64,000 nucleotides of DNA from a virus (Duplodnaviria > Heunggongvirae > Uroviricota > Caudoviricetes), in the IMG/VR virus record IMGVR_UViG_3300027770_000034; one strand, written 5' to 3'. The notes beneath the pieces are model-generated. The model saw nothing but the letters and a program-made list of their open reading frames with translations, did no database searches and had not been told where the DNA came from. Positions 1-64,000 of the stretch are shown piece by piece; the stretch's first letter is position 1; each line of letters starts with the position of its first letter. Position numbers and translations under genes: made by a program.

Positions 1-169
1 CAATTGCAAAGGCAAGTAAAATTCTTAATTCATTAGATGAATCTAAGGAAAATAAGAAAGAAAAACTTGTTAACGAAGAGATGAGTAAGATGAAAAATTT
101 GATTTCTTATAGTAGAAAAACTCAGTAAAAATTCACAATTATAATTATTTAACTATATTCTCCATAGAT

Positions 170-634
170 ATGTCTATGGAGAATTTTTTTAATTGGATGT
201 CCAAACCAGTCCCTAAAGATGAAGTTATTATTTGGTTCAATGTTCATAATATGAATTATGAAAAAATTGAACTATTCGGTGATATTTTTAAATCACTGAA
301 TCAAATTGTGCTCGATACCTACATGGGTGATGATATTAAGGAAACAAAAATATCAATGACACTTGAGGATAAGGAACTACATTTTGAATGGTGTTGGAAA
401 AAAACTATTGATGACTTTATGAAAGAGGGGATTGAAATTAATTCCGAAGGAGAACATAAAAATTATTTTAAAGGATTTTATTTAGATACGTTTTATAATC
501 CCAATGAGAAAAATGTCAGAGATGAAATACCTACTTTCGTATATGATGTTTTTGATGTTGACAAACAATTTACAAAATCAGATTTAGACATATTAACCGA
601 ACTTTATAAGTTGTTGGAAAAAAATATAGAATGA
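170..634 (+). CDS. hypothetical protein
   Basis: 154-aa ORF; no recognisable motif. Coding periodicity and lack of competing ORFs support it. Confidence 0.5.
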   Translation: MSMENFFNWMSKPVPKDEVIIWFNVHNMNYEKIELFGDIFKSLNQIVLDTYMGDDIKETKISMTLEDKELHFEWCWKKTIDDFMKEGIEINSEGEHKNYFKGFYLDTFYNPNEKNVRDEIPTFVYDVFDVDKQFTKSDLDILTELYKLLEKNIE

Positions 635-715
635 AAAAAACCTCATTTCTATTTACACCAGCATAATAAAAGTTAATATTTTCATATTAATAAACAACTT
701 TAATAATTTCAAAAG

Positions 716-898
716 ATGGAAACATTAGAAAAAATCAAAGAATTAACTGAAGTTCTTTCTGTTGACAGTACCAAATTCTTCAAAGGAAATAAAAGTGCTG
801 GTACAAGAGCAAGAAAAACTGCACAAGAACTAAAGGCTCTCTTACAAAAACTAAGAGGTGAAATTCTAGAACACAACAAGACAGGCGAGAATGCATAA
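716..898 (+). CDS. histone H1-like small basic DNA-binding protein (Bacteroidetes type)
   Basis: 60-aa Lys/Arg-rich protein with FFKGNKSAGTRARKTAQELKALLQKLRGEIL. This matches the small histone-H1-like proteins common in Flavobacteria and Bacteroides (KGNKAAGTR..R...QELK.L.QE.R). Confidence 0.55.
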   Translation: METLEKIKELTEVLSVDSTKFFKGNKSAGTRARKTAQELKALLQKLRGEILEHNKTGENA

Positions 899-1079
899 TA
901 TTGAAACGATATATCTTTTTGTATTTGTATTCACAATATTAGTGTCATTAAAAAATGTCACAAAGTTTATAGGTGCCCTGTTACAGAAAGAACCAAAACC
1001 TTTGGTTTACAGTAACAGGGAACTTATATTTTTGGGGTTATCAATAAGTTACATAATCACATATATTATTTCAAGATGA
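891..1079 (+). CDS. small hydrophobic hypothetical protein
   Basis: 62-aa ORF that overlaps neighbours by 8 and 4 nt, suggesting translational coupling. Two hydrophobic segments. Confidence 0.3.
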   Translation: MHNIETIYLFVFVFTILVSLKNVTKFIGALLQKEPKPLVYSNRELIFLGLSISYIITYIISR

Positions 1080-1585
1080 GTTTTTACAAACAAATATTAC
1101 CATTTATTGAATATGTCCATTCAATAAGAAAACTTAAAAATTACTTAAGTTTTGACATGGTGTTTCCAACAAAATGGTCTTTACCAAAGAGTTTGGTAGA
1201 GGAAGGTCAAATCGTAGGATTTGAAACCGAAGGTGCTGACACAAAAGGAATTTCATTTGTTGCGGAAATTTCAGATACATCTGTCAATGAGATATTAACA
1301 AAAATTGCTAAGGTTATTAAATTAAATAAAGAAAAAGAGTTAAAAGAAAAACTTTTCCGTCAAACTGTTGAACAACTAAAACAAACATTTGAAAAAACAG
1401 ATTTGGAAAGACTTCAAAATCTTTATTTTGATTTTGACATTAACGAAGAAACTAATTTAGACATTCATGAGCCAAGCGAAACAGAACCAGAGGATAATAA
1501 ATTGGCTGGAGAGCGAGAAGAGAAAGGACCAAAGAGAACTAGACCTTCAAAAAAAGCTTCTGGTACAACAGATAACGAAGATTAA
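1076..1585 (+). CDS. hypothetical protein with basic C-terminal tail
   Basis: 169-aa ORF. C-terminus GPKRTRPSKKASG suggests nucleic-acid binding. Confidence 0.5.
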   Translation: MSFYKQILPFIEYVHSIRKLKNYLSFDMVFPTKWSLPKSLVEEGQIVGFETEGADTKGISFVAEISDTSVNEILTKIAKVIKLNKEKELKEKLFRQTVEQLKQTFEKTDLERLQNLYFDFDINEETNLDIHEPSETEPEDNKLAGEREEKGPKRTRPSKKASGTTDNED

Positions 1586-1624
1586 TAAAAAGGATATATT
1601 TCCTGAACCAAAAAAAATAAGTTT

Positions 1625-1870
1625 ATGGCAAAAGCTAAAAGTAATGATATTGGGGACTTAGAGAAATTAGCATTAATTGCTGAGTCAGTCCAAACAATTT
1701 TTATTGGAAAGGCAACAATTGTTTTTGAATTAGAAAAGAAAGAATACAAAAGAGTCATTAATCACTTTAGAGAGATAGACAGACAACACAAACAATTCTC
1801 AATTGATATTTCAGGAACTGAATTCCACTTTATTTTGGCTGAGGAGATGAAGAAGGAGGAAGAGAAGTAA
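1625..1870 (+). CDS. hypothetical protein
   Basis: 81-aa ORF. Confidence 0.4.
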   Translation: MAKAKSNDIGDLEKLALIAESVQTIFIGKATIVFELEKKEYKRVINHFREIDRQHKQFSIDISGTEFHFILAEEMKKEEEK

Positions 1871-2489
1871 ATTTTCTATATAAGATTTTTTTAGAGATAC
1901 CTTTAGATTCTAACAAATCATAAAGGTATTTTTTTTGCGGTGTTGAATGGTCCTTAACAAACAAACAATCCCCTCTTTTATTTTTGAAGAAATAAAGGGA
2001 CAAACAATCCAAGAATCTTTGAGACTCAGATTCAGATTTGGTGGTAAACAAATGAATTTTTTCTTCTTCCTGTACAATAATTTTATTATTGAGAGATGAT
2101 ATCATCTTCATACCAACACCTTTCAAATATTTTGAAATTAATTCCTGAGAAGTTATCTTCTTTTTCTTATCAATGTCGTAAATTGTTTCTTCTTTCTTAT
2201 ATGGTGCAATCTGAAATAAAGTCATACCATCTTCTTCTAGTTTAACCTTAACCGAACGACCAAACTCATCAGTAATATAAACAGGTATTAGTTGTCTTGA
2301 ACTCATTTCAACAATACCAAGTTCATATCTACATGGCTTTCCATTCTCCACTTCGGTATTGAAAATAACCTCATCAGATTTTTTTATTAAACCGTCATAA
2401 AAAAGTTTTGCCTTTTTATGTGTAATAAACTTCTTTATTATTCTTTTTCTGTTTTTATCCTTAAACAATACTACCATGTAGTTAGCCAT
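1830..2489 (-). CDS. hypothetical protein
   Basis: Minus-strand ORF. Start trimmed to the internal ATG (MANYMVV...) at 2487-2489, so it sits divergent from dnaJ with a 2-nt spacer rather than overlapping it by 80 nt. Confidence 0.45.
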   Translation of the reverse strand: MANYMVVLFKDKNRKRIIKKFITHKKAKLFYDGLIKKSDEVIFNTEVENGKPCRYELGIVEMSSRQLIPVYITDEFGRSVKVKLEEDGMTLFQIAPYKKEETIYDIDKKKKITSQELISKYLKGVGMKMISSLNNKIIVQEEEKIHLFTTKSESESQRFLDCLSLYFFKNKRGDCLFVKDHSTPQKKYLYDLLESKGISKKILYRKFTSLPPSSSPQPK

Positions 2490-2491
2490 AT

Positions 2492-3412
2492 ATGAAAGAT
2501 TACTACAAAATTTTAGAAGTTGAAGAGAATTCGTCCGATGACGACATAAAAAAAAGTTATAGGACTCTCTCAAAGAAATATCATCCAGATATGAATCCTG
2601 ATGGCGCGGAGAAGTTTAAAGAGATTGCTGAGGCTTATGAAATATTGGGTGACAAGACAAAAAGAACTCAATACAACACATCAAAAAGTAATCCATACGC
2701 GGGCACACCATTCCAAGATATATTTAATACAATGTTCACTCAACAGAACAACCCTAACTTTAGACATAGAAAATCCGTACCTGATAAAATAATTAAGTTA
2801 CAGGTTACTCCAATTGAATCATACAATGGAAATGAGAAAACTTTATACTATGTAAGAGATTTAGGTTGTAATATTTGTAGTGGGTCTGGTGGTGACCAAC
2901 AAGTTTGTACAACATGTAATGGAGCAGGATTCCAAGTAAGACAATTCGGAACAGGATTTATGGTTCAACAAGTAAGAACTCAATGTCAAACTTGTGGTGG
3001 TAAAGGATACACCTTAATTCATAAATGTTATTATTGTGATGGTAGAGGAACAAAACCTACATCCAATGAAGTTAAAATAACATTACCTCTTGGGGTGGAT
3101 AGTGGTCAGTATCTAAAACTACAAGACTTAGGTGATTATAGAAATGGTGAGTTTGGTGACCTAATTGTTCAAATAGAAGTTATAAACAAAGATGGTTATG
3201 AAAAAATAAACAACGATTTGATTTATAATCTTACGTTAAACTTAGATGAAATTCAACAAGACAAGTTTTTAATACCACATCCAGATGGTAACTTGAACAT
3301 GGATGCACCAAAAGTATTTGACACCTCAAGACCTTTAAGATTAAAAGGAAAAGGATATACTGGTGGGGATATGTATGTTAGACTGAATGTTAAGTTTGAA
3401 AGAACTACTTAA
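2492..3412 (+). CDS. dnaJ: DnaJ-like co-chaperone (J domain plus Cys-rich zinc-finger domain)
   Basis: N-terminal J domain: YYKILEV...KKSYRTLSKKYHPDMNPD...FKEIAEAYEILGDKTKR, with HPD motif. Four CxxCxGxG repeats (CNICSGSG, CTTCNGAG, CQTCGGKG, CYYCDGRG). Confidence 0.8.
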   Translation: MKDYYKILEVEENSSDDDIKKSYRTLSKKYHPDMNPDGAEKFKEIAEAYEILGDKTKRTQYNTSKSNPYAGTPFQDIFNTMFTQQNNPNFRHRKSVPDKIIKLQVTPIESYNGNEKTLYYVRDLGCNICSGSGGDQQVCTTCNGAGFQVRQFGTGFMVQQVRTQCQTCGGKGYTLIHKCYYCDGRGTKPTSNEVKITLPLGVDSGQYLKLQDLGDYRNGEFGDLIVQIEVINKDGYEKINNDLIYNLTLNLDEIQQDKFLIPHPDGNLNMDAPKVFDTSRPLRLKGKGYTGGDMYVRLNVKFERTT

Positions 3413-3550
3413 ACAAAGATATTAAATCTTTAACAATTTCAATACTACCATAGATAGTTGCAAACAAAACGTATGTACCTAAAACAATAACTCCAATATG
3501 TTTGTAGGAACTGGTTTTACTACATTTTTTACATTCTTTTTCTGCCATAA
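3410..3550 (-). CDS. possible small membrane protein with CxxC
   Basis: A 47-aa minus-strand ORF (MAEKECKKCSKTSSYKHIGVIVLGTYVLFATIY...) lies in the dnaJ-dam intergenic region. It is below the ORF-track cutoff and was read by eye. Confidence 0.25.
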
Positions 3551-3617
3551 TTTTAATTTATAATAAATAATACAAAAAAAATTTGCCTTTTCAATATTTT
3601 GTTTTATTATTAGTAAC

Positions 3618-4457
3618 ATGTTAAGTTATATAGGAGGAAAATCAAAAATTGGTAAATGGATAGTTCCATTCTACCCACAAGACATGGAAACATATGTTGA
3701 GACATTCGGTGGTATGTTTTGGTGTTTCTATAACACGGATTTGTCACAATATCCAAATTTAAAGAGAGTCGTTTATAATGACTTTAATCCATTGAACCAT
3801 AATCTTTTTAAGTGTGTTCAGAACCCATCAGAGCTCCAAAGAGCGTTGGATGGAATATCTGTTCAACAGTTGGGAGTTACAGTTACACCACCTGAATTCA
3901 AAGAGAAATTTGTGGAGTATCAAAGAGAATTGTTCAGTAGTGGATTTACAATAAACTATCCTGACTATGAGGTAGCCGCCAAATACGCATACGTCCTCAC
4001 ACAGGTCTTTTCTGGTAGTAAGCCTGAGACTTCATCGTTTATTGATTTGAAGGGAAAATACAGGTCCAAATACCTTTCATTTAGGGACAAATTATCAAAA
4101 CCTGCATGGATTGCACATTTTGATAAAATAACCCATGTTGAAAATTTAGATTTTGAAGATGTTATCAGAAAATATGATTCACCAACAACTTACATTTATT
4201 TGGACCCTCCCTATTGGAAGACTGAGAATTATTATAATAACCATGATTTTGACCGAGAAGACCATGAAAGACTTGGAAATGTTTTAAATTCAGTTCAAGG
4301 TAAATTTAGTCTATCATATTATGATTTTCCTTTATTACATGATTGGTTTCCCGAAAATACGTTCAGATGGGAACGTAAAGAATTTGCTAAAGCCGCTGCC
4401 GCGAAAAAAAATGTCAAACAAAATATGGGTGAAGAGCTGTTGATATTGAATTATTAA
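3618..4457 (+). CDS. dam: Dam-like N6-adenine DNA methyltransferase (D12 class)
   Basis: N-terminal YIGGKSKIGKWIVPFYP (SAM/Dam motif) and catalytic IYLDPPYW (DPPY) motif. Confidence 0.85.
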   Translation: MLSYIGGKSKIGKWIVPFYPQDMETYVETFGGMFWCFYNTDLSQYPNLKRVVYNDFNPLNHNLFKCVQNPSELQRALDGISVQQLGVTVTPPEFKEKFVEYQRELFSSGFTINYPDYEVAAKYAYVLTQVFSGSKPETSSFIDLKGKYRSKYLSFRDKLSKPAWIAHFDKITHVENLDFEDVIRKYDSPTTYIYLDPPYWKTENYYNNHDFDREDHERLGNVLNSVQGKFSLSYYDFPLLHDWFPENTFRWERKEFAKAAAAKKNVKQNMGEELLILNY

Positions 4458-4501
4458 CTATTTTTGCTTTCACAATATATTTATAATATAAATTAACGGT
4501 A

Positions 4502-5821
4502 ATGAGATTCACGTCAATATTAAGACAAGTAATACTTGAGCAATCAAGATTTGAAATTTTGAGAGATACCTTAACAAAGGCAACTCAAGATAAAGAGGGT
4601 AAAAAGGTTAAAGCTAGAATGACTCCCCAAGAGTTTTTGGCGATTGTACAAGCTGACCCTACAACCAAAATGAATAATATTGACCCTGAAACGGCTAATT
4701 CTAAAGAACTTGAGAAAATCAAGGCGGGAAAATATGTACAGTGGTTACTTAAAAATTATTTGACTCCAAAGACTGAAAGACAACTTGGTGACAGTGGATA
4801 TGAGAAAGAAGTAAAACAAGTTAAGGAAACTTTTATGGAGGATTTGTACAAAGTTACAGATGACCTTAAGAAGTTTGATAGATTTAAAGGAAAACTTCCA
4901 GCTGAGGCTAGAGATATTAATAAATTAACTCCTGATACATTGTATGATGCGGTTAAGGATTTTGATTTAACATTGGCATCAACAACAAAGGCTGAAAGAA
5001 AATCTGCAGAGGTTCATCCAGGTGCTAAGTTAATGTATGATGGTGATAATTGGAGAGTTATTGAAATTAAAGATAAAGGCGTTGTTGGTAAAGAGGCGGC
5101 TTGTTTCTATGGAGGTAATAACCAAGAGACAAGATGGTGTACATCAGCTCCAGGAGCTTCATGGTTTGATAGATATATCAAAGACGGTCCTTTATATGTT
5201 ATATTTAATCCAAATGATACAGATGTATCACCTACAACAGGATTACCTAAAAATCGTTATCAATTCCATTTCCCATCAAATCAATTCATGGATAAGGATG
5301 ACCGTCAACAAGATTTAGTTCAATTACTTAATGGACCAATGGCTGAGTTGAAAGATTTCTTTAAACCTGAGTTTGCTAAAGGATTGACTGTTGGTGGACA
5401 AAAGTTGGTTATTGATAGTTTCAGTCATGGAGCAATTGGTAAATTTATTGCACTTTATGGTTTAGATGATTTAATTAATAACTTACCTGATACTTTAGAA
5501 GAATTCCAAATTCAAAATAGAGATAATAAGAGTGACATCACTATTAAAATCCCTGAACAAATTGGAAGATTTAAAGACTTACATATGATTCTTTTGGATA
5601 ACTGTATTGAATCTGTTCCTGATGCGATTTGCACATTACCTAAACTTAGATTTTTAGCTCTAATTAATAATCCTAAGTTAACTTCAATTCCTGAATGTAT
5701 TGTAGACTTACCAAGTCTTTATTTCTTGAATTTGAAAGGTTCATCAAATGTTCAAGTACCTGAAGCAATTAAGGCTAAAGGAACTGACATGGGTGGAGGA
5801 ATGTGGGACCTTCAAGACTAA
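4502..5821 (+). CDS. hypothetical protein with shared Cys/Trp domain and C-terminal leucine-rich repeats
   Basis: Central CFYGGNNQETRWCTSAPG...DGPLYVIFN block is paralogous to the protein at 19349..21109. C-terminus has LRR-like LxxLxLxxNxKLTSIPE repeats. Confidence 0.6.
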   Translation: MRFTSILRQVILEQSRFEILRDTLTKATQDKEGKKVKARMTPQEFLAIVQADPTTKMNNIDPETANSKELEKIKAGKYVQWLLKNYLTPKTERQLGDSGYEKEVKQVKETFMEDLYKVTDDLKKFDRFKGKLPAEARDINKLTPDTLYDAVKDFDLTLASTTKAERKSAEVHPGAKLMYDGDNWRVIEIKDKGVVGKEAACFYGGNNQETRWCTSAPGASWFDRYIKDGPLYVIFNPNDTDVSPTTGLPKNRYQFHFPSNQFMDKDDRQQDLVQLLNGPMAELKDFFKPEFAKGLTVGGQKLVIDSFSHGAIGKFIALYGLDDLINNLPDTLEEFQIQNRDNKSDITIKIPEQIGRFKDLHMILLDNCIESVPDAICTLPKLRFLALINNPKLTSIPECIVDLPSLYFLNLKGSSNVQVPEAIKAKGTDMGGGMWDLQD

Positions 5822-5844
5822 TTCTTAACTAAAATTTTAATACC

Positions 5845-6126
5845 ATGAGTGTTGATGTTGAAATATACATGAATAACATTGTAAAATTCTTCAAAGAGAA
5901 TCCAAAAGATTTACTTAATCTAGTACCCAAAAGTAAAGAAGAAGAATTCTATGTTAAAATTCGTGAGATTGCTTTATTGAATGCCGAAAAAGGTGAAGAT
6001 GCAAATTTAACCCAAAAACAATTGACGGAAATTTGTGTTGTTTTAAATGGTAAGCATCCAATTATAGACAAAAAAATTAAAGGAATTTTCATTGAGACCA
6101 AATACGGTCAAATTTGTTTAAATTAA
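5845..6126 (+). CDS. hypothetical protein
   Basis: 93-aa ORF. Confidence 0.45.
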   Translation: MSVDVEIYMNNIVKFFKENPKDLLNLVPKSKEEEFYVKIREIALLNAEKGEDANLTQKQLTEICVVLNGKHPIIDKKIKGIFIETKYGQICLN

Positions 6127-6153
6127 TTTTTTGGCAGTTTAAAATATTGTCCT

Positions 6154-6161
6154 TATCTTTG
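6154..6161 (+). promoter_or_regulatory. Bacteroidetes-type -7 promoter element TATCTTTG
   Basis: TAnnTTTG consensus lies 19 nt upstream of the ATG at 6181. The same 8-mer recurs upstream of other genes in this window. Confidence 0.55.
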
Positions 6162-6180
6162 TATTCTTAAACAATAAGAT

Positions 6181-6930
6181 ATGTTATCAATAGAAACCCT
6201 ACAGGAAGTTGCCCCTTCAGTATTCGCAACAAGTCCATCACCCAAGATGTCTGACAAGTATACCTTCGTTCCAACAATTGAAGTTATTGAAAACTTTGAT
6301 AGAGAAGGTTGGAAGGTTTATTCAGCCAAACAAGTCGGTAAAGGAAATTATGCTCAACACGAGCTTCGCCTTCGTAATGGTGAATTACCTCAAGTTGGTG
6401 ATTCATTGATTGAGGCTGTAATCAGAAACTCTCATAATGGAATTAGTTCCTTCTCTGTGAGTTCAGGTTTACACAGATTGGTATGTTCTAATGGACTTAC
6501 CGTTCCTACCTCAGTTGCTGACGCAATTTCAGTTAGACACATGAATTTTGACTTGGGTATGGTGAGAGAAATCACAGACCAATTTGCTGAAAGATTACCT
6601 GTCATTCAGAGGTCTGTTGGAAAGATGGAAACAACATTCTTAAGTGAAGGACAACTAGTTGACTTCGTAAACAAATCAGCAATGATTCGTTGGGAAAAAG
6701 GTTCAATACCTAAGTTCAAATTAGAAGACTTCTTACGTCCCGAAAGAGATGGTGATGTTGGTAACAGTGTATGGAAGACCTTCAATGTAATTCAAGAAAA
6801 GTTCGTTCGTGGTGGAATGAAGTACAATTCAAAAAAAGGAAGAGTCGTTTCTATGAGAGAGTTGAAAAACTTTTATAACATCAACAAGGTTAACACGGGC
6901 TTGTGGGAGTTGGCAGAAACTTATTGTTAA
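6181..6930 (+). CDS. DUF932 domain protein
   Basis: N-terminus LSIETLQEVAPSVFATSPSPKMSDKYTFVPTIEVIENFDREGWKV...QHELRLR matches the DUF932 signature (APSIFA...S.RY.FIPT..V...L...G...). Confidence 0.55.
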   Translation: MLSIETLQEVAPSVFATSPSPKMSDKYTFVPTIEVIENFDREGWKVYSAKQVGKGNYAQHELRLRNGELPQVGDSLIEAVIRNSHNGISSFSVSSGLHRLVCSNGLTVPTSVADAISVRHMNFDLGMVREITDQFAERLPVIQRSVGKMETTFLSEGQLVDFVNKSAMIRWEKGSIPKFKLEDFLRPERDGDVGNSVWKTFNVIQEKFVRGGMKYNSKKGRVVSMRELKNFYNINKVNTGLWELAETYC

Positions 6931-6937
6931 AAATAGA

Positions 6938-6964
6938 TGGGAGACATTGTCTCCCATTTTTATT
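6938..6964 (+). terminator. Rho-independent terminator
   Basis: GGGAGACATTGTCTCCC hairpin followed by TTTTATTTT. Confidence 0.7.
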
Positions 6965-6969
6965 TTCCT

Positions 6970-6977
6970 TATCTTTG
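6970..6977 (+). promoter_or_regulatory. Bacteroidetes-type -7 promoter element TATCTTTG
   Basis: TAnnTTTG lies immediately upstream of ATGATG at 6980, so the mRNA may be leaderless or near-leaderless. Confidence 0.45.
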
Positions 6978-6979
6978 CA

Positions 6980-8614
6980 ATGATGAAAGAAGAAATCTAC
7001 AAAAAAAATTTTGAGAAATATACTTGTGTAAAATACAAAGACCAAAATCCGATTGGTAATAGAATAAAAGACATGTATGACCCGACTGAGAAACATCCAT
7101 TCTTTGAAATGGAAGAATCTTTTGAAGGGGAAGAGCATTTTAATAAAAACTTTTCCAATCAAATATATTCAGTAATGAAAACATATGTTATGTTGGTTGT
7201 TGAAAAAAATGGGGATAAAGTAGTATTCAAATTTTTCCAAGGTTCAAAATGGAGAAGAGAAGGTAAACCGTGGTTCAAGGTTGTTAAAGATGTAAATTAC
7301 ATTTCAGTTAATACCAAGACTGGAGATGTTTATCATGGTCATATAAAAAACTATCAGAAGAAAACAAAATGTTCTAAGATGATTAGAAGGAATTGTTTTT
7401 TTATGGACCCGCTCAACACAATTAAATCTCACGCTAAAAACATGTTAAGTCAATTTACGGATAAAGCTTATGAGGAGGTTATGATGGCGTTTTCTGAATT
7501 TATGTTTCAGATAGACCAAAGAAATGATTTTCAAAATTTAACATATGGGGATAGGTTATTTAGATTTTATTTGGACAAAAGAAACATTAAGTACCCAAAT
7601 AATTTTGGGATATATACACATGAATTTATGGGTCCTGAGATTAAAAAAATCTTAAAGAAAAATAATAATAGATTAGTAGATTCTTTAATGATAAAACATC
7701 AACTATCGGGCAAAAAACTAAAGAAAGCATTACATTCTTGTACTAGATTGAATATGGTTATTTATCAAACAGCAAGAAATTTATTCGGAGATGATTGGTT
7801 AAACCAAGATGATGATAATGTTATTATAGACTTATTAGATTCTGCAGTTGGTAACATAACTATACCACCATTATTCATTGAACTCATCTCAAAGGAAGAA
7901 TTAAAAAAGGTTTACAGGTTGTTTAAACAAGTATACATACATCAAGATTTAGATGCATTTACATTTCAAGACCATGTACGGATGTATGCTGAACTTAAAA
8001 TGTATGGGGAACAAGATTTAAAATGGACTTCATTTGAAGATAAAAATGAGTTTAGGGAGGAACACCTGGATTGGACCGATAGACTTCAACATTATAAACA
8101 AGGAGAGTATACCAGACACTATCCTGAATATATGTATGAGATGATATCTCAACCGTTATATGATGATTTTTATCCTGTGCTTTTAGATACAAGTTCAAAA
8201 TACAATGAGGAGAGTAGTTATCAGTCCAACTGTGTTAAAGGATATATTGGAAAGGCTGGTTGTTTAATTATTTCTGTGATATGTGGGAAGTTCTTGGTGC
8301 AAGAAAGGGCAACTATTGAATATCGGTTGACCATGAAGGATGGATTGGTACATGCTGATAGGGTTCAAAGTTTGGGTAAGTTCAATCAGAAATTGGAGAC
8401 TCATTGGGATACAGTTCTATTGAAATTGGATAAACAAGTATTATCTTGTGTAAGAGATGAAAGATTTGAATCTGTAAAACTGACCAAGAAATGTAACAAT
8501 GGGGTAATTCTTAATTCGGATACTTATTGGAACAACGATGGTAACTTGAGATGGGTGGTTCAAAATATTGACAACAGTTACAATTCATTTCTTTATCAAA
8601 ATATGGAATTTTAA
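6980..8614 (+). CDS. hypothetical protein
   Basis: Long ORF. Start moved to the first ATG after the terminator and promoter (MMKEEIYKK...). No recognisable domain. Confidence 0.55.
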   Translation: MMKEEIYKKNFEKYTCVKYKDQNPIGNRIKDMYDPTEKHPFFEMEESFEGEEHFNKNFSNQIYSVMKTYVMLVVEKNGDKVVFKFFQGSKWRREGKPWFKVVKDVNYISVNTKTGDVYHGHIKNYQKKTKCSKMIRRNCFFMDPLNTIKSHAKNMLSQFTDKAYEEVMMAFSEFMFQIDQRNDFQNLTYGDRLFRFYLDKRNIKYPNNFGIYTHEFMGPEIKKILKKNNNRLVDSLMIKHQLSGKKLKKALHSCTRLNMVIYQTARNLFGDDWLNQDDDNVIIDLLDSAVGNITIPPLFIELISKEELKKVYRLFKQVYIHQDLDAFTFQDHVRMYAELKMYGEQDLKWTSFEDKNEFREEHLDWTDRLQHYKQGEYTRHYPEYMYEMISQPLYDDFYPVLLDTSSKYNEESSYQSNCVKGYIGKAGCLIISVICGKFLVQERATIEYRLTMKDGLVHADRVQSLGKFNQKLETHWDTVLLKLDKQVLSCVRDERFESVKLTKKCNNGVILNSDTYWNNDGNLRWVVQNIDNSYNSFLYQNMEF

Positions 8615-8967
8615 TGAACAAACCAGAGTACATACAAAATTTAGAATCAAAAGAAGATGTCTTTTCAGTTATGGTTGGCCCAATCCTGAAAGGAGAATTT
8701 TTAAAATTTTTAAATGACAAGAAACTAACAAGAGTTTATGAAAAATCATCAATGAATGAAAGTGGTATTGTAAAATTTGAAGAGGTGATTTTCAAAAGCC
8801 AACAAAACTTTTATTTATGTATTGAAATAAAGGTAAACCCAAATGTGGATACAAGTTTCAATTTAACTATTTATTATAAAACAGGACAATACAGTGAGTT
8901 GTATTTGTTCTTATCACAATTATTAAAACAATATAAAAATGCAACAACTAACAACAGAACAACTTAA
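8614..8967 (+). CDS. hypothetical protein
   Basis: 117-aa ORF coupled to the upstream gene (ATGA overlap). Confidence 0.45.
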   Translation: MNKPEYIQNLESKEDVFSVMVGPILKGEFLKFLNDKKLTRVYEKSSMNESGIVKFEEVIFKSQQNFYLCIEIKVNPNVDTSFNLTIYYKTGQYSELYLFLSQLLKQYKNATTNNRTT

Positions 8968-9262
8968 ACAAAAAATGCAGAATGGGGAAGACTTTGTCTT
9001 GGACTTATTCGCAACATGGTGTGGACCTTGCAAAGTAATGTTAAACAATCTTTCAAAGGTTAATGAATCATTGATAAATGAATCGGCAGGAGCGCCAAAA
9101 TATAGTATCTACAAGTATGACATTGACACAGATAAAGAGTTTGTTATTACTGAGTTAGGTATTAGAAGTGTACCAACCATAAAAATATACAAAGGGGGTA
9201 AAGAGGTTTTTTCAAGACCAGGTGTTATGACTCCAGGAGAAGTATTAAGTTTATTAGATTAA
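8939..9262 (+). CDS. trx: thioredoxin
   Basis: Active-site WCGPC motif with a thioredoxin-fold-length protein of 107 aa. Confidence 0.8.
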   Translation: MQQLTTEQLKQKMQNGEDFVLDLFATWCGPCKVMLNNLSKVNESLINESAGAPKYSIYKYDIDTDKEFVITELGIRSVPTIKIYKGGKEVFSRPGVMTPGEVLSLLD

Positions 9263-9263
9263 T

Positions 9264-9566
9264 ATGAAAGACTTAAATGTAATAGTTTACACAATGAAAG
9301 GATGTCCTTTCTGTGACCAATTCAAGGAAATGTTAGTTAAAGAAAGTATTGAATTTTTTGACAGAGACATTGACAAGTATAAAGATGAGTATGATACCTA
9401 TTCAAAGATAACTGAAAATGATATGATACCAGCTTTACTAATAATTGAAGGAAATGGGAAAGACTATGAGTCATTCCTATATGCACCTGATAGAAACTAT
9501 ATGGAGCTAACTGAAGCTGTTGATATTATTAACCAACATAGAAAGAAAATCGGATTAATTAAATAA
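9264..9566 (+). CDS. glutaredoxin/NrdH-like redoxin
   Basis: N-terminal VYTMKGCPFCDQFKEML (CPxC redox motif) in a 100-aa protein. Confidence 0.7.
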   Translation: MKDLNVIVYTMKGCPFCDQFKEMLVKESIEFFDRDIDKYKDEYDTYSKITENDMIPALLIIEGNGKDYESFLYAPDRNYMELTEAVDIINQHRKKIGLIK

Positions 9567-10314
9567 TTAAAGAATCACCATTCTTTTTAATAAGAAAATC
9601 ATATTCAGAAAGTGGATTTGTGAGTTCAATACTCCAATCCACTTTTTTTATTTCAGTAGATAACCAACTCATGTCAAAATCAAAGTTATCTAACGCCCAA
9701 GACTGAATGGTCTCATCCTCCGATTCTAAAGAATTATTATATACGGAAAAAATTGGTGATTCGTCTTCATCTTTTTTAGTTGACAAATTAAATGTAAGGG
9801 TGGTAACAGGATAAGTTGGTGGAATATTGTAAAAAATATGTTTTCCATAATAGTACAATAATCTACCTTGTCCTAATGAATACCCATGAGGAAACTCAGA
9901 ACAAACTAATAAACTACTATCATCAACTTCTTTAATAAAGTAATCATAATCGCAAGAAATGTTATTCTCATTAAAGTGGTTTATTTGTTTATGGTGATAA
10001 GAACAGTTGTCTGTGTTATGGTAAGTGTAGGATAATTCATCAAATGGAATCATGTGTTGGTCGTACTCAATAAGGTCTAAAGTGTGCGTTATTTTATTAT
10101 CAGTCAAATATTCTGAAAATTTATTTGAAAATTCATTAGAGATATCTGATAAGTTTAATAATGTTTTAGATGTGGTTTTACCTTTTACCAAAATAAAATT
10201 TTTACAGTCTACAAGATTAATTATTGATTGTTCTTCCTGAGGTATCTTTGAAATTATAAAATCTGCAAATAGATTTATTAAAAAAATTCTGCTTAATTGT
10301 TTTTTTATTGTCAT
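9559..10314 (-). CDS. hypothetical protein
   Basis: 251-aa minus-strand ORF. Confidence 0.5.
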   Translation of the reverse strand: MTIKKQLSRIFLINLFADFIISKIPQEEQSIINLVDCKNFILVKGKTTSKTLLNLSDISNEFSNKFSEYLTDNKITHTLDLIEYDQHMIPFDELSYTYHNTDNCSYHHKQINHFNENNISCDYDYFIKEVDDSSLLVCSEFPHGYSLGQGRLLYYYGKHIFYNIPPTYPVTTLTFNLSTKKDEDESPIFSVYNNSLESEDETIQSWALDNFDFDMSWLSTEIKKVDWSIELTNPLSEYDFLIKKNGDSLII

Positions 10315-10440
10315 TTTCTTTTTCTTCTGTTATTTATTGTAGTCCAAATTATAGTAAATTTAAAAATAAAAAGGAATAAAACTTTTCTGTAAATAACAAT
10401 GTTTCATTGTATTTATAGATTAAGAGAGAAAAAATAGTCC

Positions 10441-12593
<2,153 letters not shown>

Positions 12594-12594
<1 letters not shown>

Positions 12595-14522
12595 TGGCTA
12601 ATGTAATTATATATCCACAAGGAAATGGTAGTATAACTGACCCATATGTGATGATGGACGACGGTACTGCAAAGATGGCGCTTGATGTTCAAAGTGGTCA
12701 AATTGTAATGTCATCTTCAACAAATGCTAGTTCAACTACAATTGCCAATACTATTATTTCAAGTGGTACGTCAGTAACAGGCAACTTATTTGTTGGTGGT
12801 ACCAAAATGATTGATAATACAGGTGTTTGGGTTGGTCCAACAGCTGGAATTAAAGGGGGTCAAGGTTCTCAAGGAGGACAAGGAGCACAAGGGGCAACAG
12901 GTTCTCAGGGTGCTACAGGTAATCAAGGGGCTCAAGGTGGTCAAGGTTCTCAAGGAGGACAAGGAGCACAGGGGAACATAGGTAACACAGGAGCCCAAGG
13001 TAATATAGGAGCTCAAGGTAGTACAGGAGCTCAAGGTTCGCAAGGGGCTCAAGGGGCTGCAACAGGAGCTCAAGGTAACACAGGAGCTCAAGGAGCTCAA
13101 GGTTCTCAAGGGGCTCAAGGAGCTTCACAAGGTGCTCAAGGTGCTCAAGGTAATACAGGAGCTCAAGGGGCTCAAGGGGCTCAAGGTGCTTCACAAGGTG
13201 CACAGGGTAATGTAGGTAATACAGGAGCTCAAGGTGCTCAAGGTGCTCAAGGTGCCTCACAAGGAGCCCAAGGAAATACAGGTAATACAGGAGCACAAGG
13301 AGCTCAAGGAGCCCAAGGTGCTTCAACAGGAGCTCAAGGAGCTATAGGTAATACAGGTGCTCAAGGTGCTCAAGGAGCTCAAGGGGCGTCAACAGGAGCT
13401 CAAGGAGCCCAAGGTGCTCAAGGTGGTACTGGTTCACAAGGTGCTCAAGGTGCTTCAACAGGGGCACAAGGAGCTCAAGGAGCACAAGGTGGTACTGGTT
13501 CACAAGGAGCTCAGGGTGCTGCAACAGGAGCTCAAGGAGCCCAAGGAGCACAAGGAGGAAAAGGTTCACAAGGAGCTCAGGGTGGTTCAACAGGTGCTCA
13601 AGGTGCTCAAGGAGCTCAAGGTGGTGGAGGTTCAACAGGTGCTCAAGGTGGTTCAACAGGAGCTCAAGGAGCTCAAGGAGCACAAGGAGGAGGAGGTTCA
13701 ACAGGTGCTCAAGGTTCTGTAACAGGAGCCCAAGGTGCTCAAGGTGGTGGAGGTTCAACAGGTGCTCAAGGTGGAAATACAGGAGCTCAAGGAGCACAAG
13801 GTGGTGGAGGTTCTGCAGGTGCGACAGGAGCTCAAGGTTCAACACCAGGTGCACCAGGAAATCAAGGAGCACAAGGCTCAACACAAGGAGCAACAGGTGC
13901 TGCGGGAAGTACTACAGGAGCTCAAGGTTCACAAGGTGGGGGAGGTCCAACAGGAGGTCAAGGAGCCCAAGGTTCTCAGGGAGGTGTAGGAGATGGTGGG
14001 AATACAGGCGCCACAGGTCCTACGGGTCCTCAAGGCTCAACAGGAGCTCAAGGAGGTGGTGGTCCACAAGGTGCTCAAGGAGGTCCAGGTGGTCAAGGTC
14101 CTCAAGGAGCTCAAGGTTCAACAGGACCTCAAGGTGCTCCAGGACCTCAAGGTGCTCAAGGTACTACAGGTCCTCCATCTGACATGAGACTGAAAGATAA
14201 TATCAAAAAAATTGATAATGTTTATTCTAAAACAAAAAGTGTTGAAGGTGTTAGTTTTATATGGGACCATGAGCATACAAAAATTAAAGATGACAAGAGT
14301 ATTGCAGTACAAGAAGCATTTAAAGGGCCAGCGATTGGTTTAATTGCTCAGCAAGTAGAAAATGTGGTTCCTGAATTAGTATTTACTGATGATGATGGAT
14401 TTAAATCAATTGAATATGGTGCGATGGTAAGTCTTGGATTTGGTTCAATACAAGAACAACAAAAAATAATTGATTCTATTTATCAAAGAATAAACAAACT
14501 TAAAGAATTAATAGGTGGCTGA
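12594..14522 (+). CDS. collagen-like tail fiber protein with C-terminal intramolecular-chaperone (Peptidase_S74) domain
   Basis: G-X-Y repeats, then [16 protein letters not shown]...GVSFIWD...[16 protein letters not shown]. Coupled to its neighbours (ATGG overlap). Confidence 0.8.
12840..14170 (+). repeat. collagen-like codon-periodic nucleotide repeat
   Basis: Same repeat class as in fiber gene 1. Confidence 0.9.
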
Positions 14523-16368
14523 AAATATAATAATAACTCCAGCGTCGGGTAAATTTGATTTTTATGATACTGCTAGTACGGTAACTACTTTGGTTATTGA
14601 AACAGGGTCAGTTAAATTTAAAAGAGGAGCAACAACTTACTTGGCTTTTAATTCAACTCAGCCAACAATCACAATTCCAAGTGCTGATTTAAGACTAGGT
14701 ACGTCTTTAATTAATACTTTTGGAACAATTATAGATAGTACAGGATGGAAAGGAGCCGCTCAACCAACAGGACCTCAAGGTAATACAGGAGCTCAAGGTA
14801 ATACAGGTAATACAGGTGCTCAAGGAGCTCAAGGTAATACAGGTAATACAGGTGCTCAAGGTAATATAGGTAATACAGGTGCTCAAGGTAATACAGGTGC
14901 TCAAGGAGCTCAAGGTGGTACAGGTGCCCAAGGTTCAACAGGTGCCCAAGGTTCAACAGGAGGACAAGGCTCTCAAGGAGGACAAGGTGCTCAAGGTGGT
15001 AAAGGTGCTCAAGGTTCAACAGGAGGTCAAGGTGCTCAAGGAGCTCAAGGAGGTACAGGTGCCCAAGGAGCTCAAGGTTCAACAGGAGGTCAAGGAGCTC
15101 AAGGAGCTCAAGGTGGTACAGGTGCTCAAGGTGCCCAAGGAGGAACAGGAGGTCAAGGAGCCCAAGGAGCTCAAGGAGGACAAGGAGCTCAAGGTGCTCA
15201 AGGAGGTACTGGAGGTCAAGGTGCTCAAGGTGCTCAAGGAGGACAAGGAGCCCAAGGAGGTAAAGGTACGACAGGAGGTCAAGGAGCTCAAGGTGCTCAA
15301 GGTGGTGGTGGAGCAATTGGAAACCAAGGAGCACAAGGAGGTCAAGGAGCTCAAGGTGCTCAAGGTGGTGGAGGTGCTACAGGTAACCAAGGTGCTCAAG
15401 GTGGACAAGGTTCACAAGGTACTGCAGGTGGTGGCGGAGCAACAGGTAACCAAGGAGCACAAGGAGGTCAAGGAGCCCAAGGAGCCCAAGGTGGTGGCGG
15501 AGCAACAGGTAACCAAGGAGCACAAGGAGGTCAAGGAGCCCAAGGAGCCCAAGGTGGTGGAGGAGCAACAGGAGCCCAAGGTTCACAAGGTGGACAAGGT
15601 TCACAAGGTGGTGGAGGAGCAACAGGAGCCCAAGGTTCACAAGGTGGACAAGGTTCACAAGGTGGTGGAGGTTCAACAGGAGCCCAAGGAGCTCAAGGTT
15701 CACAAGGAGGTCAAGGTTCACAAGGTGGACAAGGAGCTCAAGGAGGACAAGGTGCTCAAGGTTCACAAGGAGGACAAGGGTCTCAAGGTCCCGCTGGCGC
15801 AACAGGTGTTCCAGGTGGTTCACCAACAGGTGCTACTGGACCAAGAGGTTCACAAGGAGGGCAGGGAGCTCAAGGTGGTGGAGGACCAACAGGGGCACAA
15901 GGTTCACAAGGTGGAGGAGGTGGACAAGGAGCTCAAGGTGGTGGAGGTCCTCAAGGTGGACAAGGAGCTCAAGGTGGTGCAGGTCCCCAAGGAGCTCAAG
16001 GTAACCAAGGAGCTCAAGGATTAATTGGTCCTACAGGTCCTTCAGACATTAGATTTAAAAAAGACATTAGGCTTTTAAAAGATTCAATAAAGAAAATTAA
16101 AAAAATTAGAGGAGTTAGTTTCTTTTGGATTAAAGACGGTGAAAATCCTGATATAACAAAAAGAGATATTGGATTTATCGCTCAAGAATTGAAAGTAGCA
16201 TTACCTGAGGTAGTAGTTGGAGAAGAACCAAAATACCTTACTGTAAAATATCAAGATATAGTGGCACTTTGTATTGAAGCAATTAAAGAACAAGCATTTG
16301 TAATAGAAACAAGTTTAAATAAGTTAGAAAAATTAGAATTAATAGCAAAAGAAAAGGGACTAGTTTAA
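14515..16368 (+). CDS. collagen-like tail fiber protein with C-terminal intramolecular-chaperone (Peptidase_S74) domain
   Basis: G-X-Y repeats, then [15 protein letters not shown]...GVSFFW...[15 protein letters not shown]. Confidence 0.8.
14760..16030 (+). repeat. collagen-like codon-periodic nucleotide repeat
   Basis: Same repeat class as in fiber gene 1. Confidence 0.9.
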
Positions 16369-16381
16369 GTCCCTTTTTTTA
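16356..16381. terminator. bidirectional Rho-independent terminator
   Basis: GGGAC TAGTTTAA GTCCC plus T7. It lies between the convergent fiber operon (+) and the minus-strand gene block. Confidence 0.7.
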
Positions 16382-17217
16382 TTTATAATACTTTCAATTT
16401 CATCTTTTGTTTTATATAACATTGTTAAAAATCTTGGCCAGATTTTTGGATTATATTTTTTAATTAATTGAATATAATTTAAGAAATAAGGAATATCGTT
16501 CGGCATTTTAATGTAATCAGCCAAATGAGGGTTATTTGTAATTAGGTCATCCAACACTTTGCTAATTTCATTATCATTAACATACTCATCATTAATCTTG
16601 TAAAGAATATCAGTTGAGACTTTAGTAAGTTTTTCGCCTTTAGCGAAATATCTTAATATGTTTTTAAATGATTTATTAAGATATTTTCTATTATCTTCAT
16701 TTCTAATTCTTTCAGACCTTCTTTTAAATTCAAGAACTAAACCTTCCAAAAATTCATTTGTTATTGCAAAGAATTCAATTGGATGTCCCCAATATTGTTC
16801 ATCCGATTTTTCGTTATAAGTTGTTTGATATTTTTGATTTAATTTTGTTGTTTGAGTTGGGTCAATTGCATGAATCAATTCATGGTATAATGTTAAATAA
16901 AGATTCTTTTTTGATTCATAAAACTTTGGATTAACTTCAATGAAGACATCCATAGGGTCTCTTGAATCTTTTGGCTTGGTTCCCATATAACCGATATACT
17001 TTAATCTTGGATTAACTCTAAGTTGAACTTGTCCTTGAGTTCCGTCTTTTAAAGTTATTGGTATGTAGTCAACAATTGTTTTACCTTTGTATTCTATATT
17101 TCTGTCATTCCAAAGTTTATCTACAACAGAATGAATTTTGGCATAAGTCTTTGGGTCAAACTTATGTCTTTTTTGTTCGGTAATAACATCAGATAATATC
17201 GGTATGAATTTTATCAT
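16360..17217 (-). CDS. hypothetical protein with HExxH motif (putative zincin-like metallopeptidase)
   Basis: YHELIHAID motif. 285 aa. Confidence 0.45.
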
Positions 17218-18005
17218 TTATCTAAATCCGTGCTCCAATCTATTGGAATTCTTTTTGGTTTAATCTTTCCTGAATAAGAATCAAATGTTTCTTTAAAAGG
17301 AAGTTGGGCTTGTTTGATATCTTTGATTCTTGTCATGTCATCACCGATACCTGTAGATAAATATGCTTGAATCTCATCATCCACAACATTATCACCATAA
17401 CCCATTCCTGTTATCTTTTTGGCAACAGAGTTTCTAACACGAGGTTCCATTCTTTCAATATTTCTATATTGCTTTGCTTTATAAACTGAATTAACAAACC
17501 ATAACCCGTGAGCAACCTCATGAAAAATTAATGATGGGTCATCACCAGTTGATTGGTCAATACCAATAAGGTAATAGTTATCACCACCAACCTTGGATTT
17601 AATTGTATCAACAACACTGAACATAATTAAATCATAGAAATTAATGTCAGGAATTTTTGCAATACAAGATTCAATTGAAGTACATGGGACATTGTAACCA
17701 GCCCAATCTTCATGATATGAGAAATAATCCTTCTTTGTCTTCTCTTTATAAAACTTAACGTAGTCTTGCCATTTGAAACCTTGACCTCTAAATGAATCTG
17801 AATCTGATTCGTAGAATTCTTGGTATCTCATGAATACTCTGGCTCTTAACTTATCATCTTTAATGACAAGTGCATAAATCTTTGGATACATCTCAAACAA
17901 TTCAATCTGACCTAAGATGTTCTTAATATTCTTTGGCGGAGTTTTACGTGGGGTAAATCCTCTTTGTTCTTCAAGAATTCTTAATATGTTATTAACTATA
18001 TTCAC
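17214..18005 (-). CDS. hypothetical protein with HExxH motif (putative zincin-like metallopeptidase)
   Basis: IFHEVAHGLWF motif. 4-nt overlap with the downstream gene. Confidence 0.45.
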   Translation of the reverse strand: MNIVNNILRILEEQRGFTPRKTPPKNIKNILGQIELFEMYPKIYALVIKDDKLRARVFMRYQEFYESDSDSFRGQGFKWQDYVKFYKEKTKKDYFSYHEDWAGYNVPCTSIESCIAKIPDINFYDLIMFSVVDTIKSKVGGDNYYLIGIDQSTGDDPSLIFHEVAHGLWFVNSVYKAKQYRNIERMEPRVRNSVAKKITGMGYGDNVVDDEIQAYLSTGIGDDMTRIKDIKQAQLPFKETFDSYSGKIKPKRIPIDWSTDLDK

Positions 18006-19012
18006 TAAATGTATTCCTTGAAATATTCGTTTATGTTTTTATCTACCTTACGACTATCAGGATAATCAGGTGCTTGTGCACTTAGACAATCCCTGTCTTC
18101 TTTCATTATTTCTATAAAGTTTCCATGAAATTCTAAAGTACCTGAATTACCATACCCCTTATTGTTAAATAGATAGTCATTAACTTGTTCCTCAAAGTCT
18201 TTTATTGGTATTTTAAAGTATTGAATTTCAGTGTTCTTCTTATATGGGTGGGGTTTACTAATCCATTCACCATTACCCTCAAAATAAGTCTCTAATTCAC
18301 TCCATATTTCGGACCAAACTTCTTCTTCATATGCTGAATTATATGCAGAACTATGGATGGAATACAATTCACTTTTCAAATCACTCAATTGGTCATTAAG
18401 TAATTCTTTCATAGTTTCTTCATCGTCAATTATTCTTTTAACATTTTCCATATTCACCTCAACATATTCAGGATGACCTTGTTCTAATGCGATGAGTTGA
18501 AGCTCATCAGTGTCTGCAGATACTTGTTGACCATTTAAGATGTTGACAATATATTCACCAAGTCTTTTGTCATTCTCAGGTGTTAATTCTTCAATTACGT
18601 CACTATAAACATCTTGAGTTGTGTCCCAATAAGGTTCAAATGCGTCTCCATCACCAGATAAAATATTTTCAATCGTATCTCTTGACAAATCATATCTGTG
18701 ACCATCACAGAACAATTTTGCCAAATCACCTCTATCTGTAATTTCCAAGTAAGCATTACCATTTTCAAAAATTACATCACCCAATAAACTTGGAATCCAT
18801 TTATAATATTTTTCTCTATCGTTTTCATATAACCAAAGAAGATACTCGTTTTGCCAATGCTCACCGCCATCAGCATTCTTCGGGTCAACTTCACCCATAA
18901 GTCCTCTCTTCTTCAATATGTTGAAAAACGTATCATAGTCGTTAAAATACTTCTGAACGTCTAAGTCATTATTATTGAATTTTTCCACCATGTCATCCCA
19001 AGAATATTCCAT
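18005..19012 (-). CDS. hypothetical protein
   Basis: Start trimmed to the second ATG (MEYSWDD...). The first 9 codons of the longest ORF lie inside the terminator hairpin of the upstream gene. Confidence 0.5.
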   Translation of the reverse strand: MEYSWDDMVEKFNNNDLDVQKYFNDYDTFFNILKKRGLMGEVDPKNADGGEHWQNEYLLWLYENDREKYYKWIPSLLGDVIFENGNAYLEITDRGDLAKLFCDGHRYDLSRDTIENILSGDGDAFEPYWDTTQDVYSDVIEELTPENDKRLGEYIVNILNGQQVSADTDELQLIALEQGHPEYVEVNMENVKRIIDDEETMKELLNDQLSDLKSELYSIHSSAYNSAYEEEVWSEIWSELETYFEGNGEWISKPHPYKKNTEIQYFKIPIKDFEEQVNDYLFNNKGYGNSGTLEFHGNFIEIMKEDRDCLSAQAPDYPDSRKVDKNINEYFKEYI

Positions 19013-19026
19013 AACATATAAATACA

Positions 19027-19052
19027 AAAAAAGGGACATTTTATTGTCCCTT
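19027..19052 (-). terminator. Rho-independent terminator (minus strand)
   Basis: Minus-strand reading: GGGACAATAAAATGTCCC plus T7, downstream of the small ORF 19075..19260. Confidence 0.6.
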
Positions 19053-19074
19053 CTAATACTTTTTTCAAAATCAG

Positions 19075-19260
19075 TTATCCTTTAACCCAACCATTGGTGT
19101 TTGTTTTGTTTACGTTGTAGTATTTTTCTACAGTTTTTTTAATTGCAGATTTAATACTTTCGTTTTGGTTTTGTTTTGCCTGTTGTACTTGTTGCACCTC
19201 TTGAGGTGTTTGTGGCTGAGGAGGAGTTTGACCGCCATTACCTTTGCATCCGCATCCCAT
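19075..19260 (-). CDS. small Gln/Pro-rich hypothetical protein
   Basis: 61-aa protein beginning MGCGCKGNGG, followed by its own terminator. Confidence 0.35.
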   Translation of the reverse strand: MGCGCKGNGGQTPPQPQTPQEVQQVQQAKQNQNESIKSAIKKTVEKYYNVNKTNTNGWVKG

Positions 19261-19348
19261 GATTATTAAATTTTGTTTTGTTTATTATTATAAATATGTT
19301 TGTAATCCAATTATACAATACAAAAGATATTTATTAAATAAAAGTTGA

Positions 19349-21109
19349 ATGAAATTTTCAGAAATTATATTAGAAAACAGAATTGATGATTTTAAAAACA
19401 CTTATTCAAGGAAGTATACGCCAGAACAACTCAAAAAAATTATTGATTTAATTCCTCAAAAGTTTTTGATGTGGGTAGGTAAAAACTTTGATAGTGTTAA
19501 TTTCAATGAAAATTTTCCACCACTACAAAACGCCTTAAACACATTTGTAAAAATTGGGAGTAATCTTCCACAGACTGATTTGAATGAATACAAAAATGTT
19601 GGACAACTCATAGAGGCAATAAAAGATTATGAAGGTAAAGTCAGAAGAGAAGTTAAAAAAGTTGAAGGCGGGAATGTTGTTTATGAAGACCCAAGATTTT
19701 TTGTTGTTAATCCATTAACTCATCAATCATCATGTTATTATGGTAAGGGTACTAAGTGGTGTACCGCAGCAGATACCGATTATCAATTCAATCAATATAA
19801 TCAAGATGGGAAGTTATTTTATATTTTAGATAAAACTAAACAAACAAATGACCCTTACTATAAGATTGCAATACTTCAAAAGTTTAATGGGGATAATACG
19901 GTGTATGACGCTAAAGATGAAACAATAACTAACTTAAAAGAAATTTTTGGAGAAGAAAATTATAGTAATTTGAATTCATCTATTCAAACTTATCTTGAGG
20001 AACAATATAGTGAACAATTGAAAATATGGAGAGACAAAGATGCTGCCAAAAAGGAGAGAGAAAGAATAGAAAGGTTAAGACAACAAAGGGTGTTAGACCA
20101 AAGAACAGAAGAATCTGAAGAAAGAAGATTAGAGAATGAATGGGAATTGAATCCTAGTTGTCCTGAAGAAGGTTTGAAGGCACATGCTTTATTAGAATTT
20201 TTAGTTGATAATAATGACGTTGAGGCTTGGACAAACGAAGATAGAGCAGAAATTTTAAGATTTCAAAATGAAATTGAAAGACTTCAATCTGAATATGATA
20301 ATAGTGAAGATGTAAGAACAGATTTATTAGATGAAATTAGTGATTTAGAAGATGAGATTGAAAGTGTTAGTGAAAACAAAATTGATGTTTATAATATTAT
20401 TCCAAATGGAACCCACTATGATACAACAGAGTTTGAAGTTATTAATGCTGGTTTAGATGATAGAAGATATGCAGTAGGTAATGAAGATGAAATGCAAAGT
20501 AGTTCTTATGAAGCGGTTGAAAACTTAATTGACGACATTGGGTATGAAGGATTCAACGCAAGTTTCGCAAGACAACATATAGATGAAGACGCTGTTGCAG
20601 ATTATGCTGAAGAAACTTATGAAGATGATGTTAGACAAAATCCTGACGTTTATTTTGATGACAGTCAAAGACTATTGTCTGATGAGCAAGATGAAAAAAT
20701 TGGTATTTTGAAAATGAGAATATCTCAGACTCAGAAATTAATTTCTAATTTTGAAGAACAGGACGATGGTGAAGATGATGAATCAATTGAAGAAAAAATT
20801 GATGAATTAACTGATTTGATTGTTGAATATGAAGATGAGATTGATGAAATTGAAAATTCACCAGAAGGAGAATTTCCTAATGATTTAATTGATGATAAAG
20901 TTCAAGAATTGGTTAGTGATGTTAGACGTGACCCTGAATCGTTCATGAATGACTTTGGATTAGATTGGGAACATTATATTGATAAAGATGAATTTATTCA
21001 AGACGTTATTGACACAGACGGGTATGGACATACAATTAATAGTTACGATGGAAGCGCTGAAGAAGTAACTATTCAAGACCAGTTATTTTATGTAATGAGA
21101 ATTGATTAA
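19349..21109 (+). CDS. large acidic hypothetical protein with shared Cys/Trp domain
   Basis: 586 aa, very D/E-rich in the C-terminal half. CYYGKGTKWCTAADTDYQFNQYNQDGKLFYIL block is paralogous to the protein at 4502..5821. Confidence 0.55.
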   Translation: MKFSEIILENRIDDFKNTYSRKYTPEQLKKIIDLIPQKFLMWVGKNFDSVNFNENFPPLQNALNTFVKIGSNLPQTDLNEYKNVGQLIEAIKDYEGKVRREVKKVEGGNVVYEDPRFFVVNPLTHQSSCYYGKGTKWCTAADTDYQFNQYNQDGKLFYILDKTKQTNDPYYKIAILQKFNGDNTVYDAKDETITNLKEIFGEENYSNLNSSIQTYLEEQYSEQLKIWRDKDAAKKERERIERLRQQRVLDQRTEESEERRLENEWELNPSCPEEGLKAHALLEFLVDNNDVEAWTNEDRAEILRFQNEIERLQSEYDNSEDVRTDLLDEISDLEDEIESVSENKIDVYNIIPNGTHYDTTEFEVINAGLDDRRYAVGNEDEMQSSSYEAVENLIDDIGYEGFNASFARQHIDEDAVADYAEETYEDDVRQNPDVYFDDSQRLLSDEQDEKIGILKMRISQTQKLISNFEEQDDGEDDESIEEKIDELTDLIVEYEDEIDEIENSPEGEFPNDLIDDKVQELVSDVRRDPESFMNDFGLDWEHYIDKDEFIQDVIDTDGYGHTINSYDGSAEEVTIQDQLFYVMRID

Positions 21110-21136
21110 CCAAATAACCAATATTATATTTGTCAA

Positions 21137-21916
21137 ATGGGAAGAAAGAAAAAAACATCATTCAAACTAAGTCCTGAGTGGATGTTAAAAGAACCAATAG
21201 ATTTTGAATACAACAAATATACATTATTGGATTATCTCCAAAAGTGTGAGAAAAGATTCAATAATTTAGAAATATATCCTGACTTTGTTGAATTGTCCTT
21301 ACATTTAGCAAATATACAGTCCTTGGTTAAAGAGAATACTCTGCTTTTAACAAATAAGAAATTTGAATCTTGTGATGACGAAATTTTGGTTAAAGAACTT
21401 GTTGCCAAAAAACCAAGAGAGTTAACTAAAGATGAAGAAGGTGAGCTAGATAAAACAATTCGTTATTCGGGTAATAGGTTATTTGATGCATTCAATGCTG
21501 CAAAATCAATTTGGAATTTAGCCTACGACAATTTAGATATTTCAATTAAAAAAAATAAGAAAAACTTAAGTGGTGGTTTGGGTTACATATACTTTTATAA
21601 TAAAGAAGTTAACAAAGTCATGGTTTGGCAATATGAAATTAAAAAACCAAAAGGAGATAGAAGTAATGATAAAACTTATCTTAAATTAATTCACGAAGGA
21701 CAACCAAGTGATATAACACTACTTCATATCATTGAAACATTTTCTACATGGACGAATGTTGAAGGGTTTAAAGAATTTCCAATATTTGAAGCAAGATGTA
21801 CACAGCCATTCCCAATGGAAGAAACTCTCATACCAATCATGAAACGCAAAATTATGGCTTATGTCTTTCAAATAGTTAACTATGAAAAGATAAATAATTT
21901 TGACTCTGAAGAATAA
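21137..21916 (+). CDS. hypothetical protein
   Basis: 259-aa ORF. Confidence 0.5.
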   Translation: MGRKKKTSFKLSPEWMLKEPIDFEYNKYTLLDYLQKCEKRFNNLEIYPDFVELSLHLANIQSLVKENTLLLTNKKFESCDDEILVKELVAKKPRELTKDEEGELDKTIRYSGNRLFDAFNAAKSIWNLAYDNLDISIKKNKKNLSGGLGYIYFYNKEVNKVMVWQYEIKKPKGDRSNDKTYLKLIHEGQPSDITLLHIIETFSTWTNVEGFKEFPIFEARCTQPFPMEETLIPIMKRKIMAYVFQIVNYEKINNFDSEE

Positions 21917-21934
21917 TTCATTTATATTTTATAA

Positions 21935-22150
21935 ATGGGATTCAACAAAAGACATGTGGACCTTGATAACTGTATTGAGGCACTTAAAAACAATAATTTA
22001 AGAGGATATTACGGAAAAAGTGATATGTTATATTTTGAAGATGACTTATCTTCAAGAATACATGATTTATTTTTAGAGGGGAAAACTGATGCAGAAATTT
22101 TATTAATTATAAACCAAAACATGGAGGAACAAACCAATGAAGTGTATTAA
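21935..22150 (+). CDS. hypothetical protein
   Basis: 71-aa ORF. Confidence 0.4.
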   Translation: MGFNKRHVDLDNCIEALKNNNLRGYYGKSDMLYFEDDLSSRIHDLFLEGKTDAEILLIINQNMEEQTNEVY

Positions 22151-22376
22151 ATCAATCAGAACGTCTAAGGACGTAGAATTAGGTGACATCAAAAGAGTTG
22201 ATGACAAAACCGCAATGAACATGGTCGGCTTAAGCTGGCAATATGTTTCCAAAACAGAATGGAAATTATCAAGAGGTAAGAAAGTTGTTGAAGAAACTGC
22301 AACAGAACAAACCACAGAACAAGTGGAAAAGAAACCGTACAAGAAAGGTTCTAAACCAGAAAAGAAATCCAAGTAA
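22137..22376 (+). CDS. small Lys-rich hypothetical protein
   Basis: 79-aa ORF that overlaps the previous stop (ATGA). Basic K/E-rich tail. Confidence 0.35.
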   Translation: MKCIKSIRTSKDVELGDIKRVDDKTAMNMVGLSWQYVSKTEWKLSRGKKVVEETATEQTTEQVEKKPYKKGSKPEKKSK

Positions 22377-22493
22377 TGAAAAAGTTATTAAGAAAATTAG
22401 ACTGGATTTGGGATTATTATTTTGTATACTTCCTATACAATGGTAATAGAACACAAGATTACATTGATTACATGGAAAAAAAATGGGGAAAAA

Positions 22494-22718
22494 ATGAGTA
22501 AAGAAATGGTAAATGGACCTGCTCACTATGGTGGTGTAGATAATCCATATGAAGTAATTAAAGTTTGTGAAGCATGGGGATTAGATTTGGATGCATATCT
22601 TTTCAATGTAGTAAAGTATGTTGCAAGGGCGGGCAAGAAAGATAATACAAAAGAACTTGAAGACTTGAAAAAAGCCGCATTTTATTTAGACCGTAAAATT
22701 AAAAACTTAGAGAAATGA
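22494..22718 (+). CDS. DUF3310 family protein
   Basis: MSKEMVNGPAHYGG..YEVIKVCEAWGL..YLFNVVKYVARAGKK....DLKKAAFYLDRKI matches the phage DUF3310 signature (HY...IEVI...W.L.F..GNAIKYI.RAG.K......DL.KA.WYL.R). Confidence 0.6.
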   Translation: MSKEMVNGPAHYGGVDNPYEVIKVCEAWGLDLDAYLFNVVKYVARAGKKDNTKELEDLKKAAFYLDRKIKNLEK

Positions 22719-23152
22719 TTTATTGGTTAACAGGCCAACCTGGTGCAGGTAAGACTACTTTAGGAAATTGGTTAATAGCAGCATTACAGGGAGACGCAGT
22801 ATTGGTTGATGGCGATGACATCAGAGAAATCTTTGAGAATAAAGACTATAGTGAACAAGGACGTAGAAAGAATATTGAGTTAGCACAAAATATTTCTCAT
22901 TTTTTACACAATAAAAAAATGAACTCAGTAGTTTGCTTAGTGTCACCCTACAGAGACCAAAGAGAAAGTTTTAAAGAAAAGATAGGAAAAGATATTGTTG
23001 AACTTTACATCCATACCAATGAGATTAGAGGTAGAGAATCGTTTCATGTTGAAGGATATGAACAACCTTTAGAGAATTTTATTGATGTTGATACAACAAA
23101 TAAAAAAGTTTTTGATACCCTTCAAGAAATCAGAGTCAAATTAAAAATATAA
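22715..23152 (+). CDS. adenylyl-sulfate (APS) kinase-like P-loop kinase
   Basis: YWLTGQPGAGKTT...LVDGDDIRE...VVCLVSPYRDQRE parallels the APS kinase (CysC) segments IWLTGLSGAGKTT / LDGDNIRQGLN / VCITSFISPYxxDR. It is shorter than canonical CysC. Confidence 0.65.
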   Translation: MIYWLTGQPGAGKTTLGNWLIAALQGDAVLVDGDDIREIFENKDYSEQGRRKNIELAQNISHFLHNKKMNSVVCLVSPYRDQRESFKEKIGKDIVELYIHTNEIRGRESFHVEGYEQPLENFIDVDTTNKKVFDTLQEIRVKLKI

Positions 23153-23553
23153 TGAAAAAAATACATGTAGAGGGAGACCCTAAATTAAAAAACACTGGAG
23201 GTAAACAACACTCAATGGTTGTTGGACGATTTCAACCTTTTCACGACGGACATAAATGGTTGGTAAATCAATGTCTTGAAGACGGAAAGAATGTTCTCAT
23301 CCTTATTAGAGACATTGTACCTGACGAGAAAAATCCATTCACCGCATTAGAAGTTTCAAAAAATATTAATATGGAACTTTGGGATTATATTAATCAAGGT
23401 AGAGTTGTGGTGATGATTATTCCTGATATTGAATCAGTAAACTTTGGAAGAGGAGTTGGTTATGATATTATAGAACACATACCACCACAAGAAGTTAGTG
23501 AAATATCTGCAACAAAAATTAGGGAACAATTAAAACAAGAAGGTAAATTATAA
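23152..23553 (+). CDS. NMNAT-type (archaeal NadM-like) cytidylyltransferase-fold nucleotidyltransferase
   Basis: VVGRFQPFHDGHKWL (H-x-G-H motif), ENPFTALE and ISATKIREQL parallel archaeal NMN adenylyltransferase (GRFQPFHKGH ... NPFTAGER ... SGTEIRRRM). Translationally coupled to the APS-kinase-like gene by an ATAATG overlap. Confidence 0.65.
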   Translation: MKKIHVEGDPKLKNTGGKQHSMVVGRFQPFHDGHKWLVNQCLEDGKNVLILIRDIVPDEKNPFTALEVSKNINMELWDYINQGRVVVMIIPDIESVNFGRGVGYDIIEHIPPQEVSEISATKIREQLKQEGKL

Positions 23554-24401
23554 TGTTAGAAACAAATAAAATAATTAATGGGGATTGTATCAAAGTGATG
23601 GCAAGTCTTCCTGAGTCTTGTGTTGATTTGATAGTAACATCACCTCCATACAACGTGGGGATTGATTACGATAGTTATAACGATAAACAATCTATGGAAG
23701 ATTATTGGCAGTTTACTAAAGACTGGTTATCAGAGTCTTATAGGATTCTTAAAGACGACGGAAGAATTGCTGTAAACATTCCATACGAAGTTAACGTACA
23801 GGATAGGGGCGGGAGAATACTATTCATGTCTGAGTTTTATCAGATTATGAAGAATCTTGGATTTAAATTCTTTGGACTAGTAGACCTCAACGAACAGTCA
23901 CCACACAGAAGTAAAACCACTGCTTGGGGTTCATGGATGTCTCCGTCAGCACCTTATATCTACAACCCTAAAGAGTGTGTTATTCTTGGATACAAAAAGA
24001 ATCACATAAAGAAAGTTAAGGGTGAACCACAGTGGAAAGGGGAGTTGGTTGATTTAGAACAAGAAGATGGTACCATCAAACAGAAGATGATGTATCAAGA
24101 AGAAGATAAGAAAGAGTTTATGAGTTTGGTTTATGGTCAGTGGGAATACTTTGCAGATACTAAACAACAAACTAAAGCCACCTTTTCAATGGACATTCCA
24201 ATGAAGGCAATTAAGATTCTTACATACAGGAATGATTTAGTTCTTGACCCATTCACGGGTAGTGGTACTAGTTTAGTTGCTGCTGAAGTTAGTGGAAGAC
24301 GATGGTTAGGAATAGAATTAAGTGAAAGTTATAGTAAAGTGGCCAAAGATAGAGTCCAACATTTTATAAATAAAAATAGACAAATGGAATTAGGTATATA
24401 A
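23553..24401 (+). CDS. DNA methyltransferase, beta class (N4-cytosine or N6-adenine; SPPY motif)
   Basis: Motif IV VTSPPYNVG lies near the N-terminus and motif I LDPFTGSGTS near the C-terminus. This is the beta-class order, as in M.PvuII and M.RsrI. Confidence 0.8.
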   Translation: MLETNKIINGDCIKVMASLPESCVDLIVTSPPYNVGIDYDSYNDKQSMEDYWQFTKDWLSESYRILKDDGRIAVNIPYEVNVQDRGGRILFMSEFYQIMKNLGFKFFGLVDLNEQSPHRSKTTAWGSWMSPSAPYIYNPKECVILGYKKNHIKKVKGEPQWKGELVDLEQEDGTIKQKMMYQEEDKKEFMSLVYGQWEYFADTKQQTKATFSMDIPMKAIKILTYRNDLVLDPFTGSGTSLVAAEVSGRRWLGIELSESYSKVAKDRVQHFINKNRQMELGI

Positions 24402-24406
24402 TTAAA

Positions 24407-24428
24407 GGGTCATACGACCCTTTTTTTA
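24407..24428 (+). terminator. Rho-independent terminator
   Basis: GGGTCATACGACCC plus T7. Confidence 0.7.
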
Positions 24429-24459
24429 TTTATATGGATATTTATTAAGAAAAATACAG

Positions 24460-25590
24460 ATGGCTGAAATTATTATAAACGAAAGACAATTGGAGATACT
24501 CCAAAATTTAATCACAAAAGAAGAAAATCTAAAATTAGCCGAACAAAATTGGGCAAGATTCAACGATAAAGAAAAAGAAATGGTTGTTGAGATGATGAAA
24601 GTCTTGCACCCAAAAAAAGCCATGTTAATCAAAGAAGATAAATGGTATAATACTTTAGGTGATGTTGTGGGTATTTTTGACCCTACAGGTGTGGTAGATG
24701 CAATAAATGGTATTTCATATATAGGTCAAGGTGATTATTTATTTGGATTTTTATCATTTGTTTCAGCAATACCATATGCTGGTGATTTAATTGCAAAACC
24801 TGTGATGGGAGCATTAAAGATTGGTGCACCAAGTGCAAAGGCTTTAAATGGGGTTATGAAATTATCAAAGGCTGGTAAGTCAGCAGAAGCTGCGGCTGAA
24901 CTAGCTAAAATTTCTAAATCAGGAGGTATCGTAGGAAGTTTTGTTAGTGGTGTTGGAAAATATGCGGGAAAACTTAAAGATTTAGTTTTAAGAATCCCAA
25001 TGCCAGGTGGAATGAAAAGAACACTTACACAATGGATAGAGTTATTTGAAAAAGGTGCGGTTAAAGGAAAAACGGTTAGATACGGAGCAGGTGTTTTTGC
25101 AAAAAATATACCAAAGTTAAGTAAAGATGCCCAAATTGCAGGACTTCAAAAATTAATTAAGGCATCAAAAGAAAGTGGTTTATTTACATCTTATAGGACA
25201 ACCAAAGGTTTATTGTCGTGGAAAAGTGTTTTCAGAGGAATGCCTCAATTAATAGGAAGAAATGCTTCAGTTAGGTCTTTAATGAGACAAACTAAACTTT
25301 GGGCAGGATTTTTAGATTTTGTTGGATTAGGTAATTTTGTTGGTCCTGATGAGGCGTTGAAAGAAATGGGTCAAGAGCAATTAGAATCAAAATTCGCGGA
25401 ATATCAAAAAACACCCGAAGCTCAGCAATATGCACAAGAAACTTTTGGAGACGCGGAAGTTCCTGATACTCAAACACAACAATCAACAGCAAGTTCTTCT
25501 AAACCAACTAATTCAAAAAACCCTATTGGAGACTTTTTTAGTAGTATTTTTGGTGGAGCATCTAAAGGCGAATTTTTAGCCGCATTATAA
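24460..25590 (+). CDS. hypothetical Gly/Ala/Lys-rich protein with conserved N-terminal motif
   Basis: 376 aa. N-terminus MAEIIINERQLEILQNLI carries the I-I-x-[STN]-E-x-[QD]-[LF] motif that recurs in this window. Confidence 0.5.
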   Translation: MAEIIINERQLEILQNLITKEENLKLAEQNWARFNDKEKEMVVEMMKVLHPKKAMLIKEDKWYNTLGDVVGIFDPTGVVDAINGISYIGQGDYLFGFLSFVSAIPYAGDLIAKPVMGALKIGAPSAKALNGVMKLSKAGKSAEAAAELAKISKSGGIVGSFVSGVGKYAGKLKDLVLRIPMPGGMKRTLTQWIELFEKGAVKGKTVRYGAGVFAKNIPKLSKDAQIAGLQKLIKASKESGLFTSYRTTKGLLSWKSVFRGMPQLIGRNASVRSLMRQTKLWAGFLDFVGLGNFVGPDEALKEMGQEQLESKFAEYQKTPEAQQYAQETFGDAEVPDTQTQQSTASSSKPTNSKNPIGDFFSSIFGGASKGEFLAAL

Positions 25591-25602
25591 AAAAAATTAA
25601 AA

Positions 25603-25974
25603 ATGAAAGAAGAATTAACACTCAAATTATTACAAATTCAATTACAGTTCAAATTTTTGCATTGGCAAACATTTGGAGACGCTAAACATAAGGCTTATGG
25701 TGACATATATGATTTATTAGGTGACATCATAGATAAATTTGTAGAGGCTATGATGGGGAAATATGGTAGAGTTGAATTTGAACCTGAATTTTCAATCATG
25801 TTTCAAGATATTAAGTCATTAAGTGTACAAAACTTTATGGATGGAATTACTGAATTTTTAGTAGGTATGTCTGACCATTTAGATTCAAGATATGATAGTG
25901 ATTTATTAAATCTAAGAGATGAAATGTTGGCCGATATCAATCAATTAAAGTACAGACTTACATTAAAATATTAA
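25603..25974 (+). CDS. Dps/ferritin-like four-helix-bundle protein (tentative)
   Basis: LKLLQIQLQFKFLHWQTFGDAKHKAYGDIYDLLGDIIDKF resembles the Dps N-terminal helix pair (L..LLA....L..K...FHW.V.G..F..LH..FEE.Y.E....D.IAERI). It is shorter than typical Dps. Confidence 0.45.
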   Translation: MKEELTLKLLQIQLQFKFLHWQTFGDAKHKAYGDIYDLLGDIIDKFVEAMMGKYGRVEFEPEFSIMFQDIKSLSVQNFMDGITEFLVGMSDHLDSRYDSDLLNLRDEMLADINQLKYRLTLKY

Positions 25975-25975
25975 T

Positions 25976-26353
25976 ATGGTAAAAAAAGTAATAAGACTTA
26001 CAGAGAATGATTTAACTAATCTTGTTAAGAGAGTTATTTCAGAACAAAATCTTGAAAGAGAATTTGTTAGAGCTATTCAACGATTTTTAATATCTAAAAA
26101 AATTACAGGTGATAATAGACAACCCTTAGTTGTTGATGGTAAAACAGATAATAATTTAACATCACAAACTGCACAGGCAATATCAAAATATCAAGCGGCT
26201 ATCGGATGTCGTCGTACTGAGGGAGTGTGGGGTGAAGAAACTTGGAGCAAAATGCCTCCTAAAGACAAACAAGAATTAGAGGACTTTGTTGCGGAAGAAG
26301 GAGGGCTTATTGACCAATTTATAAATTGGATAGGTAAAAAATTCAGAGGGTAA
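25976..26353 (+). CDS. peptidoglycan-binding-domain protein with conserved N-terminal motif
   Basis: N-terminus MVKKVIRLTENDLTNLVKRVISEQ is shared with 58546 and 59712. C-terminus VVDGKTDNNLTSQTAQAISKYQAAIG...GVWGEETW fits the PG_binding_1 pattern. Confidence 0.55.
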   Translation: MVKKVIRLTENDLTNLVKRVISEQNLEREFVRAIQRFLISKKITGDNRQPLVVDGKTDNNLTSQTAQAISKYQAAIGCRRTEGVWGEETWSKMPPKDKQELEDFVAEEGGLIDQFINWIGKKFRG

Positions 26354-27766
26354 TTGAAAAAATTAATTAAAGAGAGTGGTATAAGAGACATTTCGGCTTT
26401 AAGGAAGAGATACCCTAAAGCCGAAATTTATTTTCACCAAGATTTAGATGGTGTTACCACTGCGATTGCGATGAAGAAATACCTTGAAAACAATGGTATT
26501 GATGTTGTGGGTGCTCATATTATACAATATGGTGATAAAGAGTTTTCAGTTAAAAAGAATGACGCTAGTGGTGATGTAATGCCAGTACTTGTTGATTTTG
26601 CACACGGAAAACCAATGTTCAAGATTCACACAGACCATCATGACAAACAAGTTGGTGCTGAAAAAGGAACTTCAAAATCTTTCAGACAAGCTCGTTCAAA
26701 TGTTGAAACAATATCTCAAGTTGTTTCACCTAAAAAATTGTTCCCAAGTTCAGATGTTTTATTAATTAATACAGTTGATTCTGCAGACTTCGCAAGACAA
26801 AACATTACGCCAGACGAAGTGGTAAACTACATCTATAGAATAGATAAAGATAAATCACTTCAAAGAAATAAATTGTTATTAGGATTTGTTATTAACAAAT
26901 TAATATTAGCATTTAAAAACAAACCAGGATTTTTAGAAAGACTTGTTATGGATTCAGAACCTTCGCTAATGAATATTTTGAACAACATTAAAGAATGGAT
27001 GAAAGATACTAACGCACCTGAGCCAGAAGAATTACAAAGAAATGCAGAAGACTATAAAGAAAAAATGAAGGGATTTCCCGAAGTACAAGACAATATTATT
27101 TACCAATACGGTGGAGGTAGTATGTTCAAGCCTGGGTCATATGACAGGTATACCCCATTTAGAAATAATCCTGATGCAGACTTTCTCATTATGGTTTGGC
27201 CGATGGGGTTGGTACAGGCTTCATGTAATCCGTTTAAAAAGGATAGGGAACTTAAGGATGTTAACCTTGGCGAGATTGCCCAAGAGGTTATATCAAGGTG
27301 GGAAGGCCAACTTAAAGAAAAGAAAATACCGTTATCATCAATAAAGTGGATTAGTGAAACAAGTGTTAACCCTGAGAGTATTGGGTTTACGTTCCAAGAT
27401 TTTGATGCGATTTATGGCGGAAAATTTATTGGTGTACCTAACGGAGAAGAGGCATTGATGAGAATTAAAGAAATGATGGAAAAACCATTTAAAGATTTAA
27501 CGGATAGAGAAAAGAACATATTAGATAATGTATTGATAAATGCTTGGGATTTAATTCAGGCAAACTCAGGTGGACATAAGTGTATAACTAATATCAGCGG
27601 ATTAAATTATTTGGGTAGAGGTACAAGACCTCCTCAAGGGACGTATCGTTATGACTCAGAGAAAGAAGACCATCCTTATGTTAAATTTACAAAAATGATT
27701 GCTCAGGAGTTCAGAAAAAAACTCCAAGAAAAGATTGAGGAATCCAAACAGTCTGTTGAATCTTAA
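26354..27766 (+). CDS. DHH-family phosphoesterase
   Basis: Motif I FHQDLDGVTTAIAM (H-x-D-x-D-G) and motif III IHTDHHDKQ (DHH). 470 aa. Confidence 0.65.
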   Translation: MKKLIKESGIRDISALRKRYPKAEIYFHQDLDGVTTAIAMKKYLENNGIDVVGAHIIQYGDKEFSVKKNDASGDVMPVLVDFAHGKPMFKIHTDHHDKQVGAEKGTSKSFRQARSNVETISQVVSPKKLFPSSDVLLINTVDSADFARQNITPDEVVNYIYRIDKDKSLQRNKLLLGFVINKLILAFKNKPGFLERLVMDSEPSLMNILNNIKEWMKDTNAPEPEELQRNAEDYKEKMKGFPEVQDNIIYQYGGGSMFKPGSYDRYTPFRNNPDADFLIMVWPMGLVQASCNPFKKDRELKDVNLGEIAQEVISRWEGQLKEKKIPLSSIKWISETSVNPESIGFTFQDFDAIYGGKFIGVPNGEEALMRIKEMMEKPFKDLTDREKNILDNVLINAWDLIQANSGGHKCITNISGLNYLGRGTRPPQGTYRYDSEKEDHPYVKFTKMIAQEFRKKLQEKIEESKQSVES

Positions 27767-27784
27767 TTAATTATTTTTTATATT

Positions 27785-28330
27785 TTGTGTATGTCAAATA
27801 AAGTATACACAAAGAAAGGAGATGACGGAAGTACGAGTCTTTTGTCAGGAAGAAGAATCTCAAAAATGACTTCAGAAATTAAAGCTGTTGGGGTTTTAGA
27901 TGAATTAAATTCATTCATAGGTTTATTAAGGAGTGAATTGGTATATTCTGAAGCTTCATTTGAAATGATTCAATGGAATCTATTCAATGCAGGGTCCACA
28001 ATCATTAATGATAATAATGTTGAACTAACTGAGATAAATTCTGAGGATTCAAAAACTCTTGAAGATTGGATGGATAAGATGAATGAAGAACTTCCAGTAT
28101 TAAAAAACTTTATATTACCCAAAGGAAATAGAGTTGTGAGTTTGGCTCACATTTGTAGAACGGTGTGTAGACGAGCTGAAATTACGGTTCTTGAATGTAT
28201 TGTTCTTGACAACTTTGTCAAGTTAAATCCTATTACAATTTATTTAAACAGACTAAGTGATTTCTTTTTTGTTTTGGCAAGATACCTTTCACATAAAGAT
28301 AATATTGAAGAAACTATTTGGAAAAACTAA
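27785..28330 (+). CDS. PduO-type ATP:cob(I)alamin adenosyltransferase family protein
   Basis: KVYTKKGDDGSTSLLSGRRISK....KAVGVLDELNSFIG parallels PduO/MMAB (IYTKTGDKG.TSL..G.RV.K....EA.G..DELNS.IG). Confidence 0.75.
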   Translation: MCMSNKVYTKKGDDGSTSLLSGRRISKMTSEIKAVGVLDELNSFIGLLRSELVYSEASFEMIQWNLFNAGSTIINDNNVELTEINSEDSKTLEDWMDKMNEELPVLKNFILPKGNRVVSLAHICRTVCRRAEITVLECIVLDNFVKLNPITIYLNRLSDFFFVLARYLSHKDNIEETIWKN

Positions 28331-28674
28331 AAGATATATTCTACAGAATCACCAGGTTGTATATTCAAGTCTTCACAAGTGCCACCTTCTAATTCTAAAA
28401 CAATATTACCTCTTCCACAATATGACAGACAAGGGTCTTCATTACAAGGAGGACAATCAAAATGAATATTCACAATAACATTATTTTTTATTATGATGAT
28501 ATCAAGTGGTATGATACAATTCTTCATCCAAAAACATTGTTTCTTTCCACCCATTAAAAATAGCAGACCGTCAAACGTAGAGTCAAATCTCTTATACATC
28601 ATACCGATGGCTTGAGATTTTTTATCTACTAAAGTTTTGACATTAAAAATATTATCATTAATTTTAACTTTCAT
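28327..28674 (-). CDS. DUF192 family protein
   Basis: Start trimmed to MKVKINDN. MGGKKQCFWMKNCIIPLDIIII...NIVLELEGGTCEDLNIQPGDSV matches DUF192 (GLM.......GMLF.F......FWMKNT..PLDI.F......VLEL.AG.....GI..GD.V). Confidence 0.6.
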   Translation of the reverse strand: MKVKINDNIFNVKTLVDKKSQAIGMMYKRFDSTFDGLLFLMGGKKQCFWMKNCIIPLDIIIIKNNVIVNIHFDCPPCNEDPCLSYCGRGNIVLELEGGTCEDLNIQPGDSVEYIF

Positions 28675-28688
28675 ATATAATAAATACC

Positions 28689-29108
28689 ATGGATAAAAAA
28701 AGATACGTAGGAGTGGTGGTAAAACATCAAAACAAACTTCTTTTATGTAAAAGAAACAATTTGGGTTCATTCCCTGGAATGTGGTCAATACCTGGAGGTA
28801 AGTTAGAAGAGAATGAAACTACTCAAGAAGGAGCCAAAAGAGAATTCTTTGAAGAGACAGCATTAAACATTAATGACGTTGAATTAACATTTGTTGGTTT
28901 AATACCACGACATACCAGAGATGGTAAGAAGGTTAAAGGGTTCATGTATGTATATTTATTGAACGTAGAGTTTCCATTATATCCTGATTTATTAAATGCA
29001 ATAGATGGGGAAGAACATACAGAGTGTGGGTACTTTACATTAGAAGAAATTAAACCTGAAACATCAGGTGAGTATTTTTATAAACTTGCTGAAATAATTC
29101 TATCATGA
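28689..29108 (+). CDS. Nudix hydrolase
   Basis: Nudix box GGKLEENETTQEGAKREFFEETAL (G-x5-E-x7-REUxEExGU). Confidence 0.8.
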   Translation: MDKKRYVGVVVKHQNKLLLCKRNNLGSFPGMWSIPGGKLEENETTQEGAKREFFEETALNINDVELTFVGLIPRHTRDGKKVKGFMYVYLLNVEFPLYPDLLNAIDGEEHTECGYFTLEEIKPETSGEYFYKLAEIILS

Positions 29109-29221
29109 AAATATTATTCATTGTTTGGTTTGTAGTGTCAATTGTTGCCAATGTATGGGCATACATTCATATGACCAAAAAAGCGAAAGAAGAAATAAAA
29201 AAATTAAATAATTTAAAATGA
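29105..29221 (+). CDS. small hydrophobic peptide (38 aa)
   Basis: MKILFIVWFVVSIVANVWAYIHMTKKAKEEIKKLNNLK. ATGA overlap with the Nudix stop. Single TM helix. Below the ORF-track cutoff and read by eye. Confidence 0.3.
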   Translation: MKILFIVWFVVSIVANVWAYIHMTKKAKEEIKKLNNLK

Positions 29222-29355
29222 ATCTATTAATTGGTATAGGTATAGTAATGTTTATTTTTGCTGTGTACTGTTGTATTGACATGAACAGACAATTAAAAAA
29301 AATTGTTGAAAAACTTGATAATTAAAAAAAAAGTTATTACCTTTGTAAGACTTTG
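29218..29355 (+). CDS. small hydrophobic peptide (about 45 aa), uncertain
   Basis: MNLLIGIGIVMFIFAVYCCID... coupled by ATGA to the previous peptide. Its C-terminal codons run into promoter P1. Confidence 0.2.
29337..29344 (+). promoter_or_regulatory. -7 promoter element TACCTTTG (P1)
   Basis: TAnnTTTG consensus at the start of the ORF-free island. Confidence 0.4.
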
Positions 29356-29424
29356 ATGAAAATGGAGATATTTATATTTCCACACCTGAAAAGGTGAACA
29401 TCCCCAAAAAAAAGTTTCATAAAA

Positions 29425-29456
29425 ATTTGACGGTGTCAAAACTGTTGATTACCTTT
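29425..29456 (+). promoter_or_regulatory. strong promoter P2 (TTTGAC, 18-nt spacer, TACCTTTG)
   Basis: gatttgac/aatttgac upstream element plus -7 TAnnTTTG. Near-identical in architecture to P3 and P4. Confidence 0.6.
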
Positions 29457-29461
29457 GTGAG

Positions 29462-29519
29462 ACAACCTTATCCCACAAGTGAAAAGATTGAGAGATTTCA
29501 GTAACTTGTGGGGTTTTTT
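29462..29519 (+). ncRNA. candidate small RNA (about 55-60 nt) ending in an intrinsic terminator
   Basis: Transcript predicted from P2: GAGACAACCTTATCCCACAAGTG...CTTGTGGGGTTTTTT. CCACAAGT...ACTTGTGG hairpin plus T6. No ORF. Confidence 0.4.
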
Positions 29520-29629
29520 ATCGGATGTTGTTTAGCTCTTTAAAAATTTGATTACACCCGCTGGTACAACCAGCGCATGACGTGGATAGGTGACCGTGGG
29601 GAAGTGGGATTGTAATCATTAAGATATAT

Positions 29630-29702
29630 CGTGAGGTAGAGCAGTGGTAGCTCGGAAGGCTCATAACCTTTAGGTCGCGAGTTCGAATCTCGCCCTCGCA
29701 AC
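29630..29702 (+). tRNA. tRNA-Met (CAU anticodon), initiator-like C1:A72 mismatch
   Basis: Cloverleaf read by hand. Acceptor CGTGAGG/CCTCGCA has a C1-A72 mismatch. D arm GAGC-AGTGGTA-GCTC. Anticodon stem GAAGG/CCTTT with loop CTCATAA. T arm GCGAG-TTCGAAT-CTCGC. No encoded CCA. Confidence 0.85.
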
Positions 29703-29710
29703 AAAAAAGA

Positions 29711-29742
29711 TTTGACGAATTGAAAAGTTCTTCTTATCTTTG
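29711..29742 (+). promoter_or_regulatory. strong promoter P3 (TTTGAC, 18-nt spacer, TATCTTTG)
   Basis: Lies immediately downstream of the tRNA. Same architecture as P2 and P4. Confidence 0.55.
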
Positions 29743-29865
29743 AAAAACAAACGACGAGAGTTGTTTGTTCTTTGAAATGATAACCGAATAAACCTGTCCT
29801 ATTACGAGTAGGGGGTCTTAAGAATTATTCGTTGTATTATCGGCTCAAAAAAACTTACAAAAAGA

Positions 29866-29897
29866 TTTGACAGTTTCAAAACTTTCATTTACCTTTG
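29866..29897 (+). promoter_or_regulatory. strong promoter P4 (TTTGAC, 18-nt spacer, TACCTTTG)
   Basis: gatttgacagtttcaaaactttcatttacctttg. Drives transcription into the ORF-free GC-elevated region. Confidence 0.55.
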
Positions 29898-29904
29898 TAA
29901 GACA

Positions 29905-30916
29905 AGTGAAGAGAAGGGGTAGTAAAGGTTCCAAGTTTACTTGGTCGTAAAGTTTCCCCTTTTCTTCATTCTTTAAAAAGTTCTTTGAATAAAAATATTG
30001 TCTGTTCAGAATGTTTGATGATGAGACCTTCGGGTTGATTTTGAGTAACAAACTGATAAGATATATTGGGCGGTCTATAGTCCATAAAATAAACCATGAA
30101 AGTGGTATAAAGTGATTTGTTCTTGATTGGAACGGTTGCGGCTTCGGAAACGGAGCTCGAGTAGACAAACGAGATATCATCTGACCTTTAGTATTGAGGG
30201 TAACACTGTAGGGAAAGTGGTTAGATGACTAAGCGATGTGGGTCGTTTAGTTGAGGTGGGAACACCGATAAGAATAACTCGTAGGGCTGTTGTAAGAAGT
30301 ATGGTCGTCCAACTATACAATTGCGGAGTTCAATATTAGAGTAGATTTAAAACCGAAAGGTAAGAGTTCGTACAGGTGGTGCTGTTGTTCTCCTTATCAG
30401 AGACCTACCAAGGTTTCAGTTATGAAATAGACTCAAAGTATGGAGGTCGGGAGACTTCAAGGTGTAGTTCAGCATTGTCTCGTTCAAAAGATGGGGCATC
30501 TGGTTTGACGAACCGCTACATCTATCATCCACAAATCAAACTTTTACTTTCAAATGGTGAAAACTAAAATAAATAAAAGGAAAAGTGTTCGTCAGTCGTG
30601 GTAGACAGGTCACTACTTAGTCATGAGTTGTTCATGGCCGTAAAGGGTCCCAAACCCGATACGATTGTTTTGAAAGTTCTCTAATCCCGCAAGGATGAGT
30701 TTGGGTGGCAACCTAGAAGAGTGATGAGTAAGAATAGAGTATATTACGACTTTAGGATTGGTTAATCTAATTGACCGTGACTGAGAGGTACTTCTCAAAA
30801 GGAAGTGGAAATCGGAGGAAACAATAATCTCCTGTAAAGTCTCTCACAAGATGGTGTATTCTCAACCTATTTTGCCTTAACCCTGTCCGTTTCTACGGAT
30901 GGGGTTTTTTGTTTTT
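29905..30916 (+). ncRNA. candidate large structured non-coding RNA (about 1 kb)
   Basis: About 1 kb with no plus-strand ORF above 63 aa in an otherwise roughly 90 percent coding genome. GC visibly above the surrounding sequence. Many local hairpins with tetraloops: GACCTTCGGGTTG, CGGCTTCGGAAACGG, ACCGAAAGGT and TCCCGCAAGGA. A long stem GAAGAGAAGGGG...CCCCTTTTCTTC sits at the 5' end. Ends in a strong intrinsic terminator. Confidence 0.45.
30881..30916 (+). terminator. Rho-independent terminator
   Basis: CCCTGTCCGT TTCT ACGGATGGGG hairpin plus TTTTTTGTTTTTT. Confidence 0.65.
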
Positions 30917-30932
30917 TGATATATTTATTATT

Positions 30933-31649
30933 ATGAATTTAAATAACGATAAATTAGTAATAGAAGAGCTTTCAAGGATGAAATCTCTTTTTGGATATGA
31001 AAGAGGTAAAGTTATCTCTGAACAAGTTGTTTCTAATACACCTAACTATGGATTTAAAAATCCATATGGATTTACCACAACAACACCCTCTCCTTCAGCA
31101 CCTGCAGAAAAAACTTTACCTGATGTAACCGTTAAGAGTACTTTAACTCCAAGACAAAAAAACATTAATAATGCTTTTTGTGCCGTTAAAAATGGTGCTA
31201 TTGTAAATCCTTCATCGGCAAATAATGGAGTAAAATGGGTTGATTTTATTACGACTTATAAGGTTACAACGGCAGAAATTGCGACATCTCAAAAAAAATG
31301 TCCTAATAGTGAAGTCGCGGTCAAAACTAAAACACCAAGAAAACCAGACCCAAAGGTTATTGAATTACAAAAAACATTGGTTGGTACAATAGTTAAAGGA
31401 AGAAAATTTACTGATGATGATGTTGATGGGTTTATGGGACCAATAACAAGAGCCGCTCAACAACAAATGACACAACAAAAGAGTCAAGACCAATTAAAAC
31501 AACCAGCAACTCAAGATGCAGTAGTTACACAACCTCAACAAAATGATGTAGTTACACAAGAACCACCACCAGAGCCAGGACAAACTGGAGATTATAAAAA
31601 TGGTTGGTATTGGAATGAAAAAAGTCAAGAATGGTATCAACCTCAATAA
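30933..31649 (+). CDS. hypothetical protein, Thr/Pro/Gln-rich
   Basis: Start moved to the ATG after the terminator T-run (MNLNNDK...). Low-complexity Q-rich C-terminus. Confidence 0.5.
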   Translation: MNLNNDKLVIEELSRMKSLFGYERGKVISEQVVSNTPNYGFKNPYGFTTTTPSPSAPAEKTLPDVTVKSTLTPRQKNINNAFCAVKNGAIVNPSSANNGVKWVDFITTYKVTTAEIATSQKKCPNSEVAVKTKTPRKPDPKVIELQKTLVGTIVKGRKFTDDDVDGFMGPITRAAQQQMTQQKSQDQLKQPATQDAVVTQPQQNDVVTQEPPPEPGQTGDYKNGWYWNEKSQEWYQPQ

Positions 31650-31654
31650 TATAA

Positions 31655-31680
31655 AACCCTCCACATCGGAGGGTTTTTTG
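31655..31680 (+). terminator. Rho-independent terminator
   Basis: CCCTCC ACATC GGAGGG plus T6. Confidence 0.7.
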
Positions 31681-31705
31681 TTTTGGTTAAATGAAAAAAA
31701 AGTCG

Positions 31706-31713
31706 TATCTTTG
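31706..31713 (+). promoter_or_regulatory. Bacteroidetes-type -7 promoter element TATCTTTG
   Basis: Lies 23 nt upstream of the ATG at 31737. Confidence 0.5.
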
Positions 31714-31736
31714 TCATATAACAAAACTTAAAATAT

Positions 31737-32282
31737 ATGTTTGACAAATTAATTGACCTCGTGGTAACCTTTATTCATGACATTCTTCCATTTAAAATCG
31801 TTGACCAATGGGAAGCTGGTGTTCATCTTAAAACAGGTAGATTCCATCGTGTAGTTTCTCCTGGATTAAATTGGAAAATACCTTTCTTTGATAAAATTTG
31901 GGTAACACCAATCATCACTCAAACCGTGAATTTAAGTCCTCAAACTTTAACCACATTGGATGAACGTTCTGTGGTTCTAACTTCAATAGTTAGGTACCAT
32001 GTGGTTAACGTACAAAGTTTTTTATTGAATGTAATGCATGCCAATGACGTATTAATTGATATGACTCAGGGAATTATTCGTGATATCGTTGAGACTACTA
32101 ACTGGGATGATTTAGTTGACTTAACAAACATAGTTACACCTGCGGTAAATGATGAAGTTGCTAAATGGGGTATTGTTGTTGAAGCGGTTAAATTTCCTGA
32201 CTTAGGTGAAATTAAAACTTACCGTATAATTGGTGACGTAAATCAAAAAGGTACTGTACAAACCGTAACAGGTATTGAATAA
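31737..32282 (+). CDS. SPFH/band-7 domain protein
   Basis: FKIVDQWEAGVHLKTGRFHRVVSPGLNWKIPFFDKIWVTPIITQTV matches the start of the SPFH domain (V.EGE.GVV.RFGK......PGLHF.IP.ID.V..V..R.Q). Confidence 0.65.
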   Translation: MFDKLIDLVVTFIHDILPFKIVDQWEAGVHLKTGRFHRVVSPGLNWKIPFFDKIWVTPIITQTVNLSPQTLTTLDERSVVLTSIVRYHVVNVQSFLLNVMHANDVLIDMTQGIIRDIVETTNWDDLVDLTNIVTPAVNDEVAKWGIVVEAVKFPDLGEIKTYRIIGDVNQKGTVQTVTGIE

Positions 32283-32336
32283 TTATTTTGTAAATTAAAA
32301 TAAAATAACTATTTTTGTATTCTAAATCACTACAAC

Positions 32337-32618
32337 ATGAATATGGCATCCCACACTATCAAGATTCAACACGAGACCTTTGGAGTACTTTTGAACGAAA
32401 CATTTGTAAATGGAACTCAATTCAAATTGTTTTTGAAGATGGTTCAAGGGTGTGTAGAACTTAAAAATGATTTGACATTCTTCAATGGTGTGGACTTCTT
32501 TGTTCACGTACCACACAAACACTTGGTTAATTCAATTATCACAACTAATGTTGATACTTACACTTTAGCTGAGCATCTTATTAATAAATCTAAAATGGAG
32601 GCGTTAGAAACAAAATGA
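32337..32618 (+). CDS. hypothetical protein
   Basis: 93-aa ORF. Confidence 0.45.
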   Translation: MNMASHTIKIQHETFGVLLNETFVNGTQFKLFLKMVQGCVELKNDLTFFNGVDFFVHVPHKHLVNSIITTNVDTYTLAEHLINKSKMEALETK

Positions 32619-32908
32619 GTACACTTAAAAATTTAATAAAAATTGCCGCGATGGGTGCTGTGGTATACGGTGCTTACAAGTATGGTAAAAGTGTTGGTGA
32701 TAAATCAATACAACCTGAAAAAAAAGAAAACCCATTTCCTGAACTTACCAAATATCCATTTGTTGAAGTTGATGAAAGTGAAACTGAAATACAACAGGTT
32801 ACTGAGTTAATTCAAGAACTTAGAACCAAACCAAACAAGACACAAAAAGATAGATACAATATTGAGCTACTTGAAGTTAAACTTAAACAATTAAAAAGTA
32901 AAAAATGA
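32615..32908 (+). CDS. hypothetical membrane-anchored protein
   Basis: N-terminal hydrophobic helix LIKIAAMGAVVYGAYKYG. Coupled to its neighbours. Confidence 0.45.
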   Translation: MSTLKNLIKIAAMGAVVYGAYKYGKSVGDKSIQPEKKENPFPELTKYPFVEVDESETEIQQVTELIQELRTKPNKTQKDRYNIELLEVKLKQLKSKK

Positions 32909-33198
32909 TTACAATAGAAAATATTATTGAATGGTCACAACCACATCCTCTTGACGGAGGTAAAATGACTCGTATTCATAACGATGAAATTGAATTTTCA
33001 ATCGTGGGAGGAAGAAGTGGATTATACGGCGACTTTAAAGATGATTTTGAGGTTGCGGTTATTGATAAAAAAAATGGTGAATTTGTCACAAAGTTTTTCA
33101 AACCCGAACTTAGCGATGATGTTATTGGTTATATGAAAAAAGAAGATTTGGAAGAATTTGTTAATCAAATATTCAAAAAAGGTTTCCAAGTTAATTAA
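32905..33198 (+). CDS. hypothetical protein
   Basis: 97-aa ORF. Confidence 0.45.
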   Translation: MITIENIIEWSQPHPLDGGKMTRIHNDEIEFSIVGGRSGLYGDFKDDFEVAVIDKKNGEFVTKFFKPELSDDVIGYMKKEDLEEFVNQIFKKGFQVN

Positions 33199-33210
33199 AA
33201 CTTGGTGGTG

Positions 33211-33264
33211 GAGGCTGTCTAAACCAGACGGCCCTAAAGGAGAGACTTTGGTCTCTCTTTTTTT
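33211..33264. terminator. bidirectional tandem-hairpin terminator
   Basis: GGCTGTCTAAACCAGACGGCC hairpin, then GAGAGAC TTTG GTCTCTC plus T7. Lies between convergent genes. Confidence 0.65.
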
Positions 33265-33775
33265 ATACGTTATTAACAATATCTCTTTGGTCATCCCACC
33301 AAACACCAAACCCACAATTCTTGTAAACTAATTTGTTACAATCTTCTCTGATATCATCAACCATTGTATCAAAGTCATCCCAATCTCCCATACCAACCCA
33401 ATCAGCTATTTCTTGAATTGTTCTGTAACTTTCATTACCATCATCATCTCTGAAAAAAATATTAGTATCACCCCAAGTCCAATCACACAATACAGTTGTT
33501 TCATCGTTGTCTAAATCAAGACGTGGATTATGTAATTTGATGTAGGCGTATTGTTGAGGGTCATCTAAATCTTGGATTTTTATACCTTCAGGTGTTGAAA
33601 TTTTATCAAGTGCTTTTTCTGTGAACTCATCGGCTTTCTCCTGTCCGATTTCTGCGACTAAATCAGGAAGAAATTCTTCTAAGTCGTAATCAACCATTTT
33701 GGCAATAGATTGTACGTCAGGATTTGGATACCCAACTTTATTTAATACTTTCAAAAATCTATTTAAGTCACTCAT
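33263..33775 (-). CDS. acidic hypothetical protein
   Basis: 170 aa, D/E-rich. Confidence 0.5.
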   Translation of the reverse strand: MSDLNRFLKVLNKVGYPNPDVQSIAKMVDYDLEEFLPDLVAEIGQEKADEFTEKALDKISTPEGIKIQDLDDPQQYAYIKLHNPRLDLDNDETTVLCDWTWGDTNIFFRDDDGNESYRTIQEIADWVGMGDWDDFDTMVDDIREDCNKLVYKNCGFGVWWDDQRDIVNNV

Positions 33776-34626
33776 CTTTTTTGGTATGCTCTCATATTAT
33801 CTTCTCTTGTGTCTAAGTACATTTCGTTATCTAAAAACATCTTAGGATTATCATTGTAGTAAGAACAATAAATTTCATTGGTATTAACCCAATCGGCAAA
33901 ACGCATCCACTTCTCTTCAATCTTTAGTTTTATATAATCATCCCTTAGACTGTCAAAATCATATTCGCTCATTGTGATGTCGGTATCTCCTTCTGTGTAT
34001 TCACATCTGTCTTTAATTTGTTTGTTCCAAGTTACGATAAAATATCTTTCATAATCGTAATCGTCAGTTTCAATTTGACCGTTTCCGTCGCATTCGTCAC
34101 AAGTTTCTATGCCACCACGACAGTTATCGCAATTCATTGTTCCATCTCCACCACATTCATCACATGAAACAACTCCATCTCCATCACAGTCATCACATTT
34201 TACCATCTCACCACCATCACCATCTTCTACTTCTCCACTTCCACTACATTGAGGACATTCCATTTCACCTGAAGTATCACATACGTCACAATCAACTTTA
34301 CCATCACCATCACATACGTCACAACTAAGTTCACCATTTCCACCACAGTTATCACAATCTTCTTTGTGGTTATCTCCTGAGTTATAAAAAAGAACTGCAA
34401 ATCCAATTTGATTCAACATTTTATCTCCAAGGTTGAATGAATCTGTTTGTCCCAACGAATAACAGTAAAATGTTAATTTAAGTGCATTTTCAGGAGACAT
34501 ATGTTGGAAATAGTCCTTTTGTTTTCTCATCAAATGAACCAAACTGTAATAGGTGTCCTGTGGAGTTGAATTATTCATTAATAACTCCGTAATATTCTTG
34601 GCTAATCTTTTAAATTTGTCACTCAT
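33772..34626 (-). CDS. Cys-rich protein with many CxxC(x)GxG zinc-finger-like repeats
   Basis: CDNCGGNGELSCDVCDGDGKVDCDVCDTSGEMECPQCSGSGE...CDDCDGDGVVSCDECGGDGTMNCDNCRGGIETCDECDGNGQ. At least 12 CxxC pairs in DnaJ-zinc-finger-like spacing. Confidence 0.55.
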   Translation of the reverse strand: MSDKFKRLAKNITELLMNNSTPQDTYYSLVHLMRKQKDYFQHMSPENALKLTFYCYSLGQTDSFNLGDKMLNQIGFAVLFYNSGDNHKEDCDNCGGNGELSCDVCDGDGKVDCDVCDTSGEMECPQCSGSGEVEDGDGGEMVKCDDCDGDGVVSCDECGGDGTMNCDNCRGGIETCDECDGNGQIETDDYDYERYFIVTWNKQIKDRCEYTEGDTDITMSEYDFDSLRDDYIKLKIEEKWMRFADWVNTNEIYCSYYNDNPKMFLDNEMYLDTREDNMRAYQKR

Positions 34627-34627
34627 A

Positions 34628-35020
34628 TTATTCTGTTGTGTAAGTAAACTTATAACCTAAATCAAAAATATGTTTTTCGTCAACTTTGTATTCTATTGAA
34701 AAAACCATAGGGTCTGTGGCGAAACAATTTGAGTTTTTTCCTTCAACTATTTTACCGTCTTCGGTTATAACATATTCACTTAAGATATCTCTTAGTTTTT
34801 CGGACATTCTTTGAATATCATGGGCGAAAGAATACATTTCAAATTCTAAGGAACCATTATAATCAAATTTGACATCAACATCGTAATTTGCTAATTTAGT
34901 ATGATTTTGGTCAATATAATCAAATTCAACGTAAACGTTCATGACTTCAAACATTTTAGGTTTGGCATTCATGATAATCAAATATTTTAGTTTTTCCGAT
35001 AAAACTTCTTCGTTAATCAT
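34628..35020 (-). CDS. hypothetical protein
   Basis: 130-aa ORF coupled to the downstream gene. Confidence 0.5.
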   Translation of the reverse strand: MINEEVLSEKLKYLIIMNAKPKMFEVMNVYVEFDYIDQNHTKLANYDVDVKFDYNGSLEFEMYSFAHDIQRMSEKLRDILSEYVITEDGKIVEGKNSNCFATDPMVFSIEYKVDEKHIFDLGYKFTYTTE

Positions 35021-35078
35021 GTTAATAAATACCTTTATTTTATATTAGTGACATCATATATTTTAAAAAACTAATTTT

Positions 35079-35501
35079 ATGTCAATTAAAGTAACTTTAA
35101 CTGAAAAAGAAATCCTTGATACACCAAACGATGCTATGTTGGGTGAGTTAACAAGAAACAAATACTGGCAAGCCAGAAGGGACCACGAAGGACCTCAATA
35201 TGATGACGAACACTTCGCTATGGTTATCGGAGATGACGGTCTTGTTAAGTCTATAATTCGTCCTTATAGGTGTTCTATCTGTGGTGGGGACACTTCAGAA
35301 GTTGAATATGATTATTTGGTTGGTTATGACCATTTGGGTTGTGTTCTTAAAGAAGAATCAGAAAGACCTGATAATTTTGACAAATGTGTTATCTGTGGAA
35401 AAGAAACACCATACCTACGTTCTACTCACATTGACTTAAGAGAAGGTTATGTTGAGGGCGGAGGACAAGGATGTTATCAACCAAACATTTGTGGTAAGTA
35501 A
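35079..35501 (+). CDS. zinc-ribbon hypothetical protein
   Basis: Two CxxC pairs, RCSICGGDT and DKCVICGKET. Confidence 0.5.
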   Translation: MSIKVTLTEKEILDTPNDAMLGELTRNKYWQARRDHEGPQYDDEHFAMVIGDDGLVKSIIRPYRCSICGGDTSEVEYDYLVGYDHLGCVLKEESERPDNFDKCVICGKETPYLRSTHIDLREGYVEGGGQGCYQPNICGK

Positions 35502-36070
35502 TGGGTTCGGGTATACCAGGGTATAACATATCTCAAAAATATAAATGTTTTTGGGTAGCTCCAAGTAGAACAGGAAGTAGAACCGTTGCGCAGATTTTAA
35601 CTCATTATGGTTTTAAATTTAATGGTGAACCTGTTTTTTATTATGAATCTTACAATTACAGTCACATCACCACAGATGTAAATCAATATCCAGATTATGA
35701 TTTCATCTGTAATGCGAGAAATCCTTATGGTAGAGTTTATTCTCATTTTCAAAATTACGGTGATAAGTTCAAACTTAAAACTAAAAGTAATTTTAGGGAG
35801 TACGTTGAGATGAAAATGTGGAAAGAAAATAGTCTACATTATCCAGTCTTAACAAAAAAACCTGACTATATTCTCAGACTTGAACACCTAAAGGAAGACT
35901 TAATGAAGATACCTTTTATTCTTGATAAGTTAACCGAAAGACAGTTAGATTTATATTTGGAACATGGGAAAACCCTTGAACCTTGGGAACCTCATTATGA
36001 CGATGATATTAAAGAAATTGTATATGAGGACTTCAAAGACCATTTTTATTTTTTTAATTATGAAAAATAA
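35501..36070 (+). CDS. PAPS-dependent sulfotransferase-like protein
   Basis: 5'-PSB-like loop WVAPSRTGSRTV (P-x-R-T-G-S). 3'-PB-like ARNPYGRVYS (R-N-P plus Ser at position 8, as in RNPKDVAVS). Paralog of 45926..46573. Confidence 0.6.
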   Translation: MGSGIPGYNISQKYKCFWVAPSRTGSRTVAQILTHYGFKFNGEPVFYYESYNYSHITTDVNQYPDYDFICNARNPYGRVYSHFQNYGDKFKLKTKSNFREYVEMKMWKENSLHYPVLTKKPDYILRLEHLKEDLMKIPFILDKLTERQLDLYLEHGKTLEPWEPHYDDDIKEIVYEDFKDHFYFFNYEK

Positions 36071-36095
36071 TTTTGGCTGGTAAATTTAGGTTCCT

Positions 36096-36103
36096 TATCT
36101 TTG
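36096..36103 (+). promoter_or_regulatory. Bacteroidetes-type -7 promoter element TATCTTTG
   Basis: ttccttatctttgtattcacaaaac. An identical 25-mer recurs at 36646. Confidence 0.5.
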
Positions 36104-36124
36104 TATTCACAAAACACAAGATAT

Positions 36125-36595
36125 ATGACAAACACACCAACAATCCCAGTAGTAAAGTTAACAACAGGTACATTAGCAGGAGACGTTTTCTACGGCTCTT
36201 TTGACACCACAGTAAAGAACAAAAGAATCTCTGTTATGGTTTCTAACCATATCAAAGATGTAAATCAAGAATATGAATTCCGTATTGCTAACAAATGTCA
36301 GGCGGGGTTTGTTAATATCCATGACAGTAAAGGTACTGCATCTGACATGATGAGAGGATGGTCTAAAAATTCTCTTGTTAACATCCAAGTAAAACATACA
36401 TGGGAGAATGGAACTGTGGTTTGGCACAATGTATTCACAACTAAAGGAGGTAAATGGTATTCAATTGACCGTGGATTTCTTGAGGTAATGACGGTGGGAA
36501 CTATGAGACAATCTTTTCCTGATATGTGTGATATGAAATTGTGGGAGTTGGTTAACACAAAAACTTGGGCGGACAGAGCCTTCGTTCAAAATTAA
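36125..36595 (+). CDS. hypothetical protein
   Basis: Start set at the ATG downstream of the promoter (MTNTPTIPVV...). Confidence 0.5.
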   Translation: MTNTPTIPVVKLTTGTLAGDVFYGSFDTTVKNKRISVMVSNHIKDVNQEYEFRIANKCQAGFVNIHDSKGTASDMMRGWSKNSLVNIQVKHTWENGTVVWHNVFTTKGGKWYSIDRGFLEVMTVGTMRQSFPDMCDMKLWELVNTKTWADRAFVQN

Positions 36596-36605
36596 TAAAA
36601 ATAAA

Positions 36606-36627
36606 GTCCCCGAAAGGGGATTTTTTA
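36606..36627 (+). terminator. Rho-independent terminator
   Basis: TCCCC GAAA GGGGA plus T6. Confidence 0.7.
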
Positions 36628-36651
36628 TTTTGCCATATTGTATGGATTCAT

Positions 36652-36659
36652 TATCTTTG
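36652..36659 (+). promoter_or_regulatory. Bacteroidetes-type -7 promoter element TATCTTTG
   Basis: ttcattatctttgtattcacaaaacgataaaattATG. Confidence 0.5.
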
Positions 36660-36680
36660 TATTCACAAAACGATAAAATT

Positions 36681-37421
36681 ATGACTACTACCACTACCAC
36701 ATTAGACAGAGTTCGCAACTACCAAGGTGACAACTCATTTGTATTGAAAATGAAAACCGTTGTTTCAAAATACGGTGGATTAACCGAGAAACAAATGCAA
36801 GCGGTTGAGAAATGTCTCAACGCAACTGCCAAAGTTAATATGGAAGAACTTCCTGAAGACCTTAAACGCATCGTGGATTACACAGGAGAAAATTCCTTCG
36901 TTAAGGACATTGCGGTAAAATTAAAACAATACGGTTCTTTGACTGAAAATCAAAAGTCTTTCGCTGTTAAACAAATCCAAAAGGAAGAGGACAAAGAGAA
37001 AACCATCCGTATGAATTGGCCGACCATTGGTGAGACAATCAAGTTAGGTCGTAAGGTTGGAGTTCAATTGAAGGAGAAGTATAACTTACAGTTCAATCCA
37101 ATTTTGATTGACATCACAGCATTAAAGGCGGTATCACCTAAAGCGGTTCTATTCACAGGGAAGATGACTGTTAAACGTGGTAAGGTTTGTACATGTTGTA
37201 TGAAAACTTTAACCGATGAGTTTTCAATGTTAACAGGTTTAGGTAAGATTTGTGCTGGTCATATGAGAGTTGAATATATCACAGATGCGTCACAAGCAGA
37301 CCGTTTTCGTGAAGATTATTTAAAAAGAGTTGAAGAAATCGGTGAAATGGAATTTTGGGTCCCAAGGTCCCAAATCAAGAAATGGGACGGTATGACCGAG
37401 GCAATTTTAAGAACGATGTAG
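36681..37421 (+). CDS. hypothetical protein
   Basis: Start at the ATG downstream of the promoter (MTTTTTTLD...). Confidence 0.5.
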   Translation: MTTTTTTLDRVRNYQGDNSFVLKMKTVVSKYGGLTEKQMQAVEKCLNATAKVNMEELPEDLKRIVDYTGENSFVKDIAVKLKQYGSLTENQKSFAVKQIQKEEDKEKTIRMNWPTIGETIKLGRKVGVQLKEKYNLQFNPILIDITALKAVSPKAVLFTGKMTVKRGKVCTCCMKTLTDEFSMLTGLGKICAGHMRVEYITDASQADRFREDYLKRVEEIGEMEFWVPRSQIKKWDGMTEAILRTM

Positions 37422-37428
37422 TTCAAAA

Positions 37429-37449
37429 ACCCCACTTAGGGGTTTTTTC
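37429..37449 (+). terminator. Rho-independent terminator
   Basis: CCCC ACTTA GGGG plus T6. Confidence 0.7.
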
Positions 37450-37550
37450 ATTTTTATAAAGATATTTATTAAGGAATATGAATCCCATCCGCCTTTCCAA
37501 AAGAATAGGTGAATGGGATTTTTATTTAATAAACATTAAACAAAACGAGA

Positions 37551-38000
37551 ATGAAGAAAAAATTTTTGTTGTTTTTTGCTATCGTATGTTCGCTAGTATC
37601 GTTCGGACAAAACCACAAACAGGGATGGGATGTCTCAGTGGGACCGACATTATTTGCACCGATGGCAAAGAACGTTGATTGGAACTCCAAGGCTTGGGGT
37701 CAAACTGTGAAATTCAATAAGAATAACATGGTTGTAACTTTAGGTTTTATGCAGGACAAGAACAATTTTGTTGTTGCACCTGTGTTAGTTGGGGGTCGAA
37801 AGCACCTTAATCATAACCTATATTTAGGTCTTGATGCTGGTGTTACTTTTTTCCACGGTCAAAAGGGACAATTTACTTATGTTCCTTCCCTTGGTTACAA
37901 GATAAACAAAAAATGGTGCTTAGAACAATCACTTCTAAGGACTGTTAAGGATGGTAAGACTTCCAACCGTGTAGGATTTGGATTGCTTTACAATCTTTAA
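37551..38000 (+). CDS. secreted or outer-membrane protein with Bacteroidetes-type signal peptide
   Basis: MKKKFLLFFAIVCSLVSFGQ signal peptide. Alternating hydrophobic pattern and a C-terminal aromatic residue (..LLYNL) suggest a small beta-barrel. Confidence 0.5.
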   Translation: MKKKFLLFFAIVCSLVSFGQNHKQGWDVSVGPTLFAPMAKNVDWNSKAWGQTVKFNKNNMVVTLGFMQDKNNFVVAPVLVGGRKHLNHNLYLGLDAGVTFFHGQKGQFTYVPSLGYKINKKWCLEQSLLRTVKDGKTSNRVGFGLLYNL

Positions 38001-38026
38001 AGTCAAAAAAAAAACAAAAAATTCAT

Positions 38027-38133
38027 ATGGAGCAACTAGAATTTTTATGGCATTGGCATTTCCTATTAGGGGTGCTTGTCGGAATTGTGGTGGGACCACA
38101 TGTTCACAAACTTGTTTCAAAATTTAAGAAATA
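38027..38133 (+). CDS. small hydrophobic peptide (35 aa), uncertain
   Basis: MEQLEFLWHWHFLLGVLVGIVVGPHVHKLVSKFKK, followed directly by a terminator. Confidence 0.3.
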
Positions 38134-38142
38134 AGTAAAAGA

Positions 38143-38167
38143 CCCCCGATTTTCGGGGGTTTTTTAT
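38143..38167 (+). terminator. Rho-independent terminator
   Basis: CCCCCGATTTTCGGGGG plus T6. Confidence 0.75.
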
Positions 38168-38187
38168 TGTCTTAAGTATTTATAGAC

Positions 38188-39186
38188 ATGAAGTATGTAA
38201 TCTCAGAAAAACAACTTAAAACATTTTTAAATGAGGGTAAGGAACCATCCACTCCAATTATTTTAAAACTGTTCAAAGTATTAGACGAAGAGAAGAAGAA
38301 AAAGAAAAAAAGAGCTGAGATTCTTGAGGTGATTGAAAATTTATCACCATACATGAATATACCTGCTGATTATTCGTTGTATCTGTTAGAGTTATATCTT
38401 TTAAACTACAGAAAGGATGGGGACTATTCAGGATTAACAAAAGATAATTTTGTTGACCCAAGAAAACAACAAGGTAAAACTACCTCAAACACAAAAGCAA
38501 ATTTATATACTGTTGCTCAAATGCCATTCAAAGGAAATAATCTTGTCGGACAGTGGAGAAAAGATTATAATGGTAATCCTTATTATGAAGTTGTTTCTTA
38601 CAATTGGTACCCTGTTTACCTATTCAAAGACGATAAGTGGTATGAAGTTACTGGTAGATATTCATCTTCAACATCAAAACAAATGAATAATGCAAATCCT
38701 GTTGAATGGAGTGGTGAGTTACAAGAGGTGGTTTATTTATTATCACAAGAAGAGATGAAGATGTTAAAACAAGGGGCTACTCATGAGGAAGTAATGAAAC
38801 ATAAGTTAAAGAAACTTAAAGAGTTTGAGCCAGAATTAACCAAAAGAAAGAAAACTGCAAAAGTTTATAAATGGCACGGAGAAGCTGAAACAGCCAACGC
38901 AAATATTAAATTTAAAATTAAATCAGTTGAAGAAGAAGGTGATAAGGCGATTGTTACAGTTGATATTCTTGACGTAGTTCACAGGGGAGATGATGGAGAA
39001 GAACCTACCCCACAAAACTATTTGAAAGGGGAAATGAAGGGAATGAATAAAGAAATTGCTGAGGAGAAAGTTAAAGTTAAAATTATGGAGATTCTTAGAG
39101 ATTACATGGCAACAAGATTTAGACAGAATGGTGAAGACCCACCAATACAAAACATATTTTTCAAATATAATCATTTAAAAAAATAA
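38188..39186 (+). CDS. hypothetical protein with conserved N-terminal motif
   Basis: N-terminus MKYVISEKQLKTFL. 332 aa. Confidence 0.5.
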   Translation: MKYVISEKQLKTFLNEGKEPSTPIILKLFKVLDEEKKKKKKRAEILEVIENLSPYMNIPADYSLYLLELYLLNYRKDGDYSGLTKDNFVDPRKQQGKTTSNTKANLYTVAQMPFKGNNLVGQWRKDYNGNPYYEVVSYNWYPVYLFKDDKWYEVTGRYSSSTSKQMNNANPVEWSGELQEVVYLLSQEEMKMLKQGATHEEVMKHKLKKLKEFEPELTKRKKTAKVYKWHGEAETANANIKFKIKSVEEEGDKAIVTVDILDVVHRGDDGEEPTPQNYLKGEMKGMNKEIAEEKVKVKIMEILRDYMATRFRQNGEDPPIQNIFFKYNHLKK

Positions 39187-39191
39187 TTAAA

Positions 39192-39217
39192 ACCCTCAAT
39201 TTGATTGGGGGTTTTTT
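39192..39217 (+). terminator. Rho-independent terminator
   Basis: CCCTCAATTTGATTGGGGG plus T6. Confidence 0.65.
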
Positions 39218-39245
39218 ATTTCTTATCATTGTAAAAAATAAAATT

Positions 39246-39449
39246 ATGACACCACATTTACAAGAACTAATAGACAACAACGAAGTATCTGAAATAGAAA
39301 TTGTTGAGTTTTTATCTACATTAAAAAAACTTTCCAAGAACAATGTTATGGATAGTAAAAATTTCCAATTGGTGTTAGACCATTTTGGTTTGAAAGAGAA
39401 AGAAGGATGGATTAAATTTGGTGATGATGTCAAATATAAATTAGACTAA
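39246..39449 (+). CDS. hypothetical protein
   Basis: Start moved past the terminator T-run (MTPHLQELID...). Confidence 0.45.
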   Translation: MTPHLQELIDNNEVSEIEIVEFLSTLKKLSKNNVMDSKNFQLVLDHFGLKEKEGWIKFGDDVKYKLD

Positions 39450-39778
39450 TGACACACCATAAAAGACATCAACAGATGATGTTTGATATTTTAAACAATT
39501 TTGACTTTCAAAAGGTTCACGACACCATGAAATGTCTTAACTGGACTTGGTACCCAAAAGGTATTCCAACAGCGGATTATATTGTATTTAGTGCTCGTGA
39601 AAAGATTGAGTCGGTAATCAAAAATTGTTTGTTAGATGCTAAACCAGACCAAGAATATTTTGTATCAAGTGGTGGATTAAAGGCAACTGCAATTAAAGAT
39701 GACTATGGACAAATTACTTTTCTTGAATTAGAATTTATATTAACTAGTTGGGAATTGAATGACCCTTATGAAATATGA
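39449..39778 (+). CDS. hypothetical protein
   Basis: 109-aa ORF coupled to its neighbours (ATGA overlaps). Confidence 0.45.
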   Translation: MTHHKRHQQMMFDILNNFDFQKVHDTMKCLNWTWYPKGIPTADYIVFSAREKIESVIKNCLLDAKPDQEYFVSSGGLKATAIKDDYGQITFLELEFILTSWELNDPYEI

Positions 39779-41022
39779 AAACAAAAAAACCAAGTGCAAT
39801 AGTTTACGGATGGTATAAAGAAGGCGAAGAGATATTAATCTCTGACATTTATTTTGAAGAAGGTTTAGAGGATGAAGTTGTTGTTTACGCTCTCCCATAT
39901 ACTAACGATGTTGTTGGTGATTTTTCAAAATATCAACCCGACCTTATCATTTCGTTTTTTGATGAGATTAATGTTCCGCACTATTATTTAAAACAACTCC
40001 ATATTCATTTTGATGAGATGCATGGGGATAATGTATTAGCAAATATAATTGTTTGCCAAACTGTTTTTAGACATACAAAAGTTATTAGACCAAGATTTTC
40101 AGTCTTTACTCCAACATATAAAACAGGAGAAAGAATCAAAAGAACTTATCAAAGTTTGGTTAATCAAACATTTTCTAATTGGGAATGGGTTGTTGTTGAT
40201 GATTCTCCTGATGACGAAACTTGGAAAATTTTACAAGAGATTTCCAATTATGATTACCGTGTAAAGTTACACAAAATATATCCAGTATCAGGTGGTAATG
40301 TTGGACTTGCAAAACACAGGGCGGCAATGCTTGGTGACGGTGATTGGTTGGTTGAGTTAGACCACGACGATTATTTAATTAGCACTTGTTTAGAAACCTG
40401 TAATGACGCCATCTTGAAACATCCTGATGGGGGATTTTTATATACAGATGTATGTGAACTTTATGAGGATGGTGAGATGAAATCATATGACCATGATTGG
40501 TCAGGTAATTGGTATGGAAGACCTGACAACTTTTTTGATTTTGGATATGCGGGACATAGTTGGGTTAATGCGGATGGAAAAGATTACTTATCTCATTGGT
40601 ACCCCGATATCAACCCACTAACGATTAGATTCAACATCTCAATGCCAGACCACGTAAGAATGTGGGAACGTAACCTTTATCATCAAATCGGTGGACATAA
40701 TAAAAATACACCTGTTGCAGATGATTTGGAAATGATTATTAGAAGTTTCTTACACACACGATTTATTCACGTAAAACGTATGTTATATTTACAATACAAC
40801 AATAGAAATAGTACCGTTGATAATAACGCACAAGATATAAACCGAAGAGCAAGATTAATAAGAGATTATTATGATATTGCAATTCACAATCGTATTACTG
40901 AATTAGGGTTTGAAGATTGGTGTTGGAATGAAGATAGGCAACATTCACATAAATTCCAAAACCACCAACCTGAAAAAAGATTTTACGATAAAGAAGAAGT
41001 AATGAATTACATTTATGAATAA
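39775..41022 (+). CDS. family 2 glycosyltransferase
   Basis: PRFSVFTPTYKTGERIKRTYQSLVNQTFSNWEWVVVDDSPDDETW is the classic GT2 N-terminal signature, with DxD LDHDD. Confidence 0.8.
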   Translation: MKTKKPSAIVYGWYKEGEEILISDIYFEEGLEDEVVVYALPYTNDVVGDFSKYQPDLIISFFDEINVPHYYLKQLHIHFDEMHGDNVLANIIVCQTVFRHTKVIRPRFSVFTPTYKTGERIKRTYQSLVNQTFSNWEWVVVDDSPDDETWKILQEISNYDYRVKLHKIYPVSGGNVGLAKHRAAMLGDGDWLVELDHDDYLISTCLETCNDAILKHPDGGFLYTDVCELYEDGEMKSYDHDWSGNWYGRPDNFFDFGYAGHSWVNADGKDYLSHWYPDINPLTIRFNISMPDHVRMWERNLYHQIGGHNKNTPVADDLEMIIRSFLHTRFIHVKRMLYLQYNNRNSTVDNNAQDINRRARLIRDYYDIAIHNRITELGFEDWCWNEDRQHSHKFQNHQPEKRFYDKEEVMNYIYE

Positions 41023-42172
41023 GAAAACCAAAATATGTTTAAACGCAATGGTTGGCAATGAAGCCAAGACCATTCTAAGAATGCTAGAGTCAGTGGCTCT
41101 TCACATAGATTATTGGGTCATCCAATGCAATGGCAAAGAAGATAATACAAGTCAAATTATTAACGAATTTTTTGACGAACAAGGAATTCCTGGATTTACT
41201 TATGAAACTGATTGGAATTATCCAGGATTTAATAGAGACCACACTCTTCAAGAAGCACTTAAAGCTGACCACGGATGTGATTGGATTTTAAGAATGGATG
41301 CTGATGAGAGACTTCACGTTGATGAGGATTTTGATTGGTCATTACTTGATGATACATCAGTACAGAGTTATAATATGGGCGCTGAGGCTGGAGATACAAA
41401 ATATTTCAGAACATGGTTTTGGAATAGTAAGTTACCATGGTTCTTTCAACATGACAAAAGACACGAAACAATTCATTTACCTGAAATTGGTGAAGGGTTC
41501 CAAAGAAATAATATGCCTTGGGGATTTAGACACAAGGTATCACAAGATGGTGAGACTTGGCACGTACCAAGAAAGTTTTTGAATGATGCTTTAGAATTAG
41601 AAAAAGATAAAGTTGTTGGGTATAAAGTTTTAGAAGATTATTATCATTTGTGGTATATTGCTAAAAGTTATGCCGATAGTTATGGAAATCCAGATGAATT
41701 ACCTTTTGGTAAAATTCATTCTGATGAATATGCCAGACGTTCAATATGGTACTACGAAAGATTCTTAGAATTAACACATGATTGGAGTAATTCAAAAACT
41801 GCTAAAGGTAAAGACGAAATGTGTTATTATGCGTTGATTATGATGGCACATGCACATAGTTTTATTGGAAATATAAAAGAAGCTGAAGAACATTTTTTAT
41901 TGGCTGAACAATTTCAACCTGAAAGAAATGAACACTTGGTTTACTTGTGTATCTTTTTAGAAAATGAGGGAAGACAAAATGATATGATGCAATATATTGA
42001 CAAAATGTTACAATCCGAAAGAGTAAATCCGTTTCCAAATCTAAGTTTTTTAATTGAAAACAGGGCTTATTATAATACAGGAGATTATCTAATTAAACTT
42101 AAAGAAAAAATTCAAAAAAAATCCGAAGAGTTTTCAATTAATTTAGATTCCATTACTTTTGATTTCAAATGA
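41015..42172 (+). CDS. GT2-like glycosyltransferase with C-terminal TPR-like region
   Basis: N-terminus KICLNAMVGNEAKTILRMLESV resembles the ISLCMIVKNEE signature of TPR-containing GT2 enzymes. C-terminal helical-repeat region. Overlaps neighbours by 8 and 4 nt. Confidence 0.55.
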   Translation: MNKKTKICLNAMVGNEAKTILRMLESVALHIDYWVIQCNGKEDNTSQIINEFFDEQGIPGFTYETDWNYPGFNRDHTLQEALKADHGCDWILRMDADERLHVDEDFDWSLLDDTSVQSYNMGAEAGDTKYFRTWFWNSKLPWFFQHDKRHETIHLPEIGEGFQRNNMPWGFRHKVSQDGETWHVPRKFLNDALELEKDKVVGYKVLEDYYHLWYIAKSYADSYGNPDELPFGKIHSDEYARRSIWYYERFLELTHDWSNSKTAKGKDEMCYYALIMMAHAHSFIGNIKEAEEHFLLAEQFQPERNEHLVYLCIFLENEGRQNDMMQYIDKMLQSERVNPFPNLSFLIENRAYYNTGDYLIKLKEKIQKKSEEFSINLDSITFDFK

Positions 42173-43284
42173 TTTTAATGAAAAAACCATATGATTACTT
42201 AATAGTTGGAGCGGGACCTTATGGTTCCGTTTCTGCGTATGAATTAACCAAGAGAGGTAAGAAATGTTTGGTCATAGATAAACGTGATGTTATTGGTGGT
42301 AATTGTTATACTGAAAACGTAAACAATATTCATGTTCACAAATACGGAGCACACATATTTCATACCAACGACAAATATATTTGGGATTACGTAAATCAGT
42401 TTGCCGAATTTAAACAATATACACATAATGTTATTGCGAATTACAAAGGAGAAATGTACACACTCCCATTTAATATGTGGACATTCAATCAATTGTGGGG
42501 TGTTAAAACTCAAGAAGAAGCCGAAGCAATCATTGAAAAACAAAAATACAAAGGTAAAATTCAAAACCTTGAAGACCAAGCAAGGTCAATGGTTGGCGAT
42601 GATGTATACGAAAAACTTATCAAAGGGTATACAGTCAAACAATGGGATAAGCCATGTTCAGAGTTACCACCATCAATCATCAAAAGACTCCCAGTAAGAT
42701 TTACTTGGGATAGTAACTACTTCAACGACAAGTATACTGGGATGCCTGTTGGGGGTTATACTCAAATATTTGAAAAGATGTTAAATTGTTGTGAGGTTAA
42801 GTTGGGTGTAGATTATTTTGAAAATAGGGATTATTATGATAGTCTTGCCGACAAAGTTATCTACACAGGACCAATTGATAGATATTTTGATTACCAGTTT
42901 GGTAAGTTAGAATATAGGAGCCTAAAATGGGAAACAGAAATACTTGAGAAAGATAATTTCCAAGGAGTTCCCGTGGTAAACTATACTGACTTAAAGATTT
43001 CATATACAAGAATATTAGAACATAAGTGGTTTGACCATCAGAACCAAAAGGGTACAATTATTAGTTATGAATATCCTGCCGCTTACGATGGTAAGAATGA
43101 ACCATATTACCCTATTAGAGACGATAAAAACACTCAGGTCTATACCAAGTATCAAGAACTAACTAAACCTCTTAAAAACGTTTATTTTGGGGGTAGATTG
43201 GCGACGTATGTTTATTATGATATGCATCAAATAATTGCTCAGGCATTAAAGATGATAGGGCACCTTGACGAATCTGAAAAATAG
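42169..43284 (+). CDS. glf: UDP-galactopyranose mutase
   Basis: YDYLIVGAGPYGSV (FAD Rossmann GxGxxG), KCLVIDKRDVIGGNCYTE, IHVHKYGAHIFHTNDKYIWDYV and LPFNMWTFNQLWG parallel Glf along its whole length. Confidence 0.9.
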   Translation: MILMKKPYDYLIVGAGPYGSVSAYELTKRGKKCLVIDKRDVIGGNCYTENVNNIHVHKYGAHIFHTNDKYIWDYVNQFAEFKQYTHNVIANYKGEMYTLPFNMWTFNQLWGVKTQEEAEAIIEKQKYKGKIQNLEDQARSMVGDDVYEKLIKGYTVKQWDKPCSELPPSIIKRLPVRFTWDSNYFNDKYTGMPVGGYTQIFEKMLNCCEVKLGVDYFENRDYYDSLADKVIYTGPIDRYFDYQFGKLEYRSLKWETEILEKDNFQGVPVVNYTDLKISYTRILEHKWFDHQNQKGTIISYEYPAAYDGKNEPYYPIRDDKNTQVYTKYQELTKPLKNVYFGGRLATYVYYDMHQIIAQALKMIGHLDESEK

Positions 43285-43308
43285 ACTATATTTTAAAAAA
43301 AAAATAAC

Positions 43309-43749
43309 ATGACAATCAAACAAGCCTTAAAGTACAAGAATAAACTTGTATCTAAAATGAATATTGAATTTAACAGAGCTCACCAATACAATTCAGTTGA
43401 GGATGGAGAAAAAAGACCATACTCTGCCAGTGATTCACTTTCAAAATATTTTGAATTGAGTAATGAATTGGTTGAATTAAAAACCAAATTACATAAAGCA
43501 AACGCTGAGGTTTATGATAAGATATTTCTTTTATCTGAACTTAAATCAAGAATTAGTAAGTTACAAATTTTAGATTGTAATGAAGGTAAAGTTTCTGATA
43601 GATTCAGTCGTATACATGGAGACGCTCCTGTAGTTAAAACTGCTCAAATTACAATCTTAGAAAGAGATATGTTGGTTCAAGAAATTGAGTCAAAAATTGA
43701 AGAAGTTCAAGAAGAATTGGACTTACATAATGCAACTACTGAGATTTAA
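43309..43749 (+). CDS. coiled-coil hypothetical protein
   Basis: 146 aa with heptad-like K/E-rich segments. Confidence 0.45.
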   Translation: MTIKQALKYKNKLVSKMNIEFNRAHQYNSVEDGEKRPYSASDSLSKYFELSNELVELKTKLHKANAEVYDKIFLLSELKSRISKLQILDCNEGKVSDRFSRIHGDAPVVKTAQITILERDMLVQEIESKIEEVQEELDLHNATTEI

Positions 43750-43964
43750 TATATTGGGGTTAGGTTTAAAGGAAAATTGTTTATTGATTGTTCGCTTCAT
43801 GTGAACTTTACAACATATAATCTGAAAAATGTGATGCAAGACATTGATTCGTATTCAAACTTCAACAGTCAACATTTCAAGTTTCATCATTCTATTCTTT
43901 TAAAACTCATTCAAACTTAAACTTTTGAACTTTTTACTTAACCCTTTTTTTCCTTTCTTTATTC

Positions 43965-44390
43965 ATGATATTTATAATCATGAAACTCGTTCTAAAAAAT
44001 TCAAACAAATTATTTGACACAACTCAAAATGAGACTGTTAAAGAGTTTGTTAAATTTATCAGAAAACAATTACCCCTTCAAAAAGACACCACTGTTACTT
44101 TTTTAGAAAAACGTGACCAATCAATGACTACAGGCGTTAGGAGACCTAATAGTGAAATTTTTGTGTTGACCTCCAAAAGATTATTAATTGATGTGTTAAG
44201 AACTTTAGCCCACGAATGGGTACATGAATACCAACATCAAAAAATGGGACTTGAGGACGACAAACCTGTGCAGGATATTGGTGGTAAAGTAGAAAACATG
44301 GCAAATGCTTTGGGTGGTATTATGGTAAAAAAGTTTGAAAAAGAGTTCCCTAAATATGAAAACGCATTATACGGAGAACATGAATCTTAA
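43965..44390 (+). CDS. SprT-like HExxH zinc-metallopeptidase-like protein
   Basis: RTLAHEWVHEYQH motif. Confidence 0.45.
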   Translation: MIFIIMKLVLKNSNKLFDTTQNETVKEFVKFIRKQLPLQKDTTVTFLEKRDQSMTTGVRRPNSEIFVLTSKRLLIDVLRTLAHEWVHEYQHQKMGLEDDKPVQDIGGKVENMANALGGIMVKKFEKEFPKYENALYGEHES

Positions 44391-44994
44391 CGAACAAATC
44401 TCAAGAATCAGAGGATTAATTTATGAGTTGGCACCACATTCAAGTGGGGTTCAAGAATTTATTGCTAAAGTCCAAGAGAAACCAGAACTTTTGAAACATA
44501 TGAATTTCAGAAACATAGAAGATTTATTAGATTATATTGACAACGCTAATTACGAAGAGTTTTCTCAATTAAGAGATGAAGTTAATCATTTTATTAGTAG
44601 AAGAAAAAAATACTTCCAAAGTGAAATGGATGAGTTTGAAAGGGCTGCACAAGATTTAAGTAGAGATGAAGGAATTGAAATATCTGTTAATCAATTATTA
44701 GATGCGTTTGAAAAATCCAAAGAAGTTAAAATATCTAATGATGTTTGGAGTAGACTAGAGAATACTGAATCTAATCAAATCAAGAAAGGTGAAATAAATA
44801 AAGTTATTGCTTTAGCCAAACAATATAACAAACAACATCCAAAAGAACTTAAGAAGGCATTATTAAGTGGAGATTACAGAAGACCACTTATCTTAAAGTT
44901 TGGTGATAGATATCATTTAGTTGCTGGTAACACAAGATTATGTACTGCAGCAGCTCTTGGAATACAACCACAAGTTTTAATAGGTGAAATTTAA
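44380..44994 (+). CDS. ParB-like nuclease domain protein
   Basis: C-terminal HLVAGNTRLCTAAALGI matches the ParB/Srx GxxR..A motif. Start placed at the internal ATG (MNLNEQ...). Confidence 0.55.
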   Translation: MNLNEQISRIRGLIYELAPHSSGVQEFIAKVQEKPELLKHMNFRNIEDLLDYIDNANYEEFSQLRDEVNHFISRRKKYFQSEMDEFERAAQDLSRDEGIEISVNQLLDAFEKSKEVKISNDVWSRLENTESNQIKKGEINKVIALAKQYNKQHPKELKKALLSGDYRRPLILKFGDRYHLVAGNTRLCTAAALGIQPQVLIGEI

Positions 44995-45278
44995 TTATAA
45001 GGTTCAAAAATAAGAGAACATTCCTCATCTTCAAGAATAATTCTTTCGGCTTCTTCTTCTCTTAAAGCAATTGTTGATTCAACTTGACCTGAATTACTTA
45101 ATAGATTTACAATCCAAAGACCTGCTTGGTGTTTAGTTAACTCAATAAGACTTCCTGGCATAAGTCCCATCTCCATAAGCCTTAATCTCATACACACCTT
45201 ACAATTTTCACATTCAATTTTTTCAGGAACATTTTTAATAAGAAATATTTGTCCTGCGTTTTGGTTTTTTAAAATCAT
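44991..45278 (-). CDS. FeoA-domain (SH3-like) protein
   Basis: RLRLMEMGLMPGSLIELTKHQ...STIALREEEAERIIL parallels FeoA (R..L.SLGMLPGS...V.R......I......SLVLRK.DLALLEV). Confidence 0.55.
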   Translation of the reverse strand: MILKNQNAGQIFLIKNVPEKIECENCKVCMRLRLMEMGLMPGSLIELTKHQAGLWIVNLLSNSGQVESTIALREEEAERIILEDEECSLIFEPYN

Positions 45279-45333
45279 CCTTAATAAATATAATTCATTT
45301 GAAATATAGGAAAAGTTTTCTTATTATTGTAGT

Positions 45334-45699
45334 ATGAAGTACAGAACAAGAAAACTTATTAAACCAGAAGACTTAAACCCAAGAAGAACATTGTTTGGCG
45401 GAAAGGTTCTTCAATGGATTGATGAAGAAGCGTCCATCTTTGCAATATGTCAATTGAATAGTCCAAATATAGTGACAAAAGCAATGTCGGCAATAAATTT
45501 TGTTTCCACGGCAGTTGTTGGTGATATAATTGAATTTGGGATGGAACTTGTTAAAGTTGGAAATACATCAATAACTATGGCTTGTGATGTTAGAAACAAA
45601 ATAACAAAACAATCTATTGTAAAAATAGATGAAATTGTTTTTGTACTTTTAGATGAAAACGGAAAACCTACACCTCACGGAAAAAATAAAGAAATATGA
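45334..45699 (+). CDS. hotdog-fold acyl-CoA thioesterase
   Basis: DLNPRRTLFGGKVLQWIDEEASIFAI...IVTKAMSAINFVSTAVVGDIIEF matches the acyl-CoA hydrolase (BFIT/COG1607) signature. Confidence 0.7.
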   Translation: MKYRTRKLIKPEDLNPRRTLFGGKVLQWIDEEASIFAICQLNSPNIVTKAMSAINFVSTAVVGDIIEFGMELVKVGNTSITMACDVRNKITKQSIVKIDEIVFVLLDENGKPTPHGKNKEI

Positions 45700-45929
45700 A
45701 AGAATTAGACTTACACGGATTATCACATGAAGAAGTTTGGGATGTTGTTGAAAACTTCGTACTAATGAACTCAGAAGAATTACCTTTAAAAATTATTACA
45801 GGTAATTCAGACAGAATGAAAGAGATTGTTACAGGAGTGTTGGACTCTTATGACTACGTGTATGAAACACCTGCACATAACGGAGGAGAAATAATTGTTT
45901 TAGAAGATAGAGATACAATATTTGATTAA
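45696..45929 (+). CDS. Smr domain protein
   Basis: ELDLHGLSHEEVWDVVENFV......LPLKIITGNS parallels Smr (LDLHGL...EA...L..FL..A...G.....IIHGKG). Confidence 0.7.
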   Translation: MKELDLHGLSHEEVWDVVENFVLMNSEELPLKIITGNSDRMKEIVTGVLDSYDYVYETPAHNGGEIIVLEDRDTIFD

Positions 45930-46573
45930 CTTTTCCAAGAGTCTTTATCATATCCAAACAGTTCAAATGAATCTGGATGATTATAATATACTAAATCGGC
46001 TAAAGATTGGTCATAGTATTTTTTCCAATAATCTCCTCCCTCATTAATTGAATTGTTCAATCTTATTTTGGTTAAAGTTTCCAATTCGCCTGACAAATTA
46101 AATCCATGGTTGGGAACAAATGGTAATTTTAACCAATCTTCGTATAAATGTTCTAATCTTATAATATAATCAGGTTTTCTTTGATGAAAACATTGACAAC
46201 AACCGTCAACATCAAATGGATTTTGCATCATATTTTCAACCCTAGATTTCAAAAATTGATAAATGAATGAAAAATCATTATGTTTACTAAATTCACCATC
46301 ATTTATACCTGACCTTGAAATAATCATTGAATAAGGATTTCTTACTGATATAACAAATTTATAATCCCAATGATTCTCAAAAAAATTACAAGTGTGATTA
46401 TGTCTAACTCCTGTTTTAAAATTAGATAATTTTTTTGTTTCCAAATTTAAATCTGCAGATTGAAAACCCAACATATCCAAAATAGTGGTGAAATGAGTGG
46501 ACCCAGTTCTTTCAGGAGTCCAACAAAAAAATTTGTATTTTTCAGAAATATTTATCGGTTTAATATGATTCAT
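45926..46573 (-). CDS. PAPS-dependent sulfotransferase-like protein (paralog)
   Basis: FFCWTPERTGSTHF (P-x-R-T-G-S-T), SVRNPYSMIISRS (R-N-P plus Ser at position 8) and YIIRLEHLYEDWLKLPF parallel 35501..36070. Confidence 0.6.
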   Translation of the reverse strand: MNHIKPINISEKYKFFCWTPERTGSTHFTTILDMLGFQSADLNLETKKLSNFKTGVRHNHTCNFFENHWDYKFVISVRNPYSMIISRSGINDGEFSKHNDFSFIYQFLKSRVENMMQNPFDVDGCCQCFHQRKPDYIIRLEHLYEDWLKLPFVPNHGFNLSGELETLTKIRLNNSINEGGDYWKKYYDQSLADLVYYNHPDSFELFGYDKDSWKS

Positions 46574-46576
46574 ACA

Positions 46577-46780
46577 ATCAAAAATATGACAACAAATAAT
46601 AAAGAAAACAGAATAGATGGAATTTATATTCCATTAAAAGTTGGAGATATAATTTACACAGGTAGATTTAGAAATAAGAAAACAACTGTAAAAACAATTG
46701 GTAAAGATGAATACGGAATGCCAACTGTTAACGGAAAGAGAGTTATGAACTTTAGGATATTGTCTGAAGATAAAAATTAG
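46577..46780 (+). CDS. small hypothetical protein
   Basis: Start placed at the ATG after the convergent gene (MTTNNKENRIDG...). 67 aa. Confidence 0.4.
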   Translation: MKNMTTNNKENRIDGIYIPLKVGDIIYTGRFRNKKTTVKTIGKDEYGMPTVNGKRVMNFRILSEDKN

Positions 46781-47194
46781 TTACCACTCAAAAAATGTGT
46801 TTGTATTTGTTGATTCGTAGTTTAAGATAAACGGCATTCCCGTTGATTTACGTATCATTCGTTCCAAATCATAAGTTAAGTCATCCGCATCAAAATCTCC
46901 TCGTCTTATTGAAGAATAGTATACCATGAGTTTTACACTCATGTATTTCTCTTCCTGTTCTCTATTACTGTGTTTTATTGTAACCCACTCCGCTTCAGTA
47001 ACTTTAACTTTTTCAAGCTGTTCAATTTGTTTACAAGATTCGTCTCCAACATCTCCTTGATAATCATCGGCACCATTATCACAAACTCTACGAATATAAT
47101 CCATTCTATTATCAATAAGGTCTTGAAAAAATTGGATATGTTTTTGTGATTCCAAAATTACATTGTATTGAGATTCGTTTATTACGTACTTCAT
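46781..47194 (-). CDS. hypothetical protein with conserved N-terminal motif
   Basis: N-terminus MKYVINESQYNVIL. Confidence 0.5.
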   Translation of the reverse strand: MKYVINESQYNVILESQKHIQFFQDLIDNRMDYIRRVCDNGADDYQGDVGDESCKQIEQLEKVKVTEAEWVTIKHSNREQEEKYMSVKLMVYYSSIRRGDFDADDLTYDLERMIRKSTGMPFILNYESTNTNTFFEW

Positions 47195-48321
47195 TAGTTG
47201 CTGGAAATTATAAATCTTACTTTATCCAAAGGATATCCTTCTTGTGAGATAGGGCTTGTTGATGTTAATCCCATCATATTTGCAATTGATGCAAACTCTT
47301 TTTTAAAGTTTTCTAATTGTGTTCTATAATCAATATCATCAGGATTAAACCATTTAGGCAATTTAGGATTTAATAGAACAATCCATTCAGTGTGACTACC
47401 TTTAGAGTCATCCTTCATATCACTACCCCAACCTTGAGGAGTTACCTTAGTAACTTCAACACCTTTGAGGTTATCAACAGGTGAATGTTTCATTGTATAT
47501 TTAAAAATGACATCAACCACTTTTTGGAATGCTGCGTCATATTTTAAACTATTTGGGTCTCTGATGTATTTTGGTGCATCACTCATTATCTTTTTGAGAT
47601 AATGGATGGGGTCAAAATATTCTTTAAGTCTTTCTAATTGTGATTCGGTTACAATGTATTTCTTTTTGGACTCATTAACTTCATCAATTAGCATTGATTC
47701 ATAAGGGATACCAAGTTCATCTAAACTCCACAATATTTGATTATACTTTCCATCATATAAATTCTTTGCGAAATCCTTACCTTCCCAATGTTTGGGGGAT
47801 GCAAAACGAGTTATTGCAGTATGAATCCAACTATCTTCGGGTGAATGTTTAATGTTGTATAAGGTAATAAGGTGAGTATAAGGTCTTTTTAGGAATTTCT
47901 TATAGTTTTTAGAACTTGAATCACCTTCAATTGCTGGTGTAATGAATACAGCGCCAGCGTTAATTAATTTATTAACATCAAATGGTAATCTTTCAGGGGC
48001 TTCGTTTCTACCCTCTATATAATCATAAACAACTGATTCAGATATAGATTCAGATTCATCACACTTTTTTGCTGTGGAACCAACATAAACATCCAAACCA
48101 ATCCACTTTTTAATTTCTTGTTTTACGCCTTCTCTAATCATTCTTGCAACAAACCCTGGCTTAGTGTTAGCTTCTTTTATGTAATCAATATCTAAAACTA
48201 CAATAACTTGAATGGAATCTTCACCATCGTCGGGAACAACCGTATAACCGCAAACACCATCTACCTCTTTATCAGATAAAAATGCTTCAAGTAATTTAAT
48301 TGTTTTCTCACGACTGTCCAT
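47194..48321 (-). CDS. hypothetical protein (internal copy of the conserved motif)
   Basis: 375 aa. Internal KKKYIVTESQLERLKEY resembles the N-terminal motif family. Confidence 0.5.
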   Translation of the reverse strand: MDSREKTIKLLEAFLSDKEVDGVCGYTVVPDDGEDSIQVIVVLDIDYIKEANTKPGFVARMIREGVKQEIKKWIGLDVYVGSTAKKCDESESISESVVYDYIEGRNEAPERLPFDVNKLINAGAVFITPAIEGDSSSKNYKKFLKRPYTHLITLYNIKHSPEDSWIHTAITRFASPKHWEGKDFAKNLYDGKYNQILWSLDELGIPYESMLIDEVNESKKKYIVTESQLERLKEYFDPIHYLKKIMSDAPKYIRDPNSLKYDAAFQKVVDVIFKYTMKHSPVDNLKGVEVTKVTPQGWGSDMKDDSKGSHTEWIVLLNPKLPKWFNPDDIDYRTQLENFKKEFASIANMMGLTSTSPISQEGYPLDKVRFIISSN

Positions 48322-48347
48322 GATAATAAATACTCAATGAATTAGTA

Positions 48348-49151
48348 ATGCAAGGTATGATATTTATTAATGTGAGACAACTAATTAAGAATATATTAAA
48401 GGAGGAAACACAACAAGATTTATCACCTGCAATCAAGGAATTATTAAAGGCAAGTATTGGTCCCAAATACAAAAAAATTATTTGCACCTTTGATGCTATT
48501 CCACCATGGAAGGCGCTAACAAACTCTGAAGATTATCAAATTATGGTTAGTGTTGTTGGTGGACCTGGTTCAAAACGTTGGCCAAACACACAAGACAAAG
48601 TTAGAGAAAGAGATGATATTGTGAATGATGTATGGCATACCGTTTATAATTTCATGGGTCTTAGTACGGATGTATTTTTAAGAAATGTTATGTCATGTGA
48701 TGAAGTAATAACTGAGTCATCCAACGAAAGATTAGAGAAATTGGTAGGTGATTACATAACAATGAGTTACCCAACAGCCAAAAAGTTTAGACTTGCACCT
48801 CATGGTGTAAATGGGTCAATTACAACATTTACTTTACCTGACCCTCAAGATGAGAAAGACAATTTAATTTTTAAATTTGATGTTTTTGGAAAGCCTGAAT
48901 ATAATATAAATCCTGAGTTTTTTAATTCAATTAAGTCTTTGTTCGGTGAAAAAAAGAATATGAAGAAATTAATCTTAAAGTGGTTCGAGGAAAAGGAGGT
49001 TGATGAGGATTTAATAGAAAATTCTGACACACACAAACAAGAACAGAACGAATCGGAATTAACTGAGAGATGTTGGAAAGGGTATACTCAAAAAGGAATG
49101 AAGACAATGTTCGGTAAGAGATATCCCAACTGTGTTAAAGCAAAGAAATAA
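48348..49151 (+). CDS. hypothetical protein
   Basis: 267-aa ORF. Confidence 0.5.
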   Translation: MQGMIFINVRQLIKNILKEETQQDLSPAIKELLKASIGPKYKKIICTFDAIPPWKALTNSEDYQIMVSVVGGPGSKRWPNTQDKVRERDDIVNDVWHTVYNFMGLSTDVFLRNVMSCDEVITESSNERLEKLVGDYITMSYPTAKKFRLAPHGVNGSITTFTLPDPQDEKDNLIFKFDVFGKPEYNINPEFFNSIKSLFGEKKNMKKLILKWFEEKEVDEDLIENSDTHKQEQNESELTERCWKGYTQKGMKTMFGKRYPNCVKAKK

Positions 49152-49963
49152 TGAAAAAACTATTACTAATTTTATTACTATCACCAATGATGGTATTCTC
49201 TCAGGATTCAAAGAACAGAGAGATGCAGATGCAAGTAAACAATTTACAACCACCTCCACCACCGCCACCTCCAGGACAGAAAGGTTCCTTGGTTAAAACA
49301 AATGCGTTCTTAACGTCATCTGATTTTGTATTCTTACAAAAACCAACATATGTTGGTGGATGGCTACAGGCAGTATCATTAGGTGCTGGAAGACAATCAA
49401 TGAATGGAGTCTATTCATATGGGGGAAACGGTTTTGTTACAACAGATGGTTCTCAGGTGGGGTTATCAGGATTTGTATCCAAAGGTGATAACAATTTATT
49501 TGTCTCTTATGTTAAATTGGCTAAGAGCAAAACAACAACATTAACTTATGTAAGACTATACAAAGGAAAATGGAATAAAGGATTTGGTATTAATTTATCA
49601 TCATCGTTTAGTCAAGTTGTTGATTCCGATTCAATACCACCAATGCACATTGTGGCACCTTCAGTAATGTTCTTTATCAATAGAACATACAACGTCGGCA
49701 AATTCACAATAACACCAGACTTATTACTTAGTTATTCAAATCCATATTTTGATGCGGGAAAAAACTCAGTTACATTCTTAGGTGCGGAAAGATGGGTGGG
49801 TTTTGAGTATGACCCAACGTTCAATGCATTAGTTGGAACATCAGTGGGGTACAAACTATCAAAGAGATTTACATTACTATTGGCGTACAGAGGAAACATT
49901 AATACAAATCCAAAGTTCGGGTTAATGAATAACATATCCATAGGAAACAAATTTAACCTATAA
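49151..49963 (+). CDS. secreted protein with signal peptide and poly-proline linker
   Basis: MKKLLLILLLSPMMVFSQ signal peptide, then NLQPPPPPPPPGQKG. The body is S/T/G-rich with beta-strand-like alternation. Confidence 0.5.
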   Translation: MKKLLLILLLSPMMVFSQDSKNREMQMQVNNLQPPPPPPPPGQKGSLVKTNAFLTSSDFVFLQKPTYVGGWLQAVSLGAGRQSMNGVYSYGGNGFVTTDGSQVGLSGFVSKGDNNLFVSYVKLAKSKTTTLTYVRLYKGKWNKGFGINLSSSFSQVVDSDSIPPMHIVAPSVMFFINRTYNVGKFTITPDLLLSYSNPYFDAGKNSVTFLGAERWVGFEYDPTFNALVGTSVGYKLSKRFTLLLAYRGNINTNPKFGLMNNISIGNKFNL

Positions 49964-49986
49964 TCTATTTATAACAAAACAAAACT

Positions 49987-50595
49987 ATGAAAAAACTATT
50001 ATTAGTGTTGGCGGTGTTGGGTTTAACAACAACAGCGTTCACTCAAAAAATCTACAAAGAAAGAGCATTAACAATCGTTGTAGGAAAGTTTGCATTCTGT
50101 GGTGCATCAGCAGCAAAACCAACAGGAAAAATAATTACCGTAGAAGGTAGAAAGTTTTTAGAAGGAGTTGCAGCTTGTCCTGTAATGGATGGTCCTTCAG
50201 TTGCAAATACAATTTTGGTTCCTACACCTTCAATTACACCTGATGGTACAGATAGGACTGTATGGTCTTATTTTTGGTATTATGATAGTGTTCCTCAAGC
50301 ACCAACATGGGATAAGTTACCAACGGTAAATAGAACATTTGTTATCTCAAGAGGACCTGAAGGTGGAATGAGTAATATGTGGTGTATGCCTTGTAAGGTA
50401 TTACCAAATAAAGTTAACGGTGTAACAATTGCAGAATGTTACGGTCCACTTAATGAATTGGCATTCCCAATGAGAAAAGCATTAAGAGCTCATCCAGGTC
50501 AAACATCAGTAACACAAGCACCAATAGGAGCAACATATCCTGTGGGAACAATTATACCTGTGAATACGATTAAGGATATAAAGAGTAAGAAATAA
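49987..50595 (+). CDS. secreted protein with signal peptide
   Basis: MKKLLLVLAVLGLTTTAFTQ signal peptide. Confidence 0.5.
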   Translation: MKKLLLVLAVLGLTTTAFTQKIYKERALTIVVGKFAFCGASAAKPTGKIITVEGRKFLEGVAACPVMDGPSVANTILVPTPSITPDGTDRTVWSYFWYYDSVPQAPTWDKLPTVNRTFVISRGPEGGMSNMWCMPCKVLPNKVNGVTIAECYGPLNELAFPMRKALRAHPGQTSVTQAPIGATYPVGTIIPVNTIKDIKSKK

Positions 50596-50596
50596 T

Positions 50597-50686
50597 ATGA
50601 AAGCGATAGAAATTGTAGTAATCGGATTATACTATGTATTAGTATTCGGATTACTTAGAACACTTTTGAAATTAATATCAAAATAA
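50597..50686 (+). CDS. small hydrophobic peptide (29 aa), uncertain
   Basis: MKAIEIVVIGLYYVLVFGLLRTLLKLISK. ATATGA overlap with the previous stop. A terminator follows. Confidence 0.25.
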   Translation: MKAIEIVVIGLYYVLVFGLLRTLLKLISK

Positions 50687-50691
50687 TTTGA

Positions 50692-50718
50692 ACCCTCACC
50701 TAACGGTGGGGGTTTTTA
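50692..50718 (+). terminator. Rho-independent terminator
   Basis: CCCTCACC TAAC GGTGGGGG plus T5. Confidence 0.65.
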
Positions 50719-50747
50719 TTTCATAATTGTTTCTTATTATTACCAAT

Positions 50748-51155
50748 ATGTCAAAGAACGTCATGGAGCATCAGAGCTCAAACAAAAGCAAATCAATTAA
50801 CGGGAATGATTTTGAGAGAACATTCACCGAAAGAACGGGGTTAGTAATTGTCCCTGATTCAGATAAACCCAAATTTACAAATTGTCACGGAGAAGAACAA
50901 ATCGTGGACTATGACTTCTCCACAATCATAAGTGGGGTAACATATTACATAGATGTTACAACAACCTTCAGGAGTGATAGACTAAAACAGAAATCATATA
51001 ATGCCTTGGTAATGAAAATAATCCTCAAGAAAGAATGTAAGTTCTATACAGTAGTTAAATCATTTACAGAGAACGGAAAGACCAAGAACCCAAAGTTAAT
51101 AGAAGGAATAGATGGGGTAATGGAATTAGATGAATTTATTAAATTAATACAATAA
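50748..51155 (+). CDS. hypothetical protein
   Basis: Start at MSKNVMEH. Confidence 0.45.
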   Translation: MSKNVMEHQSSNKSKSINGNDFERTFTERTGLVIVPDSDKPKFTNCHGEEQIVDYDFSTIISGVTYYIDVTTTFRSDRLKQKSYNALVMKIILKKECKFYTVVKSFTENGKTKNPKLIEGIDGVMELDEFIKLIQ

Positions 51156-51430
51156 TGAAACCAATATACAGAATAGTTAAACACACATATTACAAAGAGT
51201 GTAATGTTAAAGGAGAACACTATACCGTCCAACGTTATAAAAAATTCTTATGGTGGAAATATTGGTCCACATTAACTCAAACAGATTGTTCGTGGGGAGA
51301 TTGTTATAAAGCGGATATAAAGTTTGATACAGAATCAGAAGCAATATATGCAATCAAGAAGTTAGAGAATGGAAACCTTGCACAAGGATGGACAGAAGAA
51401 ATATCATCTGTATTAGACTTTAACAAGTAG
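51155..51430 (+). CDS. hypothetical protein
   Basis: 91 aa. ATAATG coupling. Confidence 0.45.
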   Translation: MKPIYRIVKHTYYKECNVKGEHYTVQRYKKFLWWKYWSTLTQTDCSWGDCYKADIKFDTESEAIYAIKKLENGNLAQGWTEEISSVLDFNK

Positions 51431-52171
51431 TTCCCACTTATAATCTGAGGTAAGAACAATCGCTGTAAAGTTTTCAACCCAATCACCTGAATTATAATAT
51501 TGGATTCCATTAATCTCTTTCATTACTGGAATATGGATATGGCCACAGATAACGCCATTACATGATTTTCTTTTGCCGTACTGAACAGCATTCTCTTCAA
51601 AGTCATTGATAAAACTCAATGCTTTTTTAAAGTTTTCTTTAATTCTTTTGGAGATACTATAATAAGGAAGTTTTCTCCACTCTCTATATTTGTTATAGAT
51701 TGTATTCAACCTTAGAGCCAGGTCATAACCCATTGAGCCAATCTGAGTAAGTAATTTAAACTTGGATGTAAAGATATCAATTTGGTCACCATGAAATACA
51801 AGATATCTTCTATTGTTGAACACATCATCTCCCATCCATTCTTTAACATCAATAATATATTCATCTGCGAATTGTATATTGCCTATTTCCATACCAAAGA
51901 ATTCACGGATATCATCGTCATGATTCCCACGAAGATAAATCACGGGAACATGACGAGATATATCTAATATCTTGGTAATGACTTTTGTATGTTTATTTTT
52001 CCATTTGCTACCACGTCTAAGTGCATCAAAGTCAATAATGTCACCATTTAATATTAGAAGGTCGGTCCTCATGGAATCAAGGAAGTCCAATATCTTTTGT
52101 GGTTTGCAATCTTTCATGCCCAAATGAAGGTCGGACATAATAACGGTTTTATATCCAGTAGTTGTGGTCAT
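51413..52171 (-). CDS. LpxH-like calcineurin-type metallophosphoesterase
   Basis: IMSDLHLG, LILNGDIID, IYLRGNHD, LVFHGDQID, VICGHIHIP and YNSGDW parallel the LpxH motif series DLHL / GDLFE / GNRD / HGD / GHTH. Confidence 0.7.
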   Translation of the reverse strand: MTTTTGYKTVIMSDLHLGMKDCKPQKILDFLDSMRTDLLILNGDIIDFDALRRGSKWKNKHTKVITKILDISRHVPVIYLRGNHDDDIREFFGMEIGNIQFADEYIIDVKEWMGDDVFNNRRYLVFHGDQIDIFTSKFKLLTQIGSMGYDLALRLNTIYNKYREWRKLPYYSISKRIKENFKKALSFINDFEENAVQYGKRKSCNGVICGHIHIPVMKEINGIQYYNSGDWVENFTAIVLTSDYKWELLVKV

Positions 52172-52847
52172 TCTTAAAAAATTCAGGATTGTTTTTATTG
52201 ATATAAGATAAAAAGGACATCTTCATCATATACAATAGACCTTTCTTTTTAAAGCGTCTATCTGTTGTATATATCTTATGTTTTGACACATGAAACTTAT
52301 CAGGAGATATCTTCATGCTCAAATGAAAGTCTTCGGCAAATTTATCATCATTAACAAATCCACCGACCTTATTGAATTCCGATATGTCAAAGAGCATAAA
52401 ACCACCAATGGCACATGGAGCACTCCAAATGGTAATGTTTCTAAAGAATTCAAAGATGGGGAAGATAAAAGAATACTTACCTCTACATCTGAACCTACAA
52501 GTTAACAAATGTTTCTTACTGTCGTTCATATAGTTAATCACCTCATCAATAGTGTTAACGTCAACAAGAAACATATCAGCATCCAAGAATAAAACATAAG
52601 GGGTGGTACATAACGAAGCACCGTTATTTCTGGCAATGCTCGGAAGACCACCATCAGCAATGACGATATCTAAGTTCTTGTATTTCCCCGAATTAACAAT
52701 CTCAATAGTATTATCGTCAGAAGAATCACAGATTATAACTTTAGTTCCGTTTATATAATGTTGTTTGTTTAAATGACCGAGAGTAACATCAATTAAGTCA
52801 CTCTCATTTTTGGTGGGGATAACCACAGTAAGAAAATTTTTAATCAT
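52149..52847 (-). CDS. family 2 glycosyltransferase
   Basis: LTVVIPTKNESDLIDVTLGHLNKQ...KVIICDSSDDNT and DxD LFLDAD. Coupled to the LpxH-like gene. Confidence 0.75.
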   Translation of the reverse strand: MIKNFLTVVIPTKNESDLIDVTLGHLNKQHYINGTKVIICDSSDDNTIEIVNSGKYKNLDIVIADGGLPSIARNNGASLCTTPYVLFLDADMFLVDVNTIDEVINYMNDSKKHLLTCRFRCRGKYSFIFPIFEFFRNITIWSAPCAIGGFMLFDISEFNKVGGFVNDDKFAEDFHLSMKISPDKFHVSKHKIYTTDRRFKKKGLLYMMKMSFLSYINKNNPEFFKNDHNYWI

Positions 52848-52892
52848 ACAGATAAATAGGAAATCACTATATCATCTGATGTTAACTTATTA

Positions 52893-53216
52893 TTAAATGG
52901 CGGTGGAATTACATTCAGTTTCCAATGGTACAAGAACATCTTCATAAGTGGAATTCTTACCCATAACATACACGGGGAGACTGTCAAACCAATTATCATA
53001 AACCATCCCAGCAATATTTTTATCACAACTGAACAGGTCCATCAATTTATCTATATTTGGTAATCTATTAATATGAGACTTACTATTATCTTTCAAACGA
53101 TAGCACTTGGTTTCATCCATAATATATACAAGGCTACCAAACTTACACTTATATACATAAGCTTTAGGATAGGTTGTATTCAGATATAAAAGCATAAGTT
53201 TTCTCATACCATACAA
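52893..53216 (-). CDS. hypothetical protein
   Basis: 107-aa ORF. Confidence 0.45.
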   Translation of the reverse strand: MYGMRKLMLLYLNTTYPKAYVYKCKFGSLVYIMDETKCYRLKDNSKSHINRLPNIDKLMDLFSCDKNIAGMVYDNWFDSLPVYVMGKNSTYEDVLVPLETECNSTAI

Positions 53217-53811
53217 AGATATGAAAAAAAGGGTGATATTAGAAATATAAAAAATTCAGTATAAATACTGATGTTTTATTGGAAAAAGTTGTATATTTTT
53301 GTGATATAAAAACAAATAACTTATGAATGAAGAATTAATACTTAAATGTTATGTAGTAGTATCTTGTAGTATGAATGAAGGATATTATTTTGATAATTCT
53401 TATGTCTTTAAAAACAAAATGGATGCTGAAAAGTATATTGAACAATTAGACAGTGAAGATACTTTTGATATAGTAGAATTAAACTTTATTGATTAAAAAT
53501 AAATAATATGAAACAAGTTATATTTTTAATACTTGCATACACAGGTGGTATGTTAGTTGAGAAATTAAGAAATCATTATAAAAACAAATAATATGAAATT
53601 AAGTTTAGAATTATTTGACATATACATAGAAAAAAAAGGTAGATGTTGGTTTTCATTATTGGAAATCAATAATGACGAATGCCTACTTTATATTGAATGG
53701 GGACAAAGAGGATTTATCCAAATCAGTTTCTTATTTGGACTAATTAAAAATTATTAATATAAAAAAAGCGTGGGGTTAAACGTCAGCCGAACAACGACAG
53801 ATTAAATATAG

Positions 53812-54594
53812 ATGATATTTATTTATATGGTATATAATGATGTATTAAGATTAGGTGAAGGGATTGTAATCCCATCTTCACATGATGCACCATATATTTT
53901 CCCACCATCAAATCCTAAACTTATTGAATTAATCCAAAAAGAAGCTAAGAATGGATATTATTATGAAGGTTGTGGTGAAGATAATTGTGGTGCTGGAGAA
54001 GGAAGAGAAAAGTCATTTCTTCAATCCATAAATGCACCAATAAAAAATAATGGCTCGTTTGATGATTTAAATCTCGGATACTATAATGGATATGTTTTGT
54101 TTTCCAATATAGAGGCAAACAAAGAAACCTTAAATAAGTTATTGTCTATTTCTGGTGATACCGTTAAAGACGTTATTATAAACGCAGCAAAACAAGGTAT
54201 CGCAACACAAAATAGTAAGCCTGTATCACATATAGATTATTTTATAAGATTATTAGAAAATAACTTTACTGAAGAACAATTAAATCAAGAATCCACAGAG
54301 GAAAACATTATACAATTCCTTAAAGATGGGGAAAATATAATGTGGGGAAGTTATGATATTAATACAGGAGGTCCCAAAGGGTCATTATCCGAATATGCTA
54401 AGAAAGCCACACATCTTAGAAGAAAGAATTTAAAGAATAAAATATCAAAAGGAGGAATTGCTTTTATAGGTGATGGACACATTCCTGAAATAAAAATAGA
54501 TTTTCCCGAATCTGAAGTTATAGGAACACTTGTAGATAATACAAAAATTCAAGAACAAGTTTATAGGATAAAACAAATGATGAGTATTATATAG
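53812..54594 (+). CDS. hypothetical protein
   Basis: 260-aa ORF. Confidence 0.5.
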   Translation: MIFIYMVYNDVLRLGEGIVIPSSHDAPYIFPPSNPKLIELIQKEAKNGYYYEGCGEDNCGAGEGREKSFLQSINAPIKNNGSFDDLNLGYYNGYVLFSNIEANKETLNKLLSISGDTVKDVIINAAKQGIATQNSKPVSHIDYFIRLLENNFTEEQLNQESTEENIIQFLKDGENIMWGSYDINTGGPKGSLSEYAKKATHLRRKNLKNKISKGGIAFIGDGHIPEIKIDFPESEVIGTLVDNTKIQEQVYRIKQMMSII

Positions 54595-54695
54595 ATTATA
54601 GTATATGTCCATAATATCATACAATTCATACAAAGATATGAAATTAATTTGAATAAAATAAGATTTGATTGTATCAGGTGGGGGAATCAAAAAAA

Positions 54696-55055
54696 TTAGC
54701 AGCGTTCTCTACCATCAAAATAAAACTCGGTGCACTCAACATAAAAATAATCCTTTAATAAGTCATGCATTTCATCGTACTCAATACTACCAATACTCTC
54801 ATCATCATAAAAATAAGGATGAAGACCGTCCATTAACACAGTAAAGAATTTCTTTTCAAACTTTTCGTAATCATCAATTCTACAAATATCAGACTCCATA
54901 AGCTCAAAGGCCTCTTTCAATTCCTCTTTAACCAAATTAAATCTTCTCTTAATCCAAAAGAGAGACTTCTGATTAATGACTCTATCATATTGTTCTTCTG
55001 TTATTATTATTTTCATAAGATTAAACGGTGAATATATCAACATAGTCACGACCAT
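54696..55055 (-). CDS. hypothetical protein
   Basis: 119-aa ORF. Confidence 0.45.
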   Translation of the reverse strand: MVVTMLIYSPFNLMKIIITEEQYDRVINQKSLFWIKRRFNLVKEELKEAFELMESDICRIDDYEKFEKKFFTVLMDGLHPYFYDDESIGSIEYDEMHDLLKDYFYVECTEFYFDGRERC

Positions 55056-55308
55056 TCGTAACTTTATTATCCAAAGAGGACATTTTAAAAAGAGTTCTTA
55101 TATCATTCTGTATTTCTCTCTCGTCATTAACGGTATTAGTTCTTAAAAAGACTCTATACCTTCTAACGCCTCTAAAAAAATCCGACGTAATATCAATATC
55201 TTCTATCTCAGGATACTTTGGCATAACGATGGTCTCAATTATTCTCCTAAGAACATCTTCTTTTTCTTTCCAATTAATCATGATAATAAATACTTTATGA
55301 TTATACAA
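55021..55308 (-). CDS. hypothetical protein (paralog of 55558..55854)
   Basis: LRRIIETIVMPKYPEIEDIDI parallels LKKILNIMVPEKYPMVSRIQV in the next gene. Confidence 0.45.
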   Translation of the reverse strand: MYNHKVFIIMINWKEKEDVLRRIIETIVMPKYPEIEDIDITSDFFRGVRRYRVFLRTNTVNDEREIQNDIRTLFKMSSLDNKVTNGRDYVDIFTV

Positions 55309-55557
55309 TTAATTCACTCAGTTCGGGACAAAAACAATCCACTACACTACGTTCCGTGGATGTCCCTCACTTCCTTCATTAATAGTATAATCCTGTACCA
55401 AAATTATAATAACCTGTTGTGGATAAATTATAATAACGTGTCATATAAGGGATAACCGCATCGGTAACATGTGTCGTATAAGACGCATTAACTCGTGATG
55501 TATGCTCATTCACCATGTCTCCGACATTCATGTCGGGAACATCCTTTAAATTCATCA

Positions 55558-55854
55558 TTACCAATGTTCGGGGTTAAAGAAAACAACCCGTAAAGTTTCA
55601 TCACCTTTTAAAACATAACGTGACACCTCTTCTATATAATCGCGAACGTCTGAACTTCTTAATCTTTCTAACTCTTCAGGACCAACTCCCAAATATATGA
55701 GATAATTAATACCATTACTATATTCGGATGAATCATCAATTACCTGAATACGTGAAACCATAGGATACTTCTCAGGTACCATTATATTAAGAATCTTTTT
55801 AAGTGCAATATATGTGTTGTCCATAATAGTAAATATATATCCCCCACCAAACAT
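55558..55854 (-). CDS. hypothetical protein (paralog of 55021..55308)
   Basis: 98 aa. Shared KYP-containing segment. Confidence 0.45.
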   Translation of the reverse strand: MFGGGYIFTIMDNTYIALKKILNIMVPEKYPMVSRIQVIDDSSEYSNGINYLIYLGVGPEELERLRSSDVRDYIEEVSRYVLKGDETLRVVFFNPEHW

Positions 55855-56469
55855 ATTGTCCCCACTCCTTATCAGTCGGGGGTGATAAACACCCCACTAT
55901 ATGAGTGAACATATGAGATGGTGATGTAATGTGTCAGCCCCTAACTTTACCAAACCACCCTACGGGTCAAGCTATAAGTTGACTTTTGACAATAAATAAG
56001 TTGTAGACATGACTACAAAAATTAGGACTTCGTCTTAAAACTATAGTCATAACTATAACCACATTTTCCCACTCTCACTTCGTTCGGTGGGGTTCCACCA
56101 CCATACATGAGATGTTCGCCCTTGGGGACTCCCTTAGGGTCGGTCTACGACACTGTAATCACCCATACGAGGAGACATCTTAGACAAGATTTCGTTGAAG
56201 AAATACTCTCTAAGGTTCCCTAAAGGGAACTCCACGGCTCTCACACTTACTATTCCTTTTTTAGCCAAGTTTCTTATATACTAAAAAACTGGTCGTGGCG
56301 GGGTCACTACAGGGGAAAAAGTGGTCTTTTAACATACGTGGGGACTATTTCGGTGGTAAAAAGTGGGATTATATGTTAGTGAGTGTAGGTCCAAAAGTGG
56401 GGTGAGGGATTATCCCCATCGTAACGAGTCCCCTGACATTATGACAAAACCAAATATTTCCCTATAAAG

Positions 56470-56478
56470 TTATCCACA
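56470..56478 (+). promoter_or_regulatory. DnaA-box-like 9-mer TTATCCACA (within 13-mer AAAGTTATCCACA)
   Basis: Exact match to the bacterial DnaA box consensus. First of five copies between 56.4 and 58.0 kb. Confidence 0.5.
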
Positions 56479-56527
56479 TCCCCACCTTTTTTTCCACCCT
56501 GTCATAGCGTCATGTGGAAAACTTAAT

Positions 56528-56536
56528 TGTGGATAA
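56528..56536 (-). promoter_or_regulatory. DnaA-box-like 9-mer (inverted orientation, TGTGGATAA)
   Basis: Reverse complement TTATCCACA, 50 nt from the first box. Confidence 0.5.
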
Positions 56537-56548
56537 GTTTATTTTTAT

Positions 56549-56836
56549 ATGTTCCTAACTTATACTTTATGGTACATGGACAAACTGACATATGAATTAA
56601 CTCACTTAGAGCAAGACCGTATAAGGATTATTGTTACTATGATGGGTGGGGAAGTGGAACTCGGTACACTATATTTTGAGAAAGCCAAGAGGTCCTTCTC
56701 AAGGAAACCTGTGGGGATGGACCAATGGGCGTGTGTGGATGCGAAGGTGGAAGGGTTGTATATTCATGGTGGGGATAACATTACTCCCAAGGATATTGTG
56801 GCACATTGCCAAGCATTGATTAAAGCTTCTGTTTAA
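56549..56836 (+). CDS. hypothetical protein
   Basis: 95-aa ORF in the GC-elevated region. Confidence 0.4.
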   Translation: MFLTYTLWYMDKLTYELTHLEQDRIRIIVTMMGGEVELGTLYFEKAKRSFSRKPVGMDQWACVDAKVEGLYIHGGDNITPKDIVAHCQALIKASV

Positions 56837-57242
56837 TATCATTCCAACAAACACTATAGAGATTCTCCATACCACGTGCTTCCAACTCCTGAGGATGTTT
56901 ATCATACCCCACCTTTGACAAGACATTATTATACCAACGAAGGTTCTGTAGGTAGTGAGCATATTCATGAAGGACAGCACGGACCACACACTTAACGGTG
57001 GGGGAATAATTCCTGAACACCATAATGGTCCGAGTATTATAATCATATACACCACAGGCGGGGATGGACTTAACCCCACGAGTACGAACACTATAGTTAA
57101 CAGGTCGAGACTTGGTCCCCACATTTGTTTCGCACCATCTAATTGTCTCGCACACGATGGACCTAATCTGACGAACGGTTAGTTCAGAGGTTGGGGTCTT
57201 TAAGTATGTCTTCATGTCACGAAGATACGAAATATCCCCCAC
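56820..57242 (-). CDS. SprT-like zinc metallopeptidase
   Basis: AVLHEYAHYLQ (HExxH) followed by HPQELEARGME. The upstream GV..Y......IMVF architecture is typical of SprT/WLM-like proteins. Confidence 0.55.
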   Translation of the reverse strand: MGDISYLRDMKTYLKTPTSELTVRQIRSIVCETIRWCETNVGTKSRPVNYSVRTRGVKSIPACGVYDYNTRTIMVFRNYSPTVKCVVRAVLHEYAHYLQNLRWYNNVLSKVGYDKHPQELEARGMENLYSVCWNDIKQKL

Positions 57243-57424
57243 AAAAATAAATTTGTTTATATGGAGAAAAGGGCGTACCTTTGTATTACGCCCTGACCAT
57301 TAATTGGTGGGGTGACAACAGCCTACCTCTGATTTCTTCAGCTGACAACTTGCCCCCGCCCGTTCTACACTCCCGCTTCGAACAATACAAAGGAACGACT
57401 ATTTATTGATATAACCAAATAAAG

Positions 57425-57433
57425 TTATCCACA
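57425..57433 (+). promoter_or_regulatory. DnaA-box-like 9-mer TTATCCACA (13-mer AAAGTTATCCACA)
   Basis: Abuts the ATG at 57433. Confidence 0.5.
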
Positions 57434-57891
57434 TGGCAGTAGACTATCCAATGACATACGAACAACTCATAGACAACTATGAGTTTAAGATTGCAAAGAA
57501 AATGCTCCTAAGAGAATACCCATGGATTAAAGACGTGGTTATAAGAGAAGATGAGATAAACAAATGGAACCTTATCTTCTTGGACGTTACCATTGACCCA
57601 TATGAGTTGGGGAGACAAGAGGATTGGACCGTTGCAAGATACTTGGATAGAAGCATTAGAGAGGTCGGTGAGTATTGGTCCCCATACTTATCCACGTTCT
57701 ATAAAGATGTTATGTGGGAAGACGCAAGACCACTACAAGATAGTATTAACAAGTCACTTGAATCAATCCATACTTCCCCCGCCCTTCCCGAAGAACTACG
57801 TCTACCTGGCACAAGAAAGTTTCAGGTGGGTTCATGGTATACTTACCCCACCAGCATCACCCCCGAAGATACAACCAATAGTTCAGACTAA
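57433..57891 (+). CDS. hypothetical protein
   Basis: 152-aa ORF. Confidence 0.45.
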   Translation: MAVDYPMTYEQLIDNYEFKIAKKMLLREYPWIKDVVIREDEINKWNLIFLDVTIDPYELGRQEDWTVARYLDRSIREVGEYWSPYLSTFYKDVMWEDARPLQDSINKSLESIHTSPALPEELRLPGTRKFQVGSWYTYPTSITPEDTTNSSD

Positions 57892-57900
57892 CAAACTTAT

Positions 57901-57909
57901 TTATCCACA
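57901..57909 (+). promoter_or_regulatory. DnaA-box-like 9-mer TTATCCACA
   Basis: Fourth copy. Confidence 0.5.
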
Positions 57910-57950
57910 TTAGTGGTTGACAACATGACAGGAGGGGAGGGTCAATAAAG

Positions 57951-57959
57951 TTATCCACA
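57951..57959 (+). promoter_or_regulatory. DnaA-box-like 9-mer TTATCCACA (13-mer AAAGTTATCCACA)
   Basis: Fifth copy, followed by poly-C tracts. Confidence 0.5.
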
Positions 57960-57961
57960 CA

Positions 57962-58045
57962 CTGCCCCCTATACCCCCCTCTTGGGTGGGGATAACCCCC
58001 CCTCCCCCCGTATCCCCCCTTACTATACTGTCAGAATGTCATTTG
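57962..58045. repeat. homopolymeric C/G tract cluster
   Basis: CCCCCT ATACCCCCCT ... GGGGATAACCCCCCCTCCCCCCGTATCCCCCCT ... TTTGGGGGG. This is exceptional in an AT-rich genome. Confidence 0.8.
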
Positions 58046-58120
58046 GGGGGTATAATACCTTGAGTTACGCAAATAAATTTTTGGGAAAAAAAATGACCTT
58101 TCTTGGGTATTTATTTGAAT

Positions 58121-58438
58121 ATGAAATACATTATATCTGAATCAAGATTTGAAAGTTTGATATTGAATTATCTTAATGATTCATTGAAAAATATTAAATC
58201 ACATTCCGAAGAGATTGATGGTGAAGAATATAATTGGTGGGGTACTGAAGGCACTCCTGTATTTGTTCTTAAACATGTTAAAGATAAACTTGGAATTGCA
58301 TTTGATGAACAATATGTTTCTTCAATGTGTGATTTATTTGGGATATCCGATTACGAGGTTAAAACTTATATTTTAAGATGGATTAACTCAGAGTTGGATA
58401 TTCACCCTGAATTCACAATTAAACAAGAAATGTTTTAA
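58121..58438 (+). CDS. small hypothetical protein with conserved N-terminal motif
   Basis: MKYIISESRFESLILNYLN. A terminator follows directly. Confidence 0.45.
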   Translation: MKYIISESRFESLILNYLNDSLKNIKSHSEEIDGEEYNWWGTEGTPVFVLKHVKDKLGIAFDEQYVSSMCDLFGISDYEVKTYILRWINSELDIHPEFTIKQEMF

Positions 58439-58452
58439 GATTTATAAAACAA

Positions 58453-58483
58453 GACCCTCTTCAATTACGAAGGGGGTTTTTTC
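58453..58483 (+). terminator. Rho-independent terminator (repeat family A)
   Basis: AAGACCCTCTTC AATTAC GAAGGGGG plus T6. Near-identical to the terminator at 59062. Confidence 0.75.
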
Positions 58484-58545
58484 ATTTAAAAATTTTTTTG
58501 GAAAAAAATGACCTTTTGAATATATTTATAATAAAATAATTTAGC

Positions 58546-59049
58546 ATGGGAAAAATAGTAAGATTAACAGAACAAGATTTAGTTCGTTTGGTAAATAGAG
58601 TAATTAAAGAACAATCATTATCCGATTATGCTTCTGAATTAGGTAAGAAAGTAAAATCGTATGGTCAAAACTTAGCAGGAAAACTTCCTCCGTATTGGGG
58701 AAAATTAAAAAACATGAACCCTAAACCAACAGTGGAGAAATCAAATCTTTTACAAAAAACTTTGGGAGGTGCTGCAGAAATGTTACAGTGGGAGAATGGA
58801 GATAATGTCTTGGGTGTACATTCGGACGGAACGGTTGAAATCCTTATTGGAGCTGGTGTAGCAGGTCCTAATGGTTTATCAGCTAAACAACAAAAACAAA
58901 TGGATTCTGTTGGAAGTATTTTGAGAACTTTTGGTATGACTCCTAAATGGGAACAATTACATGAAGGACAAATGTATGTTGAGATTAAAGGTTTGAACCC
59001 AAATCAAATATTCACCTTGGTGAATACCTCCTCAAAGTTCCTTAAATAA
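58546..59049 (+). CDS. hypothetical protein, IRLTExDL N-terminal family
   Basis: MGKIVRLTEQDLVRLVNRVIKEQS, shared with 25976 and 59712. Confidence 0.5.
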   Translation: MGKIVRLTEQDLVRLVNRVIKEQSLSDYASELGKKVKSYGQNLAGKLPPYWGKLKNMNPKPTVEKSNLLQKTLGGAAEMLQWENGDNVLGVHSDGTVEILIGAGVAGPNGLSAKQQKQMDSVGSILRTFGMTPKWEQLHEGQMYVEIKGLNPNQIFTLVNTSSKFLK

Positions 59050-59061
59050 TAAAAATATTAA

Positions 59062-59092
59062 GACCCTCTTCCGAAACGAAGGGGGTTTTTTA
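59062..59092 (+). terminator. Rho-independent terminator (repeat family A)
   Basis: AAGACCCTCTTC CGAAAC GAAGGGGG plus T6. Confidence 0.75.
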
Positions 59093-59138
59093 ATTTAAAA
59101 TTTTTGGGAAATTTTTATATTTATTAGAAACTAAAAAT

Positions 59139-59654
59139 ATGAATACAAGTTATAGTAAGATTAGACACATACAAGAAGCTAATCAAAGATTGGAAAGAAG
59201 AATACTATCAGAACAAGTTGATGGGATGGAAGAATTTAAACAAGAACTACAAAACGTTGGTGAACCAATGAGTGATGAAGAAATACAAGAACTTCAACCT
59301 GACTGTCCAATATCTTCTGAAGTACCTGAACATGAAGATGTTGTAAGAAAATTTCAAGAGGAACTTAAAACTATGAGTATCCCTGAAATCAAAAACAAGA
59401 TTAAAGAATTAAAAGCACAACAGAAAAATAATTCAGTACAAGAACAGCCTTCTGCTATTGGAATTGATAGTGGTACACTTAATAGGGCGGGTATTGGATT
59501 TGCAAAAGGTGTTGTTGGATTATTGATTCTATTATGTATTATTGAATTATTCAAAAAAATATTTGGTGGTAGAGAAAGAGTAAGAACAAGTAAAGAATGT
59601 AGACAAAGAAACAGATTGGTTAGACGATACGGACTCCGTGGAGCAACAATGTAA
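59139..59654 (+). CDS. hypothetical protein with C-terminal TM helix
   Basis: Acidic N-terminal half. GIGFAKGVVGLLILLCIIELF hydrophobic segment, then a basic tail. Confidence 0.45.
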   Translation: MNTSYSKIRHIQEANQRLERRILSEQVDGMEEFKQELQNVGEPMSDEEIQELQPDCPISSEVPEHEDVVRKFQEELKTMSIPEIKNKIKELKAQQKNNSVQEQPSAIGIDSGTLNRAGIGFAKGVVGLLILLCIIELFKKIFGGRERVRTSKECRQRNRLVRRYGLRGATM

Positions 59655-59660
59655 TTTTGA

Positions 59661-59690
59661 AACCTCTTCAGAAATGAAGGGGTTTTTTAT
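59661..59690 (+). terminator. Rho-independent terminator
   Basis: CCTCTTCA GAAA TGAAGGGG plus T6. Confidence 0.75.
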
Positions 59691-59711
59691 TTTCAAAACT
59701 ATTTATATTAT

Positions 59712-60260
59712 ATGAAAAAGATTATAAGACTTACAGAATCTGATTTGACTAGAATAGTTGAAAAAGTTATTAACGAATCAAGATATGATGATAACATAAT
59801 TTCCGAACAAGCAACTAGTTTTGGTGCTGTGTTTCCAAGTGTTTATATGTTAACATCAAAGGATGTAAAAACACAACCATTGATGGGGGGAACTAATAAT
59901 ACAAATATTATTTATCTTGAAAAGAAAGATGCAAATGGAAAACCTGTTCCTAATACAAAATTTTCATACAAACTTACAGGCAAATATAAGTTCATACCAT
60001 TTAACATTATTCTTAGAAATGTTTTTAGAGATTCTGCAGGAGTATTGAGAGCAGAGGCGTTACCGAGTAATGGAATAGTAAAGGCGGCAATGCAAGCATT
60101 GATAGGAAAGAAATACTTATCTCCCGATGGCTGGTTAAAAATTGCGGCACCTGCAGATAAACTTAATGATGCATTGGTTCAACTACATCAGAACAAGGGT
60201 TCAAGCGCCGAGTTGGAGTTGAATGGTGGTGTGGACATAACATTAAAACAAGTTCAATAA
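59712..60260 (+). CDS. hypothetical protein, IRLTExDL N-terminal family
   Basis: MKKIIRLTESDLTRIVEKVINES. Confidence 0.5.
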   Translation: MKKIIRLTESDLTRIVEKVINESRYDDNIISEQATSFGAVFPSVYMLTSKDVKTQPLMGGTNNTNIIYLEKKDANGKPVPNTKFSYKLTGKYKFIPFNIILRNVFRDSAGVLRAEALPSNGIVKAAMQALIGKKYLSPDGWLKIAAPADKLNDALVQLHQNKGSSAELELNGGVDITLKQVQ

Positions 60261-60267
60261 AATTTAA

Positions 60268-60296
60268 ACCCTTCTTAACTGAGGGGTTTTTTATTT
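60268..60296 (+). terminator. Rho-independent terminator
   Basis: CCCTTC TTAACT GAGGGG plus T6. Confidence 0.7.
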
Positions 60297-60324
60297 TCAA
60301 GACTATTTATTATAAATTAAAATT

Positions 60325-60966
60325 ATGAAACATATATTGAATGATTTAACGGAACAAGAAAAAAATGCAATCCGTGAACAACATACAGGTGGTATGAAAG
60401 TAATCACTGAGAATTTCTCTAAATTGACTAACTCAAAACTTGGGGATTCTAAACCGTTTGTTAATGAACAACCGATGCCTTACAAACCAAGTGCTGCGGC
60501 AGTAAGTATGAGTAAACCAATTATAGGTATGTTACCTCAGATAAAAGCATGTGTTGCTCAAGGAGGATATCCTAAACTTGCTGAGTTCTTAAAGAAACAA
60601 GAAAATAAGCAATTGGATAATATTGTTATAGATATGCTTATGACTTTTTCGGTTAAAAAAGACCCTCAAGCTTCTAGTGAAATAGGTAAATTAATTGAGT
60701 GTTTGAAAAAAACAACAGGTACAAGTACAGTTCAAAACAAAGGTGTTAACGAACAAGTTAAACCTGTCGCACAAACAGGGTATGTTAGAAATCCCCGAGG
60801 ATATACAAAACCGACTCAATTTGTTCCATGTGCAAGTCTTGGAATTAAAAGTTTAGGAAGTTGTGATTCAAAAACAAAGAGACCTGTAGATTACTGTTCA
60901 GCGTTAGGAGTTAAGACACCAGGTTATTGTTTTACGGATAATAAACAACCTGTACCGAATTCGTGA
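60325..60966 (+). CDS. hypothetical protein
   Basis: 213-aa ORF. Cys-rich C-terminus. Confidence 0.45.
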   Translation: MKHILNDLTEQEKNAIREQHTGGMKVITENFSKLTNSKLGDSKPFVNEQPMPYKPSAAAVSMSKPIIGMLPQIKACVAQGGYPKLAEFLKKQENKQLDNIVIDMLMTFSVKKDPQASSEIGKLIECLKKTTGTSTVQNKGVNEQVKPVAQTGYVRNPRGYTKPTQFVPCASLGIKSLGSCDSKTKRPVDYCSALGVKTPGYCFTDNKQPVPNS

Positions 60967-60990
60967 GTTGTTAAAGAAAAACTTATACAA

Positions 60991-61018
60991 ACCCCACCTC
61001 GTAAGTGGGGTTTTTTTA
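60991..61018 (+). terminator. Rho-independent terminator
   Basis: CCCCACCTCGTAAGTGGGG plus T7. Confidence 0.75.
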
Positions 61019-61056
61019 TGTGGGTATATTAGAAATATATTTCCAATTGTTTAACA

Positions 61057-61947
61057 ATGTGTAAAGTAGAACCTTACTATTATGTAAAGTTAGAAATATA
61101 TTTCCAAAACATGACCCCATCTTTCAAATGGACCCCAATTGTGGAAAAAAAATTTTTTGGATATTTTAATAAAAATGTCTTATGTTTGCTTCAAAGTGAA
61201 CATATGAGTAAATTAGAATTAGCACTGTCAAAGTATTACAAGAGAAAGGAAACGAATCCTCCATATCATTTAACTCTTCAAGAATTTGTAATTGATTGTT
61301 TTTTGGATTATTCTCCATCAAGTTATGGTAAGTATATTCAAGAAAAGATTATAAACTCTTGTATTGTTGAGGATGTGAATATTAAAAGAATATCTGATAA
61401 AGATAATAAGGGGGATTGTGAATTGGTATATCCTCTTAGCTCATTAAATACTTTTTACATAAAGGACAGCAAAAAAATACCATTCACATGGACTCCATCT
61501 CAAAAGTTTGTTATTAGAAAGAATTATGAAATCAAGGTTTCATATTTGGGGAAGAATAATTGTTATACACTTAGGAACATAAGACCATATCAAACTGTGA
61601 GTGGGGGATATATCATTTGTTTGATAGATTGTGTTTCAGATTTCCAACCAAATTTTTATCTTGTGGATGAGAATGTAATTTTTAAAAATCTTACTCTTAG
61701 TCATATGAATGGGGTTAGTTCGGAACACACAAATAATTCTTTTGAAAACTATGGTGCATCTATTGGTGATGGGAATCATAGTCATTCTATTTTGAAAAAT
61801 CATAATCAACTGAAAGGTACAACATTGGAAGATTTGATTTCCTATCTCAAAGAAAACCAAGAGGGAATGAAAACTGAATTCTTAAAAAGGAAAGATGAGT
61901 TGTTAGTTGAATTCAATGAAGGATGTGAAAGGTATTTGGCAAGATAA
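61057..61947 (+). CDS. hypothetical protein
   Basis: 296-aa ORF. The true start may be the ATG at about 61108 (MTPSFKW). Confidence 0.45.
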   Translation: MCKVEPYYYVKLEIYFQNMTPSFKWTPIVEKKFFGYFNKNVLCLLQSEHMSKLELALSKYYKRKETNPPYHLTLQEFVIDCFLDYSPSSYGKYIQEKIINSCIVEDVNIKRISDKDNKGDCELVYPLSSLNTFYIKDSKKIPFTWTPSQKFVIRKNYEIKVSYLGKNNCYTLRNIRPYQTVSGGYIICLIDCVSDFQPNFYLVDENVIFKNLTLSHMNGVSSEHTNNSFENYGASIGDGNHSHSILKNHNQLKGTTLEDLISYLKENQEGMKTEFLKRKDELLVEFNEGCERYLAR

Positions 61948-62062
61948 TATTTAAACAAATAATATGGATTATTCTATGATTATATTTTTTGGAATGACCA
62001 TCATTATTTTTGGTGGGACAATAATACATGAATTTCTTTCTGAGAGAAAAAAGAAATAATAT

Positions 62063-62284
62063 ATGAATAAACAGATATTCAAGAGATGTCCCACCCTTGG
62101 GGAGTATCATGGTATGGCTCTTCCGTATGTTAAATCTCAAGAAGAGTATAGGGAGTTTTATAACCAACATAAAGAAATAATTGATATGGAAGCTCAGGTA
62201 TATAGTGAGATATTCAACGATAGGAAGACAATGGGTGGTAATGACGAAATACATAAAATGAATTACGATGAGAGAAACAATTGA
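62063..62284 (+). CDS. small protein ending in GGNDEIHKMNY repeat unit
   Basis: First of three tandem, diverging copies of a unit whose C-terminus is L/M-GGN-x-x-IHK. Confidence 0.35.
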   Translation: MNKQIFKRCPTLGEYHGMALPYVKSQEEYREFYNQHKEIIDMEAQVYSEIFNDRKTMGGNDEIHKMNYDERNN

Positions 62285-62453
62285 TGTTATAAAACAACAA
62301 TATACATTTTTACACCCCGACGGTAGTGTGTGGTTTGATTTATCGGAGGATGTAAAGAGATTTGAAACTTTTCGTATTAGACACAATTTGGGTGGGAATA
62401 AAGGAATACATAAAATAAATTATAGTGAATCCAAGAGAACAGAAAATAATTAA
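62268..62453 (+). CDS. small protein ending in GGNKGIHKINY repeat unit
   Basis: Second copy. A third degenerate copy (LGGNDGIHKCGAE) ends at about 62545. Confidence 0.35.
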   Translation: MRETIDVIKQQYTFLHPDGSVWFDLSEDVKRFETFRIRHNLGGNKGIHKINYSESKRTENN

Positions 62454-62555
62454 TAAGAGAAGGGAAGAATTGATTCTTTATACTAGGTATTTGATTAGGA
62501 TAAGTTTGGGCGGCAATGATGGAATACACAAGTGTGGGGCAGAATAAATTCATCT

Positions 62556-62690
62556 TTTGACCAGATATTCGCCGACGGAACCGACTCCGTCGGTATTTTC
62601 CCCCGTTTTTTTGACCGACCGTCCCCGACCGACTTCGTCGGTTCGGTCCTTGTCCCTTCTTAATGACCACCTCATTATGACCATCTAAAA
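62556..62690. repeat. GC-rich inverted-repeat island
   Basis: CGCCGACGGAACCGACTCCGTCGG and GACCGACCGTCCCCGACCGACTTCGTCGGTTCGGTCC contain several CCGACGG/CCGTCGG and CGACCGA/TCGGTCG inverted repeats. ORF-free. Confidence 0.7.
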
Positions 62691-62729
62691 AAATTGTCCG
62701 TCTCGTTTTAATTTTATATCTTTATTATA

Positions 62730-63497
62730 ATGAAAAAAATAATTGATGAACTTATAAATTGTTCCATTAAGGGTGTGGATGTTTATCGGTGGAAGAATGC
62801 CACATGGTTAATCTTTACTGATGAAACGAGATGGGTTGTTGAGTTGACCGATGAGGGAACCTTATGGTATAACTATAAATTCTTTAAGGATATATTCAAA
62901 TATGTTTCAATAACCGTTGGAACCGAAATGGATGGGTATATTATTCAGTGGGCTAATGATTATTTCTATAAGGACTGTGCTCATCGTTCGGCAGCCTTTC
63001 CTCGGGATGTAGGTAGATACGAAACCTTCAAGGTTGTTGAAAATGGAATTAAGGAGACTAAAGAACGTGGTAAGAATCATGGTGATGAATTTGAATGGCA
63101 TACTCGTGCTGTGATTGGTAAAGGTATTAAAGAAGTATATGATTCAAGTTCAACTCATAGACAGATGAGAGCTGAGAATTTAATTCCTAAAATTGTTAAG
63201 GGTGTTAAACCAAATATTATATATTCAGAACAAACAGGAGTGTATGACCCCGACTGTAACGGAAATAAAACTGAGATATGGAGGATTGTTGAAGAAGTCA
63301 AACCTAATGTTGTATTCCACGGAATTGATGAAAAGTATATGTCATTTGTGCCATCATGCAATGCAAACAATACGGATATTTCTTTAATTGTTAAAGGTGG
63401 AATAAAAAATATCTATCCCGACCAAAATTCGGGAGAGTATGATTGGTCTGATGAGTTTGAAGCTGGCAAGGTTATTGAAGGTGGACTAAAATTATAA
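62730..63497 (+). CDS. hypothetical protein
   Basis: 255-aa ORF. Confidence 0.5.
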   Translation: MKKIIDELINCSIKGVDVYRWKNATWLIFTDETRWVVELTDEGTLWYNYKFFKDIFKYVSITVGTEMDGYIIQWANDYFYKDCAHRSAAFPRDVGRYETFKVVENGIKETKERGKNHGDEFEWHTRAVIGKGIKEVYDSSSTHRQMRAENLIPKIVKGVKPNIIYSEQTGVYDPDCNGNKTEIWRIVEEVKPNVVFHGIDEKYMSFVPSCNANNTDISLIVKGGIKNIYPDQNSGEYDWSDEFEAGKVIEGGLKL

Positions 63498-63500
63498 TGC

Positions 63501-63725
63501 ATGAAAGATTTAATATTTGAGGTTGATGATTATTTTGGTGAATCCTACATGAAAAAATATCAAGTTGATATGGGTAACCTTAAGGACCGAATTATGGGAG
63601 TACGTAATAAAGCGTGGAGTCCATGGAAAGATTTGACAATGGAAGCGTTGGATTATTATCTAATGTTCATACCTGATTTAATGAGTAAAAGAAATAAAAT
63701 AATACATGTCCAAACTGTTCCATAG
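63501..63725 (+). CDS. hypothetical protein
   Basis: 74-aa ORF coupled to the upstream gene. Confidence 0.45.
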   Translation: MKDLIFEVDDYFGESYMKKYQVDMGNLKDRIMGVRNKAWSPWKDLTMEALDYYLMFIPDLMSKRNKIIHVQTVP

Positions 63726-64000
63726 TTTTTTTGATTCATTTCGGGTTAAAAACGAATCACCAACTATTGTTCATATTGGTAGAAATAGTATTGGCTCCAT
63801 TGAATTTTTTCCGTCTGATAAAAATCCATTCATGGAAGATTATGGCTATGTTCGTGTTTATGATAACGGTGAACTATTTGTTGATGAACATTTGGCTAAA
63901 TTGATTACCTATACCGATTCACATAGTGAGTTCATGGAATTCTGTTTTGATTTATGGAAGAAAAAAACAAATCAAAAAATTTACCCCAATTGTGTTATTA

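Follow-up and report, generated by a model that had tools for sequence, protein, structure and literature searches.

At promoters regulated by DnaA, such as those of dnaA, nrd and mioC, and in the activation of lambda pR, the DnaA box lies across or beside the start site, and occupancy by DnaA tunes transcription. Iterons and DnaA boxes also mark the origins P1 oriR, pSC101 and oriC, and ColE1 is an RNA-primed origin with RNA II. GOLLD and ROOL are highly structured noncoding phage RNAs of several hundred nucleotides, and to our knowledge their functions are still unknown. The injection-stop (iss) region of T5-like phages is a large conserved untranslated region with TTATCCACA and the variants TTATCCCCA, TTATCAACA and TTATTAACA, which is not thought to be an origin; in T5 its eight boxes lie in the terminal repeat, in pairs 3 bp apart within four inverted repeats with a 52-bp spacer (bioRxiv 10.1101/866236).

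The window analysed here, a stretch of 64,000 nucleotides of viral DNA, contains a module of 2.2 kb that is conserved in a family of ~300-kb freshwater jumbo phages. The module forms an island with a GC content of 42-43% as against 32% for the genome (0.42-0.44 at 56-58 kb, ~0.32 elsewhere), and the GC3 of its ORFs is 0.44-0.51, compared with 0.25 ± 0.05 in 37 other genes. The exact 9-mer TTATCCACA occurs six times in the window, at 56470(+), 56528(-), 57425(+), 57901(+), 57951(+) and 55418(-), where 1.06 copies are expected and none of 100 shuffles reached six. Five of the six fall inside the island, where box spacings are 15, 50, ~480 and ~900 nt. When one mismatch is allowed, the island has 10 boxes in its 2.2 kb, or 4.4 per kb, as against 0.45 per kb elsewhere, and the 16-mer AATAAAGTTATCCACA is found within the window only in the island, even with up to one mismatch. 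The box is essentially missing from the remainder of the window and thus specific to the module.

A preliminary description of this DNA, made from its letters, had reported the GC-rich island and the five 9-mers inside it and had missed the copy at 55418. It was right that the 9-mers are not random and also that they are functional. In related loci, 359 kb contain 258 exact copies, where 4.4 are expected. Its counter-case, a 9-mer equally frequent throughout the genome, is not what the scanned window contains, since the copies are concentrated in the island. The 13-mer that it listed (AAAGTTATCCACA) is present three times, and its hairpins are all there: GGGGTGATAAACACCCC (GGGGTG-ATAAA-CACCCC) at 55879-55895, GTTCCCTAAAGGGAAC at 56215-56230 and GGGCGTACCTTTGTATTACGCCC at 57271-57293. 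The same holds for its C and G runs, C5-C7 and G6 within 57965-58050. As it had suspected, their lengths vary, with C6-C9 and G6-G8 among near-identical strains; C7TC6, C6TC7, C8TC6 and C9TC6 all occur, and loci with an identical ORF131 carry G6, G7 or G8, although sequencing error may contribute. These variable tracts are noncoding. The C tracts of the right end could form G-quadruplexes on the minus strand, and the same end has CTGTCA-17-TATAAT, with one G tract adjoining the outward TATAAT at 58051-58056. Its phrase “nearly gene-free” fits only one part of the island: on the plus strand no ORF of at least 40 aa starts between 55855 and 56548, but three conserved ORFs occupy 56576-57891, and the ORF-free part is conserved noncoding DNA with covarying RNA helices. 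The features are collected in Table 1.

Table 1. Features of the island and its left flank, in coordinates of the 64-kb window.
Feature	Coordinates	Strand	Remarks
Sixth TTATCCACA	55418..55426	-	outside the GC-rich island; TATAAT directly before; flanked by a 17-nt direct repeat; within conserved noncoding block 55299-55490
Left-edge motif ATATCCCCCACCAAA (TATCC[CCC]AC core)	55837..55851	+	conserved in every lineage; borders the RNA region on its 5' side; second copy at 57232-57246
Large structured RNA gene/region, ~0.55 kb	55895..56430	+	ends approximate
Hairpin H1, three stacked helices, C(UACG)G or C(UUCG)G cap	55932..55991	+	per-sequence folds, covariance model, alignment, pair counts
Hairpin H2, three stacked helices, UUCG-type cap	56000..56059	+	per-sequence folds, pair counts
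Middle domain: GUUGAA-loop hairpin (56189-56204), then GUUCCC-UAAA-GGGAAC, i.e. GTTCCCTAAAGGGAAC (56215-56230)	56179..56230	+	stem covaries
G-rich 3' domain, sequence-conserved	56283..56404	+	four AAAAA(C/G)TGG repeats at 56283, 56312, 56352, 56391
Invariant block GGGATTATCCCCA (with 1-mismatch box TTATCCCCA), then CCCCTGACATTATGACA (TGACA-N3-TGACA direct repeat)	56406..56446	+	
Box slot 1, TATAAAGTTATCCACA	56463..56478	+	AAGTTATCCACA invariant in 31/31 homologues; ATGACA 18 nt upstream of TAAAGT
Inverted TGACA pair TGTCATAGCGTCA, then tandem minus-strand boxes TTTTCCACA (56513-56521) and TTATCCACA (56528-56536)	56500..56543	-	
ORF86 (listed as ORF95 from 56549; probable start 56576)	56576..56836	+	small conserved protein, in all islands examined
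ORF131, 131 aa, HExxH (listed as ORF140)	56820..57215	-	motif HEYxHYLQNLRWY..HPQExEAR invariant
Conserved intergenic segment	57232..57432	+	motif ATATCCCCCACAAAA; hairpin GGGCGTACCTTTGTATTACGCCC (57271-57293); long-range complementarity 57251-57287 / 57384-57420
Box slot 2, AATAAAGTTATCCACA	57418..57433	+	final A = A of the ORF152 ATG
ORF152, 152 aa	57433..57891	+	conserved alpha/beta protein, AF2 pLDDT 90.5
Box slot 3: TTATCCACA (57901), TGACAACATGACA (57918-57930), AATAAAGTTATCCACA (57944-57959)	57901..57959	+	
Conserved right end	57960..58056	+	C5, C6 and C7-T-C6-GTAT-C6 tracts; inverted 1-mismatch box 57987-57995; TGTCAGAATGTCA; G6, then outward-facing TATAAT

The ORF-free stretch is an RNA gene on the plus strand, for which the covariation proof is limited to the first third, the 5' hairpins. 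The RNA region is conserved as well as or better than the flanking ORFs, and 31 homologues were found at 45-95% identity. When each was folded separately, the same two long hairpins, capped by UNCG loops, appeared in 31/31 of these diverse homologues despite their differing sequences. In the model-based alignment 89.6% of the cells pair, compared with 20-38% in slid controls and 72.6% in shuffles, of which 0/500 came up to the observed figure, and 23 of the 37 pairs show double compensatory changes. Best supported are the outer and middle helices of H2 (helices 4 and 5), with changes on both sides in 14/14 pairs and 92-99% of the cells pairing. Compensatory pairs are also present in the unfitted MAFFT alignment. 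Paired columns contain G.U 40 times and A.C 14 times; because of this excess and the UNCG loops, the RNA is read from the plus strand. The full MAFFT alignment gave a poor RNAalifold consensus (-13 kcal/mol) in which the variable hairpins were misaligned, a problem solved by the separate folds and the covariance model, and single-sequence z-scores of about -1.9 on both strands did not discriminate.

Further downstream, the GUUCCC-UAAA-GGGAAC stem has the covariants GGUCCCC/GGGGACU and GGUCUCC/GGAGACU, and the layout of the middle domain differs by lineage. A proposed pairing of the 3' domain is kept in 93% of the cells, but variation there is too low for covariation, and this domain could be an RNA structure or else a DNA-level site such as iterons. 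A search of 55200-58600 against Rfam 15 (including GOLLD, ROOL, HEARO and OLE) returned nothing at gathering score and, up to an E value of 5, only three chance-level matches. The ~0.55-kb RNA is previously undescribed. Elsewhere in the window, at 30460-30868, there is a GOLLD RNA.

Searches of the island ORFs and their neighbours against Pfam and PHROGs gave nothing significant. ORF86 had neither a family match nor an HTH match. The predicted model of ORF131 resembles a minimal zincin; the comparison with Pfam, including Peptidase_M78, returned only sub-threshold hits to DUF3920 and DUF6647, and no adjacent HTH regulator was found. ORF131 is missing in some divergent islands and thus dispensable. 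The fold predicted for ORF152 has a weak, non-specific likeness to KH-like RNA-binding folds, and in all ORF152 homologues gene callers place the start at the box-overlapping ATG. ORF131 has 212 homologues and ORF152 has 147, all of them metagenomic and uncharacterised. Paralogy between island and flanking ORFs, suspected from “KYP..I” motifs, had no BLASTP support.

The module was found in more than 100 freshwater viral contigs, nearly always in one and the same neighbourhood, which is kept across deep divergence (55% amino-acid identity); the gene order is the same in 92 loci, and mostly the flanks are too. The RNA is always accompanied by ORF86 and ORF152. Among the carriers are IMG/VR contigs of 309-321 kb, and several long contigs hold the module in their interior with no sign of a terminal position. 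No match was obtained in a DNA similarity search against 50,697 phage records, and a scan of IMG/VR for the 15-mer ATAAAGTTATCCACA was uninformative, with only single matches per contig at about the estimated chance level. The module is absent from the genomes that represent 185,579 bacterial and archaeal species, where six hits to the TGACA pattern are about as many as estimated for chance, and prophage copies gave no host assignment. The hosts are probably Bacteroidota, because of promoter and Shine-Dalgarno statistics and a fit to published bS21 phages: the remaining genome seems to use Bacteroidota-type TTTG/TAnnTTTG promoters and lacks Shine-Dalgarno sequences. The Bacteroidota sigma-A pattern (TTTG at -33, TAnnTTTG at -7) was seen upstream of other window genes in 5/82 cases as against 0/120, and it is absent at the island boxes. 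Contig ends cluster at ~58040-58061 and ~56407-56412, and many short contigs stop at the island edges. Genome termini or an invertible segment were considered as the cause and rejected, since the ends coincide with the edges of invariant blocks common to co-occurring strains and other contigs read through; we take them for assembly breaks of the kind that mixtures of strains produce. The ultra-conserved blocks would explain why assemblies of these phages break at the island, which could serve as a marker locus for this abundant freshwater family.

At homologous slots the 9-mer core is invariant and the flanks vary. Among the boxes of the related loci, 200 lie on the strand of the unit and 58 on the opposite strand (78% vs 22%), the latter with no obvious unit downstream. 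An ATG shares its A with the end of the box in 35/171 distinct contexts, and in 16 more the ATG lies 3 nt further on; in 109/171 there is no ATG near the box. In some lineages the box also abuts the AUG of ORF86, and copies follow each plus-strand unit as well. In divergent lineages most slots switch together to TTATCAACA/TTATTAACA or to TTTTCCACA, and some lineages have only 0-1 consensus boxes.

Position, orientation and this behaviour by lineage favour what the preliminary description had offered as its alternative, a promoter-type element, and from them we infer a role of the boxes in initiating or controlling transcription as well as the kind of factor that binds them. The boxes would be start-site-proximal promoter or operator elements specific to the module, with either host DnaA or a phage factor as their binder, and we give this reading about an even chance of being correct. 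TTATCCACA is the invariant core of a longer element with the consensus CCAAATAAAG-TTATCCACA-T, one copy of which stands immediately 5' of each plus-strand unit. A putative -10-like TAAAGT precedes the final A by 7 nt, and a TGACA repeat is found 16-18 nt further upstream; where slot 1 has lost 10 nt, a spacing of ~17 nt is regained through the other TGACA copy. Transcription from the final A would give ORF152 a leaderless mRNA, since its start codon begins with that very A. With host DnaA as the binder, the box would be an operator that couples the module to the initiation state of the host; the other candidate is a co-evolving phage factor. As a rough split, the phage factor is the likely binder and DnaA the distinctly less probable one.

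Several observations temper the promoter/operator reading. The -35/-10 likeness is weak (9/12), and a promoter scan gave 14 hits compared with 10.9 in shuffles and thus no enrichment. The 109 contexts that lack a nearby ATG and the 58 opposite-strand boxes also speak against it. Since the rest of the genome looks Bacteroidota-type, a sigma-70-like reading of the island elements may not apply in the host. In addition, the exact identity with the DnaA box, with variants that match the “DnaA*” boxes of T5 or do not stray far from the relaxed DnaA consensus (TTTTCCACA, TTATTCACA), would be an unexpected coincidence for a phage-specific promoter. It is conceivable, although rather unlikely, that the island is a self-contained RNP module in which a new class of large structured RNA, ORF86 and the KH-like ORF152 work together and every unit is wired to the replication-initiation state of the host via DnaA-box operators, or in which the RNA primes a DnaA-assisted phage origin or forms its R-loop. 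If this were true, a phage of ~300 kb would control an RNA-centred device by means of the universal DnaA box.

The preliminary description had put a DnaA-dependent origin or a DnaA sink first, and some observations speak for it. As a phage replication origin, the island or its part at 56.28-56.56 kb would recruit host DnaA or a phage initiator through the boxes, four phased AAAAAGTGG iterons and the T-rich tract, and a priming R-loop, as in ColE1 RNA II or mitochondrial CSBII, would be helped to form by the C/G tracts and by the structured, G-rich transcript. The box cluster (consensus TTATNCACA) is indeed conserved in related loci, as are the four AAAAAGTGG repeats, 29-40 nt apart; gene orientation turns divergent at the island, as it also does at the loci L122 and L123; its noncoding DNA is conserved more than the genes; and at 56.29-56.42 kb the RNA-like strand has many G clusters, with the C7TC6 tracts at the right end. 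Cumulative GC skew, one of the checks that had been proposed, has a local minimum at ~58 kb, but the skew follows the gene strand and is positive over the first 45 kb, with no window-wide switch. For the adjacent AT-rich DUE, another proposed check, the candidates are a T7 tract (56482-56498) and an AT-rich stretch (56536-56560); repeated AT-rich 13-mers are absent among the repeat families. Boxes that abut start codons, are mostly co-oriented with the units and drift together within a lineage fit an origin poorly. Phages of ~300 kb usually encode their own replication apparatus, and Pfam and PHROG searches that covered the island, its surroundings and the scanned ORFs at 1-44 kb recognised no initiator, helicase or primase. 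We regard an origin as improbable on balance. Binding of host DnaA without an origin, either as a datA-like sink that depletes free DnaA and blocks host initiation or as a membrane-DnaA tether as modelled for the T5 injection-stop, appears quite unlikely. The box core is identical to the DnaA consensus, TTATCCCCA, TTATCAACA and TTATTAACA are variants catalogued in the iss of 25 T5-like phages, and the region is full of repeats, inverted repeats and palindromes; however, a sink requires neither a fixed start-codon register nor a strand bias, the paired arrangement of T5 is not seen, lineages with 0-1 consensus boxes persist, and the island lies inside long contigs.

The motif might instead act at the RNA level, with AAAGUUAUCCACA(UG) either controlling translation as an operator or marking where an endonuclease cuts one long transcript into AUG-starting mRNAs, and with the KH-like ORF152 as a possible binder. 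Its position at the AUG of ORF152 and, in some lineages, of ORF86, the copies behind each plus-strand unit and the constant company of RNA, ORF86 and ORF152 would suit such a role. With 22% of the copies on the opposite strand, no conserved structure context around the motif and only a non-specific fold similarity of ORF152, we think it has a slim chance of being true. Least probable is a recently acquired mobile element or satellite of foreign composition, with the motifs as its termini or integration sites. Such an element would account for a GC content and GC3 far from those of the host genome, for a motif set unused elsewhere in the window and for the short contigs that end at the island edges. 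It is largely refuted by the synteny across deep divergence, by the lack of an integrase, a transposase or terminal inverted repeats in the island, and by the lack of copies in bacterial and archaeal genomes, and the contig breaks are those that strain mixtures give at the edges of ultra-conserved blocks.

Compared with known systems, ORF131 shares with ImmA, IrrE, PprI and CapP an invariant HExxH...E and a core of a helix, a three-strand sheet and the HExxH helix, and PprI and CapP are among its weak structural matches. It differs from them in having no Pfam match to these families, Foldseek E values of 0.03-0.5 and no recognised HTH partner, and in being dispensable in some lineages. Like P1 oriR, pSC101 and oriC, the island has boxes with a T-rich tract and phased direct repeats beside them, and a structured transcript of ~0.55 kb ends nearby, as does RNA II in ColE1; unlike those origins, it has its boxes in ATG register and lacks an adjacent Rep gene, 13-mer DUE repeats and a demonstrated skew switch. 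With the T5 iss it has in common a conserved phage region dense in repeats and palindromes that holds the consensus box and the same variants, but its boxes occur singly or in tandem, lie mostly on one strand and directly at gene starts and adjoin a structured RNA gene, and its TGACA-N3-TGACA repeats are a different motif. Should the favoured reading hold, the T5-like phages would be joined by another, independent phage lineage that conserves perfect DnaA boxes, along with the same variants, in noncoding DNA remote from a recognised origin, and the use of DnaA boxes by phages would become directly testable. DnaA-regulated promoters resemble the module in a box at or adjoining the start site, which is here predicted from sequence; the module differs in that every unit has a box, that the box co-varies by lineage and that the promoter context is not the usual type of the host. 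The RNA, finally, is comparable to GOLLD and ROOL in its length and in being highly structured, with proof for the 5' hairpins only. It has no sequence or structure match to Rfam families, and its neighbours are dedicated small protein genes instead of tRNAs. If this holds, a new large structured RNA would join the short list of ornate phage RNAs, and its co-inherited protein partners and defined flanking signals would make its function more tractable.

Metagenome searches returned 212 homologues of the minus-strand HExxH protein of the GC-rich island (ORF131, listed as ORF140), all uncharacterised, and 147 homologues of ORF152. A set of 92 loci encoding them was used for comparison. All have a common gene order: an ORF-free block, a small plus-strand ORF, the convergent HExxH ORF, a plus-strand ORF of about 150 codons and a right end with C/G tracts. 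Most of these loci also carry homologues of the window flanks, including 55299-55392, 55433-55839 and 57999-58114, and one (L133) matches window 55000-58061 at 100% identity. A search pattern based on conserved noncoding sequence of the module brought up 20 IMG/VR contigs, 5 of which are 309-321 kb long. The module was not found in representative genomes covering 185,579 species of bacteria and archaea. Contig edges cluster, with many contigs ending at about 58040-58061 or beginning at about 56407-56412. Since these break points match the edges of invariant blocks and other contigs run through them, we attribute them to the assembly of mixed strains. Just left of the island, the noncoding element 55299-55392 has inverted-repeat arms of 32 nt and 76-95% identity across loci whose neighbouring genes are more divergent; a further RNA or a regulatory site may lie here.

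The noncoding segments of the island are conserved as well as its ORFs or better, and a multiple alignment contains stems whose sequences differ wholly between lineages. Separate folding of 31 homologues (45-95% identity) produced the same pair of long hairpins in each case, H1 and H2, both in three parts. A covariance model built from 3 close sequences was used to align 20 diverse ones. On this alignment 89.6% of the cells hold standard pairs, compared to 72.6% with shuffling (observed value attained in 0 of 500 rounds) and 20-38% when the partners were slid by 1-3 columns. Double-sided changes affect 23 of 37 pairs, in 104 cells. Covariation extends to every one of the 14 pairs in the two main H2 helices. 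The 20-sequence alignment was fitted to the model. The folds of individual sequences do not depend on it, nor do the compensatory pairs visible on an unfitted MAFFT alignment. G.U exceeds A.C in paired columns by 40 to 14 and the caps are of the UNCG type, and the RNA was thus assigned to the plus strand. Further 3', the closing stems of a hairpin with a conserved GUUGAA loop covary, as does the stem of GUUCCC-UAAA-GGGAAC, a hairpin picked out in the preliminary description. Almost no variation is seen in the 3' third (56240-56430), which holds four AAAAA(C/G)TGG repeats. A candidate pairing in it is formed in 93% of cells at very low sequence variation, and this part could be an RNA structure or a DNA-level site. 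The RNA region had no Rfam 15 match at the gathering score or at E up to 5. We conclude that the 0.6 kb without ORFs represents an RNA gene. Its product is a large structured RNA not described before, inherited together with small proteins within a family of freshwater jumbo phages. The phage carries a second large structured RNA, a full-length GOLLD RNA (RF02032; 328 bits, E 3e-93) at 30460-30868 (+), some 760 nt 3' of the gene for a tRNA-Met(CAT) (29630-29702).

Features of the island, with window coordinates
Feature	Position	Strand	Remarks
Hairpin H1	55932-55991	+	individual folds of 31 homologues; cap C(UUCG)G or C(UACG)G
Hairpin H2	56000-56059	+	individual folds of 31 homologues; cap C(UUCG)G or C(UACG)G
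Box slot 1	56463-56478		3' of RNA region; recurring across loci
ORF86	56576-56836	+	conserved small ORF
ORF131	56820-57215	minus	invariant motif HEYxHYLQNLRWY..HPQExEAR
Box slot 2	57418-57433		0-3 nt 5' of ORF152 ATG; recurring across loci
ORF152	57433-57891	+	
Box slot 3	57901-57959		3' of ORF152, 5' of C/G-tract element; recurring across loci
Right end	57960-58056		C/G tracts; 80-86% conserved

The GC content at 56-58 kb is 0.42-0.44, against about 0.32 in most of the window. The preliminary description had correctly called the region GC-richer, and the hairpins and C/G runs it listed are both present, but "nearly gene-free" does not describe an island with three conserved ORFs and an RNA gene. 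GC3 is 0.44-0.51 in these ORFs and 0.25 +/- 0.05 in 37 other genes, so the shift reaches synonymous sites too. The hexamer CCCCAC/GTGGGG is 18-fold enriched at 55830-58070 (18 copies, and 27 in the other 61.8 kb), on both strands and in coding and noncoding sequence alike. A family search detected no family for ORF86. The structure predicted for ORF131 with moderate confidence combines a helix and a three-strand sheet with the HExxH helix, and may resemble minimal zincins such as selecase, PprI, CapP and SPRTN, to which the structural matches are weak (E 0.03-0.5). ORF131 is missing or truncated in divergent islands, which retain the RNA, ORF86 and ORF152: it is undetectable in six loci that keep the other three (L223, L227, L233, L235, L237 and L238; contigs of 48-309 kb), and a remnant of 61 residues is left in L236. 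HExxH motifs also occur in three other window proteins, at 16360-17217(-), 17214-18005(-) and 43965-44390(+), the last with LAHEWVHEYQH, similar to the motif of ORF131.

All five TTATCCACA 9-mers, identical to the consensus DnaA box, that had been noticed in the island were found again, together with a sixth exact copy at 55418(-); 1.06 copies are expected in the window, and 0 of 100 shuffles attained 6. The 9-mer is not equally frequent elsewhere: allowing one mismatch, there are 10 boxes in 2.25 kb of island (4.4 per kb) and 0.45 per kb in the rest of the window, and the 16-mer AATAAAGTTATCCACA (at most one mismatch) is found solely inside the island. The related loci (359 kb in total) contain 258 exact copies versus 4.4 expected from base composition, nearly all at recurring positions inside the island or next to it; 200 share the strand of the RNA, ORF86 and ORF152, and 58 are on the opposite one. 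Some lineages have an extra box touching the ORF86 ATG. The 9-mer forms the invariant core of the boxes, and in slot 1 AAGTTATCCACA is shared without change by 31 of 31 sequences. Information around the box extends upstream (CCAAATAAAG-TTATCCACA-T), with no conservation downstream. In 35 of 171 distinct contexts an ATG begins with the last A of the box, and in another 16 it lies 3 nt beyond; gene callers place all starts of ORF152 homologues at the box-adjoining ATG. A -10-like TAAAGT ends 7 nt 5' of this last A, with a TGACA-N3-TGACA repeat upstream. In slot 1 the second TGACA is separated from TAAAGT by 18 nt; where a lineage has lost 10 nt, the first TGACA sits about 17 nt away instead. Most slots hold TTATCAACA or TTATTAACA in divergent lineages and TTTTCCACA in a further one. 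Another motif, ATATCCCCCAC(C/A)AA, stands at the head of the RNA region (55837) and of the conserved segment 57232-57432. The minus-strand sixth copy is preceded by a perfect TATAAT and flanked on either side by a 17-nt direct repeat, AAATTATAATAAC(C/G)TGT; this arrangement (55401-55441) is also present in L133 and L159.

What the boxes do is a testable question. We give an even chance to the reading that they are promoter or operator elements of the module, close to its start sites. Their register with start codons, their strand bias (200:58) and the joint change of most boxes within a lineage are expected of module-specific elements of this kind, but not of a replication origin or a sink for DnaA. 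Sigma-70-like features are weak here and may not apply in a Bacteroidota host. Under the promoter or operator reading the binder would probably be a phage factor; host DnaA is the less likely candidate. On that reading, however, the exact identity to the DnaA box would be coincidence or mimicry, and likewise the variant spectrum, which matches that of the "DnaA*" boxes of T5-like phages.

A DnaA-dependent replication origin, preferred in the preliminary description together with DnaA titration, seems unlikely to us. It still draws some support from four repeats in phase, T-rich tracts, genes that diverge in orientation (as in L122 and L123 too), the G-cluster-rich transcript and the C7TC6 tracts, which would lend themselves to R-loop priming. 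So it does from a local GC-skew minimum, but skew in the window follows gene strand, and no replication gene was recognised near the island. A DnaA sink or tether, of which the register, strand bias and joint change are likewise unexpected, we hold to be improbable; the chance that the boxes act on RNA, as operator or processing site, is similarly slim. Least probable is a mobile element, as the location of the island is conserved across loci, which rules out a recent insertion.

At the right end, near-identical strains differ in tract length (C7TC6, C6TC7, C8TC6, C9TC6; G6/G7/G8), which supports the earlier remark on slipped-strand variation, although sequencing error is possible. The minus strand here is G-quadruplex-capable, and a consensus TATAAT, 17 nt 3' of CTGTCA, faces the rightward genes. 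Two copies of a 40-nt element, AAATTTTTGGGAAAAAAAATGACCTTT... (58075-58114 and 58490-58529), precede the first genes (58103, 58546) of a tandem small-gene array at 58.1-61 kb. Most of its genes are followed by an intrinsic terminator, and at least two products open with IRLTExDLxRLVxRVIxEQ. Three loci (L225, L226, L232) have many more copies of the array unit.

Elsewhere, three consecutive fibre-like genes at 10441-16368 (+) have long collagen triple-helix repeats, and the purine-rich blocks of 54-57% GC at 11-16 kb are due to these genes. The two that were scanned both end in a confirmed Peptidase_S74 chaperone domain at the C terminus. The window also holds auxiliary genes typical of very large phages (2492-3412, 8939-9566, 42169-43284 and others): a full DnaJ, thioredoxin, glutaredoxin, two DNA methyltransferases, APS kinase, cobalamin adenosyltransferase, NUDIX, a Band-7 protein, UDP-galactopyranose mutase and several GT2 glycosyltransferases. 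Outside the island, the window lacks Shine-Dalgarno sequences, has intrinsic terminators and is enriched for TTTG-N17-21-TAnnTTTG 5' of genes, which points to a putative host among the Bacteroidota. Freshwater "bS21" phages have genomes of 293-331 kb with 31-33.7% GC and predicted hosts in the Bacteroidetes (PMC9723584). In a fit that falls short of proof, the present phage resembles them in size, GC content (32%) and habitat.
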